Assembly (NCBI GenBank): GCA_049521795.1 | Contig: JBEKOM010000010.1 | Location: forward strand, 1 to 64,000 | Reading direction: 5' to 3' | From: Candidatus Bathyarchaeia archaeon | Lineage (GTDB): Archaea; Thermoproteota; Bathyarchaeia; Bathyarchaeales; Bathycorpusculaceae | DNA length: 64,000 nucleotides | In this document: piece by piece, positions 1 through 64,000 of the stretch | How the letters are laid out: each line of letters begins with the position of its first letter | How positions within the stretch are numbered: the stretch's first letter is position 1 | Notes under the pieces: model-generated | Databases searched by the model: none | Seen by the model: only the letters and a program-made list of their open reading frames with translations | What the model was told of the DNA's origin: nothing | Program-made: the position numbers and the translations under genes

Positions 1-278
1 AATTCAGTCATGAACTCTTTGTCTTGCATCAGTCTGTTCATGGCTTTTTCATAATCCATCAGGTTCTCAAACTCCCACATCTCTACATACCCGCCCGAAA
101 TGCCACCATACAGGTGAGCGAATAGCTTCCATGATTTTACCTCTTTGAACAAGTCTGCACGTTTTTTTGTCCATTCGACATACTTCTTGGCGAGTTCTGC
201 ATACTCACCAAGTTTATCTGGCTTCACGACGTATGTTTCTACCACGAAAACGGTCGTTCTTTCACCCCCCTTTTTCAA
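1..278 (-). CDS. NIPSNAP-like/dimeric alpha-beta barrel protein, 3' end runs off the window
   Basis: Manual translation (not in ORF track): MKKGGERTTVFVVETYVVKPDKLGEYAELAKKYVEW...GGYVEMWEFENLMDYEKAM; in-frame TTG at 278; GGGGTGA SD-like motif at 263-269. Confidence 0.7.
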   Translation of the reverse strand, partial: MKKGGERTTVFVVETYVVKPDKLGEYAELAKKYVEWTKKRADLFKEVKSWKLFAHLYGGISGGYVEMWEFENLMDYEKAMNRLMQDKEFMTE

Positions 279-303
279 TACTAAGTGAACGATGTCCGTT
301 CGT

Positions 304-338
304 TTCGTTTATAACTTTTCCGCAAAATCGAAAAACGG
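304..338. repeat. ~35-bp intergenic repeat, copy 1
   Basis: TTCGTTTATAACTTTTCCGCAAAATCGAAAAACGG; consensus of copies TTCGGCTATAACTTTTCCGCAAAAYCAAAAACTRG. Confidence 0.9.
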
Positions 339-345
339 ACTACTC

Positions 346-882
346 TCAAGCGGTTTTTGTTAGTATTTTTGGTTCTTTCCATTCTTCTCCGAGTATACTG
401 TAGATATAGGCATCCCTCCATTCTCCTCTCATGAAAAAGCTTTTGCGAAGCGTTCCTTCCTTCTTAAACCCAACTTTCTCTAAGACTTTGTGAGAGGCTA
501 CGTTTCTCGGGTCAGTTTGGGCTTGAACACGTTTTGTGTCTTTTGAGAGAAACAAGTAATCCACCATTATCTGTGTAGCTTCGGTGCCGTAGCCTTTTCC
601 TCTCTCACTTGGCACCAAACTATAGCCGATTTCCAGTTGCTTACCCGCAACATGCAGGACATAAAAATGACCTATGAAACCAATCTTGCTTCCGTCCTTT
701 CTCTCTATGATGAATGACTTCTCTTCATGAGGACCCTCAAACATCTTTTCTGCTTCTGTTCTGGACACCTGATGCAGAGGATTGTATTCACCAAAGACCT
801 CAGGCTTGTTGAACCATTCTGCAATTAGTGGCAAATCCTCTTTCTCCACAACCCTCAAATTGATATTCTTGCCTTCAAGCAA
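346..882 (-). CDS. GNAT N-acetyltransferase, RimJ/RimL family
   Basis: EIGYSLVPSERGKGYGTEA acetyl-CoA motif; NVASHKVLEKVGFKKEG. Confidence 0.92.
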   Translation of the reverse strand: MLEGKNINLRVVEKEDLPLIAEWFNKPEVFGEYNPLHQVSRTEAEKMFEGPHEEKSFIIERKDGSKIGFIGHFYVLHVAGKQLEIGYSLVPSERGKGYGTEATQIMVDYLFLSKDTKRVQAQTDPRNVASHKVLEKVGFKKEGTLRKSFFMRGEWRDAYIYSILGEEWKEPKILTKTA

Positions 883-912
883 CCCAATTCACCAATCCAT
901 AGTTGCTCGGGG

Positions 913-947
913 TTCAGCTATAACTTTTCCGCAAAATCAAAAACTAG
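913..947. repeat. ~35-bp intergenic repeat, copy 2
   Basis: TTCAGCTATAACTTTTCCGCAAAATCAAAAACTAG; contains the stop codon (937-939) of the upstream gene. Confidence 0.9.
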
Positions 948-1254
948 TCTTGTTTCTTTTTCGGTCTCTTTCTCTCACATAGTCCCAGTATTCGCTTGGT
1001 ATTCTTTCGTTTTCTGTTGCAGTCATTTCAAATATCTGAACTATATCCTTCATCTTGTCGTTGAAAACAGATTGCAAGCAACTTGGAATGTGCTTCTTGA
1101 AGTATCTGTGCTGTGCAACACATTTCTTGCAATCACCATGCCATTCACACTTGGTGTTCGGGCAACTGCACTTCAAATTATCTGGATTCGCTAAGATAGA
1201 GCGTATTTCTTTGATTTTCTCGTAGTATTGTTCTTTTGTCATTTTGGTTTGCAC
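937..1254 (-). CDS. Small Cys/His-rich putative metal-binding protein (DUF6485-like)
   Basis: CSCPNTKCEWHGDCKKCVAQHR...HIPSC pattern. Confidence 0.7.
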   Translation of the reverse strand: MQTKMTKEQYYEKIKEIRSILANPDNLKCSCPNTKCEWHGDCKKCVAQHRYFKKHIPSCLQSVFNDKMKDIVQIFEMTATENERIPSEYWDYVRERDRKRNKTSF

Positions 1255-1272
1255 ATAATTTGGTGGTCTGAA

Positions 1273-1307
1273 TTCGGCTATGACTTTTCCGCAAAACCAA
1301 AAACTGG
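1273..1307. repeat. ~35-bp intergenic repeat, copy 3
   Basis: TTCGGCTATGACTTTTCCGCAAAACCAAAAACTGG. Confidence 0.9.
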
Positions 1308-1424
1308 CTTAGAAGTCCCAGAATCCTCTTCTCTTTTTCTTTTTGCCAGCGTCCTTCCACTTCTTTCTCCAAGTCTTTCTGTTACGCGCGCGCACTGAGG
1401 TGGTATTTTTCTGTATGATTGAGA

Positions 1425-1502
1425 ATGACAAAATGTGAGCATTGCGGAGTAGAAGTGGAACTTCCTTTTGAGTGTAACTTTTGCGGTGGTTACTTTTGCT
1501 AG
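1425..1502 (+). pseudogene. Truncated AN1-like zinc finger
   Basis: MTKCEHCGVEVELPFECNFCGGYFC* matches the AN1 N-terminal half; it stops in a (TAGC)n tract before the expected H..PE.H.C half. Confidence 0.65.
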
Positions 1503-1526
1503 CGCTAGCTAGCTGGCTAGCTAGCT

Positions 1527-2069
1527 CTAACTTACGTCTGTCACCATTATGATATCATCTACATACTTCCCGTTCCAGTAAACGGCTTTCGGGATTCTTC
1601 CCGTTTCATTGAAACCTAGCTTTCTATACAGGGTTATTGCTGGAAGATTTGTCTCGTTGACTTGCAGGGTGACAATCTTTAGCCCTTGCTTCTTTCCTTC
1701 ACTCAGTAGCTTTTCTATCAGTCTGGTGCCAATTCCTATTCTTCTGGAACCAGATTTCACAACTATTCCCATTGTCCCCACATGGCTCTGTCGACCCACA
1801 TGCCTTCTGACTTCTGCGTTGCCAACAACTTCTCCATCAATCTCTGCTATGAATTGAACTGTCTCACCTCGTTTTATTTCACCAAGACGTTTAGGCAAGA
1901 ATTCTACTTCTTCTGCTCTGCTGAGTTCAGTCATCCTATTGATAGGGGCACATTCTCTGACGGTGGAGTTAACCAACTCCAACAAGCCATCCAAGTCTTC
2001 CAATCTCAGTTCTCTGACAACAACAGCTCTGCCATCTTTAGCGATGAACTCAGACATCCGAAGCCCCAA
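1527..2069 (-). CDS. GNAT N-acetyltransferase
   Basis: MGIVVKSGSRRIGIGTRLI; NLPAITLYRKLGFNETG. Confidence 0.92.
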   Translation of the reverse strand: MGLRMSEFIAKDGRAVVVRELRLEDLDGLLELVNSTVRECAPINRMTELSRAEEVEFLPKRLGEIKRGETVQFIAEIDGEVVGNAEVRRHVGRQSHVGTMGIVVKSGSRRIGIGTRLIEKLLSEGKKQGLKIVTLQVNETNLPAITLYRKLGFNETGRIPKAVYWNGKYVDDIIMVTDVS

Positions 2070-2212
2070 CTCCTTTCCAGAAGCGTGTCCTAGAAGGGAT
2101 AAATCCTTTACTCCATTTAACCATTAATCAGGAGTAACAGCGAAGTCCCTAGTATTGGTTAATTGGAGAAAACTTTAACCCCCAAACCAAATGGCTGTTA
2201 GCTAGCTAGCTG

Positions 2213-2248
2213 TTCGTCTAAAACTTTTCCGCAAAACACTAAAAACTG
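2213..2248. repeat. ~35-bp intergenic repeat, copy 4
   Basis: TTCGTCTAAAACTTTTCCGCAAAACACTAAAAACTG. Confidence 0.85.
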
Positions 2249-2319
2249 ATTCACAAAATATGTCAAAACCACAGAATAGAAAAACGCTAACGCACAGACA
2301 AAAAACAGCTAGCTAGAAA

Positions 2320-2577
2320 CTAGGACGGGTGCGATGGTTGCCCTTTATTGGTTCGCCACGCTTCAACATACATGCCGATAGATAAGCCGCCTAGAAGACC
2401 CAGAACGGTGCAAATCATTGCTACTTCGAATATTATAAGAGGTCCGTCTTGACCTAACTGGAGGTGGTTCTCAAAGTAGGAATAGGAGTATGCACTCGAT
2501 AAGATTGCCATAAAGACCAAAATGATTCCAGCCACTAGGAAAATTACTCTTGCTGGTTTATGTGGTGTGGCTCCCAT
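2320..2577 (-). CDS. Small two-TM membrane protein
   Basis: Two hydrophobic helices; ATG start; co-oriented with neighbours. Confidence 0.6.
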   Translation of the reverse strand: MGATPHKPARVIFLVAGIILVFMAILSSAYSYSYFENHLQLGQDGPLIIFEVAMICTVLGLLGGLSIGMYVEAWRTNKGQPSHPS

Positions 2578-2632
2578 GATTTATGCCCATCTAGGCAATT
2601 TGGAACCTCAGTTATTTAAGTTAGAATGTGCG

Positions 2633-2653
2633 TTCCGCAAAACCAAAAACTGG
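2633..2653. repeat. Intergenic repeat, partial copy 5
   Basis: TTCCGCAAAACCAAAAACTGG, identical to the right part of copy 3. Confidence 0.8.
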
Positions 2654-2870
2654 CCCATAAAGAATATGTCGAAAGAGTAGAACATAAAAACAAGAAATGA
2701 ATGAAAAGAAAGTGATGGTATGACATGGTTCTGCTGTCTTTAACTCTTCTTTGGCTTTCTAAGCGCGCGCGCCAGACTGAACTCTTCTGCGAGAGCTTTC
2801 GCTGCCGCGCGCGCTTATATACTGTCACAGGTTACAATTAAGAATAAACAGGTTTTTGGAGGTGAGTGAA

Positions 2871-3311
2871 ATGTCTGAGGAAAAGATTGAAAGTGTCATA
2901 CGTGGTTGGCGTGCGGCGCTTGAGAAAAAGGATGTGGAAAAGGCGCTTTCCTTCGTCGCAGAAGATGCAGTCTGGACGAATGATGAGGGCACGTTCAAAG
3001 GCAAGCAGGAGTGGAGACGGTACTTAACCTGGATGGCAACGTTTGGTGAAGGAAAGTTCAAGGACGCAGGAATTGGGATCATGACGAAGGGAAACAAGGC
3101 TGTTAGCCAGTATACTCTGGAAGGCAAAACCACAGATGGCATGAAAATTGAAGTGCCTGGTGTGTGCCTGTACGAATTCAAGAATGAAAAAATCCAGCAA
3201 CATTACACGATTTCGGATAGGCTTTTGCTTGCTAAACAAGCAGCTAAGGGAACGGTCGCAAGAAGATTGGTGGGCTCTCTAGTGAAGCGTATGGAAAAGG
3301 GATTGCAATAG
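2871..3311 (+). CDS. SnoaL/NTF2-like protein
   Basis: ALEKKDVEKALSFVAEDAVW...GTFKGKQE...GVCLYEFKNEKI; GGAGGTGA SD before ATG 2871. Confidence 0.85.
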   Translation: MSEEKIESVIRGWRAALEKKDVEKALSFVAEDAVWTNDEGTFKGKQEWRRYLTWMATFGEGKFKDAGIGIMTKGNKAVSQYTLEGKTTDGMKIEVPGVCLYEFKNEKIQQHYTISDRLLLAKQAAKGTVARRLVGSLVKRMEKGLQ

Positions 3312-3533
3312 GACAGGCGAAGCAAAAAAGGAATTTCATAGCTGAAAGCGCGTCGTCACTTATGCGTCCGCTACATAGCTTTTCTTTCTCTTTTTTGCAT
3401 CAAACTAATAACTCACTTTTTGCGGTTTTGTCACTACAAACCGTGATTTTTCTTGAGGCTCAATTCTCGTTGTTTTCTGTTTCGTTCTTCTTGTCTGTGT
3501 GCGTGTGTGTTTTTTTTATTTGTTTGTTTTTTT

Positions 3534-3690
3534 AGAGAGAGTGAGTGAGAGAGTGAAGGGTAGAGAGTAGTAGAGTAAGCGTAAGAAAATGAGAGAGAGA
3601 AAGGGGTAAAGTTTTATCCCGCACACTTCTACTACTCACTCTCACTCACTCTCTACCTATTATCTCTCTAACAATTACACTCTCTCTATT
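3534..3690. repeat. Low-complexity imperfect inverted repeat (AG-rich arm, CT-rich arm) centred on GGGGTAAAGTTTTATCCC
   Basis: AGAGAGTGAGTGAGAG on the left pairs with CTCTCACTCACTCTCT on the right; centre at 3603-3620. Confidence 0.7.
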
Positions 3691-3757
3691 GCAGAAAGCG
3701 CGCGCTAAATTCAAACTTCAAAACGAGGATTTGAACCCTGCCCTGACTAGGGGTTGA

Positions 3758-3786
3758 TGGTAGCCCGGGAGAGATTCGAACTCTCG
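3758..3786 (-). other. tRNA 3'-end fragment (Gln-type), att-like
   Basis: Minus strand CGAGAG-TTCGAAT-CTCTC-CCGGGCT-A-CCA: T-arm, acceptor 3' strand and CCA; A1-U72 acceptor typical of archaeal tRNA-Gln; no 5' half adjacent. Confidence 0.8.
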
Positions 3787-4029
3787 GCTTTGAAGAATGC
3801 GAGTTTTGGCGTGCTCGTCTATTAGTTTGGGTGAGTGGGACTTGAACCCGTTTGGGTTCAAATTCCTCCGGACCAGCGTTAAGACCGATCGCCGGTTAAC
3901 AAATCCTTTCAGGATAAATTTCTATGCGGATACCTACCAGTCCACTTCCGTTTGGGTTCTAGTCCCCACCTACTCGTTTCGTAATGAGCCAGATCGCCAA
4001 GGCTATTGAAGCACAGAAAAAAGACAATT

Positions 4030-4071
4030 GGACTCGACCCCTTTTGGGTACGGGTCCCGGCGGGCCCGCCA
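4030..4071 (+). other. Degenerate tRNA 3'-end fragment (Arg-type)
   Basis: ...GGGTACGGGTCCCGG-CGGGCCC-G-CCA; eroded T-loop. Confidence 0.55.
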
Positions 4072-4135
4072 CTATTTGGGTAGCACGCGCGAGGATTTGC
4101 TCTGCTACAAGGTTCCAGCAAAACCGGTTTAGCCG

Positions 4136-4540
4136 TCATCTTTCTCCTTTTAGCCAGCCCTTAATTCCGAGTTCTCTTACCGTTATTGTTACTGGTTCCA
4201 CTTCAAGTGACCTATACTTGCCGTTCTCATCGAGATACAATATCGTCGGTTTCAGAGCGAAAGTGTCCTGAACTTTTGACTTGAGAACGAGTTTTACTTC
4301 TTCAGCCTTTAAGGGATCAAGTCCATTTCCCTTCATGTTGACAAAGCTGTCTTCCACTCTGCACGTTTCGGGTTTTTGGTTCAACTCGAAACCTTCGGGG
4401 ACTACTTCATTGACTTTGATTAGCAGCGGGGGTCTTTTTCCAGCATTTACAAGCTCCATTTATAGGTCAAGCAGTTCGTCGATCTTCGGTTTCTTTAGCG
4501 TGCGCTCGATAAAGCTGTTTGCTGGCATGCCTTCCGGGCT
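4136..4540 (-). pseudogene. C-terminal Ig-like fragment paralogous to the 57619-60993 protein
   Basis: ELVNAGK...LDPLKAEEVKLVLK...ELGIKGWLKGER vs ELVNAGK...LDPLKTEEVKLVLK...ELGIKGWLRGEK; in-frame stop just upstream of 4459; N-terminal ~1000 aa absent. Confidence 0.85.
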
Positions 4541-4802
4541 CGCCCAGTCTCCATAAGTTGCAGGGGCAGACTTGATCTTTGCACTCTGCTCTCAATGTTG
4601 GTATTCCTTCGGAAGCTTCCCGAAAAGGAAGGTTGAAAACGCGACGAGAATTGCTTGAATCTTGTTTCGAGGCTATCACTTGCATTCGAAACTGTTCGAT
4701 CAGGAATTTAATTATAGAAAGATGTTTCACAAGTTTTAAATATGCAAAAATAGAAAGAGCACTCTCAAGTTTCTAAGCGGAGCAGGGAAGGAGAAGGAAA
4801 AG

Positions 4803-7800
4803 ATGAAGAGAGTGGGAGAGGAAGCGCTAGTTTTACTTCTTATAACCGTGTTGTGTGTATCAATTCTGATGTCCGCGAATTTGATCAAGATCTTCCCAGT
4901 TCACGCTTCGACTTTCTTGAAAACTTGGGGAAGCTATGGTTCGGGTATAGGTGAATTCAACAATCCAACTGCCGTGGCAGTTGATAGCTATGGACACGTG
5001 TACGTTGCGGACGCTGGAAACAATCGGGTTGAGGAGTTTGACAATGATGGTGACTTTGTTGCTCAGTTTGGAGGTGTCGGGTCTGGTACTGGCCAGTTTG
5101 GTTGGACCTGCGGGGTTGCTGTTGACGCTTATGGTGACGTTTACGTTTCAGATTGGACCAACTCGCGTATCGTGGAGTTCAGCGAGGGCAATCTAACGTG
5201 GGGCACCTTCGGAAGTGGGCCAGGCGAGTTGGAGGGCCCATTGGGTATTGCGGTCGACACGAATGGTTTCATCTACGTCTTGGACAGTCAGTATGGTACT
5301 AACAACCGTGTTGAGAAGTTTGATTATTCTGGTACCTTTATAACTCAGTTTGGAAGTGCCGGTTCTGGTCCTAGTCAATTTAATGGCTCGTTCGGAGTTA
5401 CAGTTGACAATTATGGTAATGTCTACGTTCCAGACTACAACAATTCTCGTGTTGTGAAGTTTGGTGTTGATAGCACTACTTCAAGCTGGGGTACCTTCGG
5501 AACTGGTCCGGGACAACTCTACAATCCTATGTACGCCGCTATTGACGATCTTGGATATGTCTACCTAACAGACAATTACAACTCTCGCGTTGAGAAGTTC
5601 GATAGCACTGGCAACTACATAACTGAACTTGGAAGCTACGGTACGGGTGACGGTCAGTTCCGTGCCCCTGAAGGAATCGCTGTTGACGGTTCTGGCGACG
5701 TCTTCGTGGCAGACGCTGCTAACAACCGCATTGACAAATTCCTGTTACCAAACCCTCCGGTAAGGTTTGTCATAGATTCCGTTTCCGAAGGCTCTCCCGT
5801 GGCCGGACAGCCTTTTGATGTTATCGTAACCGCAACTGACGTGTTTGGAAACGTAGTTACGGGTTACGCTGGTACGGTGCATTTCTCGTGCAGCGACAGC
5901 TTAGCCGTTCTGCCTAGCGATTACACCTTTCAGACTGATGACAACGGCGAGCATACGTTTTCGGTGACTTTTGACGCTGCTGGTACGCAGACACTTAACG
6001 TGTGGGATACGCTTGATCCGTCGATTTTCGGATCAAATTCTTGGACTGTTCTTGGGCTGACTGTTGTTAACGTGGAGACTGATGTACCCCCAAGCTCTGA
6101 CTGGAACTACATCATCACAGTTGTCAACTCGCAAATGGAGGTCGCTCCAGGAACTGTAATTGAAAACTTTACTCTTCCAGCTGGCGGCGGCAACATAACA
6201 TTCTCAGACCCAGTGTTCTTGGAAGGCGGCGTCTTTAACATAACTGCGGCCTCCAAGTTTGAATACACCACAGAGATATCTACCCAACAATATGACGACT
6301 ACAGCTCCTCTGTTATCGAAGATCTCAATGCGACCCTTTACCTTCACGAGTATTCGGCTATGACAGTAACTTTCGCTAATGCCTTTGTGGGGGCCTTCAC
6401 GACTCAGCCATTGGGGTCGGCTCCTCCCAGCGGCATAAACTTTTCCATTCCAGCTAATCAACCATACCCTATTCAAGCCGCTTGGAACGTCACATTAAAA
6501 AATGACGGCAGAATCGATCTTGTTGTCAATAAGACCATGGCCATACTAGTTAACTTCACCCGACCAATGCAGTCAGGGCAAGCTGTCAACGTCACCGTGA
6601 CATTTAACGGAACAACCTACGGACAGGTCGTTCAACAAAGTGCTTTAGCCCAAAACAGCGTAATCATCTTCCAACCCATAATACCGAAATACAATGGAAC
6701 CATGACTATAACCGGCACATACCAAATAGGAACCTCAGCAAACCCAAGCTCTCTAACTGGGAACCCAACCTCTCTAGCCAGCACTGCCGTCACAGTCAAA
6801 GACACTATGATCCTGCCTATTTACTTCTACTCCCTAACCAATTCCAACTATGGGTCAGTAAACGCGACAGACATCACACAAATGGTGGGAAACACTACAG
6901 CCTTCATCAATGCAACCTATCCAGTCAAGAACGTCGCTGTTAGCGCATCTACCACCACCATCGCAGGCAGCGCCGCATCTAACAGTCCAAGCAAGTTTCA
7001 AGGAATAATCAATGACTGTATAGCTATAAGTACGCAGGCTGCGAAATCAAGTTACGGCAAAGCTACACGCGGCATTGGGATAGGACCAAACAACGGTCCT
7101 GGCCAAGACTATTTCACCTACCACGGTGCACCAGGAGGGGCTGGCTTTACGGTGAATCCAAACTGTCACGGTGTGGTCGTGCTGGACGGCTACTACACCG
7201 CAGCGGCCCATGAAGTTGGGCACACTTTTGGTCTGAACTGGCCCCCCACATCGGAAGAATATGTTACGTATCCCCTGAATGGAAAAGCCACCAGCGGCAT
7301 TTGGCCAGCGCAAAATCAGTGGAGAACGGGCTACGATATTATGGGCACAGCACCTTACAGAACACTGGACCTAACATGGATCGATAGCACCTCGTACGCA
7401 CAACTGCTTAGCATGACCAAAGCGGCAGGAAATGATCCTCCATTACTAATAGTGTCAGGCCTAATCTACAAGGATGGCACCGTCGTACTGCCTCAAACCT
7501 GGTACCAACTGCAATCCGGCGTTCCCGACACTGTAGTGCCTGGAAATTACGCCCTCCAATTCTATGACTCCAGCGGAAGACTTATTTCAACAACCAGTTT
7601 CGACGCTCCTTTCTACGTGCAGATCGACCCCGGAGTTACCGTGGGGCAGAACATGCCAGACCTTAGCAACTTCGGAACCGTGCAAACCGACGTGACAGGT
7701 TTTGCCTTCACAATTCCTTACCCACAGGGAACAGCGCAAGTGAACATTGTAGACAACACTAACCCAGGCAGTCCAATTGTTTTGAAGACGGTTTCGGCTA

Positions 7801-9080
7801 AGGACATAGTTTACGTCCCACCGCCCACTGTAAACATAACGTTCACAACGAACGGGATAGGAAGCGACACAAACAGCGCAACAGTGATGACCATAGACAG
7901 CATACCCTACGGTTACAGCCAACTGCAATCCCTCTCCGTCAACTGGGCGCCAGGCTCAAACCACACGATAACTGTTACCAACCCGGTGGCCGCTACCTAT
8001 GGAAAACAATATGCGTTCATAAACTGGACCAACGGAGACGGGCTAAAATCGGGAACGTCGAACTACACAGTACCAAATACTGACACCGTAGTCACAGCCA
8101 ACTTCAAAACTCAATTCCAACTAACAGTAACCACAAACCCAGTTGGTCTGACTCCTCGACCATGGGTCACGCCCTCTGGTACAGGCAGTGGAGGCACATG
8201 GTACGAAGCAAACACCAACGTCACTCTGATTGCTTCCCCCCTCGCCATAAACACTCTGAGCAACTGGTACACATTCAACTATTGGGTACTAGATGGGACA
8301 CCACAGAAAACAAACACCATTCAGCTAAAAATCAAAATGGATCAAGCTCACACAACAATCGCCAACTACGCTCACTTCAAGATGAAAGGGTATTTCACTG
8401 ACAGCAACTTCAATCCGATAAGCTCTTTCACCTGCATAACCGCGCCCAAGACAGGGACCGGCTACAAGATAAGCGCTACCTACCCAGCGACGTTTTACTA
8501 CAACCTGCAAATCACAAACAACGACCCAACTGGAACGTTTACAATTACAATGCTCGTCCCTTCAGACTTCGCCCTGACGCCACTCTCACCACGAGCTAGC
8601 CCAGTGCAAATCGACGGAAAACCCGTCACCTACTCAATCTCAAATCCTGGGGTACTCACTATTTCCAACGTCCAAATCAAACAAAACCAGATGATAACCA
8701 TATCGGTGCATCTGAAGTACACGGATTCCTATAGCAGCAAGGCCACGTTCTCAATAGATTATCCATTTATTGCGACGGTGAACCTTATACAGCTAACAAC
8801 CACCACCATCACCGCAGTCGGCAAACAAATGACCGCAATAGGAGGATTCATAACCAATAGCAACGGCGCGCCAAAGGCCGGACTCACAGTCACTGTCACA
8901 ACGCAGAACGGAATCGTTGGAACAGCTGTCTCAGCAAATGACGGGTCCTACTTCATTACGGTTCCAGCTGGAACCTACACCGTGACAATCACCAATTCAC
9001 TGAAGACTCAATTAGCCCAAGTCAAAAACGTCATAGTCACTCAAAATCAATTCGCAGAACAAGACTTCACGATCAAGTAG
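4803..9080 (+). CDS. Large secreted/surface protein: NHL beta-propeller, Ig-like domains, HEXXH metallopeptidase, C-terminal carboxypeptidase-regulatory-like domain
   Basis: Signal peptide; about six repeats of GxGxGQFxxPxGIAVDxxGxVYVAD; AAHEVGHTFGL; many N-x-S/T sequons. Confidence 0.85.
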   Translation: MKRVGEEALVLLLITVLCVSILMSANLIKIFPVHASTFLKTWGSYGSGIGEFNNPTAVAVDSYGHVYVADAGNNRVEEFDNDGDFVAQFGGVGSGTGQFGWTCGVAVDAYGDVYVSDWTNSRIVEFSEGNLTWGTFGSGPGELEGPLGIAVDTNGFIYVLDSQYGTNNRVEKFDYSGTFITQFGSAGSGPSQFNGSFGVTVDNYGNVYVPDYNNSRVVKFGVDSTTSSWGTFGTGPGQLYNPMYAAIDDLGYVYLTDNYNSRVEKFDSTGNYITELGSYGTGDGQFRAPEGIAVDGSGDVFVADAANNRIDKFLLPNPPVRFVIDSVSEGSPVAGQPFDVIVTATDVFGNVVTGYAGTVHFSCSDSLAVLPSDYTFQTDDNGEHTFSVTFDAAGTQTLNVWDTLDPSIFGSNSWTVLGLTVVNVETDVPPSSDWNYIITVVNSQMEVAPGTVIENFTLPAGGGNITFSDPVFLEGGVFNITAASKFEYTTEISTQQYDDYSSSVIEDLNATLYLHEYSAMTVTFANAFVGAFTTQPLGSAPPSGINFSIPANQPYPIQAAWNVTLKNDGRIDLVVNKTMAILVNFTRPMQSGQAVNVTVTFNGTTYGQVVQQSALAQNSVIIFQPIIPKYNGTMTITGTYQIGTSANPSSLTGNPTSLASTAVTVKDTMILPIYFYSLTNSNYGSVNATDITQMVGNTTAFINATYPVKNVAVSASTTTIAGSAASNSPSKFQGIINDCIAISTQAAKSSYGKATRGIGIGPNNGPGQDYFTYHGAPGGAGFTVNPNCHGVVVLDGYYTAAAHEVGHTFGLNWPPTSEEYVTYPLNGKATSGIWPAQNQWRTGYDIMGTAPYRTLDLTWIDSTSYAQLLSMTKAAGNDPPLLIVSGLIYKDGTVVLPQTWYQLQSGVPDTVVPGNYALQFYDSSGRLISTTSFDAPFYVQIDPGVTVGQNMPDLSNFGTVQTDVTGFAFTIPYPQGTAQVNIVDNTNPGSPIVLKTVSAKDIVYVPPPTVNITFTTNGIGSDTNSATVMTIDSIPYGYSQLQSLSVNWAPGSNHTITVTNPVAATYGKQYAFINWTNGDGLKSGTSNYTVPNTDTVVTANFKTQFQLTVTTNPVGLTPRPWVTPSGTGSGGTWYEANTNVTLIASPLAINTLSNWYTFNYWVLDGTPQKTNTIQLKIKMDQAHTTIANYAHFKMKGYFTDSNFNPISSFTCITAPKTGTGYKISATYPATFYYNLQITNNDPTGTFTITMLVPSDFALTPLSPRASPVQIDGKPVTYSISNPGVLTISNVQIKQNQMITISVHLKYTDSYSSKATFSIDYPFIATVNLIQLTTTTITAVGKQMTAIGGFITNSNGAPKAGLTVTVTTQNGIVGTAVSANDGSYFITVPAGTYTVTITNSLKTQLAQVKNVIVTQNQFAEQDFTIK

Positions 9081-9229
9081 CGGACACCACAATCTACAGT
9101 CACAAAAACAACCATGCAAACAAAACTAGACACGCGCGCCTCGCTGACCCGAACAAGAACTTCCCCATCAGCCAAGACGACAAAGAACCTGTAAACAAAA
9201 AATGATAAAAGAGGAGGTGAAAACCCAAG

Positions 9230-9649
9230 ATGAACAAAAAACTTTTCTTAGCCGGACTCCTGGCAATATCGGTAATTGCTCTTGGAACAGCATCTTTTGC
9301 CGGAGCTCAACTTGCTGACTATTACCCCGGACCTGTTAATTACACTATAACCAAGTGGATAGTAATCTGGTATTTCAAAACAGTTGACCAGTATGGCGGC
9401 GGCTCGTTCGATGGGAGAACTGTCATAAAGAGCACGGTCACTGCCTATGCCCTGGATGCCACTGGTAATTACAAGCCTGTAAAACCTCTCTGCATCCTTA
9501 CGACTAAAGACTATGTGATGCTCATTTTCCTTCCTAGTGCCCTCCCAGCCCATAATACGGATGGCAGTAGTGCCGTGACCGGAACATTAACTAATGGCCA
9601 AACATTCGACGCTACGGGCCCAGGCTGGTCTCTGATCACAATCCACTAA
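9230..9649 (+). CDS. Secreted hypothetical protein
   Basis: MNKKLFLAGLLAISVIALG signal peptide; GGAGGTGA SD. Confidence 0.8.
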   Translation: MNKKLFLAGLLAISVIALGTASFAGAQLADYYPGPVNYTITKWIVIWYFKTVDQYGGGSFDGRTVIKSTVTAYALDATGNYKPVKPLCILTTKDYVMLIFLPSALPAHNTDGSSAVTGTLTNGQTFDATGPGWSLITIH

Positions 9650-9659
9650 GCGCGCGCGA

Positions 9660-9895
9660 CCTACGCAACCGGCAACGTCATCGAGTCATCTTCGCCCGCC
9701 GTGGCAGACAACAACGTTCATCGGCTCCGACGACAATTACGTGTACGCTCTCAACCAACGCAACGGGAGACTATTATGGAGCCTCAAGACAGGAGGTTGG
9801 GCAGGAGAGTCTTCACCAGCCATCGCCGACAGAGTTCTGTACACAGGTTCACTGGATGGAAAAATATACGCGCGCTAACCGCGCGCTACTATATA
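9660..9895 (+). pseudogene. PQQ-like beta-propeller repeat remnant
   Basis: Frameshifted pieces TGNVIESSSPAVAD / GSDDNYVYALN / LWSLKTGG / SSPAIADRVLYTGSLDGKIYA. Confidence 0.7.
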
Positions 9896-10476
9896 TGGGA
9901 ATCTGAATCCAAGACTTCGAACCAAACTCTCACTTTTTTCTATCAATCGAACATTGATCATACGCGCGCTACTACTATGTTGAAAAGTGCGGGGGTTTAC
10001 GCAGGGTGGTAGTTGCTGGGGCTTCAGTATTTTCTCTTCGCGCGCCATATGGCTGGTATCTGCACCTAATTAGGTATGAATACCTGCGGGCCCGCCATCC
10101 ACGGTTGCGAATTTGTACCGTTTTCAGGGTGTCTGCCGTGTCGCAGCAAATTAGAGGCTTCGCTCAGTATTTGAATCTCACTGCTTTGGGTGTCTTCATG
10201 GTTGACAAAGGTTTTGACATGGCTATTTGCCGATGCCATCAAACATGTCTCCTTGCTTGCCGACGAGCGCCATGCAAATTGCAACGTATGATGCAAACTA
10301 TCATGTTCATCCTCGAGACATTTGCAACATGCGCGCACATATAAGGGGTTAATGTGAAATTGCATCAATGACAAATCCATTCTTCACGCCATCACAACAT
10401 CGCTTGTATCGCGCACTTTAGCGCGCGCGAAAAGTCTAATTAACAAGACGGCTAACTACTAATTGAATGGAAGGGG

Positions 10477-11181
10477 TTGCATATGGGTATTTTTGACAAG
10501 ATAAAGGAAGTTGACTTGATAACCGAGCTGTGTGAGCATCTTCGACAGATCGGTATAGAAGCAACAGTGTTGGATGTCAAGAGCCCCGAAGCCATACATC
10601 ACACTCCAACCATGCACATCATTTATAGCATAAAAAACATTCCCCCGCTGGGCTGCGTCAAGGTCGAAGGCCGAAACATCGACTTAGTAGAGGTATGTAG
10701 GTTCTTGGGAAGCGCAGGTGGCTTGAGTGGTAGCGCAAGCGCAGGTGGCTTCGGTGGTAGCGCAGGCCCGGGTGGTCCTCTCGCGACTTACAGGTACAAC
10801 TATATATTAAAGGCAAATGTGGGAAAACTGGAGGACAAGCTTAAGGCGGAGGCCGAACGGATCACGAAAGGTCTCCTCGGCAGGGAAATCATCGATTACA
10901 TGTGGTTGGGCGGAGAACTGGCGCAACTTTTGAACGCTGACACGGAACTGAAGAATATGCTGCTTGGATTTGGATCGCCAAAACTCATGGTACATCCTAA
11001 CAAGAAGCTTCAATATGTGGAGATAACGCCCATAGTTTCATCGACAAACATCGTGATTGGCGGAATTCCCATAAAGTACAATCTGACTGTGGGGAGAAAG
11101 GCGTTTCCAACCCGTGAAGCCTTCGAGGCCTACGACAGAATCGCTCAACACATACGAAGTATCCTAAGCTCTCAACCATAA
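10477..11181 (+). CDS. Hypothetical protein with a Gly/Ser linker
   Basis: 234-aa ORF; short tandem GGTAGCGCAGG-like repeats encode GSAGGLSGSASAGGFGGSAG. Confidence 0.7.
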   Translation: MHMGIFDKIKEVDLITELCEHLRQIGIEATVLDVKSPEAIHHTPTMHIIYSIKNIPPLGCVKVEGRNIDLVEVCRFLGSAGGLSGSASAGGFGGSAGPGGPLATYRYNYILKANVGKLEDKLKAEAERITKGLLGREIIDYMWLGGELAQLLNADTELKNMLLGFGSPKLMVHPNKKLQYVEITPIVSSTNIVIGGIPIKYNLTVGRKAFPTREAFEAYDRIAQHIRSILSSQP

Positions 11182-11281
11182 TTTCAAAGAAATAGAAGCA
11201 TGAGCTCGAAGTGCCGAAAGCGCCAATTCAGAGTGACAACATGCCCTTCCGTCGCAAGACCAATCTACCAGGCCATCATAT

Positions 11282-11539
11282 TTGGATCCAAATATCCATG
11301 GCACATTGAAACCGAGGAGGGGTACCCACCACCATCCCACCTCGGCACTCATGCAAAAAAGACTCACCGCCATCGCAGAAAAATACAGCGTCCACGTACA
11401 AAACGTCAGGTTCCAACTGATCCTCGAACTCAAAGCCCTAGCCGAACTCGCACAACAAAAAGCCAATGACACTCACCCAGCGAAAGAAGAAACCAAACAA
11501 AACTGGATCCACCTCGCCGCATACATCGCCAGGTCATAA
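11282..11539 (+). pseudogene. Probable gene fragment, helical hypothetical protein
   Basis: Helical, protein-like ELKALAELAQQKA...WIHLAAYIA that seems to continue (QVINK) after a frameshift. Confidence 0.35.
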
Positions 11540-11778
11540 ACAAATAGGCAAAACCATCAGCTCTGAAGCCATCTCAAGGATTACGTAGCGAATGGCTGTC
11601 ACACATTGGGTGCCAGAAGCGCGAATGAGAAAGCAATGGGGCCTGCCGCTATCATGTGGTCGTCGTAGAGGAATCCTGGTATAGAAGATTACTCCATAAG
11701 GGATTTATTCATAGAGAGAACTCATAAGGATGTGGAGAGGGAGAAGTAGAGGTAGGCTCAGAACAAGGAGGTGAACGT

Positions 11779-12018
11779 GTGGAGATTTCGATAAACGCAA
11801 AGCAGATAATCGCAGTGATTTGGACAATAATCGCTTTCGTAATATCACTAGTAATAGTGCTCGCACTGGGCTTTCCAGCGGCTGGTACGTCCAATGTCTT
11901 CGGTGGCCCATGGCAGTACTTGGTGGCATTGTTCTTCGGCCTCTTCTTGGTAATAACCGTTCCAGTCTACTTGCTCATAGCCCTTTGGCACATAGTTTCA
12001 AAGTGGGACACTACGTAG
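11779..12018 (+). CDS. Small two-TM membrane protein
   Basis: GGAGGTGA SD before GTG; two hydrophobic helices. Confidence 0.75.
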   Translation: MEISINAKQIIAVIWTIIAFVISLVIVLALGFPAAGTSNVFGGPWQYLVALFFGLFLVITVPVYLLIALWHIVSKWDTT

Positions 12019-12215
12019 GTCGCAGGACTGCCAGCGTGCAAGCGCTGTGTCAAACACGTCGCACTGAAGTGGGTTCTATCAAGATTTCACCACAAATTAA
12101 CGAAGATTCGCACACATTTCTCGACTTGTGAGTGCCTCTTTGTTCATCTGTGCGACATTTTTGAGAAACAATATACTCATGATCGGCTACTGAAGGACTA
12201 CTGCATAACAGATAA

Positions 12216-12461
12216 ATGAAACCTCTGACCTACAAAAGCTCGGGATGGAATTTGAGCCTTGACGAAATTGAGGCCTTCGCTAGTTCTTTGAAGAACTGTC
12301 CAAAATGCGGTTCAGAGGAAGGATTTTGGCTCGCCGCAAACCGCGAAAGGAGTTATGTCCAATGCAAGCACTGCGGAGCCATTTTAGAGTTTTGCGAGGT
12401 TCTATCACATCCAGAAAAGGCCAAAGGCTCAAAAAGTGCCTTCAGAAAACTGAAGCTATAA
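12216..12461 (+). CDS. Zinc-ribbon protein
   Basis: CPKCG...CKHCG. Confidence 0.75.
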   Translation: MKPLTYKSSGWNLSLDEIEAFASSLKNCPKCGSEEGFWLAANRERSYVQCKHCGAILEFCEVLSHPEKAKGSKSAFRKLKL

Positions 12462-12937
12462 CGTGAGAACTGAACGTTCTGCTTTTCTCTTCTCGAACAT
12501 GGTGGTTCACACGAAATCCAACGCACATTCGAGTTCTAAATGGTAACAGGCTTAAATGCCCGAGTTCTTGAGATGCTTGGGACCTCGGGCAAACGGAAAT
12601 CAAAGTCGCCTTCTCCTTTTCTTCCTCTCAGGTCAAAAGTTAACAATGTGTATCTTCATTAAAACGTTTACTGCACCGTTCAGTATATGTCACTTTTCTA
12701 CGTATATCCACTTTCCACTTCATTTCCAACGGGGCAATCTAGCGCGCGCAAAGCCTAGTCTCTTTTTTTCCGGCGTAGGCGACAAGCAAGATCTCTCCAG
12801 TTTCAGGAAGCAGGCGTCGCGGAAACTGTTCACGGCGCTCTCCTATTCGCATCTTCAAAAATGGTTGCGCGAAACATACAAATCGTTGCCAGAAAGTTTT
12901 TAGGCCCGCTCTTCGCTAAACTACTTGAGACTTATCG

Positions 12938-13855
12938 GTGGGCATGGCCATCAAAAGAGGCGTTATTTTTGATATCAAGAAATTCGCAATTGATGACGGA
13001 CCTGGGATACGCACAACCATATTCTTCAAGGGTTGCCTTCTGCGCTGCAGGTGGTGCCATAACCCTGAGGGTCAGCTACAGACACCGGAATTGATGTACA
13101 GAAGAACTAGGTGTGACGGCTGTGCCGAGTGCGTGGGGATCTGTCCGAAAGAGGCAATTTCATGCCCTCTCAAAAGAATATCCATAAACAGGAATCACTG
13201 CAATCTGTGCGGAGAATGTTGCCAGGTATGTCCAACAGGGGCCCTGGCGATTGTTGGAAAGCAAGTGAGCTTAGAAGAGGTCTTAAGAGAAATTGACAAG
13301 GACTCAATCTTCTACGATGAGTCAAAGGGCGGCGTGACAGTTTCTGGAGGAGAACCTCTCTTGCAACTCGATTTTCTAGACGCGCTTCTCAAAGAGTGCA
13401 AAGATAGAGACATTCGCACCGCAGTCGATACTTGTGGCTACGCCTCGCATGATGCCTTCGACAAAATCAGCAATAAGGTAGATCTTTTCCTGTATGACAT
13501 CAAGACTATGAATGGGAAAAAACATATGAAATACACAGGCGTGTCAAACAAGTCAATTCTCGAAAATCTCAAAAGATTAGCCGAAGATGGAAGTAACATT
13601 CAGATTCGTTTTCCCATTATCCCAGGAATCAACGATGACAAGGAAAACGTCACCGAGACAGCTGAATTTGTAGCTTCGTGCAGAATAAAGAACATGAGTC
13701 TTCTCCCTTACCACCGAGCGGGAATCGAGAAGTACAAGGGCCTAAGCAGGGCATACAAGCTGAAAAAGATCCAAACTCCATCTGACCAGGACCTAAATCT
13801 AATCAAAGAAGAACTCGAGGCTTTTGGGTTGAAAGTGAAGATAGGGGGAGGATAG
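12938..13855 (+). CDS. Glycyl-radical enzyme activating enzyme (radical SAM with ferredoxin insert)
   Basis: DGPGIRTTIFFKGCLLRCRWCHNPE; two CxxCxxCxxxCP; GGVTVSGGEP. Confidence 0.95.
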   Translation: MGMAIKRGVIFDIKKFAIDDGPGIRTTIFFKGCLLRCRWCHNPEGQLQTPELMYRRTRCDGCAECVGICPKEAISCPLKRISINRNHCNLCGECCQVCPTGALAIVGKQVSLEEVLREIDKDSIFYDESKGGVTVSGGEPLLQLDFLDALLKECKDRDIRTAVDTCGYASHDAFDKISNKVDLFLYDIKTMNGKKHMKYTGVSNKSILENLKRLAEDGSNIQIRFPIIPGINDDKENVTETAEFVASCRIKNMSLLPYHRAGIEKYKGLSRAYKLKKIQTPSDQDLNLIKEELEAFGLKVKIGGG

Positions 13856-13856
13856 C

Positions 13857-16220
13857 ATGAATGAAAGGGTTAGGAAACTGAGGGAACAGAGCATTCATAC
13901 GAAGCCGTATATCACAGCTGAAAGAGCGGTTCTTGTAACAGGGTTTTATGAGAGCGACGTGGCGAGCCAGCCGTCCGAGCCTGTGCGAAGGGCACTGGCG
14001 TTCAAGCATGTGCTTGAAAATAAAAAAATCTACGTCGGGGAAGAGGAGCTGATCGTCGGTGAAAGAGGGCCCGCTCCTAAGGCAGTTCCCACGTATCCCG
14101 AAATATGTTGCCATAGCCTTGAAGACCTCGAAATTCTGAGCACGAGAAAAAAGACGCCATATGCAGTTAATGAGGAAACAAAGAGGACATACAAGGAAAA
14201 GATCATTCCGTTCTGGAAAGGTAGGTCAATAAGAGAGACAATATTCAGTGAGATGTCTCAAGAATGGAAAACCGCTTATCAAGCAGGGGTGTTCACTGAA
14301 TTTCTGGAGCAGAGAGCTCCGGGGCACACAGCTCTAGACAACAAGATTTACGGAAAAGGATTAGTCGACTTCAAGAAAGACATCGCAAGAAGCATTCAAA
14401 GCCTCGATCTCTTGAATGATCCGAGAGCGCACGAAAAGATGGAAGAACTCAAAGCCATGGACATTGTCGCGGACGCTCTTATCTGCAATGGAGCGAGATA
14501 CGCAGAAAAGGCGAGAGAACTGCAAAAAAAGGAAAAGAACCACGCGAGAAGAAAGGAACTGAAGAAGATAGCTGACGTGTGCACTCGTGTGCCAGCTCAC
14601 GCGCCACGAGACTTCTGGGAAGCCTTACAGCACTACTGGTTCATTCACCTCGGAGTAATAACAGAACTCAACCCTTGGGACGCTTTCAACCCTGGCAGGC
14701 TCGACCAACATCTCTACTCTTTCTACACGAAGGGTTTTGACGACGGAACCTTGACGAAGGAAAGTGCAAAAGAACTCCTGCAGCTGCTTTGGATAAAGTT
14801 CAACAACCAGCCAGCTCCGCCGAAGGTGGGAGTCACGGCAGAAGAAAGCAACACGTACAATGATTTCGCACTGATAAACACGGGCGGAGTCAAGACTGAC
14901 GGTTCAGACGGAGTGAACGAACTTTCCTATCTGATACTTGATGTCATAGAGGAAATGAGGATTCCTCAGCCTAGTTCGATGGTCCAGATTAGCAAAAAGA
15001 CTCCTGACAGTTTCTTGAAAAGAGCATTGAGAATCATAAGGACGGGCTTTGGGCAACCATCAGTGTTTAACACTGATGTCATAATTCAAGAGCTTCTGAG
15101 GCAGGGAAAAAGAATCGAAGATGCGAGAAACGGAGGCGCAAGTGGGTGCGTTGAGACAGGAGCCTTTGGCAAAGAGTGCTACATTCTCACGGGGTATTTC
15201 AACTTGGTCAAATTGCTCGAGACCACTTTGAACAACGGTCTGGACCCGAGAACAGGTCAAAAGATTGGACTCAAAACAGGCGACCCTACTAAGTTCGGCT
15301 CTTTTGACGAAGTTTTCGACGCGTTCAAGAGGCAACTCAACTACTTTGTCGATCTCAAAATCAAGGGAAACAACATAATAGAAAGATTGTATGCCGAACA
15401 CTTGCCCGTACCTTTCTTGTCCCTCCTCATAGACGATTGCATAGCGAAAGGCAAGGACTACAACGATGGAGGAGCTCGATACAATACAAGCTACATTCAA
15501 GGCGTGGGACTCGGCACGGTAACAGACTCGCTCGCAGCAATCAGCTATCAAGTTTTCGACAAGAAACAGATCACCATGAGAGAGTTACTCAAAGCCCTAA
15601 AAGCTGACTTCAACGGGTACGAAACCCTCCGTCAGATACTCCTAAACAAAACACCGAAATACGGAAACGATGACGATTATGCAGACAACGTGATGAAAGC
15701 CGTTTTTGAAGCCTACTACGAGGCAATAGAAGGAAGACCCAGCACGAAAGGCGGCAACTACAGAATAAACCTGTTGCCAACGACGGTACACGTCTATTTC
15801 GGAAGGGTCACAGGGGCTACGGCCGACGGGAGAAAAGCGTTGGAACCCCTCTCTGAGGGAGTGTCGCCGGTCCAAGGAGCCGATAGAAAAGGCCCCACAG
15901 CGGTGATAAAATCCGTCTCCAAAATAGACCATGCAAGAACAGGCGGAACCCTGCTTAACCAGAAATTCGCCCCCGAACTCTTGGCCGATGAAGAAGGACT
16001 AGACAAGCTGGCCCATCTAATTCGCACGTATTTCAAACTTGACGGGCATCATATTCAATTCAACGTGGTGAATGCTGAGACTTTGCGTGATGCACAGAAA
16101 CATCCCGAAAAATACGGAGATCTCTTGGTAAGAGTCGCAGGATACAGTGATTACTTTGTTAATCTCAGCGTAGAACTGCAGAACGAAATAATCAAGAGGA
16201 CTGAACACAAATCCTTCTGA
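13857..16220 (+). CDS. hypD: Glycyl radical enzyme, trans-4-hydroxy-L-proline dehydratase-like
   Basis: RVAGYS glycyl loop, SGCVE Cys loop; HypD-type motifs PTYPEICCH, FTEFxEQRAPGH, WDAF, QPAPPKVG, ESxTYxDF, LTGY, LPTT. Confidence 0.85.
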   Translation: MNERVRKLREQSIHTKPYITAERAVLVTGFYESDVASQPSEPVRRALAFKHVLENKKIYVGEEELIVGERGPAPKAVPTYPEICCHSLEDLEILSTRKKTPYAVNEETKRTYKEKIIPFWKGRSIRETIFSEMSQEWKTAYQAGVFTEFLEQRAPGHTALDNKIYGKGLVDFKKDIARSIQSLDLLNDPRAHEKMEELKAMDIVADALICNGARYAEKARELQKKEKNHARRKELKKIADVCTRVPAHAPRDFWEALQHYWFIHLGVITELNPWDAFNPGRLDQHLYSFYTKGFDDGTLTKESAKELLQLLWIKFNNQPAPPKVGVTAEESNTYNDFALINTGGVKTDGSDGVNELSYLILDVIEEMRIPQPSSMVQISKKTPDSFLKRALRIIRTGFGQPSVFNTDVIIQELLRQGKRIEDARNGGASGCVETGAFGKECYILTGYFNLVKLLETTLNNGLDPRTGQKIGLKTGDPTKFGSFDEVFDAFKRQLNYFVDLKIKGNNIIERLYAEHLPVPFLSLLIDDCIAKGKDYNDGGARYNTSYIQGVGLGTVTDSLAAISYQVFDKKQITMRELLKALKADFNGYETLRQILLNKTPKYGNDDDYADNVMKAVFEAYYEAIEGRPSTKGGNYRINLLPTTVHVYFGRVTGATADGRKALEPLSEGVSPVQGADRKGPTAVIKSVSKIDHARTGGTLLNQKFAPELLADEEGLDKLAHLIRTYFKLDGHHIQFNVVNAETLRDAQKHPEKYGDLLVRVAGYSDYFVNLSVELQNEIIKRTEHKSF

Positions 16221-16529
16221 AAGAATCCCGTTGCATCTTAATCGAACGATAATCTGAACCCTTTTGTTTGTCTCCAGCAGAGATCAATCGAATCCATACG
16301 CTGAAAATGCTGTATATAAGTCCTGTCGGAAGTGACGTCTTCGATTGACGCATATTCTCTGTCAAAGTGAAAGTGCTTTGAAGATGACAGCTGTATTCCC
16401 ATCTTCGTCCTACATATCTTCTAGGCTTGCTTGCTCTTCTTTCTCTTAGAGTGCACTGCATTCCCAGATAATCCGCGTGCCTGCGAAGACTTATTAGACT
16501 AGGAATGTGGAACAGAAACAAGTGAAATT

Positions 16530-17453
16530 ATGTCTAGTGAGCAGATTTTCAAGAAAGTTCTAGTTGCTATTGATGGCTCACTTCCGTCTGTTATTGCTGA
16601 AGAACTAGCAGTCTTCATGGCTAAGAAACTTGATTCAAATGTGACGGTTCTTCACGTAATATCCCATGAGTTCATGGGTTCCCAGCTTGAGAAATATACT
16701 CCAATACTCTACAAGGATGTGCCTCTAGGCACTGGAAGTGGTCCCGAAGAACGTGTTTCTGCAGTGCCAGCCTCGGGCGCACAGGAAGCTGTTGCAAAAG
16801 AAATCATGATTTCATATAGACAAAGAGGCACAGACGTGATTGAAGAGGCTGCAGCCCTCTTTAAAGAAGAAGGCATACCGGTGGATCAGAAGCTTTTAGA
16901 GCATGCTGATCCAGCCGAAAGCATCATAAGAGAGGCTGAAAAGGGAAACTACGATTTAGTAGTTATTGGGTCTAGTGGAGAGGAAGAGAAGAAGCCGCAT
17001 TTGGGAAGCGTTGCTAAGAAAACAGCGTTATACGCCAAGACCTCTGTCCTAATCGCCAGAGAAAAAACACAGATATCAAAAATAATGGTTCCAGTCGACG
17101 GCTCTGAGCATTCAAAAAAGGTTGTCCATTATTCCACAATTCTGGCTAAAAAGTTGGGCGTTGAAGTCGCATTACTTTATGTTCAAGAGCCTGATTTGCC
17201 TCCCAGAATCATGAAAGAAATAGGAACACGAATACTGTCCGAAGCAGCTGGCCAATTTGAAGCGATAAAGCCAGATCAGAAGCTGGTATCGGGCGATCTA
17301 GCCAAGACTATTATTCAAACGGCAAAAAAAGGGGACTACGACCTGACCCTAATGGGACACAAAGGGCACGGCGTCGTTGCCCAATTCTTACTGGGAAGTG
17401 TAAGCGACCACGTAATCCAATACATAGACCGTTCAGTACTCCTAATAAGATGA
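16530..17453 (+). CDS. Tandem universal stress protein
   Basis: Two USP domains (VAIDGS, VPVDGS, LLGSVSDHV). Confidence 0.92.
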   Translation: MSSEQIFKKVLVAIDGSLPSVIAEELAVFMAKKLDSNVTVLHVISHEFMGSQLEKYTPILYKDVPLGTGSGPEERVSAVPASGAQEAVAKEIMISYRQRGTDVIEEAAALFKEEGIPVDQKLLEHADPAESIIREAEKGNYDLVVIGSSGEEEKKPHLGSVAKKTALYAKTSVLIAREKTQISKIMVPVDGSEHSKKVVHYSTILAKKLGVEVALLYVQEPDLPPRIMKEIGTRILSEAAGQFEAIKPDQKLVSGDLAKTIIQTAKKGDYDLTLMGHKGHGVVAQFLLGSVSDHVIQYIDRSVLLIR

Positions 17454-17525
17454 GAAATCCTTAACCGGCGCGCGCTGGACAAGATTTTTATTCACATAGA
17501 CATATTCTCAGATGGGTGAAAGAAT

Positions 17526-18566
17526 TTGTCTTGGTACATAGAATTAGGAAAAGCTGCAGACACTTTGGTAAATTACGTTCTAAAAGTAAAGAAAGAAGAG
17601 GACGTTCTCATATATGGAGATGACATTGTCGATGCTGCCGTACTGAATGCAACGGCTGCAGCAGTCAAATCCGCGGGAGCGACGCCCACCATAGTTATTC
17701 ACGAGACGCGAGAAATCTCTTTCACCGAACCTCCTAAGCCTCTTGCCGCAGCAATGATGGACTCTGATGTCACGGTGGAATTCTCAGCTAGAGCCATATT
17801 ATATACCAGTGCGCAGACAAACGCCCTGAAGCGGAACCGGGCCTACATTTGTCTAACTTCTCTTGACCGTGAAGCAATGGTTCGAACCCTAGGTTGGGTG
17901 AACTATCCGAAAATGGTTGAGTTGGGAGACAAACTTGCAGAAATAACGACAAAGGCTGATGAAATCAAGATAACCAGCCCCTCAGGAACGAACTTTTCCG
18001 CCAAAATTGGCGGACGAAAGTTCGAGAATTTCGGCAGCACTGCTGACAAGAGAAAAGTGATAATGTTAGGTGGACAGACGGGCGGTTCTCCGATCGAGGA
18101 GACCGAAAATGGCGTGTTAGCATTTGACGGAAATGTGTGGCCTCCAGACGAGATCAAATCGAACATAAGGACCCCGATAAAATGCAAGGTTGACAAAGGC
18201 GTATTAACTGAAATCTCTGGCGGCGTAGAGGCTGACATACTCCGGAGGTATTTAGCAGGTCTTAAAGATCGCAATATGTACCGGATAGCTCACATCTGCT
18301 ACGGATACCATCCTAAGGCAAGAGTAACAGGCGACATATCAGAAGTCGAGAGAGTCTGGGGTTGCTTCCAAGTAGGCTGGGGTTCCCAAGGGCCGCTCCT
18401 CAGACCAGACCTTAAAGGCGCCTTTGGATGGAGAGCTGCATCGCACGACGACGGCATCATACTGAAGGCATCGATATACCTTGACGGTGAACCCGTGCAG
18501 AAAGATGGAAAGTTCGTCCACCCTGAGTTGTTGCCAATCATAAAAGAGATGGGCGTTGAACAATAA
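17526..18566 (+). CDS. M29/aminopeptidase-T-fold protein, NicX-like ligand set
   Basis: ITSPSGT; LGGQ; GVLAFDG; RIAHICYGYHP; ERVWG; SHDDG. Confidence 0.8.
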   Translation: MSWYIELGKAADTLVNYVLKVKKEEDVLIYGDDIVDAAVLNATAAAVKSAGATPTIVIHETREISFTEPPKPLAAAMMDSDVTVEFSARAILYTSAQTNALKRNRAYICLTSLDREAMVRTLGWVNYPKMVELGDKLAEITTKADEIKITSPSGTNFSAKIGGRKFENFGSTADKRKVIMLGGQTGGSPIEETENGVLAFDGNVWPPDEIKSNIRTPIKCKVDKGVLTEISGGVEADILRRYLAGLKDRNMYRIAHICYGYHPKARVTGDISEVERVWGCFQVGWGSQGPLLRPDLKGAFGWRAASHDDGIILKASIYLDGEPVQKDGKFVHPELLPIIKEMGVEQ

Positions 18567-18798
18567 GATCTCAAATCCTCTTTTCTTTTTAGTGCAAGAC
18601 ATGAGGTTTTGAAAAACCTCTTTCGCTCTTCCTAATGATTGCTTGACCCACTCGAATGCACGTAAACAGTGATCGAGAGCGTTTTATCGCGCGCAAGGAT
18701 CTATCGTGAAATGCCCTGCATGCGAATTTAGGAACAGGCATGCGCGCGCTCAAGTTTAAATAGCCTCTTTGATCTAAGGAGGCGTGTGGTGAATCGGT

Positions 18799-19512
18799 TT
18801 GCTGAAGATCTTGTTCATAAACCCGGTCGGAACTAGCGCTCTAGATGAGCATATGCTGGAGACGATAAATGAGGTTAAGAGACCGGACGTAAAACCTAAG
18901 GTCGTTCATTTGCGCAAGGGTCCAGTCCACTTGGAGTACCACTACTATGAACATCTGAATCTTGATGAAACTCTAGAGTGGGTGAAGTGGGCGGAAAAAG
19001 AGGAGTACGATGCGGTGGTCATTGGCTGCTTCTATGATCCAGGAGTAAGAGAGGCCAGAGAGCTTGTTTCGATTCCGGTGATTGTTCCGGCAGAGGCTAC
19101 GATGCACGTTGCCGCGACTCTTGGGCACAAGTTTTCCGTGATTGTGGGCAGACGGAAGTGGATTCCTAGGATGGAGAGCAACGTGTACGTCTATGGGCTT
19201 GAGAGGAAGCTTGCCTCTTTCAGGACTATAGAGTTCACGGTTCCGAGGATGGGTTCTGAGCCTGAGAAGCTGAAAAAGGCGATATTGACGGAGGCTAAGA
19301 AGGCTGTTGAGGAGGACGGTGCGGAAGTCATAGTCTTAGGATGCACGATGGAATCTGGATTCATGAAGGAGCTGACAAACAAGCTGAAAGTGCCTGTTCT
19401 GGATGCGGTGGTCACTTCGTGGAAGTACGCTGAAATGATGGCTGACTTGTATCGCAAGGTTGGCCTAGCGCACTCGAAGCTCTACGGGTACGAACCTCCA
19501 CCGGACGTCTAA
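18799..19512 (+). CDS. Hydantoin racemase / Asp-Glu racemase family
   Basis: FINP; VIGCFYDPG; VLGCT. Confidence 0.9.
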   Translation: MLKILFINPVGTSALDEHMLETINEVKRPDVKPKVVHLRKGPVHLEYHYYEHLNLDETLEWVKWAEKEEYDAVVIGCFYDPGVREARELVSIPVIVPAEATMHVAATLGHKFSVIVGRRKWIPRMESNVYVYGLERKLASFRTIEFTVPRMGSEPEKLKKAILTEAKKAVEEDGAEVIVLGCTMESGFMKELTNKLKVPVLDAVVTSWKYAEMMADLYRKVGLAHSKLYGYEPPPDV

Positions 19513-19640
19513 ATTGACAATTCGCCAAAAATGGGCAAAATATGTGTTAGCACTATGATACGACTGGACACTTGAGAACCCGCCCATGCAGAAAAACATA
19601 TATCGTGTATCATAGCAACAGTGTTCCTAAGGAGGAAAAA

Positions 19641-21291
19641 AATGAAGTCTTTCTTAAGCAGATCAGCTATTTCAAAAGTATACGCCGCTATCCTTGCAAT
19701 AATCGTCATCGTAGCTATAATTGTAGGCTCGCTGTACGCCGCAGGTTATTTTCCCAGTTCGACACCAACTGCTAGGATACTGCGTTTCACTCATCCTGCC
19801 CCATGGCACATTGACCCAGCCGTCGGCTCAGACCTAGCCAGCGCGTCTTCCCTCATAAACCTGTACGATCCGCTGGTTTTCCCACAGACTGTGGCAGAGG
19901 GCTCAGGCGTTAAACCCTGGATTGCAACAAGCTGGACATCTTCGGCAGATGGTCTAACATGGACGTTTACAATCAGGCAGGGCATAACGTTTCACTCAGG
20001 GAATGAGCTGAACGCCACGGACGTTGCCTTCAGCATGAACAGAATTCTGACGATAGGCCAGGGGTACTCATACTTATTCACCCCCTACGTGAGCTCTGCA
20101 ACTGCAACAGGCCCGTGGACAGTCGTATTCACGCTTGGCAAACCTTTTGCACCGTTCCTACTTTCGCTCGTTAGGCTGTGGATAGTTGACTCCGCTACAG
20201 TGATTGCCCACGAGACGAGTGGCGCCTACGGCGCAAACGGTGACTACGGCATGGGCTGGCTTGATATTTACGATGCTGGTTCGGGTCCGTTCACGGTCAA
20301 ATCAAACTCAGTAGCGCTTCTGACCATGACATTCTTCTCGAAATACTGGGGAACTGTTGCACCTCTGCACCCAACTGAAATTGACCTTATCGCAGAACCG
20401 ACCTCAACGACGGAAATAAGCATGATGGATACAGCCCAGCTGGAGATAACATCGCCTTGGCTTTCAGACCTGCAGTATGAGTCTCTAAATGGTACGAATG
20501 GTATCTACATAGCAAACGTTCCTGAACCCAACGAGTATTATTACATGATGAACACCCTGAAGCCTCCATTAGATGACATACATGTGAGGGAAGCACTGGC
20601 CTACTGTTTGAACTATACGGGCTTGATACACGAGTTGTATCCACTAAGCACAGTGTCTACAAGCTGCGTGCCCGCGAGCGTTGCAGGATACCTCGACTGT
20701 TCACCCTACTATTACAACGTGACCATGGCCGAAAAGGAACTCGCGATGTCCAAGTACGCCAATAACATCAATGACTACCCCATTGACTTCGATTGGATCT
20801 CAGCGGTTCCTATAAGGGAACTAGACGCAGAATACTTCGCAAGTTGCGCTGCCGCAGTAGGCATAACAGTCAATGTTATCGCTGAACCATGGACCAAGTT
20901 CGAGTCAGACGTCGCTAGCAAAGCCACGTGCCCCGGCATGGCAAACGTTGAGGTGGATTCGGACTACACTGAGGCAGGCTCACTTCTAGAGGCCCGGTAC
21001 AGCTCAGCGTCTATGGGAACATGGGAGAACATGGAATGGCTTAATGACTCAACGTATGATAGTATGTTGGAGCAGGCTCTGGGAACGCTCAACCAAACCC
21101 AAAGATACGCCCTATATGGAACGCTGCAGCAATACATAGTGAACCTATGCCCAAGCATGTTCATCTTCGACTATACAATGATTTGCGCAGCTCAAAAGTA
21201 CGTCAGCTGGCCTATGGCTAACGTAAGCCAGTCTGTCCCATCAATGGGTTATAACTACGACGGAAGGCTGATACAAATAGAACCGCATTAG
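19641..21291 (+). CDS. ABC transporter substrate-binding protein, family 5 (Opp/Dpp)
   Basis: N-terminal TM anchor; LYDPLV; DGLTWTFTIRQGITFHSG; GSGPF. Confidence 0.93.
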
Positions 21292-21437
21292 TCAACGCGA
21301 AGCATGTGATGCGCAAATACTCTTCCTCACCCTTTTTCTTTGGCAATAGTCTGATTCTGGGAAAACAGCTACGCGCGCTAAAGTTTTTTAAAGAAGGATT
21401 TAAGATGAATACATAGAAGTTGAAAGCGGGTTAGCTC

Positions 21438-22457
21438 ATGAAGTTTTCATCATACTTAGCGAGGAGAATTGTATACATTGTGTTCAGTTTATTCGGTTTG
21501 TCTGTGCTGGTTTTCGCTTTAGCGCGGGTGTTGCCAGGGGATGTGGCGCGAATGACTCTCGGACCGAGAGCCCCCCAATTTGCTGTTGACGCTCTGCGAA
21601 AGCAGCTGAGACTGGATGAGCCTCTTCCTGTGCAATATTTTTACTGGTTGATTGACCTTTTTCACGGGAATTTGGGCTTCTCTACGTATACTCGGGGCAG
21701 TGTCACGGCAGCTGTTCTGGAATACCTTCCTGCGTCGCTTGAGTTGATAACGCTGGCAGCAATATTCAATATTTCAGGAGCATTCCTTCTCGGCGTGATA
21801 GCCGGCAGATACTCCTTCAAGTGGCCTGACAACCTTGTCAGAATTGTTTCTTACGTCGGAATATCCGTTCCGGCTTTCGTGATGGCCATATTACTCGAAC
21901 TGCTTTTCGGTTGGTGGTGGCGTATCTTTCCTGTATCAGCAAACCTAAGCGTTGCTGCTCCTACAAGGATAACGGGGTTTGTTACAATTGACTCTTTGAT
22001 AACCGGGAGATTCGACGCATTCGTCGATGTCCTGTGGCACATGGTGTTGCCTGCGCTCGCACTGTGCATAGGAGGCATGATGCAAGACGCGAGAATAATA
22101 AGGGCAGGCATGGTTGAAAACCAGGACAAGGACTACATAACGATGGCGAAATGTGAAGGCTTACCCGAACGGCAAGTCATGTTCAAGTACCTCCTCAAAC
22201 CGTCGGTCATACCGGCGATAACAGTTATGGGAATGGACATAGCCGCGCTACTTTCGAATGCCTTCCTTGTAGAGATGGTCTTCAATTGGCCTGGGTTCTC
22301 AAGGCTGGGCATCGCATTCTTGTTGAACAAAGACCTCAATGGGATAGTCGCCCTTGTCTTAATAATAGGCATAATGTATGCCGTAATAAACGTCGTCACG
22401 GACATCATTGTTGCCTATCTAGATCCAAGAATTAGGCTGATGGAGAGGGGAGAGTAG
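21438..22457 (+). CDS. dppB: Opp/Dpp ABC permease B
   Basis: PGD, LDEPLPVQY, EAA-like DYITMAKCEGL. Confidence 0.92.
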   Translation: MKFSSYLARRIVYIVFSLFGLSVLVFALARVLPGDVARMTLGPRAPQFAVDALRKQLRLDEPLPVQYFYWLIDLFHGNLGFSTYTRGSVTAAVLEYLPASLELITLAAIFNISGAFLLGVIAGRYSFKWPDNLVRIVSYVGISVPAFVMAILLELLFGWWWRIFPVSANLSVAAPTRITGFVTIDSLITGRFDAFVDVLWHMVLPALALCIGGMMQDARIIRAGMVENQDKDYITMAKCEGLPERQVMFKYLLKPSVIPAITVMGMDIAALLSNAFLVEMVFNWPGFSRLGIAFLLNKDLNGIVALVLIIGIMYAVINVVTDIIVAYLDPRIRLMERGE

Positions 22458-22458
22458 G

Positions 22459-23349
22459 TTGAGAGTGGACCTGCTCAACGTGTTGAAACAACTGCCTCGA
22501 AGGTTGGATTTGAAACGCAGGTGGTACAGGTTCTCAAGAAGCCCCTTATCGATAATGGGACTAATAATCGCAGTCGGAGCCGTCATGATTGCCCTGCTTG
22601 CTCCCTTCATCGTTCCCTATCCGAAAAGCGCAGGTACGTATGTCAACCTTCCAGGTCGCCTCCAACCTCCGAGCTGGAGCCATATTTTCGGCACGGACGA
22701 TTTGGGAAGGGACATTTTCAGCAGAACCCTTTTTGGGTTTCAGTATTCTCTTTTGATGGCCGCTGTTGTCATCGCACTTGTGGCACCGCCAGGCATAGTT
22801 CTTGGTCTTGTCGCAGGCTACTATAGGGGGAAATGGCTTGACACGGTAATAATGAGAATAGCTGACATATTCATTGCTGTTCCCCCATTAGTCTTGGCCT
22901 TGGCAGTGGCTTCACTGCTGACCCCAAGCGCGTTCAATGCCATGATGGCTGTTTCTTTGATGTGGTGGCCATGGTATACTCGTCTAACATACAGCACTTC
23001 GTCGGCGTTGAGGAATGAGTACTTCGTGCAGGCGGCGGAGGTCATGGGCGCCAGCCCAGGCCACATAATGTTCAGCGAAATCCTTCCAAACTGCCTTGGC
23101 CCTATTCTGACAAAACTAACACTTGACGTGGGCTGGGTGATACTGCTAGGGTCGGCACTGAGCTTCGTAGGGCTTGGCGCACAGGACCCTACTCCTGATC
23201 TTGGAACAATGGTCTCCAAAGGAGCACAGTACATGCCTCAATATTGGTGGTTGACCATTTTTCCGGCGCTTGCGATAGTCTTCATAATCCTAGGATTCAA
23301 CCTGTTAGGTGACGGCATCCGAGACATGTTCACGGAAGAGTCGAGGTAG
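22459..23349 (+). CDS. dppC: Opp/Dpp ABC permease C
   Basis: HIFGTDDLGRDIFSR; FNLLGDGIRD. Confidence 0.92.
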   Translation: MRVDLLNVLKQLPRRLDLKRRWYRFSRSPLSIMGLIIAVGAVMIALLAPFIVPYPKSAGTYVNLPGRLQPPSWSHIFGTDDLGRDIFSRTLFGFQYSLLMAAVVIALVAPPGIVLGLVAGYYRGKWLDTVIMRIADIFIAVPPLVLALAVASLLTPSAFNAMMAVSLMWWPWYTRLTYSTSSALRNEYFVQAAEVMGASPGHIMFSEILPNCLGPILTKLTLDVGWVILLGSALSFVGLGAQDPTPDLGTMVSKGAQYMPQYWWLTIFPALAIVFIILGFNLLGDGIRDMFTEESR

Positions 23350-23353
23350 CAAA

Positions 23354-24331
23354 ATGGAACTGTTGGATATCAAAGATCTCAGCGTCGGCTACAATACATA
23401 CAGAGGTAAACTAAAGGTATTGAACGGCGTACGCTTGACAGTGAATGAGGGAGAAAAGGTTGGAATAATAGGCGAGTCGGGCTGCGGAAAGACAACCACC
23501 ATGAGGACAATTCTGAGAATCCTAGCTAACAACGCTGTTGTCGACTCGGGCGAGATTCTCTTCAAGGGTAAAGATCTGCTTAAGATGAGTAACAAAGAAA
23601 TGACCGATGTAAGAAGAAAGCACATAACCATGATATTTCAAGATCCGACGGCGGCTCTCAACCCAGTGTTTAAAGTTGAAACACAGTTGATGGACGTCAT
23701 CAGGTATTCAGGAACGATAAAGGACGAGAAGGTTACGAAGGAGAAGCTCATGGCCAAGTCTCTGTTACTACTCAAAGAGGTGGCGCTACCAGATCCGGAA
23801 AGAGTGTTGGATAGCTTCCCATTCCAACTGAGCGGAGGCATGAGACAGAGAATCTGCATCGCAATGTCATTGGCTACGTCTGGCGATCTTCTGATAGCCG
23901 ACGAGCCCACAACAAGTCTTGACGTGACAATACAGGATCAGGTTTTTCGGCTCATGAAGAGCCTCGTGGAAAAGAGGAATCTGTCGGTGATTCTGATATC
24001 TCACGCGCTCGGCGCCGTACGAGGAACCGTCAACAGGGTCTATGTGATGTACGCTGGAGACATGATTGAAACTGCAGAAACTGAGGAGTTATTCACAAAC
24101 CCGTGGCACCCCTACACACAAGAACTCATAAAATCCGTTCCGAAACTGACGGGAACTGGCTTTTCAGAAGGCATAAAAGGCAGGATTCCAGACTACATGA
24201 ACCCTCCGCCTGGGTGCAGATTCAATCCCCGCTGTCCCTATGCACTTGACAGGTGTCTAAAGGAGAAGACACAGCTCTTGGGCGAAAGCGGCGGACACCA
24301 AGCAGCTTGCTGGCTGTACGACAAGAGGTGA
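23354..24331 (+). CDS. dppD: Opp/Dpp ABC ATPase D
   Basis: GESGCGKT; LSGGMRQR; DEPT; C-terminal GCRFNPRC. Confidence 0.93.
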   Translation: MELLDIKDLSVGYNTYRGKLKVLNGVRLTVNEGEKVGIIGESGCGKTTTMRTILRILANNAVVDSGEILFKGKDLLKMSNKEMTDVRRKHITMIFQDPTAALNPVFKVETQLMDVIRYSGTIKDEKVTKEKLMAKSLLLLKEVALPDPERVLDSFPFQLSGGMRQRICIAMSLATSGDLLIADEPTTSLDVTIQDQVFRLMKSLVEKRNLSVILISHALGAVRGTVNRVYVMYAGDMIETAETEELFTNPWHPYTQELIKSVPKLTGTGFSEGIKGRIPDYMNPPPGCRFNPRCPYALDRCLKEKTQLLGESGGHQAACWLYDKR

Positions 24332-25308
24332 ACTCAACGGAAAGAAAAGAAGACTTACTTGTCGTACAAGACTTGACTAAACACTTCAAAACTCCTCACG
24401 GCGTCGTCAGAGCAATTGACGGGATAAACTTCAATATTAGGCTAGGCGAAACCTTTGGCCTGGTGGGAGAATCGGGCTCTGGCAAAAGCACAACGGGCTA
24501 TGTAATAATGGGAATCTACACACCGACATCGGGCAAGATACTTTTCAAGGGCAATGACATCTCGGTGCACGTAAAGCAGCGCCCCAAAAGCGTCAAAAAA
24601 GAGATGGCAATAGTCTTCCAAGATCCGGCCTCATCACTGAACTCCACGAAAACCGTCAAAGACATAGTCGGCTTGCCCCTGAAAGTGCACAAAATGGTCA
24701 AGAATGACGAAGAATTGGATAAAAGAGTGACCGAGCTCTTTGAGGCTGTTGAGCTGCCTGCTGAAGATTTCATGTATCGACGACCGAGAGATCTCGGAGG
24801 CGGTGAAAAACAGGCCGTCGCCGTCGCGCGTGCCATTGCCACAAACCCATCATTCATAGTTCTAGACGAACCCACATCAGCATTGGACGTTTCAATTCAG
24901 GCAAAAATCATGAAGGTCCTGATGAAGCTGCAACAGGAGCTCAACCTGTCCTACTTGTTCATAACCCACGACCTGAGCCTCATGAGAAACGTGGCCTCCA
25001 GAGTGGCAATAATGTATCTGGCAAACATCGTCGAGTATGCACCTACACCAATCTTCTTCAAAAACCCCGTGCACCCCTACACTCAGATGCTGCTCTCTTC
25101 CGTGCCGGTAATGACAAAAGAGGAGGAGAAGCTCAAACCCAAGGGAGTAACATCAAAAGGCGAAGTCCCCAGCGCCATTAACCCACCGCCAGGCTGCCGC
25201 TTCCACACCAGATGCTCCCTTGCCAATGCGACGTGCAAGACAAAAGAACCTGCCTTCGTGATGGTAGAACCTGAGCACTTCGTAGCATGCCACATGGTGG
25301 CAAAGTAA
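24328..25308 (+). CDS. dppF: Opp/Dpp ABC ATPase F
   Basis: GESGSGKS; variant signature LGGGEKQ; DEPT; GCRFHTRC. Confidence 0.92.
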
Positions 25309-25341
25309 ACCGTCGTGCGCACTAACGCACGTGGTCTCTGG

Positions 25342-26535
25342 TTACGAACCGGTTTCTTTCAGCATCAAGCCGCAGACTGCCTCGGCACCGGTGAAGGCGG
25401 TGCACATGATGACCGCTGGCGTGAAGGATCCGGTGGCCGTGGAGAGATAGCCCGCCAACCAGGGAGCAATAATGGCTCCGATGTATCCTCCAACGAGTGT
25501 TAGCCCACCCGCCGTTGCTGAGTATGACGCTCCCATGAGCTCAACAGGCATCGCTAGGATTATGGGTGCCATGCTTCCGATGAGGAAACCATAAACTATC
25601 GCTGATGTCCACAGTGGAAGGCCTAGGGTTGTTCCGGTGAAATAGAGTGCGACTGCAGCGGCGATGGACGTAACCCATATGAAAGGTTTCCTTATGTGCA
25701 TGCGGTCAGAGATCACGGGCGTGATGAAACTGCCCGGAATCATGAACATCATTATCATCAATGTTACGAGTCCCGCAGTGGTCCCATCCATTCCCTTCTG
25801 TGTTAATATTAGTTGAAGAAATCCGAACAGGCCAATTTGAGGTGCGAGGAGAAATAGACATGTAATCATCACTATCCACATCTGCTTGCTTCTAAGCACA
25901 ACGAAAAGAGACTTTTTGAAAGGAACCCCCTGCTCTTCGCTGGAGAGCATATTCTTATCGGTCCTCAAATTGACTGGTCTTTCCCTTGCTAACAATACCC
26001 ACACTAGGGTCATTGTCAAAGCAAGAATGCCGACGGCGAAGAAAACGCCTTGCCAAGATCCAGTGAGAGGAAGCAGCACGACTGGAGTCAGTATGAATGA
26101 GGATGCCATGCCGACCTCCATACCCGTGAATATGATGCCGCTGGCTAACGCGTATTGTTTGTATGGGAACCATACGCCTGTCACTTTGGGCATGTTCGGG
26201 TAGGCAATAGCGTAGCCTGCTCCGCACAAAAACATCGTTGTCGCCAGCATGGGGAAACTTGTCGCGAACGCCCTTAGAAGCCCAAAGACACCCATTATCA
26301 GTCCGCCCATTAGGACGGTTCGTCTAACGCCGAATCGGTCTGCAAACAGACCTGCTGGAATGCAGAGTATAACCAGGGCTAGTGGAACTAGCGCTAGTAG
26401 GAACCCATATTGCGCATCAGTTATGCCTAGCTTCTTCTCCATTGGCGTGATGCAGAACCAAGAAAGTCCCAGAGAGAACATCATCAGCCATGTCAGGGCT
26501 ACCATCGCCCATCGATAAGACGAAACTTCAGTCAT
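25342..26535 (-). CDS. MFS transporter (CynX-like)
   Basis: About 12 TMs; GLFADRFGVRR motif A. Confidence 0.9.
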   Translation of the reverse strand: MTEVSSYRWAMVALTWLMMFSLGLSWFCITPMEKKLGITDAQYGFLLALVPLALVILCIPAGLFADRFGVRRTVLMGGLIMGVFGLLRAFATSFPMLATTMFLCGAGYAIAYPNMPKVTGVWFPYKQYALASGIIFTGMEVGMASSFILTPVVLLPLTGSWQGVFFAVGILALTMTLVWVLLARERPVNLRTDKNMLSSEEQGVPFKKSLFVVLRSKQMWIVMITCLFLLAPQIGLFGFLQLILTQKGMDGTTAGLVTLMIMMFMIPGSFITPVISDRMHIRKPFIWVTSIAAAVALYFTGTTLGLPLWTSAIVYGFLIGSMAPIILAMPVELMGASYSATAGGLTLVGGYIGAIIAPWLAGYLSTATGSFTPAVIMCTAFTGAEAVCGLMLKETGS

Positions 26536-26558
26536 CTTTTGCCTTCCAATTCGGTGAG

Positions 26559-26888
26559 CTAGCTTTCACGTTGTTTTGAGTCCAAGTATCTTGCTTTGAG
26601 TTCTCTTGCAAACTCCTCAACTATTTCGTTGATGGCTTTCTTGAAGCCTTCCACATCATACATCACGAGAAACTTCTTCTCATCCACTATAGCCTTTATC
26701 CCCTTCAAAAACGGGTCAGGAGCCAATCCTGTGACGTAATTCGGAAACTCGGCGAGCTTGCTCAAGGCGTCAAGAAGCCTGAAAGGTCCGTAGAGCGGCG
26801 GCTCATTCAAACAGCCCTGCGCACTCGTTGCCAGAAAGACGGCTATTTCCAGTAGATAGTCATTTCCACTAGCTTTCTTCCCGGGCAT
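26559..26888 (-). CDS. DUF6092-like protein
   Basis: FLATSAQGCLNEPPLYGPFRLLDA. Confidence 0.7.
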   Translation of the reverse strand: MPGKKASGNDYLLEIAVFLATSAQGCLNEPPLYGPFRLLDALSKLAEFPNYVTGLAPDPFLKGIKAIVDEKKFLVMYDVEGFKKAINEIVEEFARELKARYLDSKQRES

Positions 26889-26894
26889 TTCTCA

Positions 26895-27443
26895 TCAGTC
26901 CAGACTAGTTGGAAACTTGCGACCATACTTGTTCAGAAAAGCTATCTCCGTCAACGGAATCCGCGCGGGCGGCTTTGGAGCCTCCGCTGGATAGCCAACT
27001 ACCACCAAAAGCTCAGGCTCTACACCGTCAGGAATTTCAAGCATTTCTTTCACGGCGACTCGGGAAAAAGATTTCACTACGCACGTCCCCAAGCCAAGCG
27101 CGTGGGCTGCCAAAAGCATGTTTTCAACAGCCATCGAACAGTCTGCCACTGACATGTAATCCCGTCCTAGGGTTCCACCGTCCCTGTACTCTTTCTCCCT
27201 GTCTGAACAGACGAGTATTGCTAGCGGGGTTTCTCCAAGGTAGCCAGGCGACATTTTTCGAATAACCTCAAGAAGATTCCTATCGCATACAACGATGAAT
27301 TTCCAAGGTTGAATGTTGCTTCCCGAAGGAGCCCAACGTGCTGCATCCAGTATTTTCTCTATAAATTTTTCAGGCACAGGATTCGGCTTATACCGACGAA
27401 CGCTTCTCCGACCAAGAATAGCTTCAAAAACATCCATTTTCAT
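26895..27443 (-). CDS. Nitroreductase family protein
   Basis: RRSVRRY; APSGSNIQPW; ENMLLAAHALGLGTC. Confidence 0.93.
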   Translation of the reverse strand: MKMDVFEAILGRRSVRRYKPNPVPEKFIEKILDAARWAPSGSNIQPWKFIVVCDRNLLEVIRKMSPGYLGETPLAILVCSDREKEYRDGGTLGRDYMSVADCSMAVENMLLAAHALGLGTCVVKSFSRVAVKEMLEIPDGVEPELLVVVGYPAEAPKPPARIPLTEIAFLNKYGRKFPTSLD

Positions 27444-27527
27444 CCATCCGCTTCCAACATGTGAGTTCTTCAGAAAGTCTTATATTAATTTTCCAAAGAA
27501 TACTCGTAATCTGAAAGGTGAAAGAAA

Positions 27528-28574
27528 ATGCCACAGTTTTACGAATACGAGTTGACCAGAGCAGCGCACAAGCTGGTCGCTGAAATGTTCAAGTTGAAGA
27601 AAGATGAAACCTTTGTGATAACTGCGGACACCGAATCAGACCCTCGGGTGGTTGAGGCAACCGCTGGCGCAGCATTCGCCGTCGGAGCCAAACCCATGGT
27701 CGTTTGGACTGCGTCACCCTTGGGCGTAGGCAAAGCGGCAGACCCGATGCTCCCGGTAGAAGCGTTGACGGCTGCGTTGAACGAGGCTGACGCGTGGGTT
27801 GAATACAACAACGAGTGGCTCCTCTACTCAACGCCGTACGAAAGGACAATGAAGGAAAACAAGAAGCTCAGGCACATGTGCTTGGTCGGCATGAACGTCG
27901 ACATGATGGTCAGAGTCATTGCGAGAGTCGACTTGCCCACGTTAGGCAAGTTCCAAGACAAGCTGATCGCTCTGACAAAGGCTGCTAAACACGTCAAAAT
28001 GACGACACCAGCAGGAGAAGACATTGAATTTAGCAATGACCCCAAGAGACCGATGATATGCGAAGTCGGATACGCTGACACGCCAGGGTCCCACATGCTC
28101 GGTGGCCAAATAGGCTGGTCGCCGGTCTTCAAATCTATCAACGGGGTCATAGCCTTCGACGGCTCTGTCGTGCCCCCAATCGGCCCAGTGAAGGCTCCCA
28201 TAAAACTTCACGTCAAAGAAGGAAACATTGTCAAAATAGAAGGCGGAAAAGACGCGCAGACCTTCGAAGCTTGGCTAAGGAGCTTCAAGAGTCCACTAAT
28301 GCTACGAATGGCTCACGTCTGCTACGGAGTCAACCCAGGTGCCAAGCTGACTGGAAACATAGTTGAAGACGAGAGAGTCTGGGGAGGCACCGAATGGGGA
28401 ATAGGCTACGTTGGTCAAATGCTGACAGGCGGCGAACCGATTCCGGCGCCCTCTCACACGGACGGCATATGCTTGGACACCTCAGTCTGGCTCGACGGTA
28501 AACAGATCTTTGACAAGGGCATGGTAGTTCACCCAGAGCTCGCCAAACTTGCAAACAAACTCGGGAAATCCTAG
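27528..28574 (+). CDS. M29/aminopeptidase-T-fold protein, NicX-like ligand set
   Basis: LGGQ; NGVIAFDGS; RMAHVCYGVNP; EDERVWG; SHTDG. Confidence 0.82.
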   Translation: MPQFYEYELTRAAHKLVAEMFKLKKDETFVITADTESDPRVVEATAGAAFAVGAKPMVVWTASPLGVGKAADPMLPVEALTAALNEADAWVEYNNEWLLYSTPYERTMKENKKLRHMCLVGMNVDMMVRVIARVDLPTLGKFQDKLIALTKAAKHVKMTTPAGEDIEFSNDPKRPMICEVGYADTPGSHMLGGQIGWSPVFKSINGVIAFDGSVVPPIGPVKAPIKLHVKEGNIVKIEGGKDAQTFEAWLRSFKSPLMLRMAHVCYGVNPGAKLTGNIVEDERVWGGTEWGIGYVGQMLTGGEPIPAPSHTDGICLDTSVWLDGKQIFDKGMVVHPELAKLANKLGKS

Positions 28575-28615
28575 TTCCTTTCCATTTTCATGGTCTACAA
28601 ACGGTGAGATGTATG

Positions 28616-29653
28616 ATTGACAAGAGAAAATTGGCTGATGGCGCTGTGAACATGCTCAAAGTGAACATGGGACTCAGAAGAGGCGAAAGACTCCTGGTCA
28701 TCACAGACATCCCAACAGTTGCGGAGTGGGAATCAAAAGGCAGCGCCAAGTTGACAGAGGCATTGGAAAGATCGCTTCTAGCCAAAACAGTGAGCGAAAT
28801 CGCCGGTGAAAAGTTTCCAGACTGCAAGGTTGAGTTCTACGTTTATCCATCCGTAGGTAAACACGGCACGTACCCGGGAAAAGAAGTTGAAGAAAAAATG
28901 AAAGCCGCTGATGTGGACGTTGCAATAACCACTTACTCGCTGACACACACCGACGCTCGGGTAAACTCCTGCAAAGCAGGAGCTCGAGTTGCAAGCATGC
29001 CCATGTTTGTTGCAGAAATGTTCTATCCCGGCGGACCGATGGCATCCGATTATCGTGAAATAGACAAAGAAACGAAGAAAATCGCGAACCTGATCACAGG
29101 AACTAACGAAGCGAAAGTAACGTCTCCAGGGGGCACAGACATCACTTTCAGCTTGAAAGGCAGAAAAGGAATGGTCGACGCTGGAATCTTCACTGAGAAA
29201 GGGGCATGGGGCAACCTTCCCTCAGGAGAAGCCTACTGCGCACCGGTAGAAGGAACTGCCAACGGCAAGCTCGTCGTAGAGCCAAACTGGTACCCAGACC
29301 TCAAAGAAAAGATGACGCTGAAATTCCAAAACGGTTACGTCACCGAGATAGTTGGCGGAGGAAAAATCGGCGACGAATACAGAGGCCTACTCGACTTCAG
29401 CAAAAAAGCAGAACCCTACACTTCCAGAAGGAACCTCGCAGAGCTTGGGATAGGAACAAACCCAAATGCGAAACGGCCTGACAACATTTTAGAATCCGAA
29501 AAGATCAAGGGAACCGTTCACTTGGCCATCGGCGATAACTCACACATGGGAGGCAAAGTGTCCGCAGACCTGCATCAGGACTTCATCATTCCAAAGCCCA
29601 CGTGGATGCTCGACGGAAAAGCCATGATGAAAGATGGGAAACTCGTAGTATAA
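28616..29653 (+). CDS. M29-family aminopeptidase
   Basis: NLPSGEAY; LAELGIGTN; ESEKIKGTVHLAIG; HQD. Confidence 0.88.
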   Translation: MDKRKLADGAVNMLKVNMGLRRGERLLVITDIPTVAEWESKGSAKLTEALERSLLAKTVSEIAGEKFPDCKVEFYVYPSVGKHGTYPGKEVEEKMKAADVDVAITTYSLTHTDARVNSCKAGARVASMPMFVAEMFYPGGPMASDYREIDKETKKIANLITGTNEAKVTSPGGTDITFSLKGRKGMVDAGIFTEKGAWGNLPSGEAYCAPVEGTANGKLVVEPNWYPDLKEKMTLKFQNGYVTEIVGGGKIGDEYRGLLDFSKKAEPYTSRRNLAELGIGTNPNAKRPDNILESEKIKGTVHLAIGDNSHMGGKVSADLHQDFIIPKPTWMLDGKAMMKDGKLVV

Positions 29654-30154
29654 AGCGAATTTCATTCTCCACTTCTTTTTCAATTCTGAATTCCGTTCCT
29701 CATCAGCTTTTTCCAAGTCCTTATGAAAAAATGTCGCTATGTCCCAACTGAAAATCATTTTTTTTATCTCAACCTCTATGTTTCTCGCGCGCGCTTTCAA
29801 TTCTCGAGAAGGAAGCCCAAAACAGGTGCCAAAATGGATCTTAAAGGACAATGAATGTTTCTTTCACTTTCCATCTGGTTACTTTGACTCAGAAGAATCA
29901 TAAACATTACAAAACATGCGATTTATGTCGATATCCGGCTGTGGCTGCACAGCGAGGATCTTGAGATGTTCAGGGTGTGAAGATGATCTACTAGCCTGCT
30001 TAGACATCCAATTCTTCGCATAGCGCAAAAAAAGGTGAAAGGAGACATCGTAGAGATTACTGGCAGCTGGACATCGATAGACAGAGGATCATGAAAACGA
30101 CACGCTCAGAGATTCAAACCAACCTAAATGTACGGATAGTTTGCCAACGAATTA

Positions 30155-30165
30155 AGGTTATATAC
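30155..30165 (+). promoter_or_regulatory. BRE/TATA promoter of tRNA-Tyr
   Basis: AAGGTTATATA about 30 nt upstream of the tRNA. Confidence 0.6.
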
Positions 30166-30196
30166 TATTTCGTTTTTGTTATTCTCGGTCGGGCAC

Positions 30197-30361
30197 CGGG
30201 CGGTAGCTCAGCCTGGCAGAGCTTCCGAGTCAGCGCAGAACTGACAAAGCCTAGCTGACGGAGATGCTGTAGACGCCCACCCACGGTGGGTATCACCCAG
30301 CCTACCAGGCTAACACGCAGAAACCGGATCGCCGCAGGTTCAAATCCTGCCCGCCCGACCA
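30197..30361 (+). tRNA. tRNA-Tyr(GTA) with two introns (30/31: 30228-30265; 37/38: 30273-30322)
   Basis: Acceptor CGGGCGG/CCGCCCG-A-CCA with C1-G72; D-arm GCTC/GAGC; spliced anticodon arm TCCGG-CTGTAGA-CCGGA; T-arm GCAGG-TTCAAAT-CCTGC; clean BHB at intron 1. Confidence 0.9.
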
Positions 30362-30611
30362 AATTCATCTTGTTGAAATTGTTGAGAATCATGCATTTTT
30401 CAGCAAAATTTCTATTATCACCTCTTTTGATTTGCAGTTTCTCAATTGGGAAGGCTGGATTGTTACTACAAGATTGGAAACTTCTCACTTTTCCATTTAG
30501 CTCGCGCTGTATTGTCTCTTCATTATCAAGAACGTTTGTGAGATGGTTTGTTGGATAACTTCAAAAAGTTTAATTTGCTCGAGAAGATCAACAAGTTTAA
30601 CGAGTTGAGAA

Positions 30612-30752
30612 ATGATGAAACCGAGAGAAGAAGAACCGATATGTGAGCGATGCGGTTATCCCATCAATGACTGCAAATGTGTTTGCCCATACTGCGGTAA
30701 ATCTTCTGGTTGCGATTGCGCCATTGGCCCTGACGCCGTAACTGGCGGTTAG
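30612..30752 (+). CDS. 46-aa Cys-rich peptide ending in Gly-Gly (below ORF-track cutoff)
   Basis: MMKPREEEPICERCGYPINDCKCVCPYCGKSSGCDCAIGPDAVTGG*; 8 Cys; TATA-like AAAAAGTTTAAT upstream. Confidence 0.8.
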   Translation: MMKPREEEPICERCGYPINDCKCVCPYCGKSSGCDCAIGPDAVTGG

Positions 30753-30792
30753 AAACCGAAGCTTTGTCCCGAGATAATCGTTTGGTGAGGGA

Positions 30793-33676
<2,884 letters not shown>

Positions 33677-34014
33677 GAGCAACTAGGAACTGACACTTCA
33701 TTCTCGTTCCTTCTTTGTTGCCAACTGCAAAATAACAACAACCTGCTATGAGACTATCCGTCTGGCGTCAGCAAGATGTCGTCCAGTCATCCAGTCGGCT
33801 CCTAACGCGCGTTGGCTTGTCCCTAAATTCGCAAAATGCGCGTAATTGAAAGCATATACATCTTGCATATACACTTTGTATATACAGTTGACGCACATTG
33901 AGGCTGTTCAGGTGCGCACGCACAATAAGGGGACAGGGCAGCGCTCTAATCCTGACGCAAGGTTGGAGTTTCGTTTCTATCAGGTGGCACGGTTTTCGGA
34001 CGGAAATGCGAAGA

Positions 34015-34653
34015 CTATTTGATCTTGAGAGGTCTGCAATAGAACTGGTTGAAGCCCGCAAGGAAGGAGGAACCGCTCTTGAGGCCCGTGTAACAGTGTT
34101 CTTCAATCGTTAAGTCATCGATCATGCGGTGTTTCTCGTAGGATTCTTGACTTTTCCATCCCATGAATCCGACGAATTCAGCGGGGTTGTAGTAATTGTA
34201 GAAAGTGCGGCAGAATTCCAGTCCTCTAACTGAGCGCAGATTCTTTGACGATTCACGTACCATTTTGTTCCAAGGGTCCAGTTTTTTCAAGGCCATTAGA
34301 CCATGGCAGATTACAACCATTTCAGGCTGGTTTTCGCCAGGCCTTGCGTAGGAGACTTCATCAATTTCCTTGCAGAAGATTTCAAAGTACAGTCCTGGCT
34401 GAAAGTAGGCTGCGCCAATCCTGTCGTCTCGTCTCACCTTCATGATGCTTTGAGCCGCATCGTTGTGAGCTTTCTCGCCAGTCCACTTGGTGTTACTCCA
34501 GATAATGTGCGGCTGCTGGATACACTGGTAAAAATCTCTCTCCAGCACGCCTATTTCTCGAGTGAACCTCTTCTCGGCTTCACGAAACCCGCTGACCTGC
34601 TTTTCAAGTTCACCCTCGGGCACGATGGCAGTGCAGATAGTAAACATGGGCAT
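34015..34653 (-). CDS. Tandem dimeric alpha-beta barrel (ABM-like) hypothetical protein
   Basis: Two similar halves with W..E.AH / W.S..SY..H patterns; start uncertain. Confidence 0.6.
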   Translation of the reverse strand: MPMFTICTAIVPEGELEKQVSGFREAEKRFTREIGVLERDFYQCIQQPHIIWSNTKWTGEKAHNDAAQSIMKVRRDDRIGAAYFQPGLYFEIFCKEIDEVSYARPGENQPEMVVICHGLMALKKLDPWNKMVRESSKNLRSVRGLEFCRTFYNYYNPAEFVGFMGWKSQESYEKHRMIDDLTIEEHCYTGLKSGSSFLAGFNQFYCRPLKIK

Positions 34654-34870
34654 ACGTTTCCCACCGACGTTTTTCAGTATTAGCGATCCATGCAAGATAA
34701 GAATTTTGCGTTTTTCTCTGTGAAGATGACAAGGATTCAGATTCCAAGGACTTGGACGGAAACATCGTGTCTTTCAGTCTCATGGAGACTAAGGACTTTG
34801 ATTTGCTACGTTGGCCTAGTCTAAAGGCTAATTCTTATATTACTTTCTGCGTGAATACGTTTTCAAAGAC

Positions 34871-36055
34871 TTGAAACAGGTTTGTCAGATGGCATCTAAT
34901 GGTTCTAGAAGAGTTGAGCTGATAAAGCCTTCAGCAATCCGCAGAATGCTTGAGCTTTCAGCCAAAGTAAAGAATGTGATTCATCTGGAGCAGGGCGAGC
35001 CGGATTTCGTAACTCCAGAGCACATATTGGATGCAGCTGTCCAGGCAGCAAAGAAGGGTTTCACGCATTACACGGAAATCGACGGAACAATGGAGCTGCG
35101 TGAAGCCATAGCCGAAAAGCTCGCAGGGGAAAACGGTATCGACGTTGACCCGAAAACAGAGGTCACGGTGACTTCTGGTTCTCAAGAAGCCATGTTTATC
35201 GCTGCCCTGGGTTTTCTGAACGCTAGTGATGAAGCCCTAATCCTCGACCCCTACTATCCAGCGTATTTCGAGGACACTCTACTGGCAGAAGCTTCGCCAA
35301 TTTCCGTGGAGCTTATCGAAAAAAAGGACTATGCAATAGACATTGGACTCTTGGAAAGCAAACTGACGAAGAAAACCAGAATGATCTGGATGTGCAACCC
35401 TTCAAACCCAACGGGACACGTGTTCTCAAGACAGGACCTTGAAATTATAGCTGAATTCGCCAAACAGCATGATTTGATCGTCTTCTCTGACGAAATATAC
35501 GAGAAAATCATCTACGATGATGCGGAACACATCAGCATAGGCTCGTTGCCAGGCATGGAAGACAGAACGGTAACAGTGAATGGTTTTTCAAAAGCATACG
35601 CCATGACAGGCTGGCGAATCGGATACGTAGCGGCTGAAAAGGGGCTGTCTGCCACCCTGCGCAAACTGCACTACTACGCAACGCTATGTCCAAATGCACT
35701 CTCGCAAAAGGCAGCGTTTGCTGCACTAGTGGGCCCTCAAGACTGTGTTCAAAGAATGGTTGAAGAGTACGACAGAAGAAGAAAATGCGTGTTCGATGAA
35801 CTTGGCAAGGTCAAGGCTGTATCGTGCACTCGGCCGAAGGGTGCATTCTATGTTTTTCCAGACTTTTCAAGCTTCGATGAGTCTGATGAGGCGCTCGCCT
35901 CGTATCTGTTGAAAGACGCTGCGGTGGCGACTGCACCGGGCTCAGGTTTCGGGAAAGCAGGAGAGAGTCATCTGAGAATATCCTACTCAGTCTCTTATGA
36001 GAAGGTTAAAGAGGGAATAAAAAACATCAGAGAAAGCTTAGAACGCAAAGTGTGA
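34871..36055 (+). CDS. PLP-dependent aminotransferase class I/II (aspartate aminotransferase-like)
   Basis: GEPDF; NPSNPTG; SDEIY; GFSKAYAMTGWRIG. Confidence 0.95.
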   Translation: MKQVCQMASNGSRRVELIKPSAIRRMLELSAKVKNVIHLEQGEPDFVTPEHILDAAVQAAKKGFTHYTEIDGTMELREAIAEKLAGENGIDVDPKTEVTVTSGSQEAMFIAALGFLNASDEALILDPYYPAYFEDTLLAEASPISVELIEKKDYAIDIGLLESKLTKKTRMIWMCNPSNPTGHVFSRQDLEIIAEFAKQHDLIVFSDEIYEKIIYDDAEHISIGSLPGMEDRTVTVNGFSKAYAMTGWRIGYVAAEKGLSATLRKLHYYATLCPNALSQKAAFAALVGPQDCVQRMVEEYDRRRKCVFDELGKVKAVSCTRPKGAFYVFPDFSSFDESDEALASYLLKDAAVATAPGSGFGKAGESHLRISYSVSYEKVKEGIKNIRESLERKV

Positions 36056-36325
36056 GCGCGCGCAAGGGCTAGTGCACTTGATAACGTGCTGATATCAGCC
36101 TTACATTCTCCAGCCATTAACGATGGATGTCTAGAATACGGCTCAGCGTTCGCACATTTTCGCGCTAGCATGTCGTTTTTTGCATTCAGAGAGCGTTGAG
36201 ATCATTACTCGGGATATCCGGCTGGAGGGAAAGAACCTCGGAGTTGGTCGAAAGGCTCCGTCAGGCGGATAGACAGAGAGAGACGACGCGTATTTATTAG
36301 TGGAAAAGTCTATTTCTTTATTGTT

Positions 36326-37231
36326 ATGTCGTCGGCCGACGTCGCGGTAAGAGTCTTTCGTGAACTGCAGAGCGAAGACCTTCGAGTGTTACAGGCAATA
36401 GAGACTGTGATGAGTCAACACGAGTTCGCGCCGAAAGAGCAGATCGCAAGGTTCACAGGGTATGATTTGGCCCGAGACACAGACTTCAGGCTAACTCGAA
36501 TCCACAAGCTGGGTCTAATCTATCAGAAGCGCGGTGCCTATGTGGGCTATACGCTGAATTACGCAGGATACGATTGCCTAGCGATAAACGCCTTGGTCAA
36601 AGCAGGAGTGCTTGAGGCGTTCGGCAAGCCGTTGGGCGTGGGCAAGGAAGCCGATGTTTATGACGCTTTGGACCCTAAAGGCAAGCGAATAGCCGTCAAA
36701 TTCCACAGACTGGGAAGGATCAGTTTTCGACAGACAACACGCAAGAGAAGCTACACGACTGAGCGCAGTGCAGGATGGCTTTATGAGTCACGAATCGCCG
36801 CGGAAAGGGAATTCCAGGCTCTTAGACTTCTTTTTCCCTGCGGCGTAGCTGTGCCGGAACCGTTGGATCAGAGCCGTCACGTCGTGGTCATGGGGATGAT
36901 TGAGGGTGCGGAACTCGGTAATTGGAAAAGGTTGGCCAAGCCCGATAGAATTCTTCGAGAAATTCTGCGCAATGTCCGGAAAGCCTTCTTGAAGGCAGGC
37001 ATCATTCATGCTGACCTGAGCGAGTACAACATCATCCTGAAACCCGACAAGCACATCTTGATAATTGATTGGCCACAGTACGTTAAGAGGGATCACCCTA
37101 ACGCCGACGAGTTGCTGAAACGCGACGTCCAGAACGTTCTGCAGTATTTTGAACGCAAGCATCGGCTAAGTGTGAAAATTGAAGAATGCTTGAGTTATGT
37201 TACTGGAGAGAGCAGGACCATTATCTTGTAG
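36326..37231 (+). CDS. rio2: RIO2 kinase
   Basis: N-terminal wHTH; GVGKEADVY; VKFHRLGRISF; IHADLSEYNI; IDWPQ. Confidence 0.93.
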   Translation: MSSADVAVRVFRELQSEDLRVLQAIETVMSQHEFAPKEQIARFTGYDLARDTDFRLTRIHKLGLIYQKRGAYVGYTLNYAGYDCLAINALVKAGVLEAFGKPLGVGKEADVYDALDPKGKRIAVKFHRLGRISFRQTTRKRSYTTERSAGWLYESRIAAEREFQALRLLFPCGVAVPEPLDQSRHVVVMGMIEGAELGNWKRLAKPDRILREILRNVRKAFLKAGIIHADLSEYNIILKPDKHILIIDWPQYVKRDHPNADELLKRDVQNVLQYFERKHRLSVKIEECLSYVTGESRTIIL

Positions 37232-37460
37232 GAACGTCAAGCATTATGTAGAGAACGTTGTTGCCGCGCAGCAGGACGCTTCCATAGTTCGTGATCAGCT
37301 GGTCGTCCTTGGACTCGGTGGCTCCTTCCAACAGAATGTTCATGTGGCCATCGCACTTGATCATCTTGCCCTTGTACTCGCCGCCGTTCTTCAGTACGAC
37401 TGCGATTCCTGCGTTCAGCTGCTTGATAAGGACGTTTAGCGGTTTCTTGCTGGGTTCCAT
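37221..37460 (-). CDS. Sm-like (Lsm) protein
   Basis: KPLNVL; VVLKNG..YKGKM..CDGHMNILL; GSVLLRGNNV. Confidence 0.92.
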   Translation of the reverse strand: MEPSKKPLNVLIKQLNAGIAVVLKNGGEYKGKMIKCDGHMNILLEGATESKDDQLITNYGSVLLRGNNVLYIMLDVPTR

Positions 37461-37713
37461 TTGAGCACCTTGGTTTCTGAACGTAATCACACATAAGCTC
37501 AAGTCATCACGTATAAAAGCCTTATGAAAGGCAACCTCGCAACCTCAAGACGCGTAACTGTTGCGAACAGAGTTGAAGCGGTGCTGTATAAACCGAAAAT
37601 AACCCTCACGTGCTATCGACGTTTTCACCGTCCATTCGCGATCGCAAGCCACAGGAAAATCTGGTTTTCTCTGGAATAAAGACTTAAGGGACTTTCCACA
37701 TGGTAGGAAATGA

Positions 37714-38667
37714 TTGAAAATGAAGATAGTCGTCTTAGACCATGTTTACTTGGAAGAGAGGCATGTCGAGAGACTGCGGTCGCTCGGCGACTTGAAAGTT
37801 TTTGAAGATCCGCCTAAGACAAGTGAAGAATTGAAGGAGAGAATTAGAGAAGCACAAGTGGTCATAGTTGGGTGGAGCAACCTGACCAGAAGTATCATGG
37901 ATTCGGCTGAGAATCTGCGAATGATTTCGATATGGGCCACAACCTGCCACTACGTTGACCTTGAAGCGGCAAGAGAAAGAGGAATCGTGGTTACTCATGT
38001 TCCGGGTTACGCTACGGAAGCCGTCGCAGAGTACACATTCGCTTTATTGCTCGCGGCAGTCAGAAGGGTGACGCTTGCCGACAAACATGTTCGAGATGGA
38101 AAGTTTGACTGGAGGCCCTTCACGGGCAGCGAACTAGCCGAGAAGACTCTAGGGGTCATCGGCACAGGAGCCATCGGGTGTCGAGTGGCCGAGATAGGTC
38201 GAGCCTTCAGGATGCGTGTGCTGGGCTTCGACAAGTATCCTAACACGAAGAGGGCTGAAGAGGTTGGCTTGAAGTATGTTACTCTAGAAACGTTGCTGCA
38301 GGAAAGCGACGTAGTGACTTTGCACGTCACCTTAACCCCAGAAACGGAGAAACTTCTCGGGAAGAAGGAGATCGCTGCCATGAAACGAGGTGCTGTGATC
38401 GTTAACACTTCTCAGGGAAAGGTCATAGATCAGGAATCGCTGGTTGACGCTTTGAAATCTGGAAAACTGTCCTACGCCGGGTTGGACGTCTTCGCGGATG
38501 AGCCTCCGGCCAAGAATAATCCGCTTTTCAAGCTTGGCAACACGGTGCTTTCGCCTCACATCGGGTTCAACACTGTCGAAGCAGAGGCAAGGTGCACAGA
38601 TATATGCATCGACAACGTTGCAAAGTTTCTCGAAGGGAAACCGCAAAACGTTTGCCAGAGGACCTGA
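37714..38667 (+). CDS. D-2-hydroxyacid dehydrogenase family
   Basis: GVIGTGAIG; GLDVFADEP; LSPHIG; NTSQG in place of the usual NTARG. Confidence 0.92.
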   Translation: MKMKIVVLDHVYLEERHVERLRSLGDLKVFEDPPKTSEELKERIREAQVVIVGWSNLTRSIMDSAENLRMISIWATTCHYVDLEAARERGIVVTHVPGYATEAVAEYTFALLLAAVRRVTLADKHVRDGKFDWRPFTGSELAEKTLGVIGTGAIGCRVAEIGRAFRMRVLGFDKYPNTKRAEEVGLKYVTLETLLQESDVVTLHVTLTPETEKLLGKKEIAAMKRGAVIVNTSQGKVIDQESLVDALKSGKLSYAGLDVFADEPPAKNNPLFKLGNTVLSPHIGFNTVEAEARCTDICIDNVAKFLEGKPQNVCQRT

Positions 38668-38689
38668 GCTTGTTTCAAGGTGAACTGCC

Positions 38690-39898
38690 ATGCATCTGAC
38701 TAGAGAAGAAGAGCAAATACTCAAAGGAGAACGGGGTGAAGGGGCTCAGAAAGCAATTGAATTGCTCGTGGCAATAGGAGAAGCGTACGACGCAAAAAGA
38801 ATGATTCCCGTGAGTCGGGCGCACGCTGCTTCAAGCGGCCAGGAGGGAGACTTGTACTTCGTGGAACTCTTGGCTGATGGAGGGGCAAAATGCGTTGTGC
38901 CCACGAGCACGAACCCAGTTTATGACATCGGCTATTTTCACGGCTTTTTTGATAACATTCCGAAGGATGAAGCTGATGTTGCTCGGAGAGTGATGGAAGC
39001 TTACAAGCGGGTAGGCGCCATGCTGACTTGGAGTTGCGTGCCCTACCTTTCGGAGAACATACCGCTGTACGGCGAGACAGTTGCGTTCTCTGAATCGAGC
39101 GCTACGCCGTACGTTAATTCTGTCATCGGCGCAAGGACTAACCGCGAAGCAGCTCAGAGTGCCCTAGCATCTGGAGTCGTAGGCAAGACGCCTGAATACG
39201 GTCTGCACATAAAGGAGAATCGTAGGGGTACTGCTCTCGTGGACGTTGAAGCTTCTCTGAAAGACGAGTTTGATTACAGTCTCCTAGGCTACTATGTCGG
39301 CAGGGCGTTAGGCTACGGAATCCCCGTGTTGACTGGAATAACCAAAGGTCCGAGCACGGAGGAATTGATCAACTTCTGCGCCATGTCTAACACTTCAGGC
39401 GCCATACCCATGTTCTACATTCCAGGACATACGGTCGAGGCTTCAACGGTTCAGGAAGCCTTCCAAGGTGATGTTCCAGGAGACAAAGTCGCTGTCACAG
39501 ACGTTGACCTCAAGAAAGTTAATGAAGAACTTCAAACAGCAATTGGAAGAATCGATTTCGTCCAGCTCGGATGTCCGCACTACACTCTTAAACAGCTTGG
39601 TCAGGTCGCGGGACTCTTGAGTGGAAGAAAACTGCACAAAGGCATGTCCTTTTGGATTTGTGCCTCGGCCATGACGAAGATGTTGGCCGACAGAGCTGGG
39701 TATACACGAACTATAGAGAAGGCGGGCGGACATGTTGTGGCAGACACGTGCATAGATGAGCCTTGCTGGGTCTCGTACAAAGACAAAGTCGGCGTGACGG
39801 ACTCGCCTAAGTGCGCCTACTATCGTCGATTCAAGGACGTGAAAGTGATGAGACTTAGCGACTGTGTCAACGTTGCGGTCGAGGGCAGGTCGAGGTGA
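38690..39898 (+). CDS. Aconitase X large subunit
   Basis: SCVPY; ESSA..YVNSVIGARTNRE; LGCPH; DTC; DSPK.AYY. Confidence 0.9.
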   Translation: MHLTREEEQILKGERGEGAQKAIELLVAIGEAYDAKRMIPVSRAHAASSGQEGDLYFVELLADGGAKCVVPTSTNPVYDIGYFHGFFDNIPKDEADVARRVMEAYKRVGAMLTWSCVPYLSENIPLYGETVAFSESSATPYVNSVIGARTNREAAQSALASGVVGKTPEYGLHIKENRRGTALVDVEASLKDEFDYSLLGYYVGRALGYGIPVLTGITKGPSTEELINFCAMSNTSGAIPMFYIPGHTVEASTVQEAFQGDVPGDKVAVTDVDLKKVNEELQTAIGRIDFVQLGCPHYTLKQLGQVAGLLSGRKLHKGMSFWICASAMTKMLADRAGYTRTIEKAGGHVVADTCIDEPCWVSYKDKVGVTDSPKCAYYRRFKDVKVMRLSDCVNVAVEGRSR

Positions 39899-40320
39899 AA
39901 GCGTTGGAGACTTCTTTGAAATGCCACAAGATCGTAGGCGGACGCGGAGAAGGCGAGGCTCTCGTGTCTCATGAGCCGATCTGCTTCTACCTTACTGACC
40001 CCAAAACTGGCGTTGTAAGGGAGAAGACGCATGAGCTGGCCGGAAAGAACATTGCGAACAGAGTGCTCGTTTTTCCATCTGGCAAAGCGAGCTCCGTGGT
40101 TCAGATAGACGGTCTGTTCAAGCTTGCGTCACACGGCCTCGCTCCGAAGGCGATGATAGTGAAAGACGTTGAAACGGTTCTCATAGTCAGCGCGTTCATA
40201 GCAAAGGTGCCCCTAGTTGACAAATTGGAAAGGGACCCGTTCGGCATCATTCGCAACGGCGACTATGTCACGGTAGACGCGGACAAAGGAATGGTCACAA
40301 TCGCAAGCCGCAAAGGTTAG
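39895..40320 (+). CDS. Aconitase X small (swivel) subunit, DUF126
   Basis: GEGEALVS; DPKTG; HEL.G; GKASS. Confidence 0.9.
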   Translation: MKALETSLKCHKIVGGRGEGEALVSHEPICFYLTDPKTGVVREKTHELAGKNIANRVLVFPSGKASSVVQIDGLFKLASHGLAPKAMIVKDVETVLIVSAFIAKVPLVDKLERDPFGIIRNGDYVTVDADKGMVTIASRKG

Positions 40321-41438
40321 TGGCGCTCATGAAGGAAGAACCTCGGGTTGTCGTGGTGGGAGCTGGAGCGATCGGGTCAACAATCGCTGGCTGGATTGCG
40401 CCCAAGTATGGGAACTTGTCTTTGCTGGCACGAGGCGAGACGCTCGAGGTCATCAAGAATCGCGGGCTGAAGTCTTACTTGAAAGGGGAAAGATCCGCTG
40501 CAACAGCGTTGCCTGTGCACGCTATTGCGTCGTTGAGCGAAATCGAACTGCCTGATATCATCGTGGTCACTGTTAAGAATTACGACCTTGAAATGACCTG
40601 CCGCGAATTGAGGGCACAGCTTGGAGATCATGAACCCGTCGTCGTGGCTTTGGAGAACGGCGTCCTGAACCAGCAGGTTCTGCCCAAATACTTTGCCAGA
40701 GTGGTCTATGGCGTTGTCTGTTACAACGCTTGGCGGGACGGTCCGGGAGAGGTGGGCCACGAGCCTCGTGGGTACGTCATTCTGGGAACGCCTGCAAATG
40801 ACCTGCAAGAGGAGACGCAAGCGGTTGCGAGGGTCTTTGCGTTGGGCTTGGACTGCGTGACGACGAATCGTTTGCAAGATGCGGTTCACTGTAAGTTGGT
40901 GATCAACCTTGCGAATGCTTTGATGACCCTTGTTGGGTTTCAGAGGCGACCTATCAAATCTTTCAATCTGTTAGCCCATATCACGTTGAAGCTTTTCTGG
41001 GAAGGTATTCAGCTTCTTCAAGCAGCCGGGTACCATGAACATTCACTAGGGCGGACTTCTTCGTGGAGGTCGATCAGAATTGGGGCCGCGCTGCCAGCCT
41101 TCATGACCGGTGCCGTCTTTAAGGTCAACACAAAAAATCTCGGTTTGAATAGCATGGCTCAAGACGTTTTCGGCGGCAGGACTGACACAGAATTGGGAAT
41201 GCTCAACGGCTACATGCTGAGCCTCGCTAGGCGAGTGGGATTCTGCACTCCGATTAACGAAACGATTTACGAGGTCGCGAAAGAACGCTTCCGCCCAGAT
41301 TTCCAGCCCATCTCCGAACAGGAGTTGTGGGGTACGATTAAGCAAAGAGTGCGAGAGATGAAATCAATGGACAATACAAAGTGCAGCGCGCCAGTGCTGC
41401 TGGAACAAAGAGGAAATTCTGATCCAATCAATCTATGA
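40320..41438 (+). CDS. Ketopantoate reductase family
   Basis: GAGAIG; VTVK; LENG; KLVIN; SMAQD...TE...NG. Confidence 0.88.
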   Translation: MALMKEEPRVVVVGAGAIGSTIAGWIAPKYGNLSLLARGETLEVIKNRGLKSYLKGERSAATALPVHAIASLSEIELPDIIVVTVKNYDLEMTCRELRAQLGDHEPVVVALENGVLNQQVLPKYFARVVYGVVCYNAWRDGPGEVGHEPRGYVILGTPANDLQEETQAVARVFALGLDCVTTNRLQDAVHCKLVINLANALMTLVGFQRRPIKSFNLLAHITLKLFWEGIQLLQAAGYHEHSLGRTSSWRSIRIGAALPAFMTGAVFKVNTKNLGLNSMAQDVFGGRTDTELGMLNGYMLSLARRVGFCTPINETIYEVAKERFRPDFQPISEQELWGTIKQRVREMKSMDNTKCSAPVLLEQRGNSDPINL

Positions 41439-41485
41439 TCGCATTAAATATTAAATGCGAATTTCCTATCAGGTACTGAGGGATC

Positions 41486-41746
41486 ATTTCGTTCTACGGT
41501 GAGATACTTGGCCTTGTTGGAGGCGCCTTGACGACTTTTGGTTATGTCCCTCAATTTGTTCGCATTCTGAAGCTGAAAAGCGCTCGTGAAATCAGTCTTC
41601 CCTTCACGCTATCATTCCTCGCAGGCGTGACATGCTGGCTGGCCTACGGAGTGCTGTCGAGTTTAATGCCGGTCATCTTATGGAATGGAACAGGAATCGT
41701 TTTCCTGTGTTTGCTCTTGTATGGAAAGCTAAAATACGGAAGATAG
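41486..41746 (+). CDS. SemiSWEET/PQ-loop transporter
   Basis: ILGLVGGALTTFGYVPQ..RILKLKSAREIS; WLAYG; start codon probably non-canonical. Confidence 0.85.
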   Translation: MSFYGEILGLVGGALTTFGYVPQFVRILKLKSAREISLPFTLSFLAGVTCWLAYGVLSSLMPVILWNGTGIVFLCLLLYGKLKYGR

Positions 41747-41793
41747 CCGCTGATTATCCAGAGCAGTGCCGGAAAACCTTGGCGCCTCTGGCT

Positions 41794-42770
41794 TTAACTT
41801 GCCTCTGACACGTTTTCCATTACGTCTGCGATTATCAGATAGAAGGCTACCAGTCCTTTCCATTTTCCCCATTTCTCGGAAACTTTGCGAGCTTCTGTGC
41901 CTGAGATTTTTCTGTCGCCACAGTAGTGATGGGAAATGATTCTTCTCAAGCCCAGGTCATCAGCGGGGACAACGTCAAGCTTGCGCATTCCTCTGGCTAT
42001 GGTGAGTTCAGCCGTCCAGACTCCTATTCCGCGTATCTTGTCGAGTTCGCCCATGATCTCTTGGACATCATCGCAGCGTTTGAAACCCTCCAAGTCCAGC
42101 TTCCCATCAACAACCATCTTGGAAACCTCTTTGATGTACTCCGCTTTCTTCCCAGACAAGCCGCATCTGCGTAGCTGTTCAAGCGTAGCGGAAGCCAACT
42201 CCCGTGGCACTGGATAAGCATAGTACACTTCACCATCCAGTCTGAGAGCCTTCCCAAAGGTTTTGATCAGCTTTCTCTCCAGTCCATGTGCCACATTCAG
42301 TGAGATCTGTTGTTCAGTGATCGAGTCGATCAGAGCTTCGAAGACAGTGGGGGTTGTAGGGATTTTTAGCCCTCTCAACCTCTGAATGATCTCCGTAAGG
42401 ATTCTGTCTTTCTTGGCGTGTTCATAGAAGGGTTTAAGGTCCAAATCAAGGCTCAGAATAGCACTGACTGTTTGTTTGGCTTTTTCTTTTTCTGCCTCGG
42501 ACAGTTTGTGATCCGACCTTAATTCAACTGATATTTTCGGGTCATCTACGGTTCCCAAAGCTTTCATCGTGACAAGAACCAGAGTATCGCCGAGTCGGAC
42601 AACTTGCCAATATTTTCCGTCTTGATACTTGCGAATACTTCTGTCACCATTAGAGAAGATCATGACACTCAGGTTGAAATCAAAGGGAGGCACGCATCTT
42701 AGGATCAACGTTTCCGTGTTGGTCAAGAGGGTTCCCCTGCATAGGCTTTCCTTTTCATGTTTCATGCTAA
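41794..42770 (-). CDS. alkA: DNA-3-methyladenine glycosylase II (AlkA-like)
   Basis: FEALIDSITEQQIS; HhH motif IRGIGVWTAE; PADDLG; start uncertain. Confidence 0.88.
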
Positions 42771-42837
42771 AAAGACTTGGCAGACACATAGAACAATGCA
42801 CAAGGCAAAAATCAGGGACTAACTAAACTAGTCAGTT

Positions 42838-43668
42838 ATGACGCCTGATTACCGCATAGTGTTTCTTGGGACCGGCGGCGGCCGATTTGTGACGATGACT
42901 CAGAGGCGACGCACCGCTGGGATTCGAATCATAGGTAAAGGACTGAATTTACACTTGGACCCCGGTCCCGGCGCACTTGTGCATTCGATAGAAGAAGGGC
43001 TCAACCCTCAACGTATCAACGCGGTGCTTGTTTCACATTGTCATCCAGACCATTACACCGATGCGGAGATGCTCATTGAGGCCATGACGAGGGGCATGAC
43101 CATAAGACGAGGCTTGCTTGCAGCGCCTAAGAGTGTCTTAGAAGGCAGCGACGCGTGTGAGGTTTCGATCTCCAAATATCATCAACAAATGGTTGGACAA
43201 AAAATCGTGGTCGCGCCAGGGCAAAAGTTCGCGTTCGGCGGCATCAACATCTCCACGACAGAGGCGAGACACACCGATCCTGACGCTGTTGGTTTCAGAT
43301 TTGAAACTGAGTTCGGAGACTTCGCCTATACAAGCGATACAGAATACTATGAGGGCATAGCCGGGTACTATCAAGGAGTGCGTCTTTTGGCTCTGTGCGT
43401 TATGAGGCCTTCAGGAAAACCTTGGAAGGGCCATATGTCCACGGAAGACGCGGTAAGAATTGTTGATGCAACTCATCCTGAGCAGGCTGTCCTAACGCAT
43501 CTTGGGATGAGCATGCTTCTTAGGGGACCCGAAAAAGAGGCGAGGCTGATTCAGGAGAAGACAGGTGTTCCCGCAGTCCCTGCGGTCGATGGCATGGTCG
43601 TTCTCTTCGGCGAAACGATCAAGATGGAGACAGGAAAAGGTCAGAAGGACCTGACAGGTTTCTTGTGA
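42838..43668 (+). CDS. MBL-fold metallo-hydrolase
   Basis: FLGTGGG; DPGPG; SHCHPDH; YTSDT; HM; LTH. Confidence 0.9.
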   Translation: MTPDYRIVFLGTGGGRFVTMTQRRRTAGIRIIGKGLNLHLDPGPGALVHSIEEGLNPQRINAVLVSHCHPDHYTDAEMLIEAMTRGMTIRRGLLAAPKSVLEGSDACEVSISKYHQQMVGQKIVVAPGQKFAFGGINISTTEARHTDPDAVGFRFETEFGDFAYTSDTEYYEGIAGYYQGVRLLALCVMRPSGKPWKGHMSTEDAVRIVDATHPEQAVLTHLGMSMLLRGPEKEARLIQEKTGVPAVPAVDGMVVLFGETIKMETGKGQKDLTGFL

Positions 43669-43721
43669 AGGATTTTTAACTCGCACCAATTCATAGTTAG
43701 ACCTGAAGGATGTTAGGTTTC

Positions 43722-44396
43722 ATGCGAATCGTGCTGCGGATAGGCGGTTCCGTCGTTGCTTCGCCAATCAACCCTGTCTTGATACGCGAGTACGCTGACC
43801 TATTGAGAGAACTGAAAGCGCAGAAGCATGAGTTGGCCGTTGTCATCGGCGGGGGAAATCTGGCGAGAGAGTTAATTGCTGTTGCCAAGGACATTGGACT
43901 TAAAGAACCAGCTCAGGACGAAATCGCGATTTCCATCTCAAGAGTCTTCGCCCAGCTTCTCATGAAAAAACTGGGCAACCTTGCCTGTGAAAGGGTCCCC
44001 CTGACGGTGGAGGAGGCTGCAGAATGTCTCGCTAAGGGAAAAGTCGCGATTATGGGCGGTTTGAAGCCAGGCATGACAACCGACACAGTTGCGGCGATGG
44101 TCGCCGAGAAAGTGAAAGCCGACCTGCTGCTGAAAGCAACAGATCAGGAAGGTGTCTATGACAAAAACCCAAAGAACCACCCAGACGCGGTGAAGCTCGA
44201 TCATCTGAGCTTTGAAGACTTGGCAAGAGTGTTCTCCCAAAGCGAGCATACGGCTGGCATTCATCAGGTAATCGACCCCGAAGCCGTCAAGATTCTGATG
44301 CGTCATCACGTTAGGGTTGTAGTTGTTAACGGGTTCAAGATCAGGAATGTCTTAATGGTCATCCAAGGGAAACGTGTTGGCACTTTAATTGACTAG
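43722..44396 (+). CDS. pyrH: UMP kinase
   Basis: IGGSV; VIGGG; GG..PG.TTD; GVYDKNP. Confidence 0.9.
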   Translation: MRIVLRIGGSVVASPINPVLIREYADLLRELKAQKHELAVVIGGGNLARELIAVAKDIGLKEPAQDEIAISISRVFAQLLMKKLGNLACERVPLTVEEAAECLAKGKVAIMGGLKPGMTTDTVAAMVAEKVKADLLLKATDQEGVYDKNPKNHPDAVKLDHLSFEDLARVFSQSEHTAGIHQVIDPEAVKILMRHHVRVVVVNGFKIRNVLMVIQGKRVGTLID

Positions 44397-44566
44397 GCGA
44401 AGTTCCTGTTTTCTTTCCAACAAGTCTAGCCGCCACTGTTTGTGCGTACGCGTAAGCTTACAAGAAATCAATACTGTTTCGGGGCTGTATGAAATGGCAA
44501 CGCAAAAACTTAAGGCCGTAGAGCCCTGAAAACCAGTGAAAGAGCTGTGCACAGGAGTTTCAAGCC

Positions 44567-45019
44567 TTGAGTAGACTTTACCCGAATCGGCCGATTGTGG
44601 GCGTCGGCGCAGTAATCATGCAGGATGGTAAGATTCTGCTTGAGAAGAGGAAAAATGACCCGGGAAGGGGTAAGTGGAGCATTCCTGGGGGCCTAGTGGA
44701 ACTGGGTGAAAGTCTCGAACAGACCGTGATAAGAGAGGTCCAAGAAGAGACGGGCCTCGTGGTTGAATCCCCTGAACTCGTCGATGTTGTCAGCCAAGCT
44801 ACTTTGGATGAAAGTGGTAAGGTAAAGTATCACTTCGTAATAGTCGACTACCATGTCAAGCTTGAGAGCGGAACAGCTAGAGCCGCAAGTGACGCTGCAG
44901 AACTTGAGTGGGTTCGGCTTGACGAAGTTGAACAGAAGGATCTGATAAGAAGTTTCAGAGGTTTTTTCGAGAAAAACAGGAAGAGGCTAGAGAATATGGT
45001 TTCTTCTCCAGAAGAGTGA
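44567..45019 (+). CDS. Nudix hydrolase (ADP-ribose pyrophosphatase-like)
   Basis: Nudix box PGGLVELGESLEQTVIREVQEETG. Confidence 0.93.
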   Translation: MSRLYPNRPIVGVGAVIMQDGKILLEKRKNDPGRGKWSIPGGLVELGESLEQTVIREVQEETGLVVESPELVDVVSQATLDESGKVKYHFVIVDYHVKLESGTARAASDAAELEWVRLDEVEQKDLIRSFRGFFEKNRKRLENMVSSPEE

Positions 45020-45048
45020 CCTATGCTTGTGCAACGTGCGATCGTTAG

Positions 45049-46503
45049 TCAATCTCCGAAGAAAAGTCTTGTTTCCCCCATGGTTTTGACATCCATTGCT
45101 TTGATTCTGGCAACGATCGGAAAGTCTCTCACCGCTTTTCCGAGGACGAGACAGTTATGTGGTGGCAGGTCTCTGGCTATGGATCTTACCGTTTCTGCAT
45201 CTACTCTCGAAGCTCTTGAAACGACGTCCAAATCATGCTCGTTCGTGAAGTTGAAGAGGAATATGTTGTCTGCTTGACGATAGATGTTTTCTCTGATCGT
45301 GTCAGGCTGATTGGTTATGAATGTTGTGAAGATGCCGAAATGGCGCATGCGGGTGACAATGTCGTCCCAATAAGTCTCACGTAAGTAGAGGTGGGCTTCT
45401 TCTGCGAACAGGAACACTGCCTTGAGCTTCCAATTCGTCAGGGATTCAACGAGTCTTCCAAGAATGTGCTCGACGACTATCTGCCGGTCAATCGTCGACG
45501 TGTTCCGCAGGTTTATGACTATGGCACCACCTTCTTCGCTTGCTTTCAACAAGGATTCTTCAAGCAAAGCGGCCTCAGCAACGTTGTCCGTGAAAAAGCC
45601 CGAGTTTACTAACGTGTGGTATCGTGAGAACAGTGCGTCGCGCACGTGCTGGTTGCAGTTACAATTACGTATCGCTTCTCCCAGCTCATGCAACGTCAGG
45701 CTGTCTCTTTGTTTCAACTCTTTCCATATGCGTCTAAATTCACGAGCAGATGTGCCGGGCAGATGAAGCGCGTGAACAAGGATGCCGAGTAGGACGTGGA
45801 GGCTCAACTGTTTCAGAGCTACCTTGAAGTTTTGTGAGGGTGTCAAGACATGTATCTTGTCATGGTTGATGTTTCTTTTTCCGTCAGACGCTATCCCCAG
45901 GCTGAGGTACTCACCGTTCAAGTCGAAGACGACGACTGTGGCCTTGTAGTTCAACAGGTTTATCATCAGCAGCTTGGACAGGTGGGATTTGCCTGTTTCC
46001 TTTTTTCCTGTTATGATGTTCAGTCTTCCATCAAGTGATGAAGCGTCTATCGTTAGAAGTGAGGAGTCTTTCATGGCGCCCAGGACTATTGGGAGTTTTC
46101 CGCTTATCTTGGCGAGCTTGAGCAGTGTCGAGATCGGTAGTTTTTTTATCGTTGATTGTGAGCGTGAGGGAAGCCAGGAGCTGGTCGGGTTCAAGTTGTC
46201 GTTCTCGACGGTTGCCCTGATCTTGCAGATGAGAAGGCTTGCGTCTTGAATGTAGGTGATGTGTGGAGCGATTTCAAGAGGATCAACGTCCTCGCCTTGA
46301 AGCATTTCTCCACCGTCTGGCAGACTGCGGAGAAGCTCTTCTAGGACGCCTGGAACTGCGGCAAACTGCACGTCGATCACCTGCGCGATCAAGGCTCTTC
46401 TTGCTTCGTCGTCTTGAACGAGCAAGTAATCTCCTTTTTCTACGGTTTCGTTCGGGAAACTCAGAACGTAGATCGCATTGCCCTCTTTTTTGTAGAGCTT
46501 CAT
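45049..46503 (-). CDS. HerA-like ATPase
   Basis: Walker A GKKETGKS; FDLNGEY; Walker B LFAEEAH; TRMRHFG..ITNQP; likely start ATG 46503 right after the nurA-like stop. Confidence 0.88.
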   Translation of the reverse strand: MKLYKKEGNAIYVLSFPNETVEKGDYLLVQDDEARRALIAQVIDVQFAAVPGVLEELLRSLPDGGEMLQGEDVDPLEIAPHITYIQDASLLICKIRATVENDNLNPTSSWLPSRSQSTIKKLPISTLLKLAKISGKLPIVLGAMKDSSLLTIDASSLDGRLNIITGKKETGKSHLSKLLMINLLNYKATVVVFDLNGEYLSLGIASDGKRNINHDKIHVLTPSQNFKVALKQLSLHVLLGILVHALHLPGTSAREFRRIWKELKQRDSLTLHELGEAIRNCNCNQHVRDALFSRYHTLVNSGFFTDNVAEAALLEESLLKASEEGGAIVINLRNTSTIDRQIVVEHILGRLVESLTNWKLKAVFLFAEEAHLYLRETYWDDIVTRMRHFGIFTTFITNQPDTIRENIYRQADNIFLFNFTNEHDLDVVSRASRVDAETVRSIARDLPPHNCLVLGKAVRDFPIVARIKAMDVKTMGETRLFFGD

Positions 46504-46505
46504 GG

Positions 46506-47579
46506 TTAGCTCTCTCCTTTGCCGAAGGGTCCGAACAAGAGTTTGTGCATGTCTGGCCTGTTGATGATCTGAAGCCCGCATTTGCGCGTGATGAAGTGCT
46601 GCATTGCTAGCACTTCGTTGGCTGTGAACGTGCACAGGATGTGGGCTAACCGGAGGGTTTCAGGGTAGCTCTGCGAGATCAGGTCGTTGCCTAGCAGTCT
46701 CTCAACTGCTTCTACTCTCAGCTCAGGAGGAACCTCTGCGTCGATGTCGAGCCTGAAGGCACAGTTTCCACTGCTTAATTTGGCAACGTAGACTTCTCCC
46801 AATGGAACCATTGGAGGCTTGAGTCTCAAACCGATGGTCTCAACCAAGTATGGAGGTCTTTGTTCGAACGCGAGATCTGTTATGAGGGAGCCGTTGACTC
46901 TTAGATTTGTCATTTTTGAAAAAGCCAAGATCGCATTGCCTCTTTCCCTTCCATCTTTCAGAATTTCTTTCATGCGATGTGTCGGCGTGTCTGCTGTTCC
47001 AGAGGTTAAGGAGCCGTCAAAAAGGATCAATCCGTTGTTCAAGGTTTTTGTGAGCATCGCTTGTAACCATCTTTCGAGGAGGTTTGCTATTCGTGTCGGC
47101 ATCTGCAAGAGGCTCGGCGCGCTTTGGTGGCCTGATTCGCGTGCGGAGGTTAAGTATGCTCTTTCCAGGGTGTTGTAGACTTCTCTTCTGTTTTCTTCCG
47201 TTACCTGGAAGATGAATGGGCCTACTCGAGTGTATCTGTAGTTTTCTCCCTGTTTCCAGACATTTGCCCCTCTAACGGCTATCACTATTCCTGCGCTTGT
47301 TTCGGCGATCTTCATTGTCGACGTGTCTACTGCTGCAACAACGGTTTGTTCATGTCGGGGTTTGAGGAGCATAGGTTCAAGTCTAAGCCTGAGTGTTTGG
47401 ACTGTTTCCTCTGTGCTGACTTGTTGAATTAACTGCTCCTTTTGTTGAAAGTAATGATTGTGTCGGTGACCTAACGAGTACAAACTGAGTGTGGTAAACT
47501 GATGCGGGAGCGTGGTGTCCATTGCGGGTTGTGGAAAGTTATATTTTGGTGTTGTTGTAATAGGGTATTGTGCAATCAC
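46506..47579 (-). CDS. NurA-like nuclease
   Basis: VAAVDTS; LILFDGSL; FSK; YPETLRLAH. Confidence 0.85.
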   Translation of the reverse strand: MIAQYPITTTPKYNFPQPAMDTTLPHQFTTLSLYSLGHRHNHYFQQKEQLIQQVSTEETVQTLRLRLEPMLLKPRHEQTVVAAVDTSTMKIAETSAGIVIAVRGANVWKQGENYRYTRVGPFIFQVTEENRREVYNTLERAYLTSARESGHQSAPSLLQMPTRIANLLERWLQAMLTKTLNNGLILFDGSLTSGTADTPTHRMKEILKDGRERGNAILAFSKMTNLRVNGSLITDLAFEQRPPYLVETIGLRLKPPMVPLGEVYVAKLSSGNCAFRLDIDAEVPPELRVEAVERLLGNDLISQSYPETLRLAHILCTFTANEVLAMQHFITRKCGLQIINRPDMHKLLFGPFGKGES

Positions 47580-47672
47580 TAAGATTCACCAATAGCCAAT
47601 TGTTTGAGGAAGACATATTTAAGTGTTGTGCATGTACAAGATGTACAATACAATAAACAACAAGGTGAACCC

Positions 47673-48074
47673 TTGACGGAGACAGAAGCAAAAAAGCCAA
47701 TACGGTTAAAGATGAAGATAGGCGAAATAGAGTTCGAAATTGAATGTCAAGAAGATCAGCTGCAGACGACAGTAGACAAGATTCTCTCAACTGTTACTGA
47801 CAGATTGAAAGAGACTCCTCTAATGATGGAGAGGCCAGCCCAACCGCCAAGGGCAGAAACCTGCAAGGGTATAATTCAGAAGCTGTGGGAGGAAGGCTGG
47901 TTCGCAGTTGCCAAAGGTCTAGGCGAAGTGCACAGTGAGATGGCAAGACGGGGCTTCCACTATGACCGGACCGCGGTCGCCCATGCCTTGATCGACCTAG
48001 TCAAGGACGGCGTTTTGACGAGAGAAGGAAAACCCCGCAGGTATCAATACGCCCAAAAAAGACCGGCTTCCTAA
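47673..48074 (+). CDS. Two-domain protein: N-terminal beta-hairpin/helix, C-terminal wHTH (A)
   Basis: IRLKMKIGEIEFEIEC; LWEEGWF...LGEVHSEM...AVAHALIDLVKDGVLTREG..RRYQY; GGTGA SD before TTG. Confidence 0.78.
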   Translation: MTETEAKKPIRLKMKIGEIEFEIECQEDQLQTTVDKILSTVTDRLKETPLMMERPAQPPRAETCKGIIQKLWEEGWFAVAKGLGEVHSEMARRGFHYDRTAVAHALIDLVKDGVLTREGKPRRYQYAQKRPAS

Positions 48075-48093
48075 ACGATGTATATTTATATAG

Positions 48094-48612
48094 CTAGGCT
48101 AGAGTGCCAATTCTTGCCTTAATTCTTGGTAGAATGTCTTTTTGAAGCTGAACTAAGCCAAAGGTTGTGATCTTGTAGGTGTCGTCAGCGGTTTTCATCG
48201 CCATCTCGTTTTTTACGAGTTCGCCCAGGCGTGTGCTCGTTATCTTTGCGTCTTTTCCGAGTTTTGCTTGGAGTTCTTCCTTGGAAAGACCATCGGCCTG
48301 TATCTTGCCCAATCGGCGTCCCATATGATTAGCTAGAAGCAGCAAGGCGAGAGTCTCGTTGTCCGTCAACTTGTTTCTTGGCACGAGTATGTAGGGGCCC
48401 TCTTCTGCAAAGGCCAAGACTTTCTCGCTGTCCTTTGCCAGGGTTTTCAGGTCAACGCTCAATGTTAGTTTTCTTGCAGTTTCGAATGAAGGAAGTAGCT
48501 CGTTAAAGAATTTGTTCAGTAGTAACCAAACTTCTTCTGGGTTGCCTGAAAGCGTTTTTTCAAGGTCCTTGTACCTGATGTGAACCATCAAGCTGTTTGG
48601 CTCTTCGCTCAA
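48094..48612 (-). CDS. Two-domain wHTH protein (B)
   Basis: LMVHIRYKDLEKTLSGNPEEV; LSKEELQAKLG...TSTRLGELVK...YKITTFG. Confidence 0.78.
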   Translation of the reverse strand: MSEEPNSLMVHIRYKDLEKTLSGNPEEVWLLLNKFFNELLPSFETARKLTLSVDLKTLAKDSEKVLAFAEEGPYILVPRNKLTDNETLALLLLANHMGRRLGKIQADGLSKEELQAKLGKDAKITSTRLGELVKNEMAMKTADDTYKITTFGLVQLQKDILPRIKARIGTLA

Positions 48613-49079
48613 CCGATCTTACCTCTGAGCTTGGCTAGGACTTCGTTTTCAACCCATCTCTCGCCTTGGATTGTGAGCTTAAATTCAGGTCTGTTAGGAT
48701 CTGGTTTGAAAACTTGCCCTCGCTTCGTCATTTCGTTGAGTCGAGCTGGGACCATACATTTTATTCCACTTGACTCTAGAAGCTTCGTTATCTGCGCTGC
48801 AGTGTTCTTCTTCCCTTCTGAAGCAGACAGGGTCAAGCCTATCGCTTCATAATGTGTTAGGTTTTCGTGGGCTACTATGACAGGTCCCTCTGTGGTGGAT
48901 TCAACAATGCCTTTCAGCTGCGCCCCTGACGGAATCAAACGGCTTGAGACAAGTTCAGACACTTTTTGCATGAAATTGTCTGGAAAGCTCTCGAGTATCT
49001 TGAGAACTTCTTGGGGGTTTTCGCCTTCGACTATGATTTCGCCGAAGGGCGTTTTGATTCTTGCTTCGACCCTGTTCAT
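48609..49079 (-). CDS. Two-domain wHTH protein (C)
   Basis: VEARIKTPFGEIIVEGENPQEV; TAAQITKLL...PARLNEMTKRGQV...FKLTIQG. Confidence 0.78.
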   Translation of the reverse strand: MNRVEARIKTPFGEIIVEGENPQEVLKILESFPDNFMQKVSELVSSRLIPSGAQLKGIVESTTEGPVIVAHENLTHYEAIGLTLSASEGKKNTAAQITKLLESSGIKCMVPARLNEMTKRGQVFKPDPNRPEFKLTIQGERWVENEVLAKLRGKIG

Positions 49080-49570
49080 TCAGCGTCTCCTCTTGAACGT
49101 AGAGCTTCCTTTTCGGCGAGGATGTACACGTAGCCGGTGTTGGTGCTCCAACGTCTGATCTTTACTTTCTTGACTAGCTCCATCAGGACTGCTGCAAGGG
49201 TGCGCTCTGAGTGTTCTAGTTCATTTGCCCTGAGTGCTTCGCTGAGCTCGTCGATCGTGCGTGGCCGCCATTTTCCCCAATCAGTTTCGAGAACTTTTAA
49301 GAGTGCCTCATCGAGTTTTGCCGTATGCGATATCTGTGGGTATCGTTGGCTTGGAGGCCTTTCCGCGTTGGGAGCCCCGGTCTTGACGGTTAGTGTTGCC
49401 ACCTTCTTAGGTTTCACTTTTTCAAATGCCTTGTCGATGTCGCTTATCAGGCTCGGCAGAGCTTTCATCGTATCAAGAACCTGTTCATAAGCGCCGGTGA
49501 CCTCGACCTCATAGTCTCCCATCTTCACTCGAAAGGTGAAACTTCCAGTTTTTCTAGTTTTCTTCTGCAA
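49076..49570 (-). CDS. Two-domain wHTH protein (D)
   Basis: FTFRVKMGDYEVEVTGAYEQV; PRTIDELSEAL...LAAVLMELVKK..IRR...GYVY. Confidence 0.78.
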   Translation of the reverse strand: MQKKTRKTGSFTFRVKMGDYEVEVTGAYEQVLDTMKALPSLISDIDKAFEKVKPKKVATLTVKTGAPNAERPPSQRYPQISHTAKLDEALLKVLETDWGKWRPRTIDELSEALRANELEHSERTLAAVLMELVKKVKIRRWSTNTGYVYILAEKEALRSRGDAE

Positions 49571-49727
49571 ACCTATCCCAAGATATAGGAAAGTGACAAG
49601 TCCTTTTAGGATTTGCGCATTTGGATATGTATCGGTTTTCGATATATGTCGGAGGTCGGAAGCATTGTATTAAATATTAAGATACACTAGTTGACTTGTA
49701 TCGCCTCCTCAAAAACGGTGAAAATCC

Positions 49728-50363
49728 TTGGCAAAGAAAGGACTTTCTGTCTGGATCTTCAGCTCTCTGACGTTTGTATCGGTTGCGCACCTGATTGAGG
49801 CGATTTACGTTTTGGTTTCTGGAAGCGAGATCAAGCTTCTTAAGCTCTGTCCCTTTGTCGGCGGGTCTCTGAGCAGCGTTTCTCCGGTTGCATATCTATG
49901 GCTGTCTGCTGCGGCGAGCTTGGTTTGTTGGGGGATCACGTGCGCAATAGCTTTTGAGAACCCTATGGAAACGCTCTTGAAGAAGGCGGTTGCTGACGCT
50001 AAGAAGCAGAGTGCTGTCGAGACCCAGGTGGTTGAAGATAAGAGCGAAATTCTCGATGCGATGTACGAGACGCTTGAGTCTAGCAGTGAGACTATCGCGT
50101 GCGTTAAGGATATGATCTGCAACGTGAGGACTGAAGTGAAGGAAATTCAACCTTTGACAACGACCGTTGATCTGATCAGGTTAGAGTTGAACGATTTGGG
50201 GAAAGAAGTGGAAAAACTCGAAGACAACGTGAAATATTCTTATGTGTGCCTGGCTTGCGGAAAGCCTTTGTTGCCTGAATTCAAGATATGCCCATACTGT
50301 GGCGAAGATGCCAGACTACTGAGGACTCCTGTCATAGCTGTGACTGATCAAAAGCAGAAGTAG
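49728..50363 (+). CDS. Membrane protein with coiled coil and C-terminal zinc ribbon
   Basis: Two TMs; heptad-like region; CLACG...CPYCG. Confidence 0.8.
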   Translation: MAKKGLSVWIFSSLTFVSVAHLIEAIYVLVSGSEIKLLKLCPFVGGSLSSVSPVAYLWLSAAASLVCWGITCAIAFENPMETLLKKAVADAKKQSAVETQVVEDKSEILDAMYETLESSSETIACVKDMICNVRTEVKEIQPLTTTVDLIRLELNDLGKEVEKLEDNVKYSYVCLACGKPLLPEFKICPYCGEDARLLRTPVIAVTDQKQK

Positions 50364-50367
50364 GTCT

Positions 50368-52272
50368 CTATTCTAGGGCTTCTTTAAGCTTTTGTCTCAG
50401 CACCTTGCTCACAAGTGCTGCGTTCGCCTTGCCCCGCAAGTTGTTCATGGCTATGCCCATTAGGACGCTGAAGCTGCTTTCTCCATGTTTCTTGATCAAT
50501 TCTTTGTTTTCCTCAACGATCTTGGTCACCAACTTCTCCAGTTCAGCCTCAGGGATGGCTTGCAAGCCAAGCTCTTTGATAGCTGCTTCAACAGTTCTTT
50601 CCTCATTCTTTGACAGCCAAGTGAATACTTCCGAGATTGCTTCTTTCGCAAGTTTTTCTTCCCCTACGAGTCTGAAAATGTCGCCCAGTTGTCTGTCTGA
50701 CACTTTTTCCACTGTGACGCCGTCTCGTTTTAATGCCTTCAGAGTCTCAGTCATGAATGCTGCGATGGTTGTTGGTGGCACTTTACTCTGTCTTACTATG
50801 TTTTCAAACAGTTCACCGTATTCGGAGTTCAAGACCTGCTTAGCCAGCTTGGCATTAAGCCTGTACTCTTTCTGCAGCCGTTCAAGTTTCTGTTCTGGGA
50901 GTTCTGGTAGATGAGAACGAATTCTGTCCACGTTAACATCTGAGATTTGAACGGGTGGGATGTCTGTCTCCGGATACATTCTTGCTGCACCTGGGCGAGG
51001 TCTCATGTAGCGCGTTGTCCCGTCAGGGTTTGGCGCTCGCGTTTCTTGAGGTACGCCTGCTATCGCTTCTCGTGCTCTTTCAACCACGGCTCCTAACGCA
51101 TCTTCAGCGTTTTCTCGATCGTCCGCGACAAGAACCACGGCGTCCTCGGCATGGGCATCAAGGTTATTTCTGAGTTTTTCAACCTCTTCTGCCGTTATTC
51201 CGTAGGCTGGCAGTTCATCCGTGTGGAATATCCCGCCTACTCTTCCCCAAAACTTGGCTCTGTCGGCCATCTCTGTTCCAAGCCGCAAATTAGGGCCTAG
51301 TTCCAATTTCAGGAGGCCATTGAACTTCGGCAATTTGACGGCCAGAACCTGCTGCTTTTTCTCTAGGGCTTTTTGAATCACTTTGCACTTCGTATTCTTG
51401 AAGACGTCCTCTACATTGAAGAACTTGGCCTTTAATTGGTCCTCTTCAAGTCCTCTGTTCTTCAGTTCTTCATTTATTCTTATGAGGTTCAGTTGGCGGC
51501 GGACTTCGTACTCGACGACGATTGAGACAAGTTCGAGTTCTTGCAATCCTTTGATTTCTATGAGAGCACCTCTGGGGATGGATATGTTTATGTCTTGCCG
51601 GATTGAGCCGAGGCCGCGCATGGCTTTTCCAGTTGCTCTCAGTATTCTTCCGATTGCGAGTGCCACTTCTTCGGCTTCATTAGGCGACTTTATGACTGGC
51701 GCGGTGGCAACCTCTATCAATGGTATACCCAGTCGGTCAATGCGATACTTTATTGTGCTTTCTCTTTCTTCGCCTGTTTTTCTCGCGGCGTCCTCTTCTA
51801 AGCTTGCGTGTTGAATTGGAACCGTTTTTAGGCCCACTTTGATTTCTCCGTTCAGGGCTACTACGCATGTTCTTTGAAAACCTGTGGTGTTTGAGCCGTC
51901 TATCACCGTCTTGCGCATGACGTGTATTTCGCCAACTGGCTTAGCATTCATCATTAAGGCCGCTGTCAGGACTGTTTCGACGGCTTCCTTGTTCAAGGCG
52001 TGTGGAGGTTCTTCATCCATTTCAACAAGGCATGACGTCGCATTGTTTGCCTCGTAGAGAATTTTGACTCCCTTTTGAAATTCGAAGAAAGCCGCAGGGT
52101 CCACCTGACCCAACTCGCTCTGGGTCGGTCTGAGTCTGCGAAGAAAAGTTATTTCTGGTTCTTCTTTGAAAAGCGCCGGCTTACAGCTGCAGAACAGTTT
52201 TGTCGAAGTGTTCAGTTGCTGGTGAATTTCTAGGCCGACTTTCAACCCGATTTTCTCGTAGTCTAGCTCCAA
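50368..52272 (-). CDS. gatE: Glu-tRNA(Gln) amidotransferase subunit E
   Basis: KVGLEIHQQL; MRKTVIDGSNTTGFQRT; RPRPGAARMYPETD. Confidence 0.97.
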   Translation of the reverse strand: MELDYEKIGLKVGLEIHQQLNTSTKLFCSCKPALFKEEPEITFLRRLRPTQSELGQVDPAAFFEFQKGVKILYEANNATSCLVEMDEEPPHALNKEAVETVLTAALMMNAKPVGEIHVMRKTVIDGSNTTGFQRTCVVALNGEIKVGLKTVPIQHASLEEDAARKTGEERESTIKYRIDRLGIPLIEVATAPVIKSPNEAEEVALAIGRILRATGKAMRGLGSIRQDINISIPRGALIEIKGLQELELVSIVVEYEVRRQLNLIRINEELKNRGLEEDQLKAKFFNVEDVFKNTKCKVIQKALEKKQQVLAVKLPKFNGLLKLELGPNLRLGTEMADRAKFWGRVGGIFHTDELPAYGITAEEVEKLRNNLDAHAEDAVVLVADDRENAEDALGAVVERAREAIAGVPQETRAPNPDGTTRYMRPRPGAARMYPETDIPPVQISDVNVDRIRSHLPELPEQKLERLQKEYRLNAKLAKQVLNSEYGELFENIVRQSKVPPTTIAAFMTETLKALKRDGVTVEKVSDRQLGDIFRLVGEEKLAKEAISEVFTWLSKNEERTVEAAIKELGLQAIPEAELEKLVTKIVEENKELIKKHGESSFSVLMGIAMNNLRGKANAALVSKVLRQKLKEALE

Positions 52273-53624
52273 TCACAACCACCTTTGTGTTGCTCCCAAC
52301 TCATCTTTTCAGCGAGGGTTCTTGGCGAAAACTCTCCCGCGACGTTTGTTTTCAATAGTTTCTTCGCCTCTTCGCTGTCCTGGGTCTGTCCAAGAACCCA
52401 ACTGAGTTTGACAAGAGCCGTTTCGGGAAGCATATCCTCTAAGGGGATCACGCCCAGAGCTTGCAAATCGCGGCCTGCGTCGTAAACGTTCATGTTTACG
52501 CGTCCCCAGATACACTGAGAGGTCATCGCAATGATAATGTCCTGTCCGACAGCTTCTCTCAAGGCCTCGTAACAGGCTTTGCTGATGTGACCGAGACCCG
52601 TGCCCTCGATGATAATGCCCTTGTATTCTTTCTCTGCATAGAAATGCATGATTGCCGGGTCTATTCCAGGGTAGAATTTTATCAACGCCACTTTTTCTTG
52701 GAAGTCTGGCCTCAGCACGAGTGTTCTTGATGGGTCTCGTTTCCGATAGTCTTGTGTTAGCATGACTATCTTGTTTTCTTCTACCCTCGCAATCGGTGTT
52801 GCATTCACTGACTTGAACGCGTCTCTTCTGCTCGTGTGGCATTTTCGAACTTTTGTTCCCCTGTGAAAAGCTATGCAGCTGTCTGAGGGCGTCTCGTGCA
52901 TTGCGACTACCACTTCAGCGAACGGCGCTTTTGCCGCGGCGGAGACAGCTCCCAAGAGATTTGTGGCGGCATCTGAGCTCGGGCGATCTGCCGAACGTTG
53001 CGAACCAACTATTATGACCGGGGCTGGGAGGCTTTGTAATGCGAAGCTAAGGGCTGCGGCAGTGTATCCCATGGTGTCTGTTCCGTGGGCTACGACGACG
53101 CCGTCGACTCCTTCTGACATCTGCTTTGCGATGGCATGAGCGATTTGACCCCATTGTTGGGACCCAATGTTTTCGCTGAAAATGCTCAGAAGTATCTGGG
53201 TTTCTATGCGTGCCACGTCTGCCAGTTCAGGGACTACGCTGTAGAGGTCGTTTGCGGTCAAGGCTGGCCTGACTCCGCCTGTTCGGTAATCCACGCGGCT
53301 GGCAATTGTTCCACCCGTGCTTATTATGGTGGTTCTTGGAAGCTCTGACTTCTGTTCTGGAAGAGGTGGCGCTGCAAAGGTCGGTTCTATGCCTTCTCCG
53401 ACTTTCTCAACCTTCGTGTCTGCCGTTATGGCTATGCCGATGTTGTAACCATTTTTCAGCTTCACGACAACATGCTTTTCATCACCGTACTCGGATCGCG
53501 GGATCAGAATTCCTTCGTATGCCTCTTTTTCTCTGGTTACACGAATCACATCGCCTATGTTAGCCCGGGCCTTTTTGATTGCCTCCAGAGCTTTGCCTCG
53601 GTAGCCCGTTTCTTTTTCAGCCAT
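52263..53624 (-). CDS. gatD: Glu-tRNA(Gln) amidotransferase subunit D
   Basis: STGGTIASRVDYRTG; HGTDT; GSQRSADRPSSD. Confidence 0.97.
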   Translation of the reverse strand: MAEKETGYRGKALEAIKKARANIGDVIRVTREKEAYEGILIPRSEYGDEKHVVVKLKNGYNIGIAITADTKVEKVGEGIEPTFAAPPLPEQKSELPRTTIISTGGTIASRVDYRTGGVRPALTANDLYSVVPELADVARIETQILLSIFSENIGSQQWGQIAHAIAKQMSEGVDGVVVAHGTDTMGYTAAALSFALQSLPAPVIIVGSQRSADRPSSDAATNLLGAVSAAAKAPFAEVVVAMHETPSDSCIAFHRGTKVRKCHTSRRDAFKSVNATPIARVEENKIVMLTQDYRKRDPSRTLVLRPDFQEKVALIKFYPGIDPAIMHFYAEKEYKGIIIEGTGLGHISKACYEALREAVGQDIIIAMTSQCIWGRVNMNVYDAGRDLQALGVIPLEDMLPETALVKLSWVLGQTQDSEEAKKLLKTNVAGEFSPRTLAEKMSWEQHKGGCDWS

Positions 53625-53626
53625 TT

Positions 53627-55234
53627 TTAATTCTCCAACGTTTTTGACATGTAAACCCCATCGTAATCGTAACCGAACCGCTTGTAGTATTGTTTTGTAC
53701 CGAGGGCACTTATAACTAGAATCTTCTTAAAACCATACTCTTCCAGGGTTATGCGTTCCGCTTGGGCGAGCAGAATGCCTCCGTAACCCTTATGCTGCCA
53801 GTCTTTTGCAGAGTGTTTGCCAACGGGAACAAGTGAACCGTAAACATGCAGTTCCCGCACTATTGTGCACTTTGTGGCTTTCACTTCTGGCCGATGCGCC
53901 TTTTCAGAGGGAACTCTAAGTCTCAGATAGCCGATAAGGGCGTCGTTTTCAGGGTCTTCTGCGGATATGAAGATTTCTTGGCCTTCTGAGGCCTCGTATC
54001 GCATGGTTAGAGTTTGGATTTTTTCTGGGTCAACCTCTATGTTATCGCTTCTCATTCTGTGGCCGACTTCTCTGCAGCGTATACACCTGCATCTAAAGCC
54101 TTTTTCTTGAACCTTCTTCTGTACTAGTTGGCGGAGGTTGCTTTTGTTGACGCCTGCAACTATCAGAGGCGCAGGGATATCGCGTTGGACTCGCATCACT
54201 CGTATCCATGGCGGTATGATTCTTTTGACTTCTGCGATGAGATCTACTGCTTCCTCGTTTGTGTAGGGTGTGTACGTGCCCTGACGGTACCAGTCATAGG
54301 CTTTTGTGGCTTTCAAAACTAGGCACGGATAGATTTTGACCATATCTGGTTTGAATTTCGGGTTGGTGAAAATTGTCTTGAAGGCTTCAAGGTCTCCTTC
54401 TCTGTTCGTGCCGGGAAGCCCGGGCATCATGTGGTAGACGACTTTCAGCCCAGCGTCTTTCATTATTCGTGTTGCCTCAACAACATCTGCGAGTGAATGT
54501 TTTCTACCGACGAGATGATAGATTCTGTCGCTTGGGTATTGAACGCCCATTTCCACGCGGGTTACACCCATGTTGAGCATTTGGTTCACGTGTGCTTCTT
54601 TTGCCCAATCTGGACGCGTTTCAACAGTTATTCCCACGTTGCGCATTCTGCTTGTTTCTGCGTTCTTCTTCGCCTCTTCCAGATTGGCTGAATCTTTCTG
54701 AGTTATTGCATCAAGGCAGCGTTGGATGAACCAGGTTTGGTAATCTGCTGGAGTGGCAGGAAAAGTTCCTCCCATGATTATAAGTTCTACTTTGTCGACT
54801 TTGTGTCCTATTGCTTTCAACTGTTGGATGCGCGTCTTCACTTGCAGGTAGGGATTGAACTCGTTCTGGAGTCCACGCATTGCTGCGGGTTCAAAGCCTG
54901 TGTAGCTCTGGGGAACTCCTTGTTTTGGTCCTCCTGGACAGTATGCGCAGGGCTCATCTTGTGGGCATGGGTATGGCTTAGTCATTGCGGCCAAGACTGT
55001 GACGCCTGATAATGTCCGGGTTGTCTTTCTTCGTAGCAGTGGGAGAAGTTTGCGTTTTTCTCCCTGCTTGAGCATGCTTATTACTTCCGAGTTTGAGGGT
55101 ATCCTTTGGAGTCCGTACTTGGAAGCCGCCTTTGCCTTCGTGCGGTCCAGATCGCTGGAGCTAGGTGCCGGAATGCGCATGAGATTTTTGATTATTTCTT
55201 CTATTGGCTTGTCCTCGTTCAACGTGAAGGCCAC
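53627..55234 (-). CDS. elp3: tRNA uridine(34) acetyltransferase Elp3
   Basis: RTLSGV; CP...CAYCPGG; GITVETRPD; RELHVYG; QHKGYG. Confidence 0.95.
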   Translation of the reverse strand: MAFTLNEDKPIEEIIKNLMRIPAPSSSDLDRTKAKAASKYGLQRIPSNSEVISMLKQGEKRKLLPLLRRKTTRTLSGVTVLAAMTKPYPCPQDEPCAYCPGGPKQGVPQSYTGFEPAAMRGLQNEFNPYLQVKTRIQQLKAIGHKVDKVELIIMGGTFPATPADYQTWFIQRCLDAITQKDSANLEEAKKNAETSRMRNVGITVETRPDWAKEAHVNQMLNMGVTRVEMGVQYPSDRIYHLVGRKHSLADVVEATRIMKDAGLKVVYHMMPGLPGTNREGDLEAFKTIFTNPKFKPDMVKIYPCLVLKATKAYDWYRQGTYTPYTNEEAVDLIAEVKRIIPPWIRVMRVQRDIPAPLIVAGVNKSNLRQLVQKKVQEKGFRCRCIRCREVGHRMRSDNIEVDPEKIQTLTMRYEASEGQEIFISAEDPENDALIGYLRLRVPSEKAHRPEVKATKCTIVRELHVYGSLVPVGKHSAKDWQHKGYGGILLAQAERITLEEYGFKKILVISALGTKQYYKRFGYDYDGVYMSKTLEN

Positions 55235-55280
55235 CGTAGTGGGTTAATTTGAAACACGCAAATAAACCGAGCTTCCAACT

Positions 55281-56849
55281 TCACCGTTTAGAGTAGACGA
55301 TCTTTCCATCAACGATGACCATTTCCACCCCTACATCGCGTATCTTCTCGGGCGGAATCTTCGTAAGATCGTGCGACAATACCGTGAGGTCTGCATGTTT
55401 TCCAGCTTCAATCGTCCCCTTCTTCTTCTCATCGAAGGAGGCATAAGCCGCGTTCACAGTGTACGTTTTCAAAGCCTCCTCGACGTTGAGTCTTTCTTCA
55501 GTATTGTCATTCCTTACCACGGCTGCCCATATGCCAAACAGGGGACTGATCTGTTCAATTGGGCAATCTGAACCAGAGGCAACTGTCACTCCTTCGTCTA
55601 GAAGTGTTTTGAATGGGTAAGCCCAGCGTGCTCTTTCGCGGCCGACACGGTCGAAGATCCAGAAGTCAGAAGCGACGAAGTGAGGTTGCACCGAGGCCAC
55701 TAGGCTCAAGCGCTTCATTCGGGTGATGAGTTCCGGGTTCAAAATGGAACAGTGTTCGATTCTATGTCTGTGATTCTGTCTTGGCAACTTTTTCAGGGCT
55801 TGTTCAAAGGCTTTCAGAACGTTTTCCATTGCTCGGTCGCCTATGGCGTGAACGCCGAGCTGCAGCTCGCCACTGTGAGCTTTCAAAATGACTTGACAGA
55901 GCTCTTTTTGCGTGTAGAGCATCATCCCCCGCTTTTCAGGATCATCAGAATAAGGTTTTTTCAGTGCAGCCGTATGGGCTCCGAGGGAACCGTCGGCTAA
56001 GACTTTGATGAAGCCCATTCTTATCATGTCGTTTCCAAAGGTCGGAAGCAATCCTAGGCTGAGAGTTTCATCCAAGAGCTTCACGGGTACGCCTATGTAA
56101 ACTCTCAACGGGAGCCTGCCCTCGGAGTACAGCCTTTGCAAGACGCGCATTTCTTCAGCGGACCTTACAAGCCAATGGACTCCGGTAAGCCCAGCCTCCA
56201 CGGCTTTCCTGCAGGCCAGAAGGCATGCTTTCTTAAGCTCTTCCCTGCTTGGTTTTGGGACTACTTTCCAAACAAGACTCATGGCGTTTCCTCGAAGGAT
56301 GCCGTTGGGTTGACCGGTGGCTTCTTCCAGATCTATCTTTCCTCCTTTGACTGTCGTTTCTTTTGTTATCCCAGCAAGTTGCAAGGTTTTGGTGTTGGCG
56401 ATACTTAAGCATCCGCAGACACGGCTCAGGAAGACAGGTTTGTCTGTGACCACAGCGTCCAGGTCAATGCGGGTTGGATACCGTTTTTCTGCAAGTTTCT
56501 CTTGGTCCCAACGTCCTCCGAGAATCCAGTCTAGTTCCGGGTTCTTATCCATGTGTTCGCGCAGCTTTTCTTGGATCTCCCGTATCGACTTTGTTTGTCT
56601 CAGGTCGAGGTTCTGCAGAGAAAGGCCAAATTCTAGCATATGCGCGTGGCAGTCAACCAGTCCTGGAATAATCGTCCTGTTCTTGCACTCGATAACCTTT
56701 TTGTTTTTGCGCGCGTGTTTGTGGATTTCCTGGTTAGAACCTACGGCAGTTATCTTGCCGTCTTGGATGGCAATTGCTTGGGCCCTAGGCTGCTTAGGAT
56801 TTAGCGTCACCACATTGGCATCAAGAAGTATGAAGTTGGATTTTGACAT
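55281..56849 (-). CDS. Amidohydrolase (YtcJ-like)
   Basis: PGLVDCHAH; DGSLGAHTA; HAIGD; RIEH; GSDCP. Confidence 0.92.
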   Translation of the reverse strand: MSKSNFILLDANVVTLNPKQPRAQAIAIQDGKITAVGSNQEIHKHARKNKKVIECKNRTIIPGLVDCHAHMLEFGLSLQNLDLRQTKSIREIQEKLREHMDKNPELDWILGGRWDQEKLAEKRYPTRIDLDAVVTDKPVFLSRVCGCLSIANTKTLQLAGITKETTVKGGKIDLEEATGQPNGILRGNAMSLVWKVVPKPSREELKKACLLACRKAVEAGLTGVHWLVRSAEEMRVLQRLYSEGRLPLRVYIGVPVKLLDETLSLGLLPTFGNDMIRMGFIKVLADGSLGAHTAALKKPYSDDPEKRGMMLYTQKELCQVILKAHSGELQLGVHAIGDRAMENVLKAFEQALKKLPRQNHRHRIEHCSILNPELITRMKRLSLVASVQPHFVASDFWIFDRVGRERARWAYPFKTLLDEGVTVASGSDCPIEQISPLFGIWAAVVRNDNTEERLNVEEALKTYTVNAAYASFDEKKKGTIEAGKHADLTVLSHDLTKIPPEKIRDVGVEMVIVDGKIVYSKR

Positions 56850-56882
56850 ACTAGAGGAATATTGAGGGGAAAAATAAAAACC

Positions 56883-57044
56883 TTAAACCCAGTTTTGTCC
56901 AGGCTTTCTCTGAAGAATTACCCTTTTCTCGTAGTTTCGCCTGTTTCTGAACCTTGGACTTGGGCTCTTTCTGGATGTAGCCTGTATTTTCGGAGTTTGA
57001 GACCTGACTTTTCCGGCTTTAGAAAGCGAACCGTGAGTAGGCAT
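56883..57044 (-). CDS. rps30e: Ribosomal protein eS30 (not in ORF track)
   Basis: [21 protein letters not shown]...RNRRNYEKR, 53 aa. Confidence 0.95.
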
Positions 57045-57117
57045 TTATATGCACCGACTCTACGTAGAACGTAGAGTAACTCTTAAACATTTCCAGTTGT
57101 CATCCTGTTAAGATCAG

Positions 57118-57227
57118 GCGGGGGTCGCCGAGCTTGGCCAAAGGCGCAGAGTCGCCTAGTGCGACGCGGTAGCTTCAGGAGCCTGTCCTGTAGAGGTTCG
57201 TGGGTTCAAATCCCACCCCCCGCACCA
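57118..57227 (+). tRNA. tRNA-Leu(CAG) with a 22-nt intron at 29/30 (57150-57171)
   Basis: GCGGGGG/CCCCCGC-A-CCA; spliced anticodon arm CAGGC-TTCAGGA-GCCTG; long variable arm; BHB with AGA/TAG bulges. Confidence 0.92.
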
Positions 57228-57325
57228 GAATTTGGGCAATGGTTGAGCTTATTTTATCAAAAGAAGCTTGATTTTGGGCTTTGTTGTTGGGGGTTGAAAT
57301 TTGAACACGCGTTTACCGGTAAAAC

Positions 57326-57515
57326 CTAGCGGTCATCTATTCTAGTTGTTACTAAAGCCTGTAACACTGCAAAGTTGTAGGCTAATCCAGCAGAAGCCGC
57401 TGCCGCACCTAGTTCTGCCGCGGTTCTCGCTCCTAGTATCTTCAGAGCTGCACTTGCCAATCAGATGAATGGAAATGGCTCCCCAACCAACTTCAATTAC
57501 CGTAAGCATCGTTAA
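57326..57515 (-). pseudogene. Class II HMG-CoA reductase C-terminal remnant
   Basis: GAISIH..(frameshift)..ALKILGARTAAELGAAAASAGLAYNFAVLQALVT resembles GGAT.VHP.A..ALKILG..A.EL....AAVGLAQN.AAL.AL. Confidence 0.65.
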
Positions 57516-57618
57516 CGCGTTCGCGAGCTAATGGATGTTAATTGAAGCTACCAATCACGGCGGATTTGAGTTGAAAAGCAAGCTCGCGCTACAAGTTTTC
57601 CCCAAACCGGTTTAACCG

Positions 57619-60600
57619 TCATTTTTCTCCTCTTAGCCAACCCTTTATTCCGAGTTCTTTCACAATTATCATTACGGGTTCAGGCTCGTGTGACTTGTAC
57701 TTGCCATTTTCGTCCAGATAAAGCACGGTCGGTTTCAATGAAAACGTCCCTTGAACAGTTGGCTTAAGGACCAGTTTCACTTCTTCCGTCTTCAGGGGGT
57801 CAAGACGTTTTCCTTTCAAGTTGATGTAGCTATCCTCCACTCGACAGGTCCCGGGTTCTTCAGCCAGTTCAAACCCTTTGGGAATGATTTCGGTGACTTT
57901 GGTCAAGAGGGCAGAGCCCTTCCCGGCATTCACCAGCTCCAGCGCTATGCTGAGGTTTTCGCCGATTTTCAATTCCTTCTGCCTGATTATCAGGTTTGCT
58001 TGTATATCAGCGTGTTCAAACCTTTCTGAACCCACTGCTTCTTCGTGGGTAGGTGTAGGACTGGCAAAAGCCGTTGTCGCAGAAACGATTGAAGGGGCAT
58101 GCAACGCCTCTGTCATAGAAACGGCCAGTTCCTGTTCTTCCTTTGCCTTCTCCAACAGTTTCAGCATTTGTTCTCTCTTCTCAGGGTGTTCCGCCTTTGT
58201 ATAGGAACCAGCCGATGTTTGAAGTACTCTTTCAATCATAACGTACAGCTTGGCCTTCTTGTCTGGATCTTTTTCTTTTTCAGCGTTGTCCATGTACACG
58301 TAGGCATCGAAAAGCAGTTTTGTAGCTTTAGCGTATTCCGAAGCAGTTTGCAAGTCTGCTTTCATATAATAGTTTGAGGCGCTTGCCAGATGCTGTACAG
58401 CTATGCCATGCAATGCTTGGTCTCTCGTGTCAGCGAATCTTGTTCCTGCTTCGAGTGCTTTGCAGAATCGGCTGTGTCCCAAGACTAACATTTTTGTTTT
58501 TTCGTTTGGGCTAAACTCCTCGGCTTGCTCGAAGAGTTGCGATGCATCCACGTACAGCGTTGGAGATGACTTTGCTTCCGCCATGGTCATTTTCTGCCAA
58601 GCCCGAGAAAGCGTCGTAATGAATTTCATCTCTCTTTGTTCTTGTTCTGACTCTAACGCTTGACCCATTTTCTCGAATTGTTCCGTTGCTGAACCGTATT
58701 TTTCGGAGCTAGAGTAATGGTCGCCTTTCTTGTCGAGGATCCTTGCCTCTTCAAGTGTGATTCTGGCTCTGCAGTACTCGAGTCTCAGGTCCGTCGCTTT
58801 GATCATGCTTGTTGCCATTTGCTTTTCGTCGGCGTCTTCAATCTTGCTGAGCTCGTTTTGGATGGACTTCTCGGTTTCGTCGAAAAGCTTGACGGCTTCT
58901 TTGAAGGCTTGGATGGCCTCTTCACACTGTTCCTTTCTACTCAAGTCTTCTGCATATTCGACACTAGCCCATGCGCAATAGTTTGGAGCCAGATAACTCC
59001 ACTTTTTCAACGATCTATGCAGGTCAGCAGCTTTCTCGAAATGCTCTTTTGCCAAGCCGTATTCTTGTCTATCGTGGTGATATCTTGCTTTTTCGATTTC
59101 GCGCCACGCAGCCATGTAGCTCGAATGTTCTTGGTAGAAGTCTTTGATTTGGGTAATCCTTTCAGAGACACTTTTGTAATTATCTGACGCAAGGTCAAAG
59201 CATTCGGCAGCTTTCAAATGCTCACCCAGAGCATCATAGGCTCGAGCAGCCTTCCAGTAGCACTCAGCGATGCGGTTTTTTGCGTCAACCTTCTGATACG
59301 TTCCAGCTGCGTCAACAAAAGCTTTCGCGGCCTTTTTTAGATGTTCTTTATTGTTAGTAAGTTCATAGAGATGATTTAACCAAATGCCAAGTCTGTGTTG
59401 ATCGTATCCCAGAGCCCAAGGAGCCGCTGGGAATTGCTTTTCAAAGGCCTGCGACTCTTCAAAACAGAGATTCTCGCCGTTTTCATAGTCCATTATGGCC
59501 TCTTGGAGCATACGCTTTTTTGTCTCAGAATCTTCGGCTAAGTCGGCAAGCCCATATTTCACGACAGCAAGCCCTTCCCGCATTACACCGCAGTTCCAGA
59601 GAAGCAGAGGTTCAAGTTTCTCGGTGATTTTAACAGCTTCTTGCTTGTGTTTCAAAGCTTCTTCCAATAGCCTCTTCTTCTCTTCAGAGCTTGATTCCAA
59701 ATTAGCCAATCTTACAAGCATCGCACTCAACATATGATTCGCATGATCGATAGTGCTTGGGTTTCCAGAAGCTTCAGCTCGTTTCAGCCCTTCTGAGTAA
59801 ACTTCTTTCGCCTTCTCATATAAACTACGCTTTTCTTTCAAATCAATCTCATAGTAACCCAACATTGAATAGTAGTCGGCTTGTGTCGTCTCCACCCACA
59901 TAGCGTCCCCACGTGGACTGATGAACGAGATTGGAGCATACTGCTGCTTAGCATCTTCAGCTAACTGCAGGATTCTTTTAGAGTATTTTGAACGTTCTTC
60001 CGGATCTTCGTCAAACCTCGGCGAGGGCCGCCAGTTGCTATGATATACCAGCCAGTCGAGAGTGCATCCGATGATGAACTTGTCCTTTGTTTTTCTGCCG
60101 TGCAACAGGGCTTTGTCAAGATTCGCGAACGCTTCTTCAGTGCCGTCTCCCCACAAAAGATACTGGGCTCCAAAGATAGGATATAAGAATTCGAATAAAG
60201 TCAAGTCTTCGGAACGCTCCATTGCTTTCTGCCAATACTCTTGAACCTTTTGGAGGCCTTTTTGCCGGTCAGCTGTATCTAGAAAGTAATAGTCGAACAC
60301 ACCCAGATAGAAGGCGGTTTTCGCAAATGCCTTTGCAAGTTCGCCGCGGTCTTCGGGCTTAGAAAGAAAATTGATTGCCTGCTCTCCATGTTCCAACGCT
60401 TCTCTCATTAACTTCTTCCTAGTTTGAAAATCCCACTCGAGACAGAAACCAAAAACGATGCTGCTAGAAAGTTGGTTGTACGTTTTTCCATATTCCCAGT
60501 TTTCCCCAGCATCCAAGAAGGTCTTCAACGCTTCTTTTGTCAATCTCCAAGACTCATCGATCACCTTCTTCTTTTCATGTGCTTGTGGGGCAAGCCAATA

Positions 60601-60993
60601 GTCTATGTAAGCAATCATAGCGTTACAACGCGATGTTCTCGCCGTTTTCACGGGTCCATTCAGTTTTCCATAGAACTCGCCAGCCTTCTCATAAGCAACA
60701 GCAGATTGACGCAGCCTTTCTCTAAACTCGTCCTTGCTTTCAGCCTGAAACGCAGAACGGTAAAAAGCATATCCCAATTGCTCATGGAATTCTCCCATCT
60801 TCGAGAAATCATCTTCGGCCAGCAGATTCAGCACTCTATCATACGACTCGGCAGCTCCAACCCAGTCATACTCCTTTTCTAATTGTTCAGCTCGATGCAG
60901 AATCTCCTCCACACTGAGCGCCTCTGATAACAGCAAACCATTAGAAGGTAATAACAAGTATCTGAAAAGGCTTTTCATGAATGACATCTTCAA
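57619..60993 (-). CDS. Large TPR-like alpha-solenoid protein with a C-terminal Ig-like domain
   Basis: 1124-aa Ala/Glu/Lys-rich helical repeats (AAESY, AAECF, AKEHFEKA); beta-rich C-terminus; true start may be slightly downstream. Confidence 0.85.
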   Translation of the reverse strand: MKMSFMKSLFRYLLLPSNGLLLSEALSVEEILHRAEQLEKEYDWVGAAESYDRVLNLLAEDDFSKMGEFHEQLGYAFYRSAFQAESKDEFRERLRQSAVAYEKAGEFYGKLNGPVKTARTSRCNAMIAYIDYWLAPQAHEKKKVIDESWRLTKEALKTFLDAGENWEYGKTYNQLSSSIVFGFCLEWDFQTRKKLMREALEHGEQAINFLSKPEDRGELAKAFAKTAFYLGVFDYYFLDTADRQKGLQKVQEYWQKAMERSEDLTLFEFLYPIFGAQYLLWGDGTEEAFANLDKALLHGRKTKDKFIIGCTLDWLVYHSNWRPSPRFDEDPEERSKYSKRILQLAEDAKQQYAPISFISPRGDAMWVETTQADYYSMLGYYEIDLKEKRSLYEKAKEVYSEGLKRAEASGNPSTIDHANHMLSAMLVRLANLESSSEEKKRLLEEALKHKQEAVKITEKLEPLLLWNCGVMREGLAVVKYGLADLAEDSETKKRMLQEAIMDYENGENLCFEESQAFEKQFPAAPWALGYDQHRLGIWLNHLYELTNNKEHLKKAAKAFVDAAGTYQKVDAKNRIAECYWKAARAYDALGEHLKAAECFDLASDNYKSVSERITQIKDFYQEHSSYMAAWREIEKARYHHDRQEYGLAKEHFEKAADLHRSLKKWSYLAPNYCAWASVEYAEDLSRKEQCEEAIQAFKEAVKLFDETEKSIQNELSKIEDADEKQMATSMIKATDLRLEYCRARITLEEARILDKKGDHYSSSEKYGSATEQFEKMGQALESEQEQREMKFITTLSRAWQKMTMAEAKSSPTLYVDASQLFEQAEEFSPNEKTKMLVLGHSRFCKALEAGTRFADTRDQALHGIAVQHLASASNYYMKADLQTASEYAKATKLLFDAYVYMDNAEKEKDPDKKAKLYVMIERVLQTSAGSYTKAEHPEKREQMLKLLEKAKEEQELAVSMTEALHAPSIVSATTAFASPTPTHEEAVGSERFEHADIQANLIIRQKELKIGENLSIALELVNAGKGSALLTKVTEIIPKGFELAEEPGTCRVEDSYINLKGKRLDPLKTEEVKLVLKPTVQGTFSLKPTVLYLDENGKYKSHEPEPVMIIVKELGIKGWLRGEK

Positions 60994-61220
60994 CGATTAC
61001 AAGCATATGCAAAGCATATTTTGCCGGTAAAGTCGGGTGGGGGTCCCACCCCCCGCACCATCTTCGAACCATTGGATTCGCTCAAATTTCGCTCGTTTTA
61101 GACGTAGGACAGTAGAAAATCGGCTTCAAATTGTGGGCAGCTTTTGATTTCACTTGAGCGTTTAGAACTGTCAACCTTGAGAAAGCCGATTTGGGGAAAG
61201 CATCTGCAAGAAAACCTGAA

Positions 61221-61520
61221 ATTAATAGGTTGAAGAGCCTCTGGATACTTGTCTTTCTTCACGCTGTGACAAGATATGCATGTTCATTGTCCATTCTCCA
61301 CTGCGGTTTTTCCCCTAGATTTTGAGGTTTAACATGATCTGGTGCTCCTTTACTAAGTGGAGTCTGTTTTCCACAGATTATGCATTCTGCCTCTTGCTTG
61401 CTTTATTGTCGTGCTTCCTTGTATGCCCTAGTATAGATAGCAAGCTTCTGTTCCAATCGAACTCTCTCTTCGGGTCTTGGGGTTCGATCATGGGCTCATA
61501 CTCTAAATTCCATTTGATTT
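61221..61520 (-). pseudogene. HNH endonuclease remnant
   Basis: DPKREFD / EQKLAIYTR / CIICG / DHVKP / GKTAVENGQ*TCISCH..K with frameshifts and stops. Confidence 0.75.
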
Positions 61521-61692
61521 AAGATGACCATTCGATCTCCTATGCTTCTTGTTGTGCCGCTCGCTATCGCTACAACTGTCAGTTCCTTTTATAACTCTCA
61601 TCACCCAGCATGATGCTGTTTGATGCGGGGTAATTGATATATAATGGGCTTGACCCAGTTAGAAGCGAAGTTAGTATGACTAGCGCGCGCGC

Positions 61693-62122
61693 CTTCTTTC
61701 GTGGAAGGTGCATATAGCTCTCGTGCGCGCTCGGCTTGAACCGTTCTTGGGATATTTACATAGTCTAGCATGGGGTAAGCCTTCTCTGGTTTGTGATTTT
61801 CAAGAGCTCTATCGCTATTTGATGGATGACTACGTTATCCAGTACGCTAGAGGTCTGAAGACTAGAGATTTTACGTTGAAGACAGAAGACTTTTCCCAGT
61901 AAGAAGAAAGGCAAGAGAGAATACCTCAACGATTCACTGACGCACAGTCTAATCAAAAGCTTGAATGAATACTTCCAGAGCAAGGTAGGGATTCCAAGAA
62001 TTAGGATGGGAAAGGAACAGGAAATTGAGACGTTAATCAATGAAGAAGCTTTGCTGTTGGCTATGTATCTCAGGAATGAAAAACAAACATGGACTCCGAG
62101 AATAGCTAACTTAGTCGATTAG
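61693..62122 (+). pseudogene. cas1: Solo Cas1 (casposase-like) C-terminal remnant
   Basis: WKVHIAL..ARLEPFLGYLHS...KPSLVCDFQELYR (catalytic His and Asp/Glu region); after a frameshift near 61896, GKREYL...QEIETLINEEALLLAMYLR...WTPRI; 5' part missing; no array or cas2. Confidence 0.8.
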
Positions 62123-62162
62123 AGATGAAGCGACATCTTCAACGTTCCCGACTGTTTCAAGC

Positions 62163-62753
62163 CTAGGAATGCAAAAATAGACCTGACCAAACGCCCAACA
62201 ATATCGAGGCAATGGACAGTAAGATGAAGTATGTTAATGCGAAACGTCGGTTGGTGACTAAGGAGTAAAATCGCATATGCCATTCTTTACTTGCTCTCTT
62301 TTTTTCTTTGAAATACCAGTATGTACTGGAGGATAATCTGTCTATATCAGTGGCAACTAATGGCACCTTAGGTATATCTGATTTGGATAGCGCGGAGTTT
62401 CTTTCACTGTACAAGTTCGTTAGAGTTTTTTTCAAGTCGTCTTCTATTGGTTTGAGGTCAAACATGCCCACAATAAGAATTGCCGTTGTCAATTCTCCCC
62501 AATAGACTAGTCTGCTCGTTTGCCGTATCACCAAATATGCGATGACTCCGAGACTCGATATCAAAAATACAATTCTCAACCATTCTGGAACAAAGCTGAA
62601 AGCATTGTATGTTTGAACATCGGCAAAAAAGGCGACAGCAAGACCGAGAAGTATTGTCGTTTCGTTTGTAGACTTGGAGGAATAATGTGCAAGGAGAGAA
62701 TTTCTAGCATCCGCTGCAAGGTTAGGATCATCGACTTCATTTTGGGTTTTCAC
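62163..62753 (-). CDS. Hypothetical membrane protein
   Basis: 196 aa; 3-4 hydrophobic segments; AT-rich. Confidence 0.7.
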   Translation of the reverse strand: MKTQNEVDDPNLAADARNSLLAHYSSKSTNETTILLGLAVAFFADVQTYNAFSFVPEWLRIVFLISSLGVIAYLVIRQTSRLVYWGELTTAILIVGMFDLKPIEDDLKKTLTNLYSERNSALSKSDIPKVPLVATDIDRLSSSTYWYFKEKKRASKEWHMRFYSLVTNRRFALTYFILLSIASILLGVWSGLFLHS

Positions 62754-62816
62754 GGATTTCTTAGCCCTCTCAATAATCTCCGAACGCGCACTATTTGAAT
62801 GCGTCGTAATTTGCCA

Positions 62817-63353
62817 TCAAGTTATACTTATCTTAAATGCTATTGCCTTGAATTGGTCTATAGCCTTCTTGAGACGGTCCTTGTCTACAGACGGGAGAGG
62901 TTTTATACCATCTCCTGAATCTGTAAAGTCACAATAGAATATTCCTAATCGCGCTTCAAAATCTGCAATCACACGGATTTTCTCAAACCCGTTTCCGAAT
63001 CCATCCCCAAAACCAGCTTCGTAAAGTCTCATGCATTCTTTCGGAAGATGCTCAATTGCAATACGGAATTTTTCTGTGTGATTCCTGAATTCATCCTTGT
63101 ATTTTACTTGGATCTTTCCACTAGATGGACTATAGTTCTCTAATAGTAGAAGTTTCCCATACTCTTCAACCGCAAAAGTATAAAGCCCTGCACATATTGC
63201 TTCATTACCCCCATTATTCAAGAGTCTATCTACAGATTCCAGCAATTTGATTATTCCTTGAAGTGTCTCTTGCATCATTTCTTTCCACAGTTTTTCATTA
63301 ATCTCCAGAATCTTGACCCATCTTCCTTTCTTATCCTTCAACATGTAAGACAT
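62817..63353 (-). CDS. AbiV-family (HEPN-like) abortive infection protein
   Basis: LYTFAVEEYGK; FRNHTEK; R...FYCD. Confidence 0.75.
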   Translation of the reverse strand: MSYMLKDKKGRWVKILEINEKLWKEMMQETLQGIIKLLESVDRLLNNGGNEAICAGLYTFAVEEYGKLLLLENYSPSSGKIQVKYKDEFRNHTEKFRIAIEHLPKECMRLYEAGFGDGFGNGFEKIRVIADFEARLGIFYCDFTDSGDGIKPLPSVDKDRLKKAIDQFKAIAFKISIT

Positions 63354-63536
63354 CTCATTTTCTCTTTACTCATTTTTGAACCCCTAGTTTGTCTTCTGTT
63401 GCCGTGCAGATAGATATATGCGCCGTCGTTCGTCGTCTTCACAAGTTTGGGTTTGGGGTTTGGGGGTAAAGTTTTATCCCACACACACATAACAAACGCC
63501 CGCGTGCGCGCTAGTTTGTAGGGGCGCGCAGGTAGT

Positions 63537-64000
63537 TCATGCCTGAGGAGGAGGAGGTGGTGGAATTGAAGTTTCTTCGGGAGCAGCACTTGGCTTCTTC
63601 CTACGCATCATTACAACCACGGCAACAACGACAACCACTATGATTATGATAATTGCTGCCCATATCCAAGGGTCTATTCCAAGAAAGCCGCCGCCAAATC
63701 CGCCGCTCCAAAGGTCAGTTCCGACCATTTCCACTTTGTAGTTAAGCGAATAGACATTCTGATAGTTCAATGTGGCGCTCGAATACATGAAGACCCCCGT
63801 GGTTTGATCATAATATGCGTTCCCTTGACCCAGGCTGAGCATGCTCGAATTGACTATGACTGCGTTTCTACCTCCCCAGCTTCCGATTTGCGCACTGCCA
63901 GCACCTGGAATGCTGCTTCCTGCTGTCATGTTGGCCGGTATTGCAAGAAGACCTATGAAACCAGTGCTTCCATAACCCGATGCGACATTCCCTGAAAACG
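63537..64000 (-). CDS. C-terminal part of a membrane-anchored surface protein (5' end outside window)
   Basis: Frame open to the edge; TM WIWAAIIIIIVVVVVAVVVMM, then RRKK and a poly-Pro tail. Confidence 0.8.
   Translation of the reverse strand, partial: FSGNVASGYGSTGFIGLLAIPANMTAGSSIPGAGSAQIGSWGGRNAVIVNSSMLSLGQGNAYYDQTTGVFMYSSATLNYQNVYSLNYKVEMVGTDLWSGGFGGGFLGIDPWIWAAIIIIIVVVVVAVVVMMRRKKPSAAPEETSIPPPPPPQA

What the first reader, a model, noticed from the sequence alone, without database searches (positions are those of the whole stretch)
304..2653. Small-gene array punctuated by a conserved ~35-bp non-attC repeat (candidate gene-cassette system)
Seen: five same-orientation copies of TTCGGCTATAACTTTTCCGCAAAAYCAAAAACTRG (304, 913, 1273, 2213, partial 2633) sit among unrelated short minus-strand genes (NIPSNAP-like, two GNATs, a Cys-rich protein, a membrane protein). 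Copies 1-3 abut or contain a stop codon: 346 for copy 1, 937 inside copy 2, and a TAA at 1309 ending a remnant frame ...KKKKRRGFWDF* for copy 3. Established: GNATs and similar small genes are typical integron cassette cargo, but this repeat lacks the attC RYYYAAC/GTTRRRY cores and long hairpin. Inference: it is a recombination site marking cassette ends. Its core can be read as an imperfect 11-6-11 site (ATAACTTTTCC-GCAAAA-TCAAAAACTAG), like Xer/dif sites. On the gene strand it also supplies a T-rich terminator and a BRE/TATA-like GAAAAGTTATA, so each unit could express itself. The array probably continues left of the window.
Basis: partly seen in the sequence, partly recalled or inferred. Interest (0 to 1): 0.82.

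Follow-up and report, generated by a model that had tools for sequence, protein, structure and literature searches.

The report
Promoter repeats joining swappable archaeal genes
The repeat is a ready-made promoter-plus-terminator spacer that sits between small accessory genes of a group of peat archaea (Bathyarchaeia), and comparison with related genomes shows that genes are swapped between genomes exactly at this spacer, much as in an integron but without its folded sites or a linked enzyme.

Summary
In detail: four full copies and one truncated copy of a ~38-nt directional repeat lie between five small minus-strand genes (NIPSNAP-like, GNAT, Cys-rich, GNAT, membrane). On the gene strand it reads CCAGTTTTTGG-TTTTGCGGAAAAGTTATAGCTGAACC.

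The 26-nt core looks like a complete archaeal BRE/TATA promoter. It lies 10-50 nt before a same-strand start codon in 145 of 230 instances, against 23 of 230 in the reverse control. The T-rich arm ends the upstream gene.

The repeat is almost confined to one Bathyarchaeia genus (9 of 10 relatives, up to 15 copies each). It sits mostly in same-strand arrays, in front of at least 64 unrelated protein clusters.

Between species, 94-99 % identical segments are single gene units whose homology stops at the core, and the neighbours differ. One two-gene block is 98 % identical between two species whose flanking core genes are 92-94 % identical, and it lies in a different context. The repeat is therefore both an expression module and the joint at which cassettes are shuffled.

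It has no attC-like hairpin and no convincing Xer-type dyad. No recombinase lies beside this array, and the array does not continue to the left. Transcription and the recombination enzyme remain untested.

This scan has already reported similar promoter-bearing junction repeats in other Bathyarchaeia genomes. My literature searches found no description in print.

The parts
302..338 (-). Repeat copy 1: core 302-327 (gene strand TTTTGCGGAAAAGTTATAAACGAAAC) plus T-rich arm 328-338. It lies upstream of the NIPSNAP-like gene.
   Evidence: PWM 36.5
911..947 (-). Repeat copy 2: core 911-936 (consensus, PWM 44.7) plus arm 937-947. The arm holds the TGA stop of the Cys-rich gene. It lies upstream of GNAT1.
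1271..1307 (-). Repeat copy 3: core 1271-1296 plus arm 1297-1307. It lies upstream of the Cys-rich gene.
   Evidence: PWM 37.0
2211..2290 (-). Repeat copy 4, long form: core 2211-2236, arm 2237-2249 and an upstream extension to about 2290. GNAT2 starts only 141 nt after the core, behind a GCTAGCTAGC junction.
   Evidence: (PWM 36.8)
2633..2702 (-). Repeat copy 5, truncated inside the core: only TTTTGCGGAA (2633-2642) is left, with arm 2643-2653 and the long-form extension 2654-2702. It is the head of the array, upstream of the membrane gene.
3..278 (-). NIPSNAP-like gene, last unit of the array. Its 3' end lies on contig C11, giving 115 aa in all.
346..882 (-). GNAT1 (Acetyltransf_3, 178 aa), TTG start behind GGTGA. 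89-91 % identical units lie in three other species, with different neighbours.
937..1254 (-). Cys-rich protein (weak DUF6485 match). No DNA match in the 10 genus genomes. Relatives at 83-87 % amino-acid identity lie in metagenome contigs with other neighbours.
1309..1526 (-). Decayed spacer or remnant unit: 40-aa frame 1309-1431, GCGCGCGC at 1386, CTAG palindromes at 1501-1527.
1527..2069 (-). GNAT2 (Acetyltransf_1, 180 aa), flanked by CTAGCTAG palindromes and preceded by a second promoter-like element at about 2165-2188. No match in the genus genomes.
2320..2577 (-). 85-aa membrane protein with no Pfam family. One 84 % DNA match in a genus genome, elsewhere in that genome.

Best explanation
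The repeat is the standard joint between single-gene accessory cassettes of one genus of peat and wetland Bathyarchaeia. Its 26-nt core (TTTTGCGGAAAAGTTATAGCTGAACC on the gene strand) reads as a complete core promoter: an A-rich BRE, a TATA box and a proximal GAACC element. It would start a short leader carrying GGTGA in front of the next gene. The T-rich arm before it (CCAGTTTTTGG) closes the previous gene, sometimes supplying its stop codon, and probably acts as an oligo-U terminator. Each unit is therefore self-expressing and insulated. Because every unit carries the same core, recombination with its crossover inside the core excises, inserts, replaces and exchanges units within and between species, which gives integron-like arrays. 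Shown here: the anatomy, direction and spacing of the repeat, its genus-wide distribution, the variety of cargo, homology breaks at the core, and higher identity of units than of the surrounding core genome in the one pair of species tested. Inferred: promoter and terminator activity, and the enzyme. I think homology-dependent recombination between cores is the most likely motor. A trans-acting site-specific recombinase is not excluded.
For: Promoter reading. tRNA genes of the same genome carry (C)GAAA(A)G + TTAAAT/CTATATC/TTAAAGCC boxes, one of them followed by AAACC. A review states that a TATA box is 7-8 bp with an adjoining A-rich BRE, and that poly-U suffices for termination (PMC7289017, passages). 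A start codon lies 10-50 nt after the core in 145 of 230 instances, against 23 of 230 on the reverse side. The upstream stop codon peaks 11-20 nt before the core. Conservation is confined to -10..+28.

Arrays. Of 96 neighbouring pairs closer than 2.5 kb, 91 are on the same strand.

Cargo. 173 downstream proteins fall into 64 clusters. They include GNAT, DUF4760, DinB, SnoaL, HD, HIT, creatininase, EamA, a deaminase, 2H phosphoesterases and PNPOx.

Shuffling. GNAT1 units at 89-91 % identity in three other species have four different neighbour sets. Among 34 distinct inter-genome segments of at least 93 % identity, 66 of 68 ends have no collinear continuation, 44 of those 66 ends lie at a core, and 14 segments have a core at both ends. 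Of the 44 ends that lie within 150 nt of a core, 21 of 24 unit 5' ends map to -14..+4, while 13 of 20 unit 3' ends map to +12..+28 and 7 of 20 to -26..-11. Eight hand-picked pairs show the switch inside or at the edge of the core.

Exchange. Flanking core genes are 92-94 % identical between G001 and G002, but a two-unit block is 98 % identical and sits on another contig. Between G001 and G000 the figures are 88-90 % for the core and 94-95 % for unit pieces.

Strain level. In runs X3 and X4 a contig matches window 1-327 with 2 substitutions and 1 deletion, then differs at 9 listed positions in 328-349, directly beyond the core.
Against: No transcript data: no RNA run holds the locus, so promoter and terminator activity are inferred. 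24 of 68 homology ends have no core within 150 nt, so not all rearrangements use the core. 36 of 230 cores have no ORF of 60 aa or more starting within 300 nt, for example the core after the last cassette in L013, which faces a convergent gene. A pure promoter does not explain these. In the one clean indel (L074 against L094) the inserted two-gene block is not followed by a core. In four peat runs the pieces that carry this strain's array show the same order as the window, and I saw no alternative junction or circle for it; those runs are contigs only. The 26-nt identity across species is more than TBP/TFB binding needs, which leaves room for a sequence-specific protein. The excess identity of units over core genes was checked for one query genome against two others only, and the instances were ascertained with a matrix built from the repeat itself.
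Confidence: 0.6

Rival explanations
1. A dedicated site-specific recombination system, integron-like or Xer/dif-like. A recombinase, probably of the tyrosine type, would recognise the core and move cassettes through circular intermediates. The promoter reading would then be secondary or coincidental.
For: Homology breaks concentrate at the core. The core is conserved beyond what a BRE/TATA needs. Orphan cores occur at array ends. One tyrosine-recombinase cluster (PF00589, E 9.5e-14 for the member scanned) lies 0.2-2.5 kb from arrays in 7 distinct loci, and two further PF00589-type clusters lie in about 7 more.
Against: No recombinase lies beside the window's array. Of the 10 PF00589 matches in G000, only the two on C7 are within 5 kb of a copy. 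The array-associated recombinase family is found at E <= 1e-20 in 5 of 10 genus genomes. It is not found in G000, G005 or G008, which hold 15, 5 and 10 motif hits. There is no hairpin. The proposed dyad is 5-6 of 11 and its left arm is poorly conserved. In the eight pairs read by eye, the sequence switch falls at different places in and around the core.
Confidence: 0.2
2. An ordinary regulon. The repeat would be a promoter with an operator for one transcription factor that controls small stress or detoxification genes. The shuffling would simply reflect that these genes lie in flexible islands, and the core would take no part in recombination.
For: The partial palindrome TTTTGCGGAAAA overlaps the BRE. 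Lrp/AsnC-type (12 distinct) and ArsR-type (11 distinct) HTH genes recur in the loci, and some are divergent from the first core of an array, as in L086, L045 and L102. The cargo looks like detoxification and modification enzymes.
Against: Breakpoints fall at the core far more often than its share of the spacer would give. Cores occur without a downstream gene. Units are more similar between species than the flanking core genes. The window's array has no HTH neighbour. At least 64 unrelated clusters across genomes is unusual for one regulon.
Confidence: 0.15
3. A by-product of paralogy. The repeat would be conserved only because GNAT genes were duplicated together with their upstream and downstream DNA.
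For: GNATs are the largest cargo class (57 of 173). Several arms share the GNAT 3' end (CTTGAAGAAAGCCAG).
Against: 116 of 173 downstream proteins are not in that cluster and fall into 63 other clusters. Conservation stops at +28, before the leader and the coding region.
Confidence: 0.03

Closest known systems
Integron cassette arrays and CALINs, including archaeal integrons (PMC9668308; passages read)
   Same: Same-direction arrays of small, unrelated, mostly single-gene units separated by one conserved site. Units are found in different contexts in different genomes. The cargo is similar (acetyltransferases, small enzymes, unknowns). Most arrays have no adjacent integrase, as in CALINs.
   Different: The joint is a 26-nt duplex-type sequence with no single-strand hairpin. 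It reads as a promoter, so cassettes are not promoterless units driven from one Pc. No IntI or attI lies at the array. The paper's main text does not mention Bathyarchaeia (0 occurrences); its supplementary taxon lists could not be seen.
Putative mobile promoters, or promoter reuse in prokaryotes (PMC3575422, main text read; the NAR 2012 paper it cites was not read)
   Same: Near-identical upstream sequence in front of unrelated genes within and between genomes, with an unknown mobilisation mechanism.
   Different: Those were defined as at least 80 % identity over at least 50 nt at -150..-50 in complete genomes. They mostly occur as pairs, with no array layout and no evidence that the promoter is the recombination joint. 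The element here is about 38 nt, lies at about -70 to -30 from the start codon, and is arrayed.
Earlier follow-ups of this scan on other Bathyarchaeia and archaeal genomes (e1-2075545, e1-1498658, e1-2557881)
   Same: Promoter-like, one-orientation junction repeats between variable single-gene units.
   Different: They concern other genomes and other repeat sequences; my sequence look-ups found no shared words with them. They are AI notes and not independent evidence.
dif/pdif modules moved by XerC/XerD (recalled, not checked in a paper here)
   Same: Short conserved sites bracket small gene modules that move between contexts.
   Different: Those sites are clear 11-6-11 inverted repeats used by a housekeeping recombinase. 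Here the dyad is weak and one arm is poorly conserved.

Membership tests
Integron / CALIN | attC site: imperfect palindrome that folds as single-stranded DNA, with R/L boxes | tested here: not met
   Eight folds of the four spacers (both strands): z -1.66 to +1.19 against 200 shuffles. IntegronFinder was not available.
Integron / CALIN | intI (tyrosine recombinase with the IntI-specific domain) and attI at the array head | tested here: not met
   None of the 10 PF00589 matches of G000 is on C10 or at the C11 end. The gene divergent from the array head is a SnoaL-like gene. The IntI-specific domain of recombinases near other arrays was not tested.
Integron / CALIN | Discrete cassettes found in different contexts, with junctions at the site | tested here: met
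   14 inter-genome segments (94.3-98.9 % identity, 280-1310 nt) have a core at both ends; 66 of 68 ends lack collinear continuation; alignments.
Archaeal core promoter (BRE/TATA) | 7-8 bp TATA box with an adjoining A-rich BRE, oriented towards the gene | tested here: met
   GGAAAAG + TTATAGC. The same architecture is seen upstream of tRNA genes of this genome. Definition from PMC7289017. Directionality: 145 of 230 against 23 of 230.
Archaeal core promoter (BRE/TATA) | Transcription starts about 20-30 nt downstream of the TATA box | not testable with these tools
   No listed run is on record as RNA.
Xer/dif-type site | Two 11-nt inverted arms around a 6-8 nt spacer, both conserved | tested here: not met
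The left arm carries 0.2-1.2 bits per position against 1.4-1.96 in the first 20 positions of the core.
Putative mobile promoters | At least 80 % identity over at least 50 nt upstream of unrelated genes | tested here: not met
   The conserved span is about 38 nt (-10..+28). A long form of about 85 nt exists in 11 of 230 instances. The concept fits but the operational length threshold does not.
Single-regulator regulon operator | A dedicated transcription factor that binds the site and co-occurs with it | not testable with these tools
   HTH genes recur near arrays, but binding and co-distribution were not tested.

The most novel reading that the evidence does not exclude
A gene-capture system in which the attachment site is a core promoter. 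An as yet unidentified enzyme, or the transcription pre-initiation complex itself acting as a recombination hot spot, would exchange self-expressing single-gene cassettes between Bathyarchaeia species at TTTTGCGGAAAAGTTATAGC. This would be an archaeal counterpart of the integron that solves expression and mobility with one 26-nt element.
Probability: 0.2. Interest if true: 0.85.

Novelty: new variant of a known kind. Interest (0 to 1): 0.62.

Why it matters
Bathyarchaeia are abundant, uncultured carbon-cycling archaea, and little is known of how their accessory genes are expressed and exchanged. A portable promoter-terminator joint that also serves as the crossover point would explain how small detoxification and modification genes are traded between species in peat. 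It would also explain why these regions break metagenome assemblies: 4 of the 15 strong copies in this genome lie within 400 nt of a contig end. It gives a simple sequence tag for finding flexible gene pools in MAGs, and a candidate strong, compact promoter for future genetics in this lineage.

Tried and rejected
RNA evidence: the look-up of sequencing runs listed 24 holders and none is on record as RNA, so expression is untested.

Population structure: the four runs laid are Logan contigs only. For this strain's pieces I saw no contig that joins the array in another order and no circle. The listed 'joints' have sides of 22-44 nt at depths far above the genome's and are other motif contexts in the metagenome. 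Raw reads were not on offer.

Indel screen: an all-against-all search for empty or occupied sites gave 6 candidates, of which only L074/L094 was informative.

RNA and tRNA searches: Rfam at gathering threshold found 0 matches in window 1-12000. ARAGORN found 0 tRNAs in window 1-14000 and in the C11 end.

Viral link: the 20-mer occurs in 1 stretch of the viral contig collection, which is not enough to name a vector.

Recombinase link: checked and not supported as a general partner.

Palindromes as a general junction mark: GCGCGC or GCTAGC-type words lie within 40 nt downstream of only 8 of 230 cores and upstream of 12 of 230.

Literature: five searches found no description of this element. From those listings I opened only PMC9668308 (passages), PMC3575422 (main text) and PMC7289017 (passages). 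Supplementary files were not opened; the taxon tables of PMC9668308 could bear on whether classical integrons occur in Bathyarchaeia.

Not used: structure prediction, complex prediction, the protein atlas and the large protein searches, because the question concerns DNA.
Full report
WHAT IS THERE. The window is the first 64 kb of contig C10 of a 2.44-Mb, 69-contig assembly. Earlier notes of this scan on the same genome, and the record titles of look-alike contigs, place it in Bathyarchaeia. Between 1 and 2702 five minus-strand genes follow each other. In gene-strand order they are an 85-aa membrane protein, GNAT2, a Cys-rich protein, GNAT1 and a NIPSNAP-like protein. In front of each lies a copy of one repeat. 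On the gene strand the consensus is CCAGTTTTTGG-TTTTGCGGAAAAGTTATAGCTGAACC(GAAA). Four copies are full (cores at 302-327, 911-936, 1271-1296, 2211-2236). The fifth, at the head of the array, is cut inside the core: only TTTTGCGGAA at 2633-2642 and the arm remain.

THE ARRAY IS BOUNDED. The last 46 bases of contig C11 are identical to the first 46 of C10. Joined through that overlap, the NIPSNAP-like gene is complete (115 aa). To its left lie about 650 nt of non-coding DNA and then plus-strand genes. The array therefore does not run on to the left.

GENOME AND LINEAGE. A position weight matrix of the 26-nt core finds 15 strong copies in the genome (score 29.8 or more) and three weaker ones (C3 59210, C1 552701, C14 18001). 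In total 36 hits exceed score 12, against 8 in a shuffled genome. Four strong copies lie within 400 nt of a contig end. In 40 relatives the 20-mer (up to 2 mismatches) occurs in 9 of 10 genomes of the same genus (1-15 hits each), in 3 of 14 genomes of other genera of the family (1-2 hits), and in 1 of 16 of the order. The reversed-pattern control gives 0-1 hits. An exact scan of one genome per species found 111 stretches. 80 were listed, and 75 of those are titled Bathyarchaeia or Bathyarchaeota. The viral collection holds 1 stretch.

ANATOMY ACROSS 230 INSTANCES. Conservation is confined to -10..+28 relative to the core start. The arm is weaker (0.2-1.2 bits per position), and nothing is conserved beyond. 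The core values are inflated, because the instances were selected with the matrix. A same-strand ORF of at least 60 aa starts within 300 nt in 194 of 230 instances. The start lies 10-50 nt after the core in 145 of 230, against 23 of 230 on the reverse side. The stop of the upstream same-strand gene peaks 11-20 nt before the core (38 cases). Of 96 neighbouring pairs closer than 2.5 kb, 91 are co-oriented, with a modal spacing near 600 nt, which is one small gene. Eleven instances, including window copies 4 and 5, carry a further ~45-nt upstream extension, a long form.

PROMOTER READING (INFERRED). tRNA genes of this genome are preceded by (C)GAAA(A)G followed by TTAAAT, CTATATC or TTAAAGCC, in one case followed by AAACC. 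This is the layout of GGAAAAG-TTATAGC-TGAACC. A review gives TATA as 7-8 bp with an adjoining A-rich BRE, and short poly-U as sufficient for archaeal termination (PMC7289017, passages). With the start codon about 40 nt after the TATA box and GGTGA 7-12 nt before it, the core would give a leader of about 15 nt. The TTTTTGGTTTT of the arm is a plausible terminator for the gene before it. No RNA run holds the locus, so this remains inference.

CARGO. 173 downstream proteins fall into 64 clusters: GNAT 57, DUF4760 membrane proteins 20, a second membrane family 8, and many singletons. Pfam names include NIPSNAP, DinB, DUF4037/nucleotidyltransferase, creatininase, DsrE-like, SnoaL, HD, EamA, dCMP deaminase, HIT, 2H phosphoesterases and PNPOx. 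Several clusters have no family.

SHUFFLING. Window 1-11200 has no syntenic counterpart in the 10 genus genomes; only single units match. GNAT1 with its core is 89-91 % identical in three other species. Its neighbours there are respectively another GNAT and a convergent TIM-barrel gene, a membrane protein and a 445-aa protein, and a DUF4760 protein and a 108-aa protein. In the window they are the Cys-rich and NIPSNAP genes. The Cys-rich protein has relatives at 83-87 % amino-acid identity in six metagenome contigs. Five have a core-like box directly upstream (matrix score 15.6-28.9), and all six have different neighbours.

In an all-against-all comparison of 147 loci (131 distinct regions), 34 distinct inter-genome segments of at least 93 % identity are internal to both loci. 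66 of their 68 ends have no collinear continuation within 600 nt. 44 of those ends lie at a core and 22 do not. 14 segments (94.3-98.9 % identity, 280-1310 nt) have a core at both ends. Of the 44 ends that lie within 150 nt of a core, 21 of 24 unit 5' ends map to -14..+4 of the core, while 13 of 20 unit 3' ends map to +12..+28 and 7 of 20 to -26..-11; 24 ends have no core within 150 nt. Eight hand-picked alignments show what this means. Identity starts at TTTTGCGG, runs through the leader, the gene and the arm, and ends in or just after the next core, while the arm before and the leader after are unrelated.

EXCHANGE BETWEEN SPECIES. A 13-kb locus of G001 has flanks that are syntenic and 92-94 % identical in G002 and 88-90 % identical in G000. 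Its array is absent from those sites: G000 has an 805-aa ORF there and no core. Two of its units are found 98 % identical on another contig of G002, and pieces are 94-95 % identical at two contig ends of G000. Units more alike than the surrounding core genome, and in other places, point to recent transfer. This comparison was made for one query genome against two others only.

STRAIN LEVEL. In four peat runs (contigs only) the pieces carrying this strain's sequence keep the window's order. In two runs a more abundant contig matches 1-327 with 2 substitutions and 1 deletion, and then differs at 9 listed positions in 328-349, directly beyond core 1. That fits a different unit joined at that core, but the contig ends at 381.

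MECHANISM. There is no attC-like fold. The 11-6-11 reading pairs at only 5-6 of 11 positions, and its left arm is the weakly conserved part. G000 has 10 PF00589 matches, and only the two on C7 lie within 5 kb of a copy. One tyrosine-recombinase cluster does recur 0.2-2.5 kb from arrays in 7 distinct loci. As a query, however, it is found at E <= 1e-20 in only 5 of 10 genus genomes, and not in G000, G005 or G008, which carry many copies. In the eight pairs the switch point varies within and around the core. I therefore favour homology-dependent recombination between the shared cores and keep a trans-acting site-specific enzyme as the main rival. Orphan cores, the 22 ends away from a core, and the L074/L094 indel without a terminal core show that the picture is not clean.

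COMPARISON AND NOVELTY. In outcome this is integron-like, and specifically CALIN-like. It fails the defining tests for attC and intI/attI, and its cassettes appear to carry their own promoter. The nearest published concept is the 'putative mobile promoter' (PMC3575422), which has no array layout or joint function and uses a longer length threshold. Five literature searches found no description of this element. This scan has already reported comparable promoter-bearing junction repeats in other Bathyarchaeia and in an ammonia-oxidising archaeon. Those notes agree with this reading but are not independent evidence. I rate it a new variant of a known kind.

Noticed in passing
whole genome; window 1386, 2763, 2765, 2807, 3698: The octamer GCGCGCGC occurs 408 times in contigs of at least 14 kb, against about 31 expected from a third-order Markov model. 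In some loci it abuts a core edge directly (L019 4897, L023 5003, L016 10799, G000 C4 133426). An earlier first-reader note on this genome proposed it as a marker of rearrangement junctions.
   Followed up: partly
window 1505, 1517, 2202, 2309: Four of the genome's 13 CTAGCTAG words lie here. This palindrome gives a stop codon in all six frames. They flank GNAT2 on both sides and follow the membrane gene, so GNAT2 looks like an insertion of a different kind placed right after core 4.
   Followed up: partly
window 2165-2188 (minus), 3480-3660; C11 end (about -600 to -450 in window terms); G000 C3 166119 and 185803, C1 486907, C7 29023: A second repeated promoter-like element, GGTTGG..GGGGTAAAGTTTTATCC, often followed by a long CT/CA low-complexity leader.
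   Followed up: no
window 3700-3900, minus strand: Several tRNA-like T-arm and acceptor ends, one ending in CCA. ARAGORN and Rfam call nothing here.
   Followed up: partly
window 11277-11324: A 48-nt stretch with 91-96 % identical copies scattered through every genome of the genus (many rows). It lies inside or beside a gene that is 89 % identical in G001.
   Followed up: no
window 4136-4459 (minus): A 107-aa ORF with no Pfam family that is multi-copy in G000 and in all larger genus genomes (about 70 % DNA identity).
   Followed up: no
G000 C10 start, C5 start, C14 start, C15 start; similar in G002, G004, G006, G011, G016: Contigs of several assemblies end within a few hundred bases of a repeat copy, which suggests that these arrays break metagenome assembly.
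   Followed up: partly
L027 2406-4600, L094 4615-5760, L116 3-1274, L132 4229-5443, G000 C7 73.6-76 kb: A family of tyrosine recombinases of about 380-430 aa sits at the downstream end of some arrays. In L027 a core precedes a 219-aa gene and then the recombinase.
   Followed up: partly

Follow-up and report, generated by a model that had tools for sequence, protein, structure and literature searches.

The window analysed here, a stretch of 64,000 nucleotides from a Bathyarchaeia genome, carries a second, non-canonical HerA-NurA pair of that genome, nurA2-herA2. We consider the locus to be probably the copy, in Bathyarchaeia, of a module that is old, inherited vertically and dispensable, and that combines a divergent NurA2-HerA2 with its own family of beta-hairpin/winged-helix proteins; a role of this module in DNA-end processing or repair is very likely. 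The pair is a second one because a canonical nurA-herA-mre11-rad50 operon is present on a separate contig (G000:C15, 9787-15741) and the HerA encoded there has the stronger similarity to HerA proteins that are solved or curated. The solved HerA 4d2i matched the C15 HerA with an E-value of 3.6e-18 versus 3.9e-7 for HerA2, and the NCBIfam model NF040937 gave 91.7 bits versus 26 bits, values that leave the C15 HerA also under the equivalog cut-off of this model, yet clearly closer to it than HerA2. The original prediction had reported that mre11 and rad50 are missing from the window, and neither is indeed present in the nurA2-herA2 neighbourhood; the possibility that this pair is the sole canonical orthologue did not hold, given the operon on C15.

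The gene herA2 (45049-46503, minus strand) encodes a divergent HerA-type hexameric ATPase/translocase of 484 amino acids, and nurA2 (46506-47579, minus strand) a divergent NurA-type nuclease of 357 amino acids with a GTG start and GGTGA 6 nt upstream; the coordinates 46503 and 46506 bear out the predicted adjacency with a 2-nt gap. The herA2 start is supported by the alignments of relatives, which begin at residue 1 of the 484-aa form in 20/20 loci. HerA2 passes the Pfam model PF01935 for the HerA central domain (51.7 bits, cut-off 23.2, residues 164-350) and its best solved relative is Sulfolobus HerA 4d2i, but it falls below the canonical HerA equivalogs NF040937 (cut-off 800 bits) and NF040819 (23 bits, cut-off 970). 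Residues G166, K168, G171, K172 and S173, which we take to be the Walker A motif, and E368 and E369, presumably Walker B, are invariant in 31 sequences of 32-83% identity. NurA2 passes PF09376 with 24.7 bits (cut-off 21) over profile positions 2-119 only, and this match is marginal, since NurA2 was not reported when the whole genome was scanned with the same model; a comparison with solved structures gave no relative at E <= 0.1. In 45 NurA2 sequences no change occurs at D85, D188, D278 or H313 and hardly any at E169, positions that may correspond to the published catalytic residues. At the level of sequence, the conserved nucleotide-binding residues of HerA2 and the putative active-site residues of NurA2 are intact, and the two proteins would work like the known end-resection machine of a HerA hexamer and a NurA dimer. 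The nurA2 gene was found in 35/41 relatives and in 114/201 genomes of the class.

Four small genes lie next to the pair. Gene A (47673-48074, plus strand, 133 aa) is divergent from nurA2 and convergent with B, and the other three form an operon on the minus strand that is opened by D (49076-49570, 164 aa) and continues with C (48609-49079, 156 aa) and B (48094-48612, 172 aa), with 4-nt overlaps at D/C and at C/B. One divergent small gene and three overlapping ones had been predicted and this was confirmed, as were the housekeeping surroundings, which comprise GatE, GatD, an Elp3-like protein, an amino-acid-kinase-family protein (possibly a UMP kinase), a NUDIX protein and an HhH-GPD glycosylase. 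The start of A, originally placed at 47604, had to be replaced by the TTG at 47673, which is preceded by GGTGA: in many relatives stop codons interrupt the frame upstream of 47673, and the ATG or TTG with which their A genes begin falls at this position in the alignment.

The original prediction described four proteins of the same architecture. AlphaFold models of A (pLDDT 82) and C (pLDDT 74) do present a beta-hairpin and a helix at the N-terminus, then a linker modelled with low confidence, then a winged helix. The winged-helix part of the A model (residues 64-128, pLDDT 92-96) matches known winged-helix domains with Z 9.8-8 over about 65-70 aligned residues, and the C model, with helices 76-119 plus a wing, matched RosR in Foldseek with a probability up to 0.94; the best fold neighbours of the winged helix are regulators of the Fur, BlaI/MecI, PadR and MarR types. 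Homology, in contrast, is clear only within two pairs. Profile comparisons align B with C (hhalign probability 97.5%, E 6e-12) and D with A (96.7%, E 4e-10) over their full lengths, whereas A/D against B/C gave weak probabilities of 2-37%, and some open reading frames of relatives match both the C/B and the D profiles (E 1e-3 to 3e-5). From these alignments the four small proteins are clearly two paralogue pairs, A with D and B with C. The EGP...LT..E motif noticed earlier in B and C is visible in the alignment of the two. C is the most conserved of the four, with 78% mean column identity along its whole length, and D has 625 homologues at E <= 0.01. None of A-D reached the threshold of a Pfam, NCBIfam, PADLOC or PHROG model; the best family match of A was Penicillinase_R / BlaI-MecI PF03965 (15.9 bits, below 22.6), and B, C and D matched no regulator family in Pfam better than E 0.01. 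The N-terminal beta-hairpin/helix module had no named counterpart in the fold and family searches.

The original prediction expected the small genes to be linked to the pair elsewhere, and for A this is the case throughout: A is back-to-back with nurA2 in 20/20 loci of the order, and in the 201-genome class sample the two are adjacent and divergent in 41 of the 42 genomes holding both. Among 55 genomes of the order, 38 carry both A and nurA2, 15 lack both and 2 show an A-like match alone; in no genome does nurA2 occur without A. Repeated loss within genera (4/12 in g33, 4/6 in g41 and 4/6 in g30) indicates that the nurA2/A module is dispensable and not essential. For D-C-B the expectation stood only in part, given that within the order of the window only A is tightly linked to nurA2-herA2, and D-C-B are missing from the fetched flank in 7/20 order loci, being found instead 16-69 kb off or on other contigs. 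C was found in 36/41 relatives and is kept without nurA2 or A in G040 (97% complete, one contig) and G023, and B is kept without nurA2 in G128, G100 and G033. In other Bathyarchaeia families, two to four genes of the B/C/D type immediately precede nurA2-herA2, in the same orientation, in 19/20 loci. The order C-B-D-nurA2-herA2-mre11-rad50 is contiguous in G045, and in G051 we found C-B-B-D-nurA2-herA2-nurA-herA-mre11-rad50, likewise without a break, where the stop and start codons of successive genes overlap. The overlap between D and nurA2 measures 4-8 nt in these two genomes.

The B profile matches 132/301 Thermoproteota genomes, often as tandem pairs. Outside the class, 11/18 loci show the layout of the window, B(-B'), inverted A and nurA2-herA2, in a set picked from B-profile matches and for this reason biased towards having B. 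Five further loci combine these winged-helix genes with NurA-HerA of a third type, again in the chromosomal slot between GatE and NUDIX, which is constant across class and phylum. The small genes and the enzyme pair are shown by these loci to stay together over a phylum-level span, and the original description as lineage-specific had to be given up, the layout recurring across Bathyarchaeia and in other Thermoproteota families. Of the original interpretation as a whole, the second pair and the linkage were upheld, and the lineage-specificity and the clear homology of all four genes were not; its hetero-oligomeric winged-helix complex and the recruitment of the enzymes are hypothetical.

The divergent control region between nurA2 and A (47580-47672, 93 nt) was compared in an alignment of 21 loci. 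Its outer parts are the ribosome-binding sites of nurA2 and of A; between them, starting from nurA2, lie a variable spacer (about 20 nt), a TATA box that is nearly palindromic and a block of conserved sequence. The TATA box (47615-47623) and the putative operator that follows it, with half-sites of the TTGnnCAA type (47615-47660 together, plus strand), are kept across the order in these 21 loci, and a TATA plus TTGyKCAA form is conserved phylum-wide, immediately ahead of the A start. The 19-mer at 47616 is single in the 2.44-Mb genome with up to two mismatches allowed, and the recognition helix and wing of A are invariant in 31 sequences. A second BRE/TATA-like element (47532-47548) lies within the first nurA2 codons, where it overlaps the conserved N-terminal peptide TPKYNFP; it is nearly invariant in the 21 aligned order loci, and in loci outside the class an element resembling it precedes A by 100-150 nt. 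Because the putative operator adjoins the TATA box, is co-conserved with the A recognition helix phylum-wide and is unique in the genome, A is likely a local regulator binding this element. A would bind as a dimer to this palindrome, which closely follows the TATA box, and would set its own expression and probably also that of nurA2-herA2.

Perhaps the four winged-helix proteins are transcription factors and nothing more, a set of paralogous repressors or activators adjusting the expression of nurA2-herA2 and of their own genes and taking no physical part in the enzyme machine. Their generic winged helix, which best resembles those of known regulators, agrees with this, as does the position of A facing nurA2 over a deeply conserved operator whose uniqueness is expected for a dedicated local regulator. 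However, three or four paralogous regulators that stay in one operon over phylum-scale time, with start/stop overlaps into two enzyme genes, would be an unusual circuit for the control of a single operon, and the promoter-like block upstream of D-C-B, although conserved, has no A-type operator. C is moreover conserved over its full length and not just in the recognition helix. Finally, an A-type winged helix is fused C-terminally to a larger protein in 3 of the 150 representatives listed (P0172, P0211 and P0225), of which P0172 and P0211 match HerA (DUF87) and terminase-type ATPase profiles. Neither Pfam nor PHROG has a family that P0225 matches, and its P-loop was read by eye only. For these reasons we regard a purely regulatory function of all four as unlikely.

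The same fusions, together with the D/nurA2 overlaps in G051 and G045, suggest a partner role, and we tentatively propose that B, C and D are physical partners of the enzymes and not regulators only, although the case is somewhat short of even. B, C and D, like A-type domains in general, would be DNA-binding accessory factors for the motor; the shared N-terminal module may assemble the winged-helix proteins into a multi-winged-helix unit, which may load, direct or limit the motor on DNA ends. A more specific and rather doubtful version, drawn by analogy, is that the beta-hairpin/winged-helix proteins could be stoichiometric, trans-acting DNA-recognition subunits of the HerA-NurA machine, a free-standing equivalent of FtsK gamma. 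Such subunits would load the resection motor, or orient it, at certain DNA ends, structures or sequences; if this is true, no dedicated subunit for specificity or regulation would have been known in archaeal end resection before them. The proteins are conserved across Thermoproteota. The module points to an additional, unstudied layer that would assist or control the processing of DNA ends in archaea.

A HerA-type ATPase with a nuclease could also degrade foreign DNA, with the winged-helix proteins as sensors in a defence against viruses or plasmids. HerA2 does match defence HerA models weakly (PADLOC mad8, 5e-16; the antiphage models NF042943, 42.9 bits, and NF042944, 11.6 bits), and its distribution within genera is patchy, a frequent trait of defence genes. 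These scores are nevertheless far under the curated cut-offs of 800 bits for NF042943 and 850 bits for NF042944, and neither NurA2 nor any of A-D has a PADLOC match. The single chromosomal slot kept across class and phylum, the even GC content of the locus with no break against its surroundings and the absence of mobile-element genes near it also speak against defence, which we consider very improbable. DNA-end repair is preferred over it because the cluster of the relatives runs straight into mre11-rad50. That the winged-helix genes and nurA2-herA2 are mere old neighbours beside GatE with unrelated functions would fit the separable D-C-B and the survival of C and B in some genomes without nurA2, but is hardly credible when A and nurA2 are present and lost together, genes overlap at their starts and stops in other families, at least two different types of NurA-HerA are found with this winged-helix gene family, and its domains are fused to HerA-type ATPases.

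The archaeal HerA-NurA end-resection complex is encoded with Mre11-Rad50 in Sulfolobus, Pyrococcus and Thermococcus. The pair in the window resembles it in the adjoining nurA and herA genes, the PF01935 and PF09376 domains and the conserved nucleotide-binding and acidic/histidine residues, and its orthologues in G045 and G051 do lie in one contiguous cluster with mre11 and rad50. Unlike the known complex, the window pair is an extra one that lacks this four-gene cluster and has instead three or four dedicated winged-helix genes, and the HerA2 and NurA2 sequences are far from the characterised enzymes. A 2026 review of NurA gives the nurA/herA/mre11/rad50 four-gene cluster as the conserved context and contains no winged-helix partners, the word "winged" occurring 0 times in it. 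Consistent with the original prediction, which knew of no description, the literature searched gave no published account of NurA2-HerA2 with a winged-helix module.

The defence systems Sir2-HerA and DUF4297-HerA also combine a HerA-type ATPase with an effector nuclease and are patchy among close relatives. The window, however, has no known defence effector family and scores far under the curated cut-offs, and its module is in a fixed chromosomal slot with an inheritance that looks vertical. Small archaeal and bacterial winged-helix repressors (BlaI/MecI, PadR, MarR, Fur, RosR) share the C-terminal fold of A and C. Known archaeal repressors have an operator beside the TATA box, as the putative operator of A does, whereas A-D are under the family thresholds and their N-terminal module is without a named counterpart. 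In FtsK, the gamma domain is a winged helix by which KOPS motifs are recognised and the motor is directed. The winged helices of the window are separate proteins with an additional N-terminal beta-hairpin module, and the analogy is one of mechanism only. In both cases a winged helix would serve a translocase of the HerA/FtsK superfamily, and in P0172 and P0211 an A-type winged helix is carried on the C-terminus of the ATPase-like protein itself.

The window's pair of genes for a HerA-type ATPase and a NurA-type nuclease, herA2 (45049-46503, minus strand; PF01935, 51.7 bits) and nurA2 (46506-47579, minus strand; PF09376, 24.7 bits with the cut-off at 21), is separated by a gap of 2 nt in the ORF listing and adjoins four genes for small winged-helix proteins, A to D. 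Three of these, D (49076-49570), C (48609-49079) and B (48094-48612), form an operon on the minus strand in which C overlaps both D and B by 4 nt, and A (47673-48074, plus strand) is divergent from nurA2. For A, a start at 47604 was ruled out by stops that break the upstream frame in relatives, and the ATG or TTG starts of the relatives line up in the alignment with the TTG at 47673, which follows GGTGA; A is therefore a protein of 133 aa encoded at these coordinates. Genes nearby encode GatE, GatD, an Elp3-like enzyme, an amino-acid-kinase-family protein, a NUDIX protein, a metallo-beta-lactamase-fold protein and an HhH-GPD glycosylase, and the GC content is even throughout the region. The gap, the overlaps and the housekeeping surroundings are thus as described in the original prediction.

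On the plus strand, 49728-50363 encodes a protein of 211 aa whose N-terminus is hydrophobic and whose C-terminal end resembles a zinc ribbon (CxxC...CxxC); it has no match in Pfam. Of 20 loci of the order, four (L047, L050, L052 and L053), all from the window's own family, also have this protein between D and GatE. At 2385-4281 of L052 (genome G005), GatE aligns as five pieces in differing frames, which suggests frameshifts or assembly errors.

The pair in the window is not the only NurA-HerA of its genome (completeness 98.75%), a possibility eliminated by a canonical nurA-herA-mre11-rad50 operon, the existence of which had been proposed as a check, on contig C15 at 9787-15741. HerA from that operon matches the solved HerA structure 4d2i at E 3.6e-18 and NCBIfam NF040937 at 91.7 bits, compared with E 3.9e-7 and 26 bits for HerA2. 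The two HerA proteins are 25% identical (E 2e-6), and NurA2 and the NurA from C15 are 24% identical (E 4.5e-4). In HerA2, G166, K168, G171, K172, S173, E368 and E369 are invariant among 31 sequences; in NurA2, D85, D188, D278 and H313 are invariant among 45. The canonical operon is flanked by AbiEi_1-like and FIST-domain genes, at 15873-17102 and 7983-9563 respectively, the match to the AbiEi_1 C-terminal domain being weak and below the cut-off (20.7 bits). Two more HerA/DUF87-type ATPase genes were seen in the same genome, at C6:44133-44477 and C9:5755-6165, in open frames of 634 and 711 aa.

Linkage of the module was followed within the order Bathyarchaeales. Among 41 relatives, nurA2 was found in 35, C in 36 and A in 37, two of the matches to A being weak. 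A lies back-to-back with nurA2-herA2 in all 20 loci of the order, and at least one of D, C and B lies within the examined flank in 13 of them; in the other seven, C is found elsewhere, 16 or 69 kb off or on another contig. In a class sample of 201 genomes, 55 of them from the order, 38 order genomes hold both A and nurA2, 15 hold neither (completeness 90-99%), none holds nurA2 alone and two (G184 and G033) have only an A-like match. Coordinates compared by hand placed the two genes adjacent and divergent in 37 of these 38 genomes, and the same arrangement was found in all four sampled genomes of the class outside the order that hold both. The position of A beside nurA2, noted at first in this one locus, therefore holds in 41 of 42 genomes of the class sample; the exception, G081, has the genes on different contigs, with nurA2 86 nt from a contig end. 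Because neither gene is present in 15 order genomes and losses recur within genera (the module is present in 4/12 genomes of g33, 4/6 of g41 and 4/6 of g30), the module is dispensable. The A copy of G184 has an internal TAA and nurA2 is not detectable there, so that this looks like a decaying locus.

Outside the order, the association of winged-helix genes with nurA2-herA2 persists. The synteny expected across Bathyarchaeia was borne out, since in 19 of 20 loci from other families of the class two to four genes of the B/C/D type immediately precede nurA2-herA2 on its strand, typically as C-B-B'(-D), and an inverted A like that of the window is present in three of the other-family loci. G045 has an unbroken C-B-D-nurA2-herA2-mre11-rad50 cluster. 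In G051, GatE is followed by C-B-B-D-nurA2-herA2-nurA-herA-mre11-rad50; these genes all lie on one strand, and stops overlap starts. An Mre11 homologue is found elsewhere in four of five other Bathyarchaeia genomes; in two of the five (G087 and G120), the Pfam NurA model reports no NurA besides NurA2. Winged-helix genes also accompany a third type of NurA-HerA at five loci (families f24, f10 and f19) in the GatE-NUDIX slot, and by pairwise BLASTP this type resembles neither pair of the window's genome more than slightly, if at all.

The original prediction called the system lineage-specific, but this could not be maintained. Of 301 Thermoproteota genomes, 132 have matches to the B profile, frequently in tandem pairs. 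Of 18 loci outside the class, which were picked from B-profile matches and are therefore biased towards having B, 13 contain herA2, with nurA2 detected beside 12 of them and undetected in L084, and 11 have the layout of the window, B(-B') and an inverted A followed by nurA2-herA2, several of them beside GatE. The best 80 loci with a HerA2 alignment carry Bathyarchaeia or Bathyarchaeota MAG titles, except for two bacterial titles and one that gives only Thermoproteota. Contigs L136 and L150, titled as bacterial MAGs (Limnocylindrales and Sulfotelmatobacter), have a herA2 that is 78-80% identical and are most likely mis-binned Bathyarchaeia contigs.

Few bases of the locus are as well conserved as the 93 nt that separate nurA2 from A. 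These 93 nt contain, in order, the ribosome-binding site of nurA2, a variable spacer, a near-palindromic TATA box (47615-47623) and a conserved block that extends up to the ribosome-binding site of A. The equivalent site across the phylum has TATA followed by palindromic half-sites of the type TTGyKCAA directly before the start of A, and the recognition helix of A is conserved in step with it. A second copy of this putative operator was searched for in the window's genome and none was found, the 19-mer at 47616 being single even with two mismatches allowed; its single occurrence marks it as a predicted control element for one site rather than the motif of a regulon. D-C-B has its own conserved promoter-like block upstream of D, where an A-type operator was sought and was absent. 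A is likely to be a dedicated regulator that binds the predicted operator.

Within the opening codons of nurA2 there is a second BRE/TATA-like element (47532-47548, with its TATA part at 47537-47544), counterparts of which occur 100-150 nt upstream of A in other lineages. Across the order, the DNA of the initial 16 nurA2 codons (47532-47579, with a peptide ending in TPKYNFP) is nearly invariant, and the next 50 or so codons vary. A non-coding element at 47532-47548 was rejected, and the block is kept as coding, because the reading frame is uninterrupted, all 21 loci have a start codon and a ribosome-binding site, and there is variation at wobble positions; an overlapping signal is possible. 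The conserved 16 codons could encode a docking peptide, overlap a promoter or operator, or do both.

The four small proteins had been predicted to share one architecture. AlphaFold models of C (pLDDT 74) and A (pLDDT 82) do have a common plan, in which a beta-hairpin at the N-terminus is followed by one or two helices and a poorly ordered linker leads on to a winged helix; B and C have an extra C-terminal helix. Homology is firm only within two pairs, as profile-profile comparison joined B to C (probability 97.5%, E 6e-12) and D to A (96.7%, E 4e-10) and gave a weak signal between A/D and B/C (2-37%). Several ORFs of relatives match both the C/B and the D profiles (E 1e-3 to 3e-5). Numerous winged-helix domains resemble that of A at Z 9.8-8 (VIA-align, which covered only residues 59-133), and the C model had nothing at E <= 0.001 in the PDB by Foldseek. 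No family scored above threshold for any of the four in Pfam, NCBIfam, PADLOC or PHROGs. In a protein atlas they matched only archaeal clusters without a name; in weak rows, 16-60% of the members gave a lead to Penicillinase_R. Among all ORFs of the window's genome, these four are the only members, besides one weak match (E 1e-4).

The A/D family has 592 clusters at E <= 0.001 in a profile search of 1.84 billion representatives. Among the 150 listed of these are three larger proteins, P0172 (499 aa), P0211 (479 aa) and P0225 (550 aa), in which an A-type winged helix forms the C-terminus and a coiled-coil-like stretch is also present. Both P0172 and P0211 match HerA (DUF87) as well as a PHROG family whose annotation is terminase large subunit; P0225 has no match in Pfam or PHROGs, and its P-loop motif was read by eye only. 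The P0172 and P0211 fusions indicate, at the level of sequence, that A-type winged helices serve HerA-like DNA motors in cis. P0232 (811 aa) has four to five partial A-type winged-helix matches along its length and no Pfam family, and may be a multi-winged-helix array.

Taken together, NurA2-HerA2 and the winged-helix genes form a conserved, chromosomally inherited and dispensable module that joins a known enzyme pair to an undescribed accessory protein family. Both repair and defence had been offered as its role. DNA-end processing in recombinational repair is likely because of the unbroken clusters with mre11-rad50, and a defence role is unlikely. Perhaps B, C and D, and A as well, are also physical partners of the motor. 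The retention of several winged-helix paralogues together, their overlap with the start of nurA2 in other families, their company with differing NurA-HerA types and the A-type fusions all point this way; however, D-C-B is separable from nurA2-herA2 in the window's order, which calls for caution. Complex prediction with C, B and A, and with NurA2 as the scored partner, returned 0.00 in two runs without controls and gives no answer either way.

HerA-NurA together with Mre11-Rad50 is the textbook archaeal path to resected DNA ends. We know of no account of how the HerA-NurA machine is targeted or restrained, nor of any accessory subunits. In the available portion of its text, a 2026 NurA review describes the four-gene cluster only, names no accessory subunits and contains the word "winged" 0 times (PMC13748450). 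The available part of a Nitrososphaera comparison gives a compact NurA-HerA-Mre11 order with no regulators reported (PMC13707971), and herA and nurA are merely listed in a legend in the accessible part of another paper (PMC7554672). As the original prediction had supposed, a full-text literature search found no description of winged-helix partners of NurA-HerA. In many uncultured archaea there are two or three distinct NurA-HerA systems, and the one linked to winged-helix genes is the common one in Bathyarchaeia, yet losable. The winged-helix family has remained next to NurA-HerA genes across a phylum-scale span of time, in the company of two different NurA-HerA types. It is a concrete, testable candidate for the missing targeting or restraint layer of archaeal end resection, and winged helices on HerA-like motors call to mind the gamma domain of FtsK.
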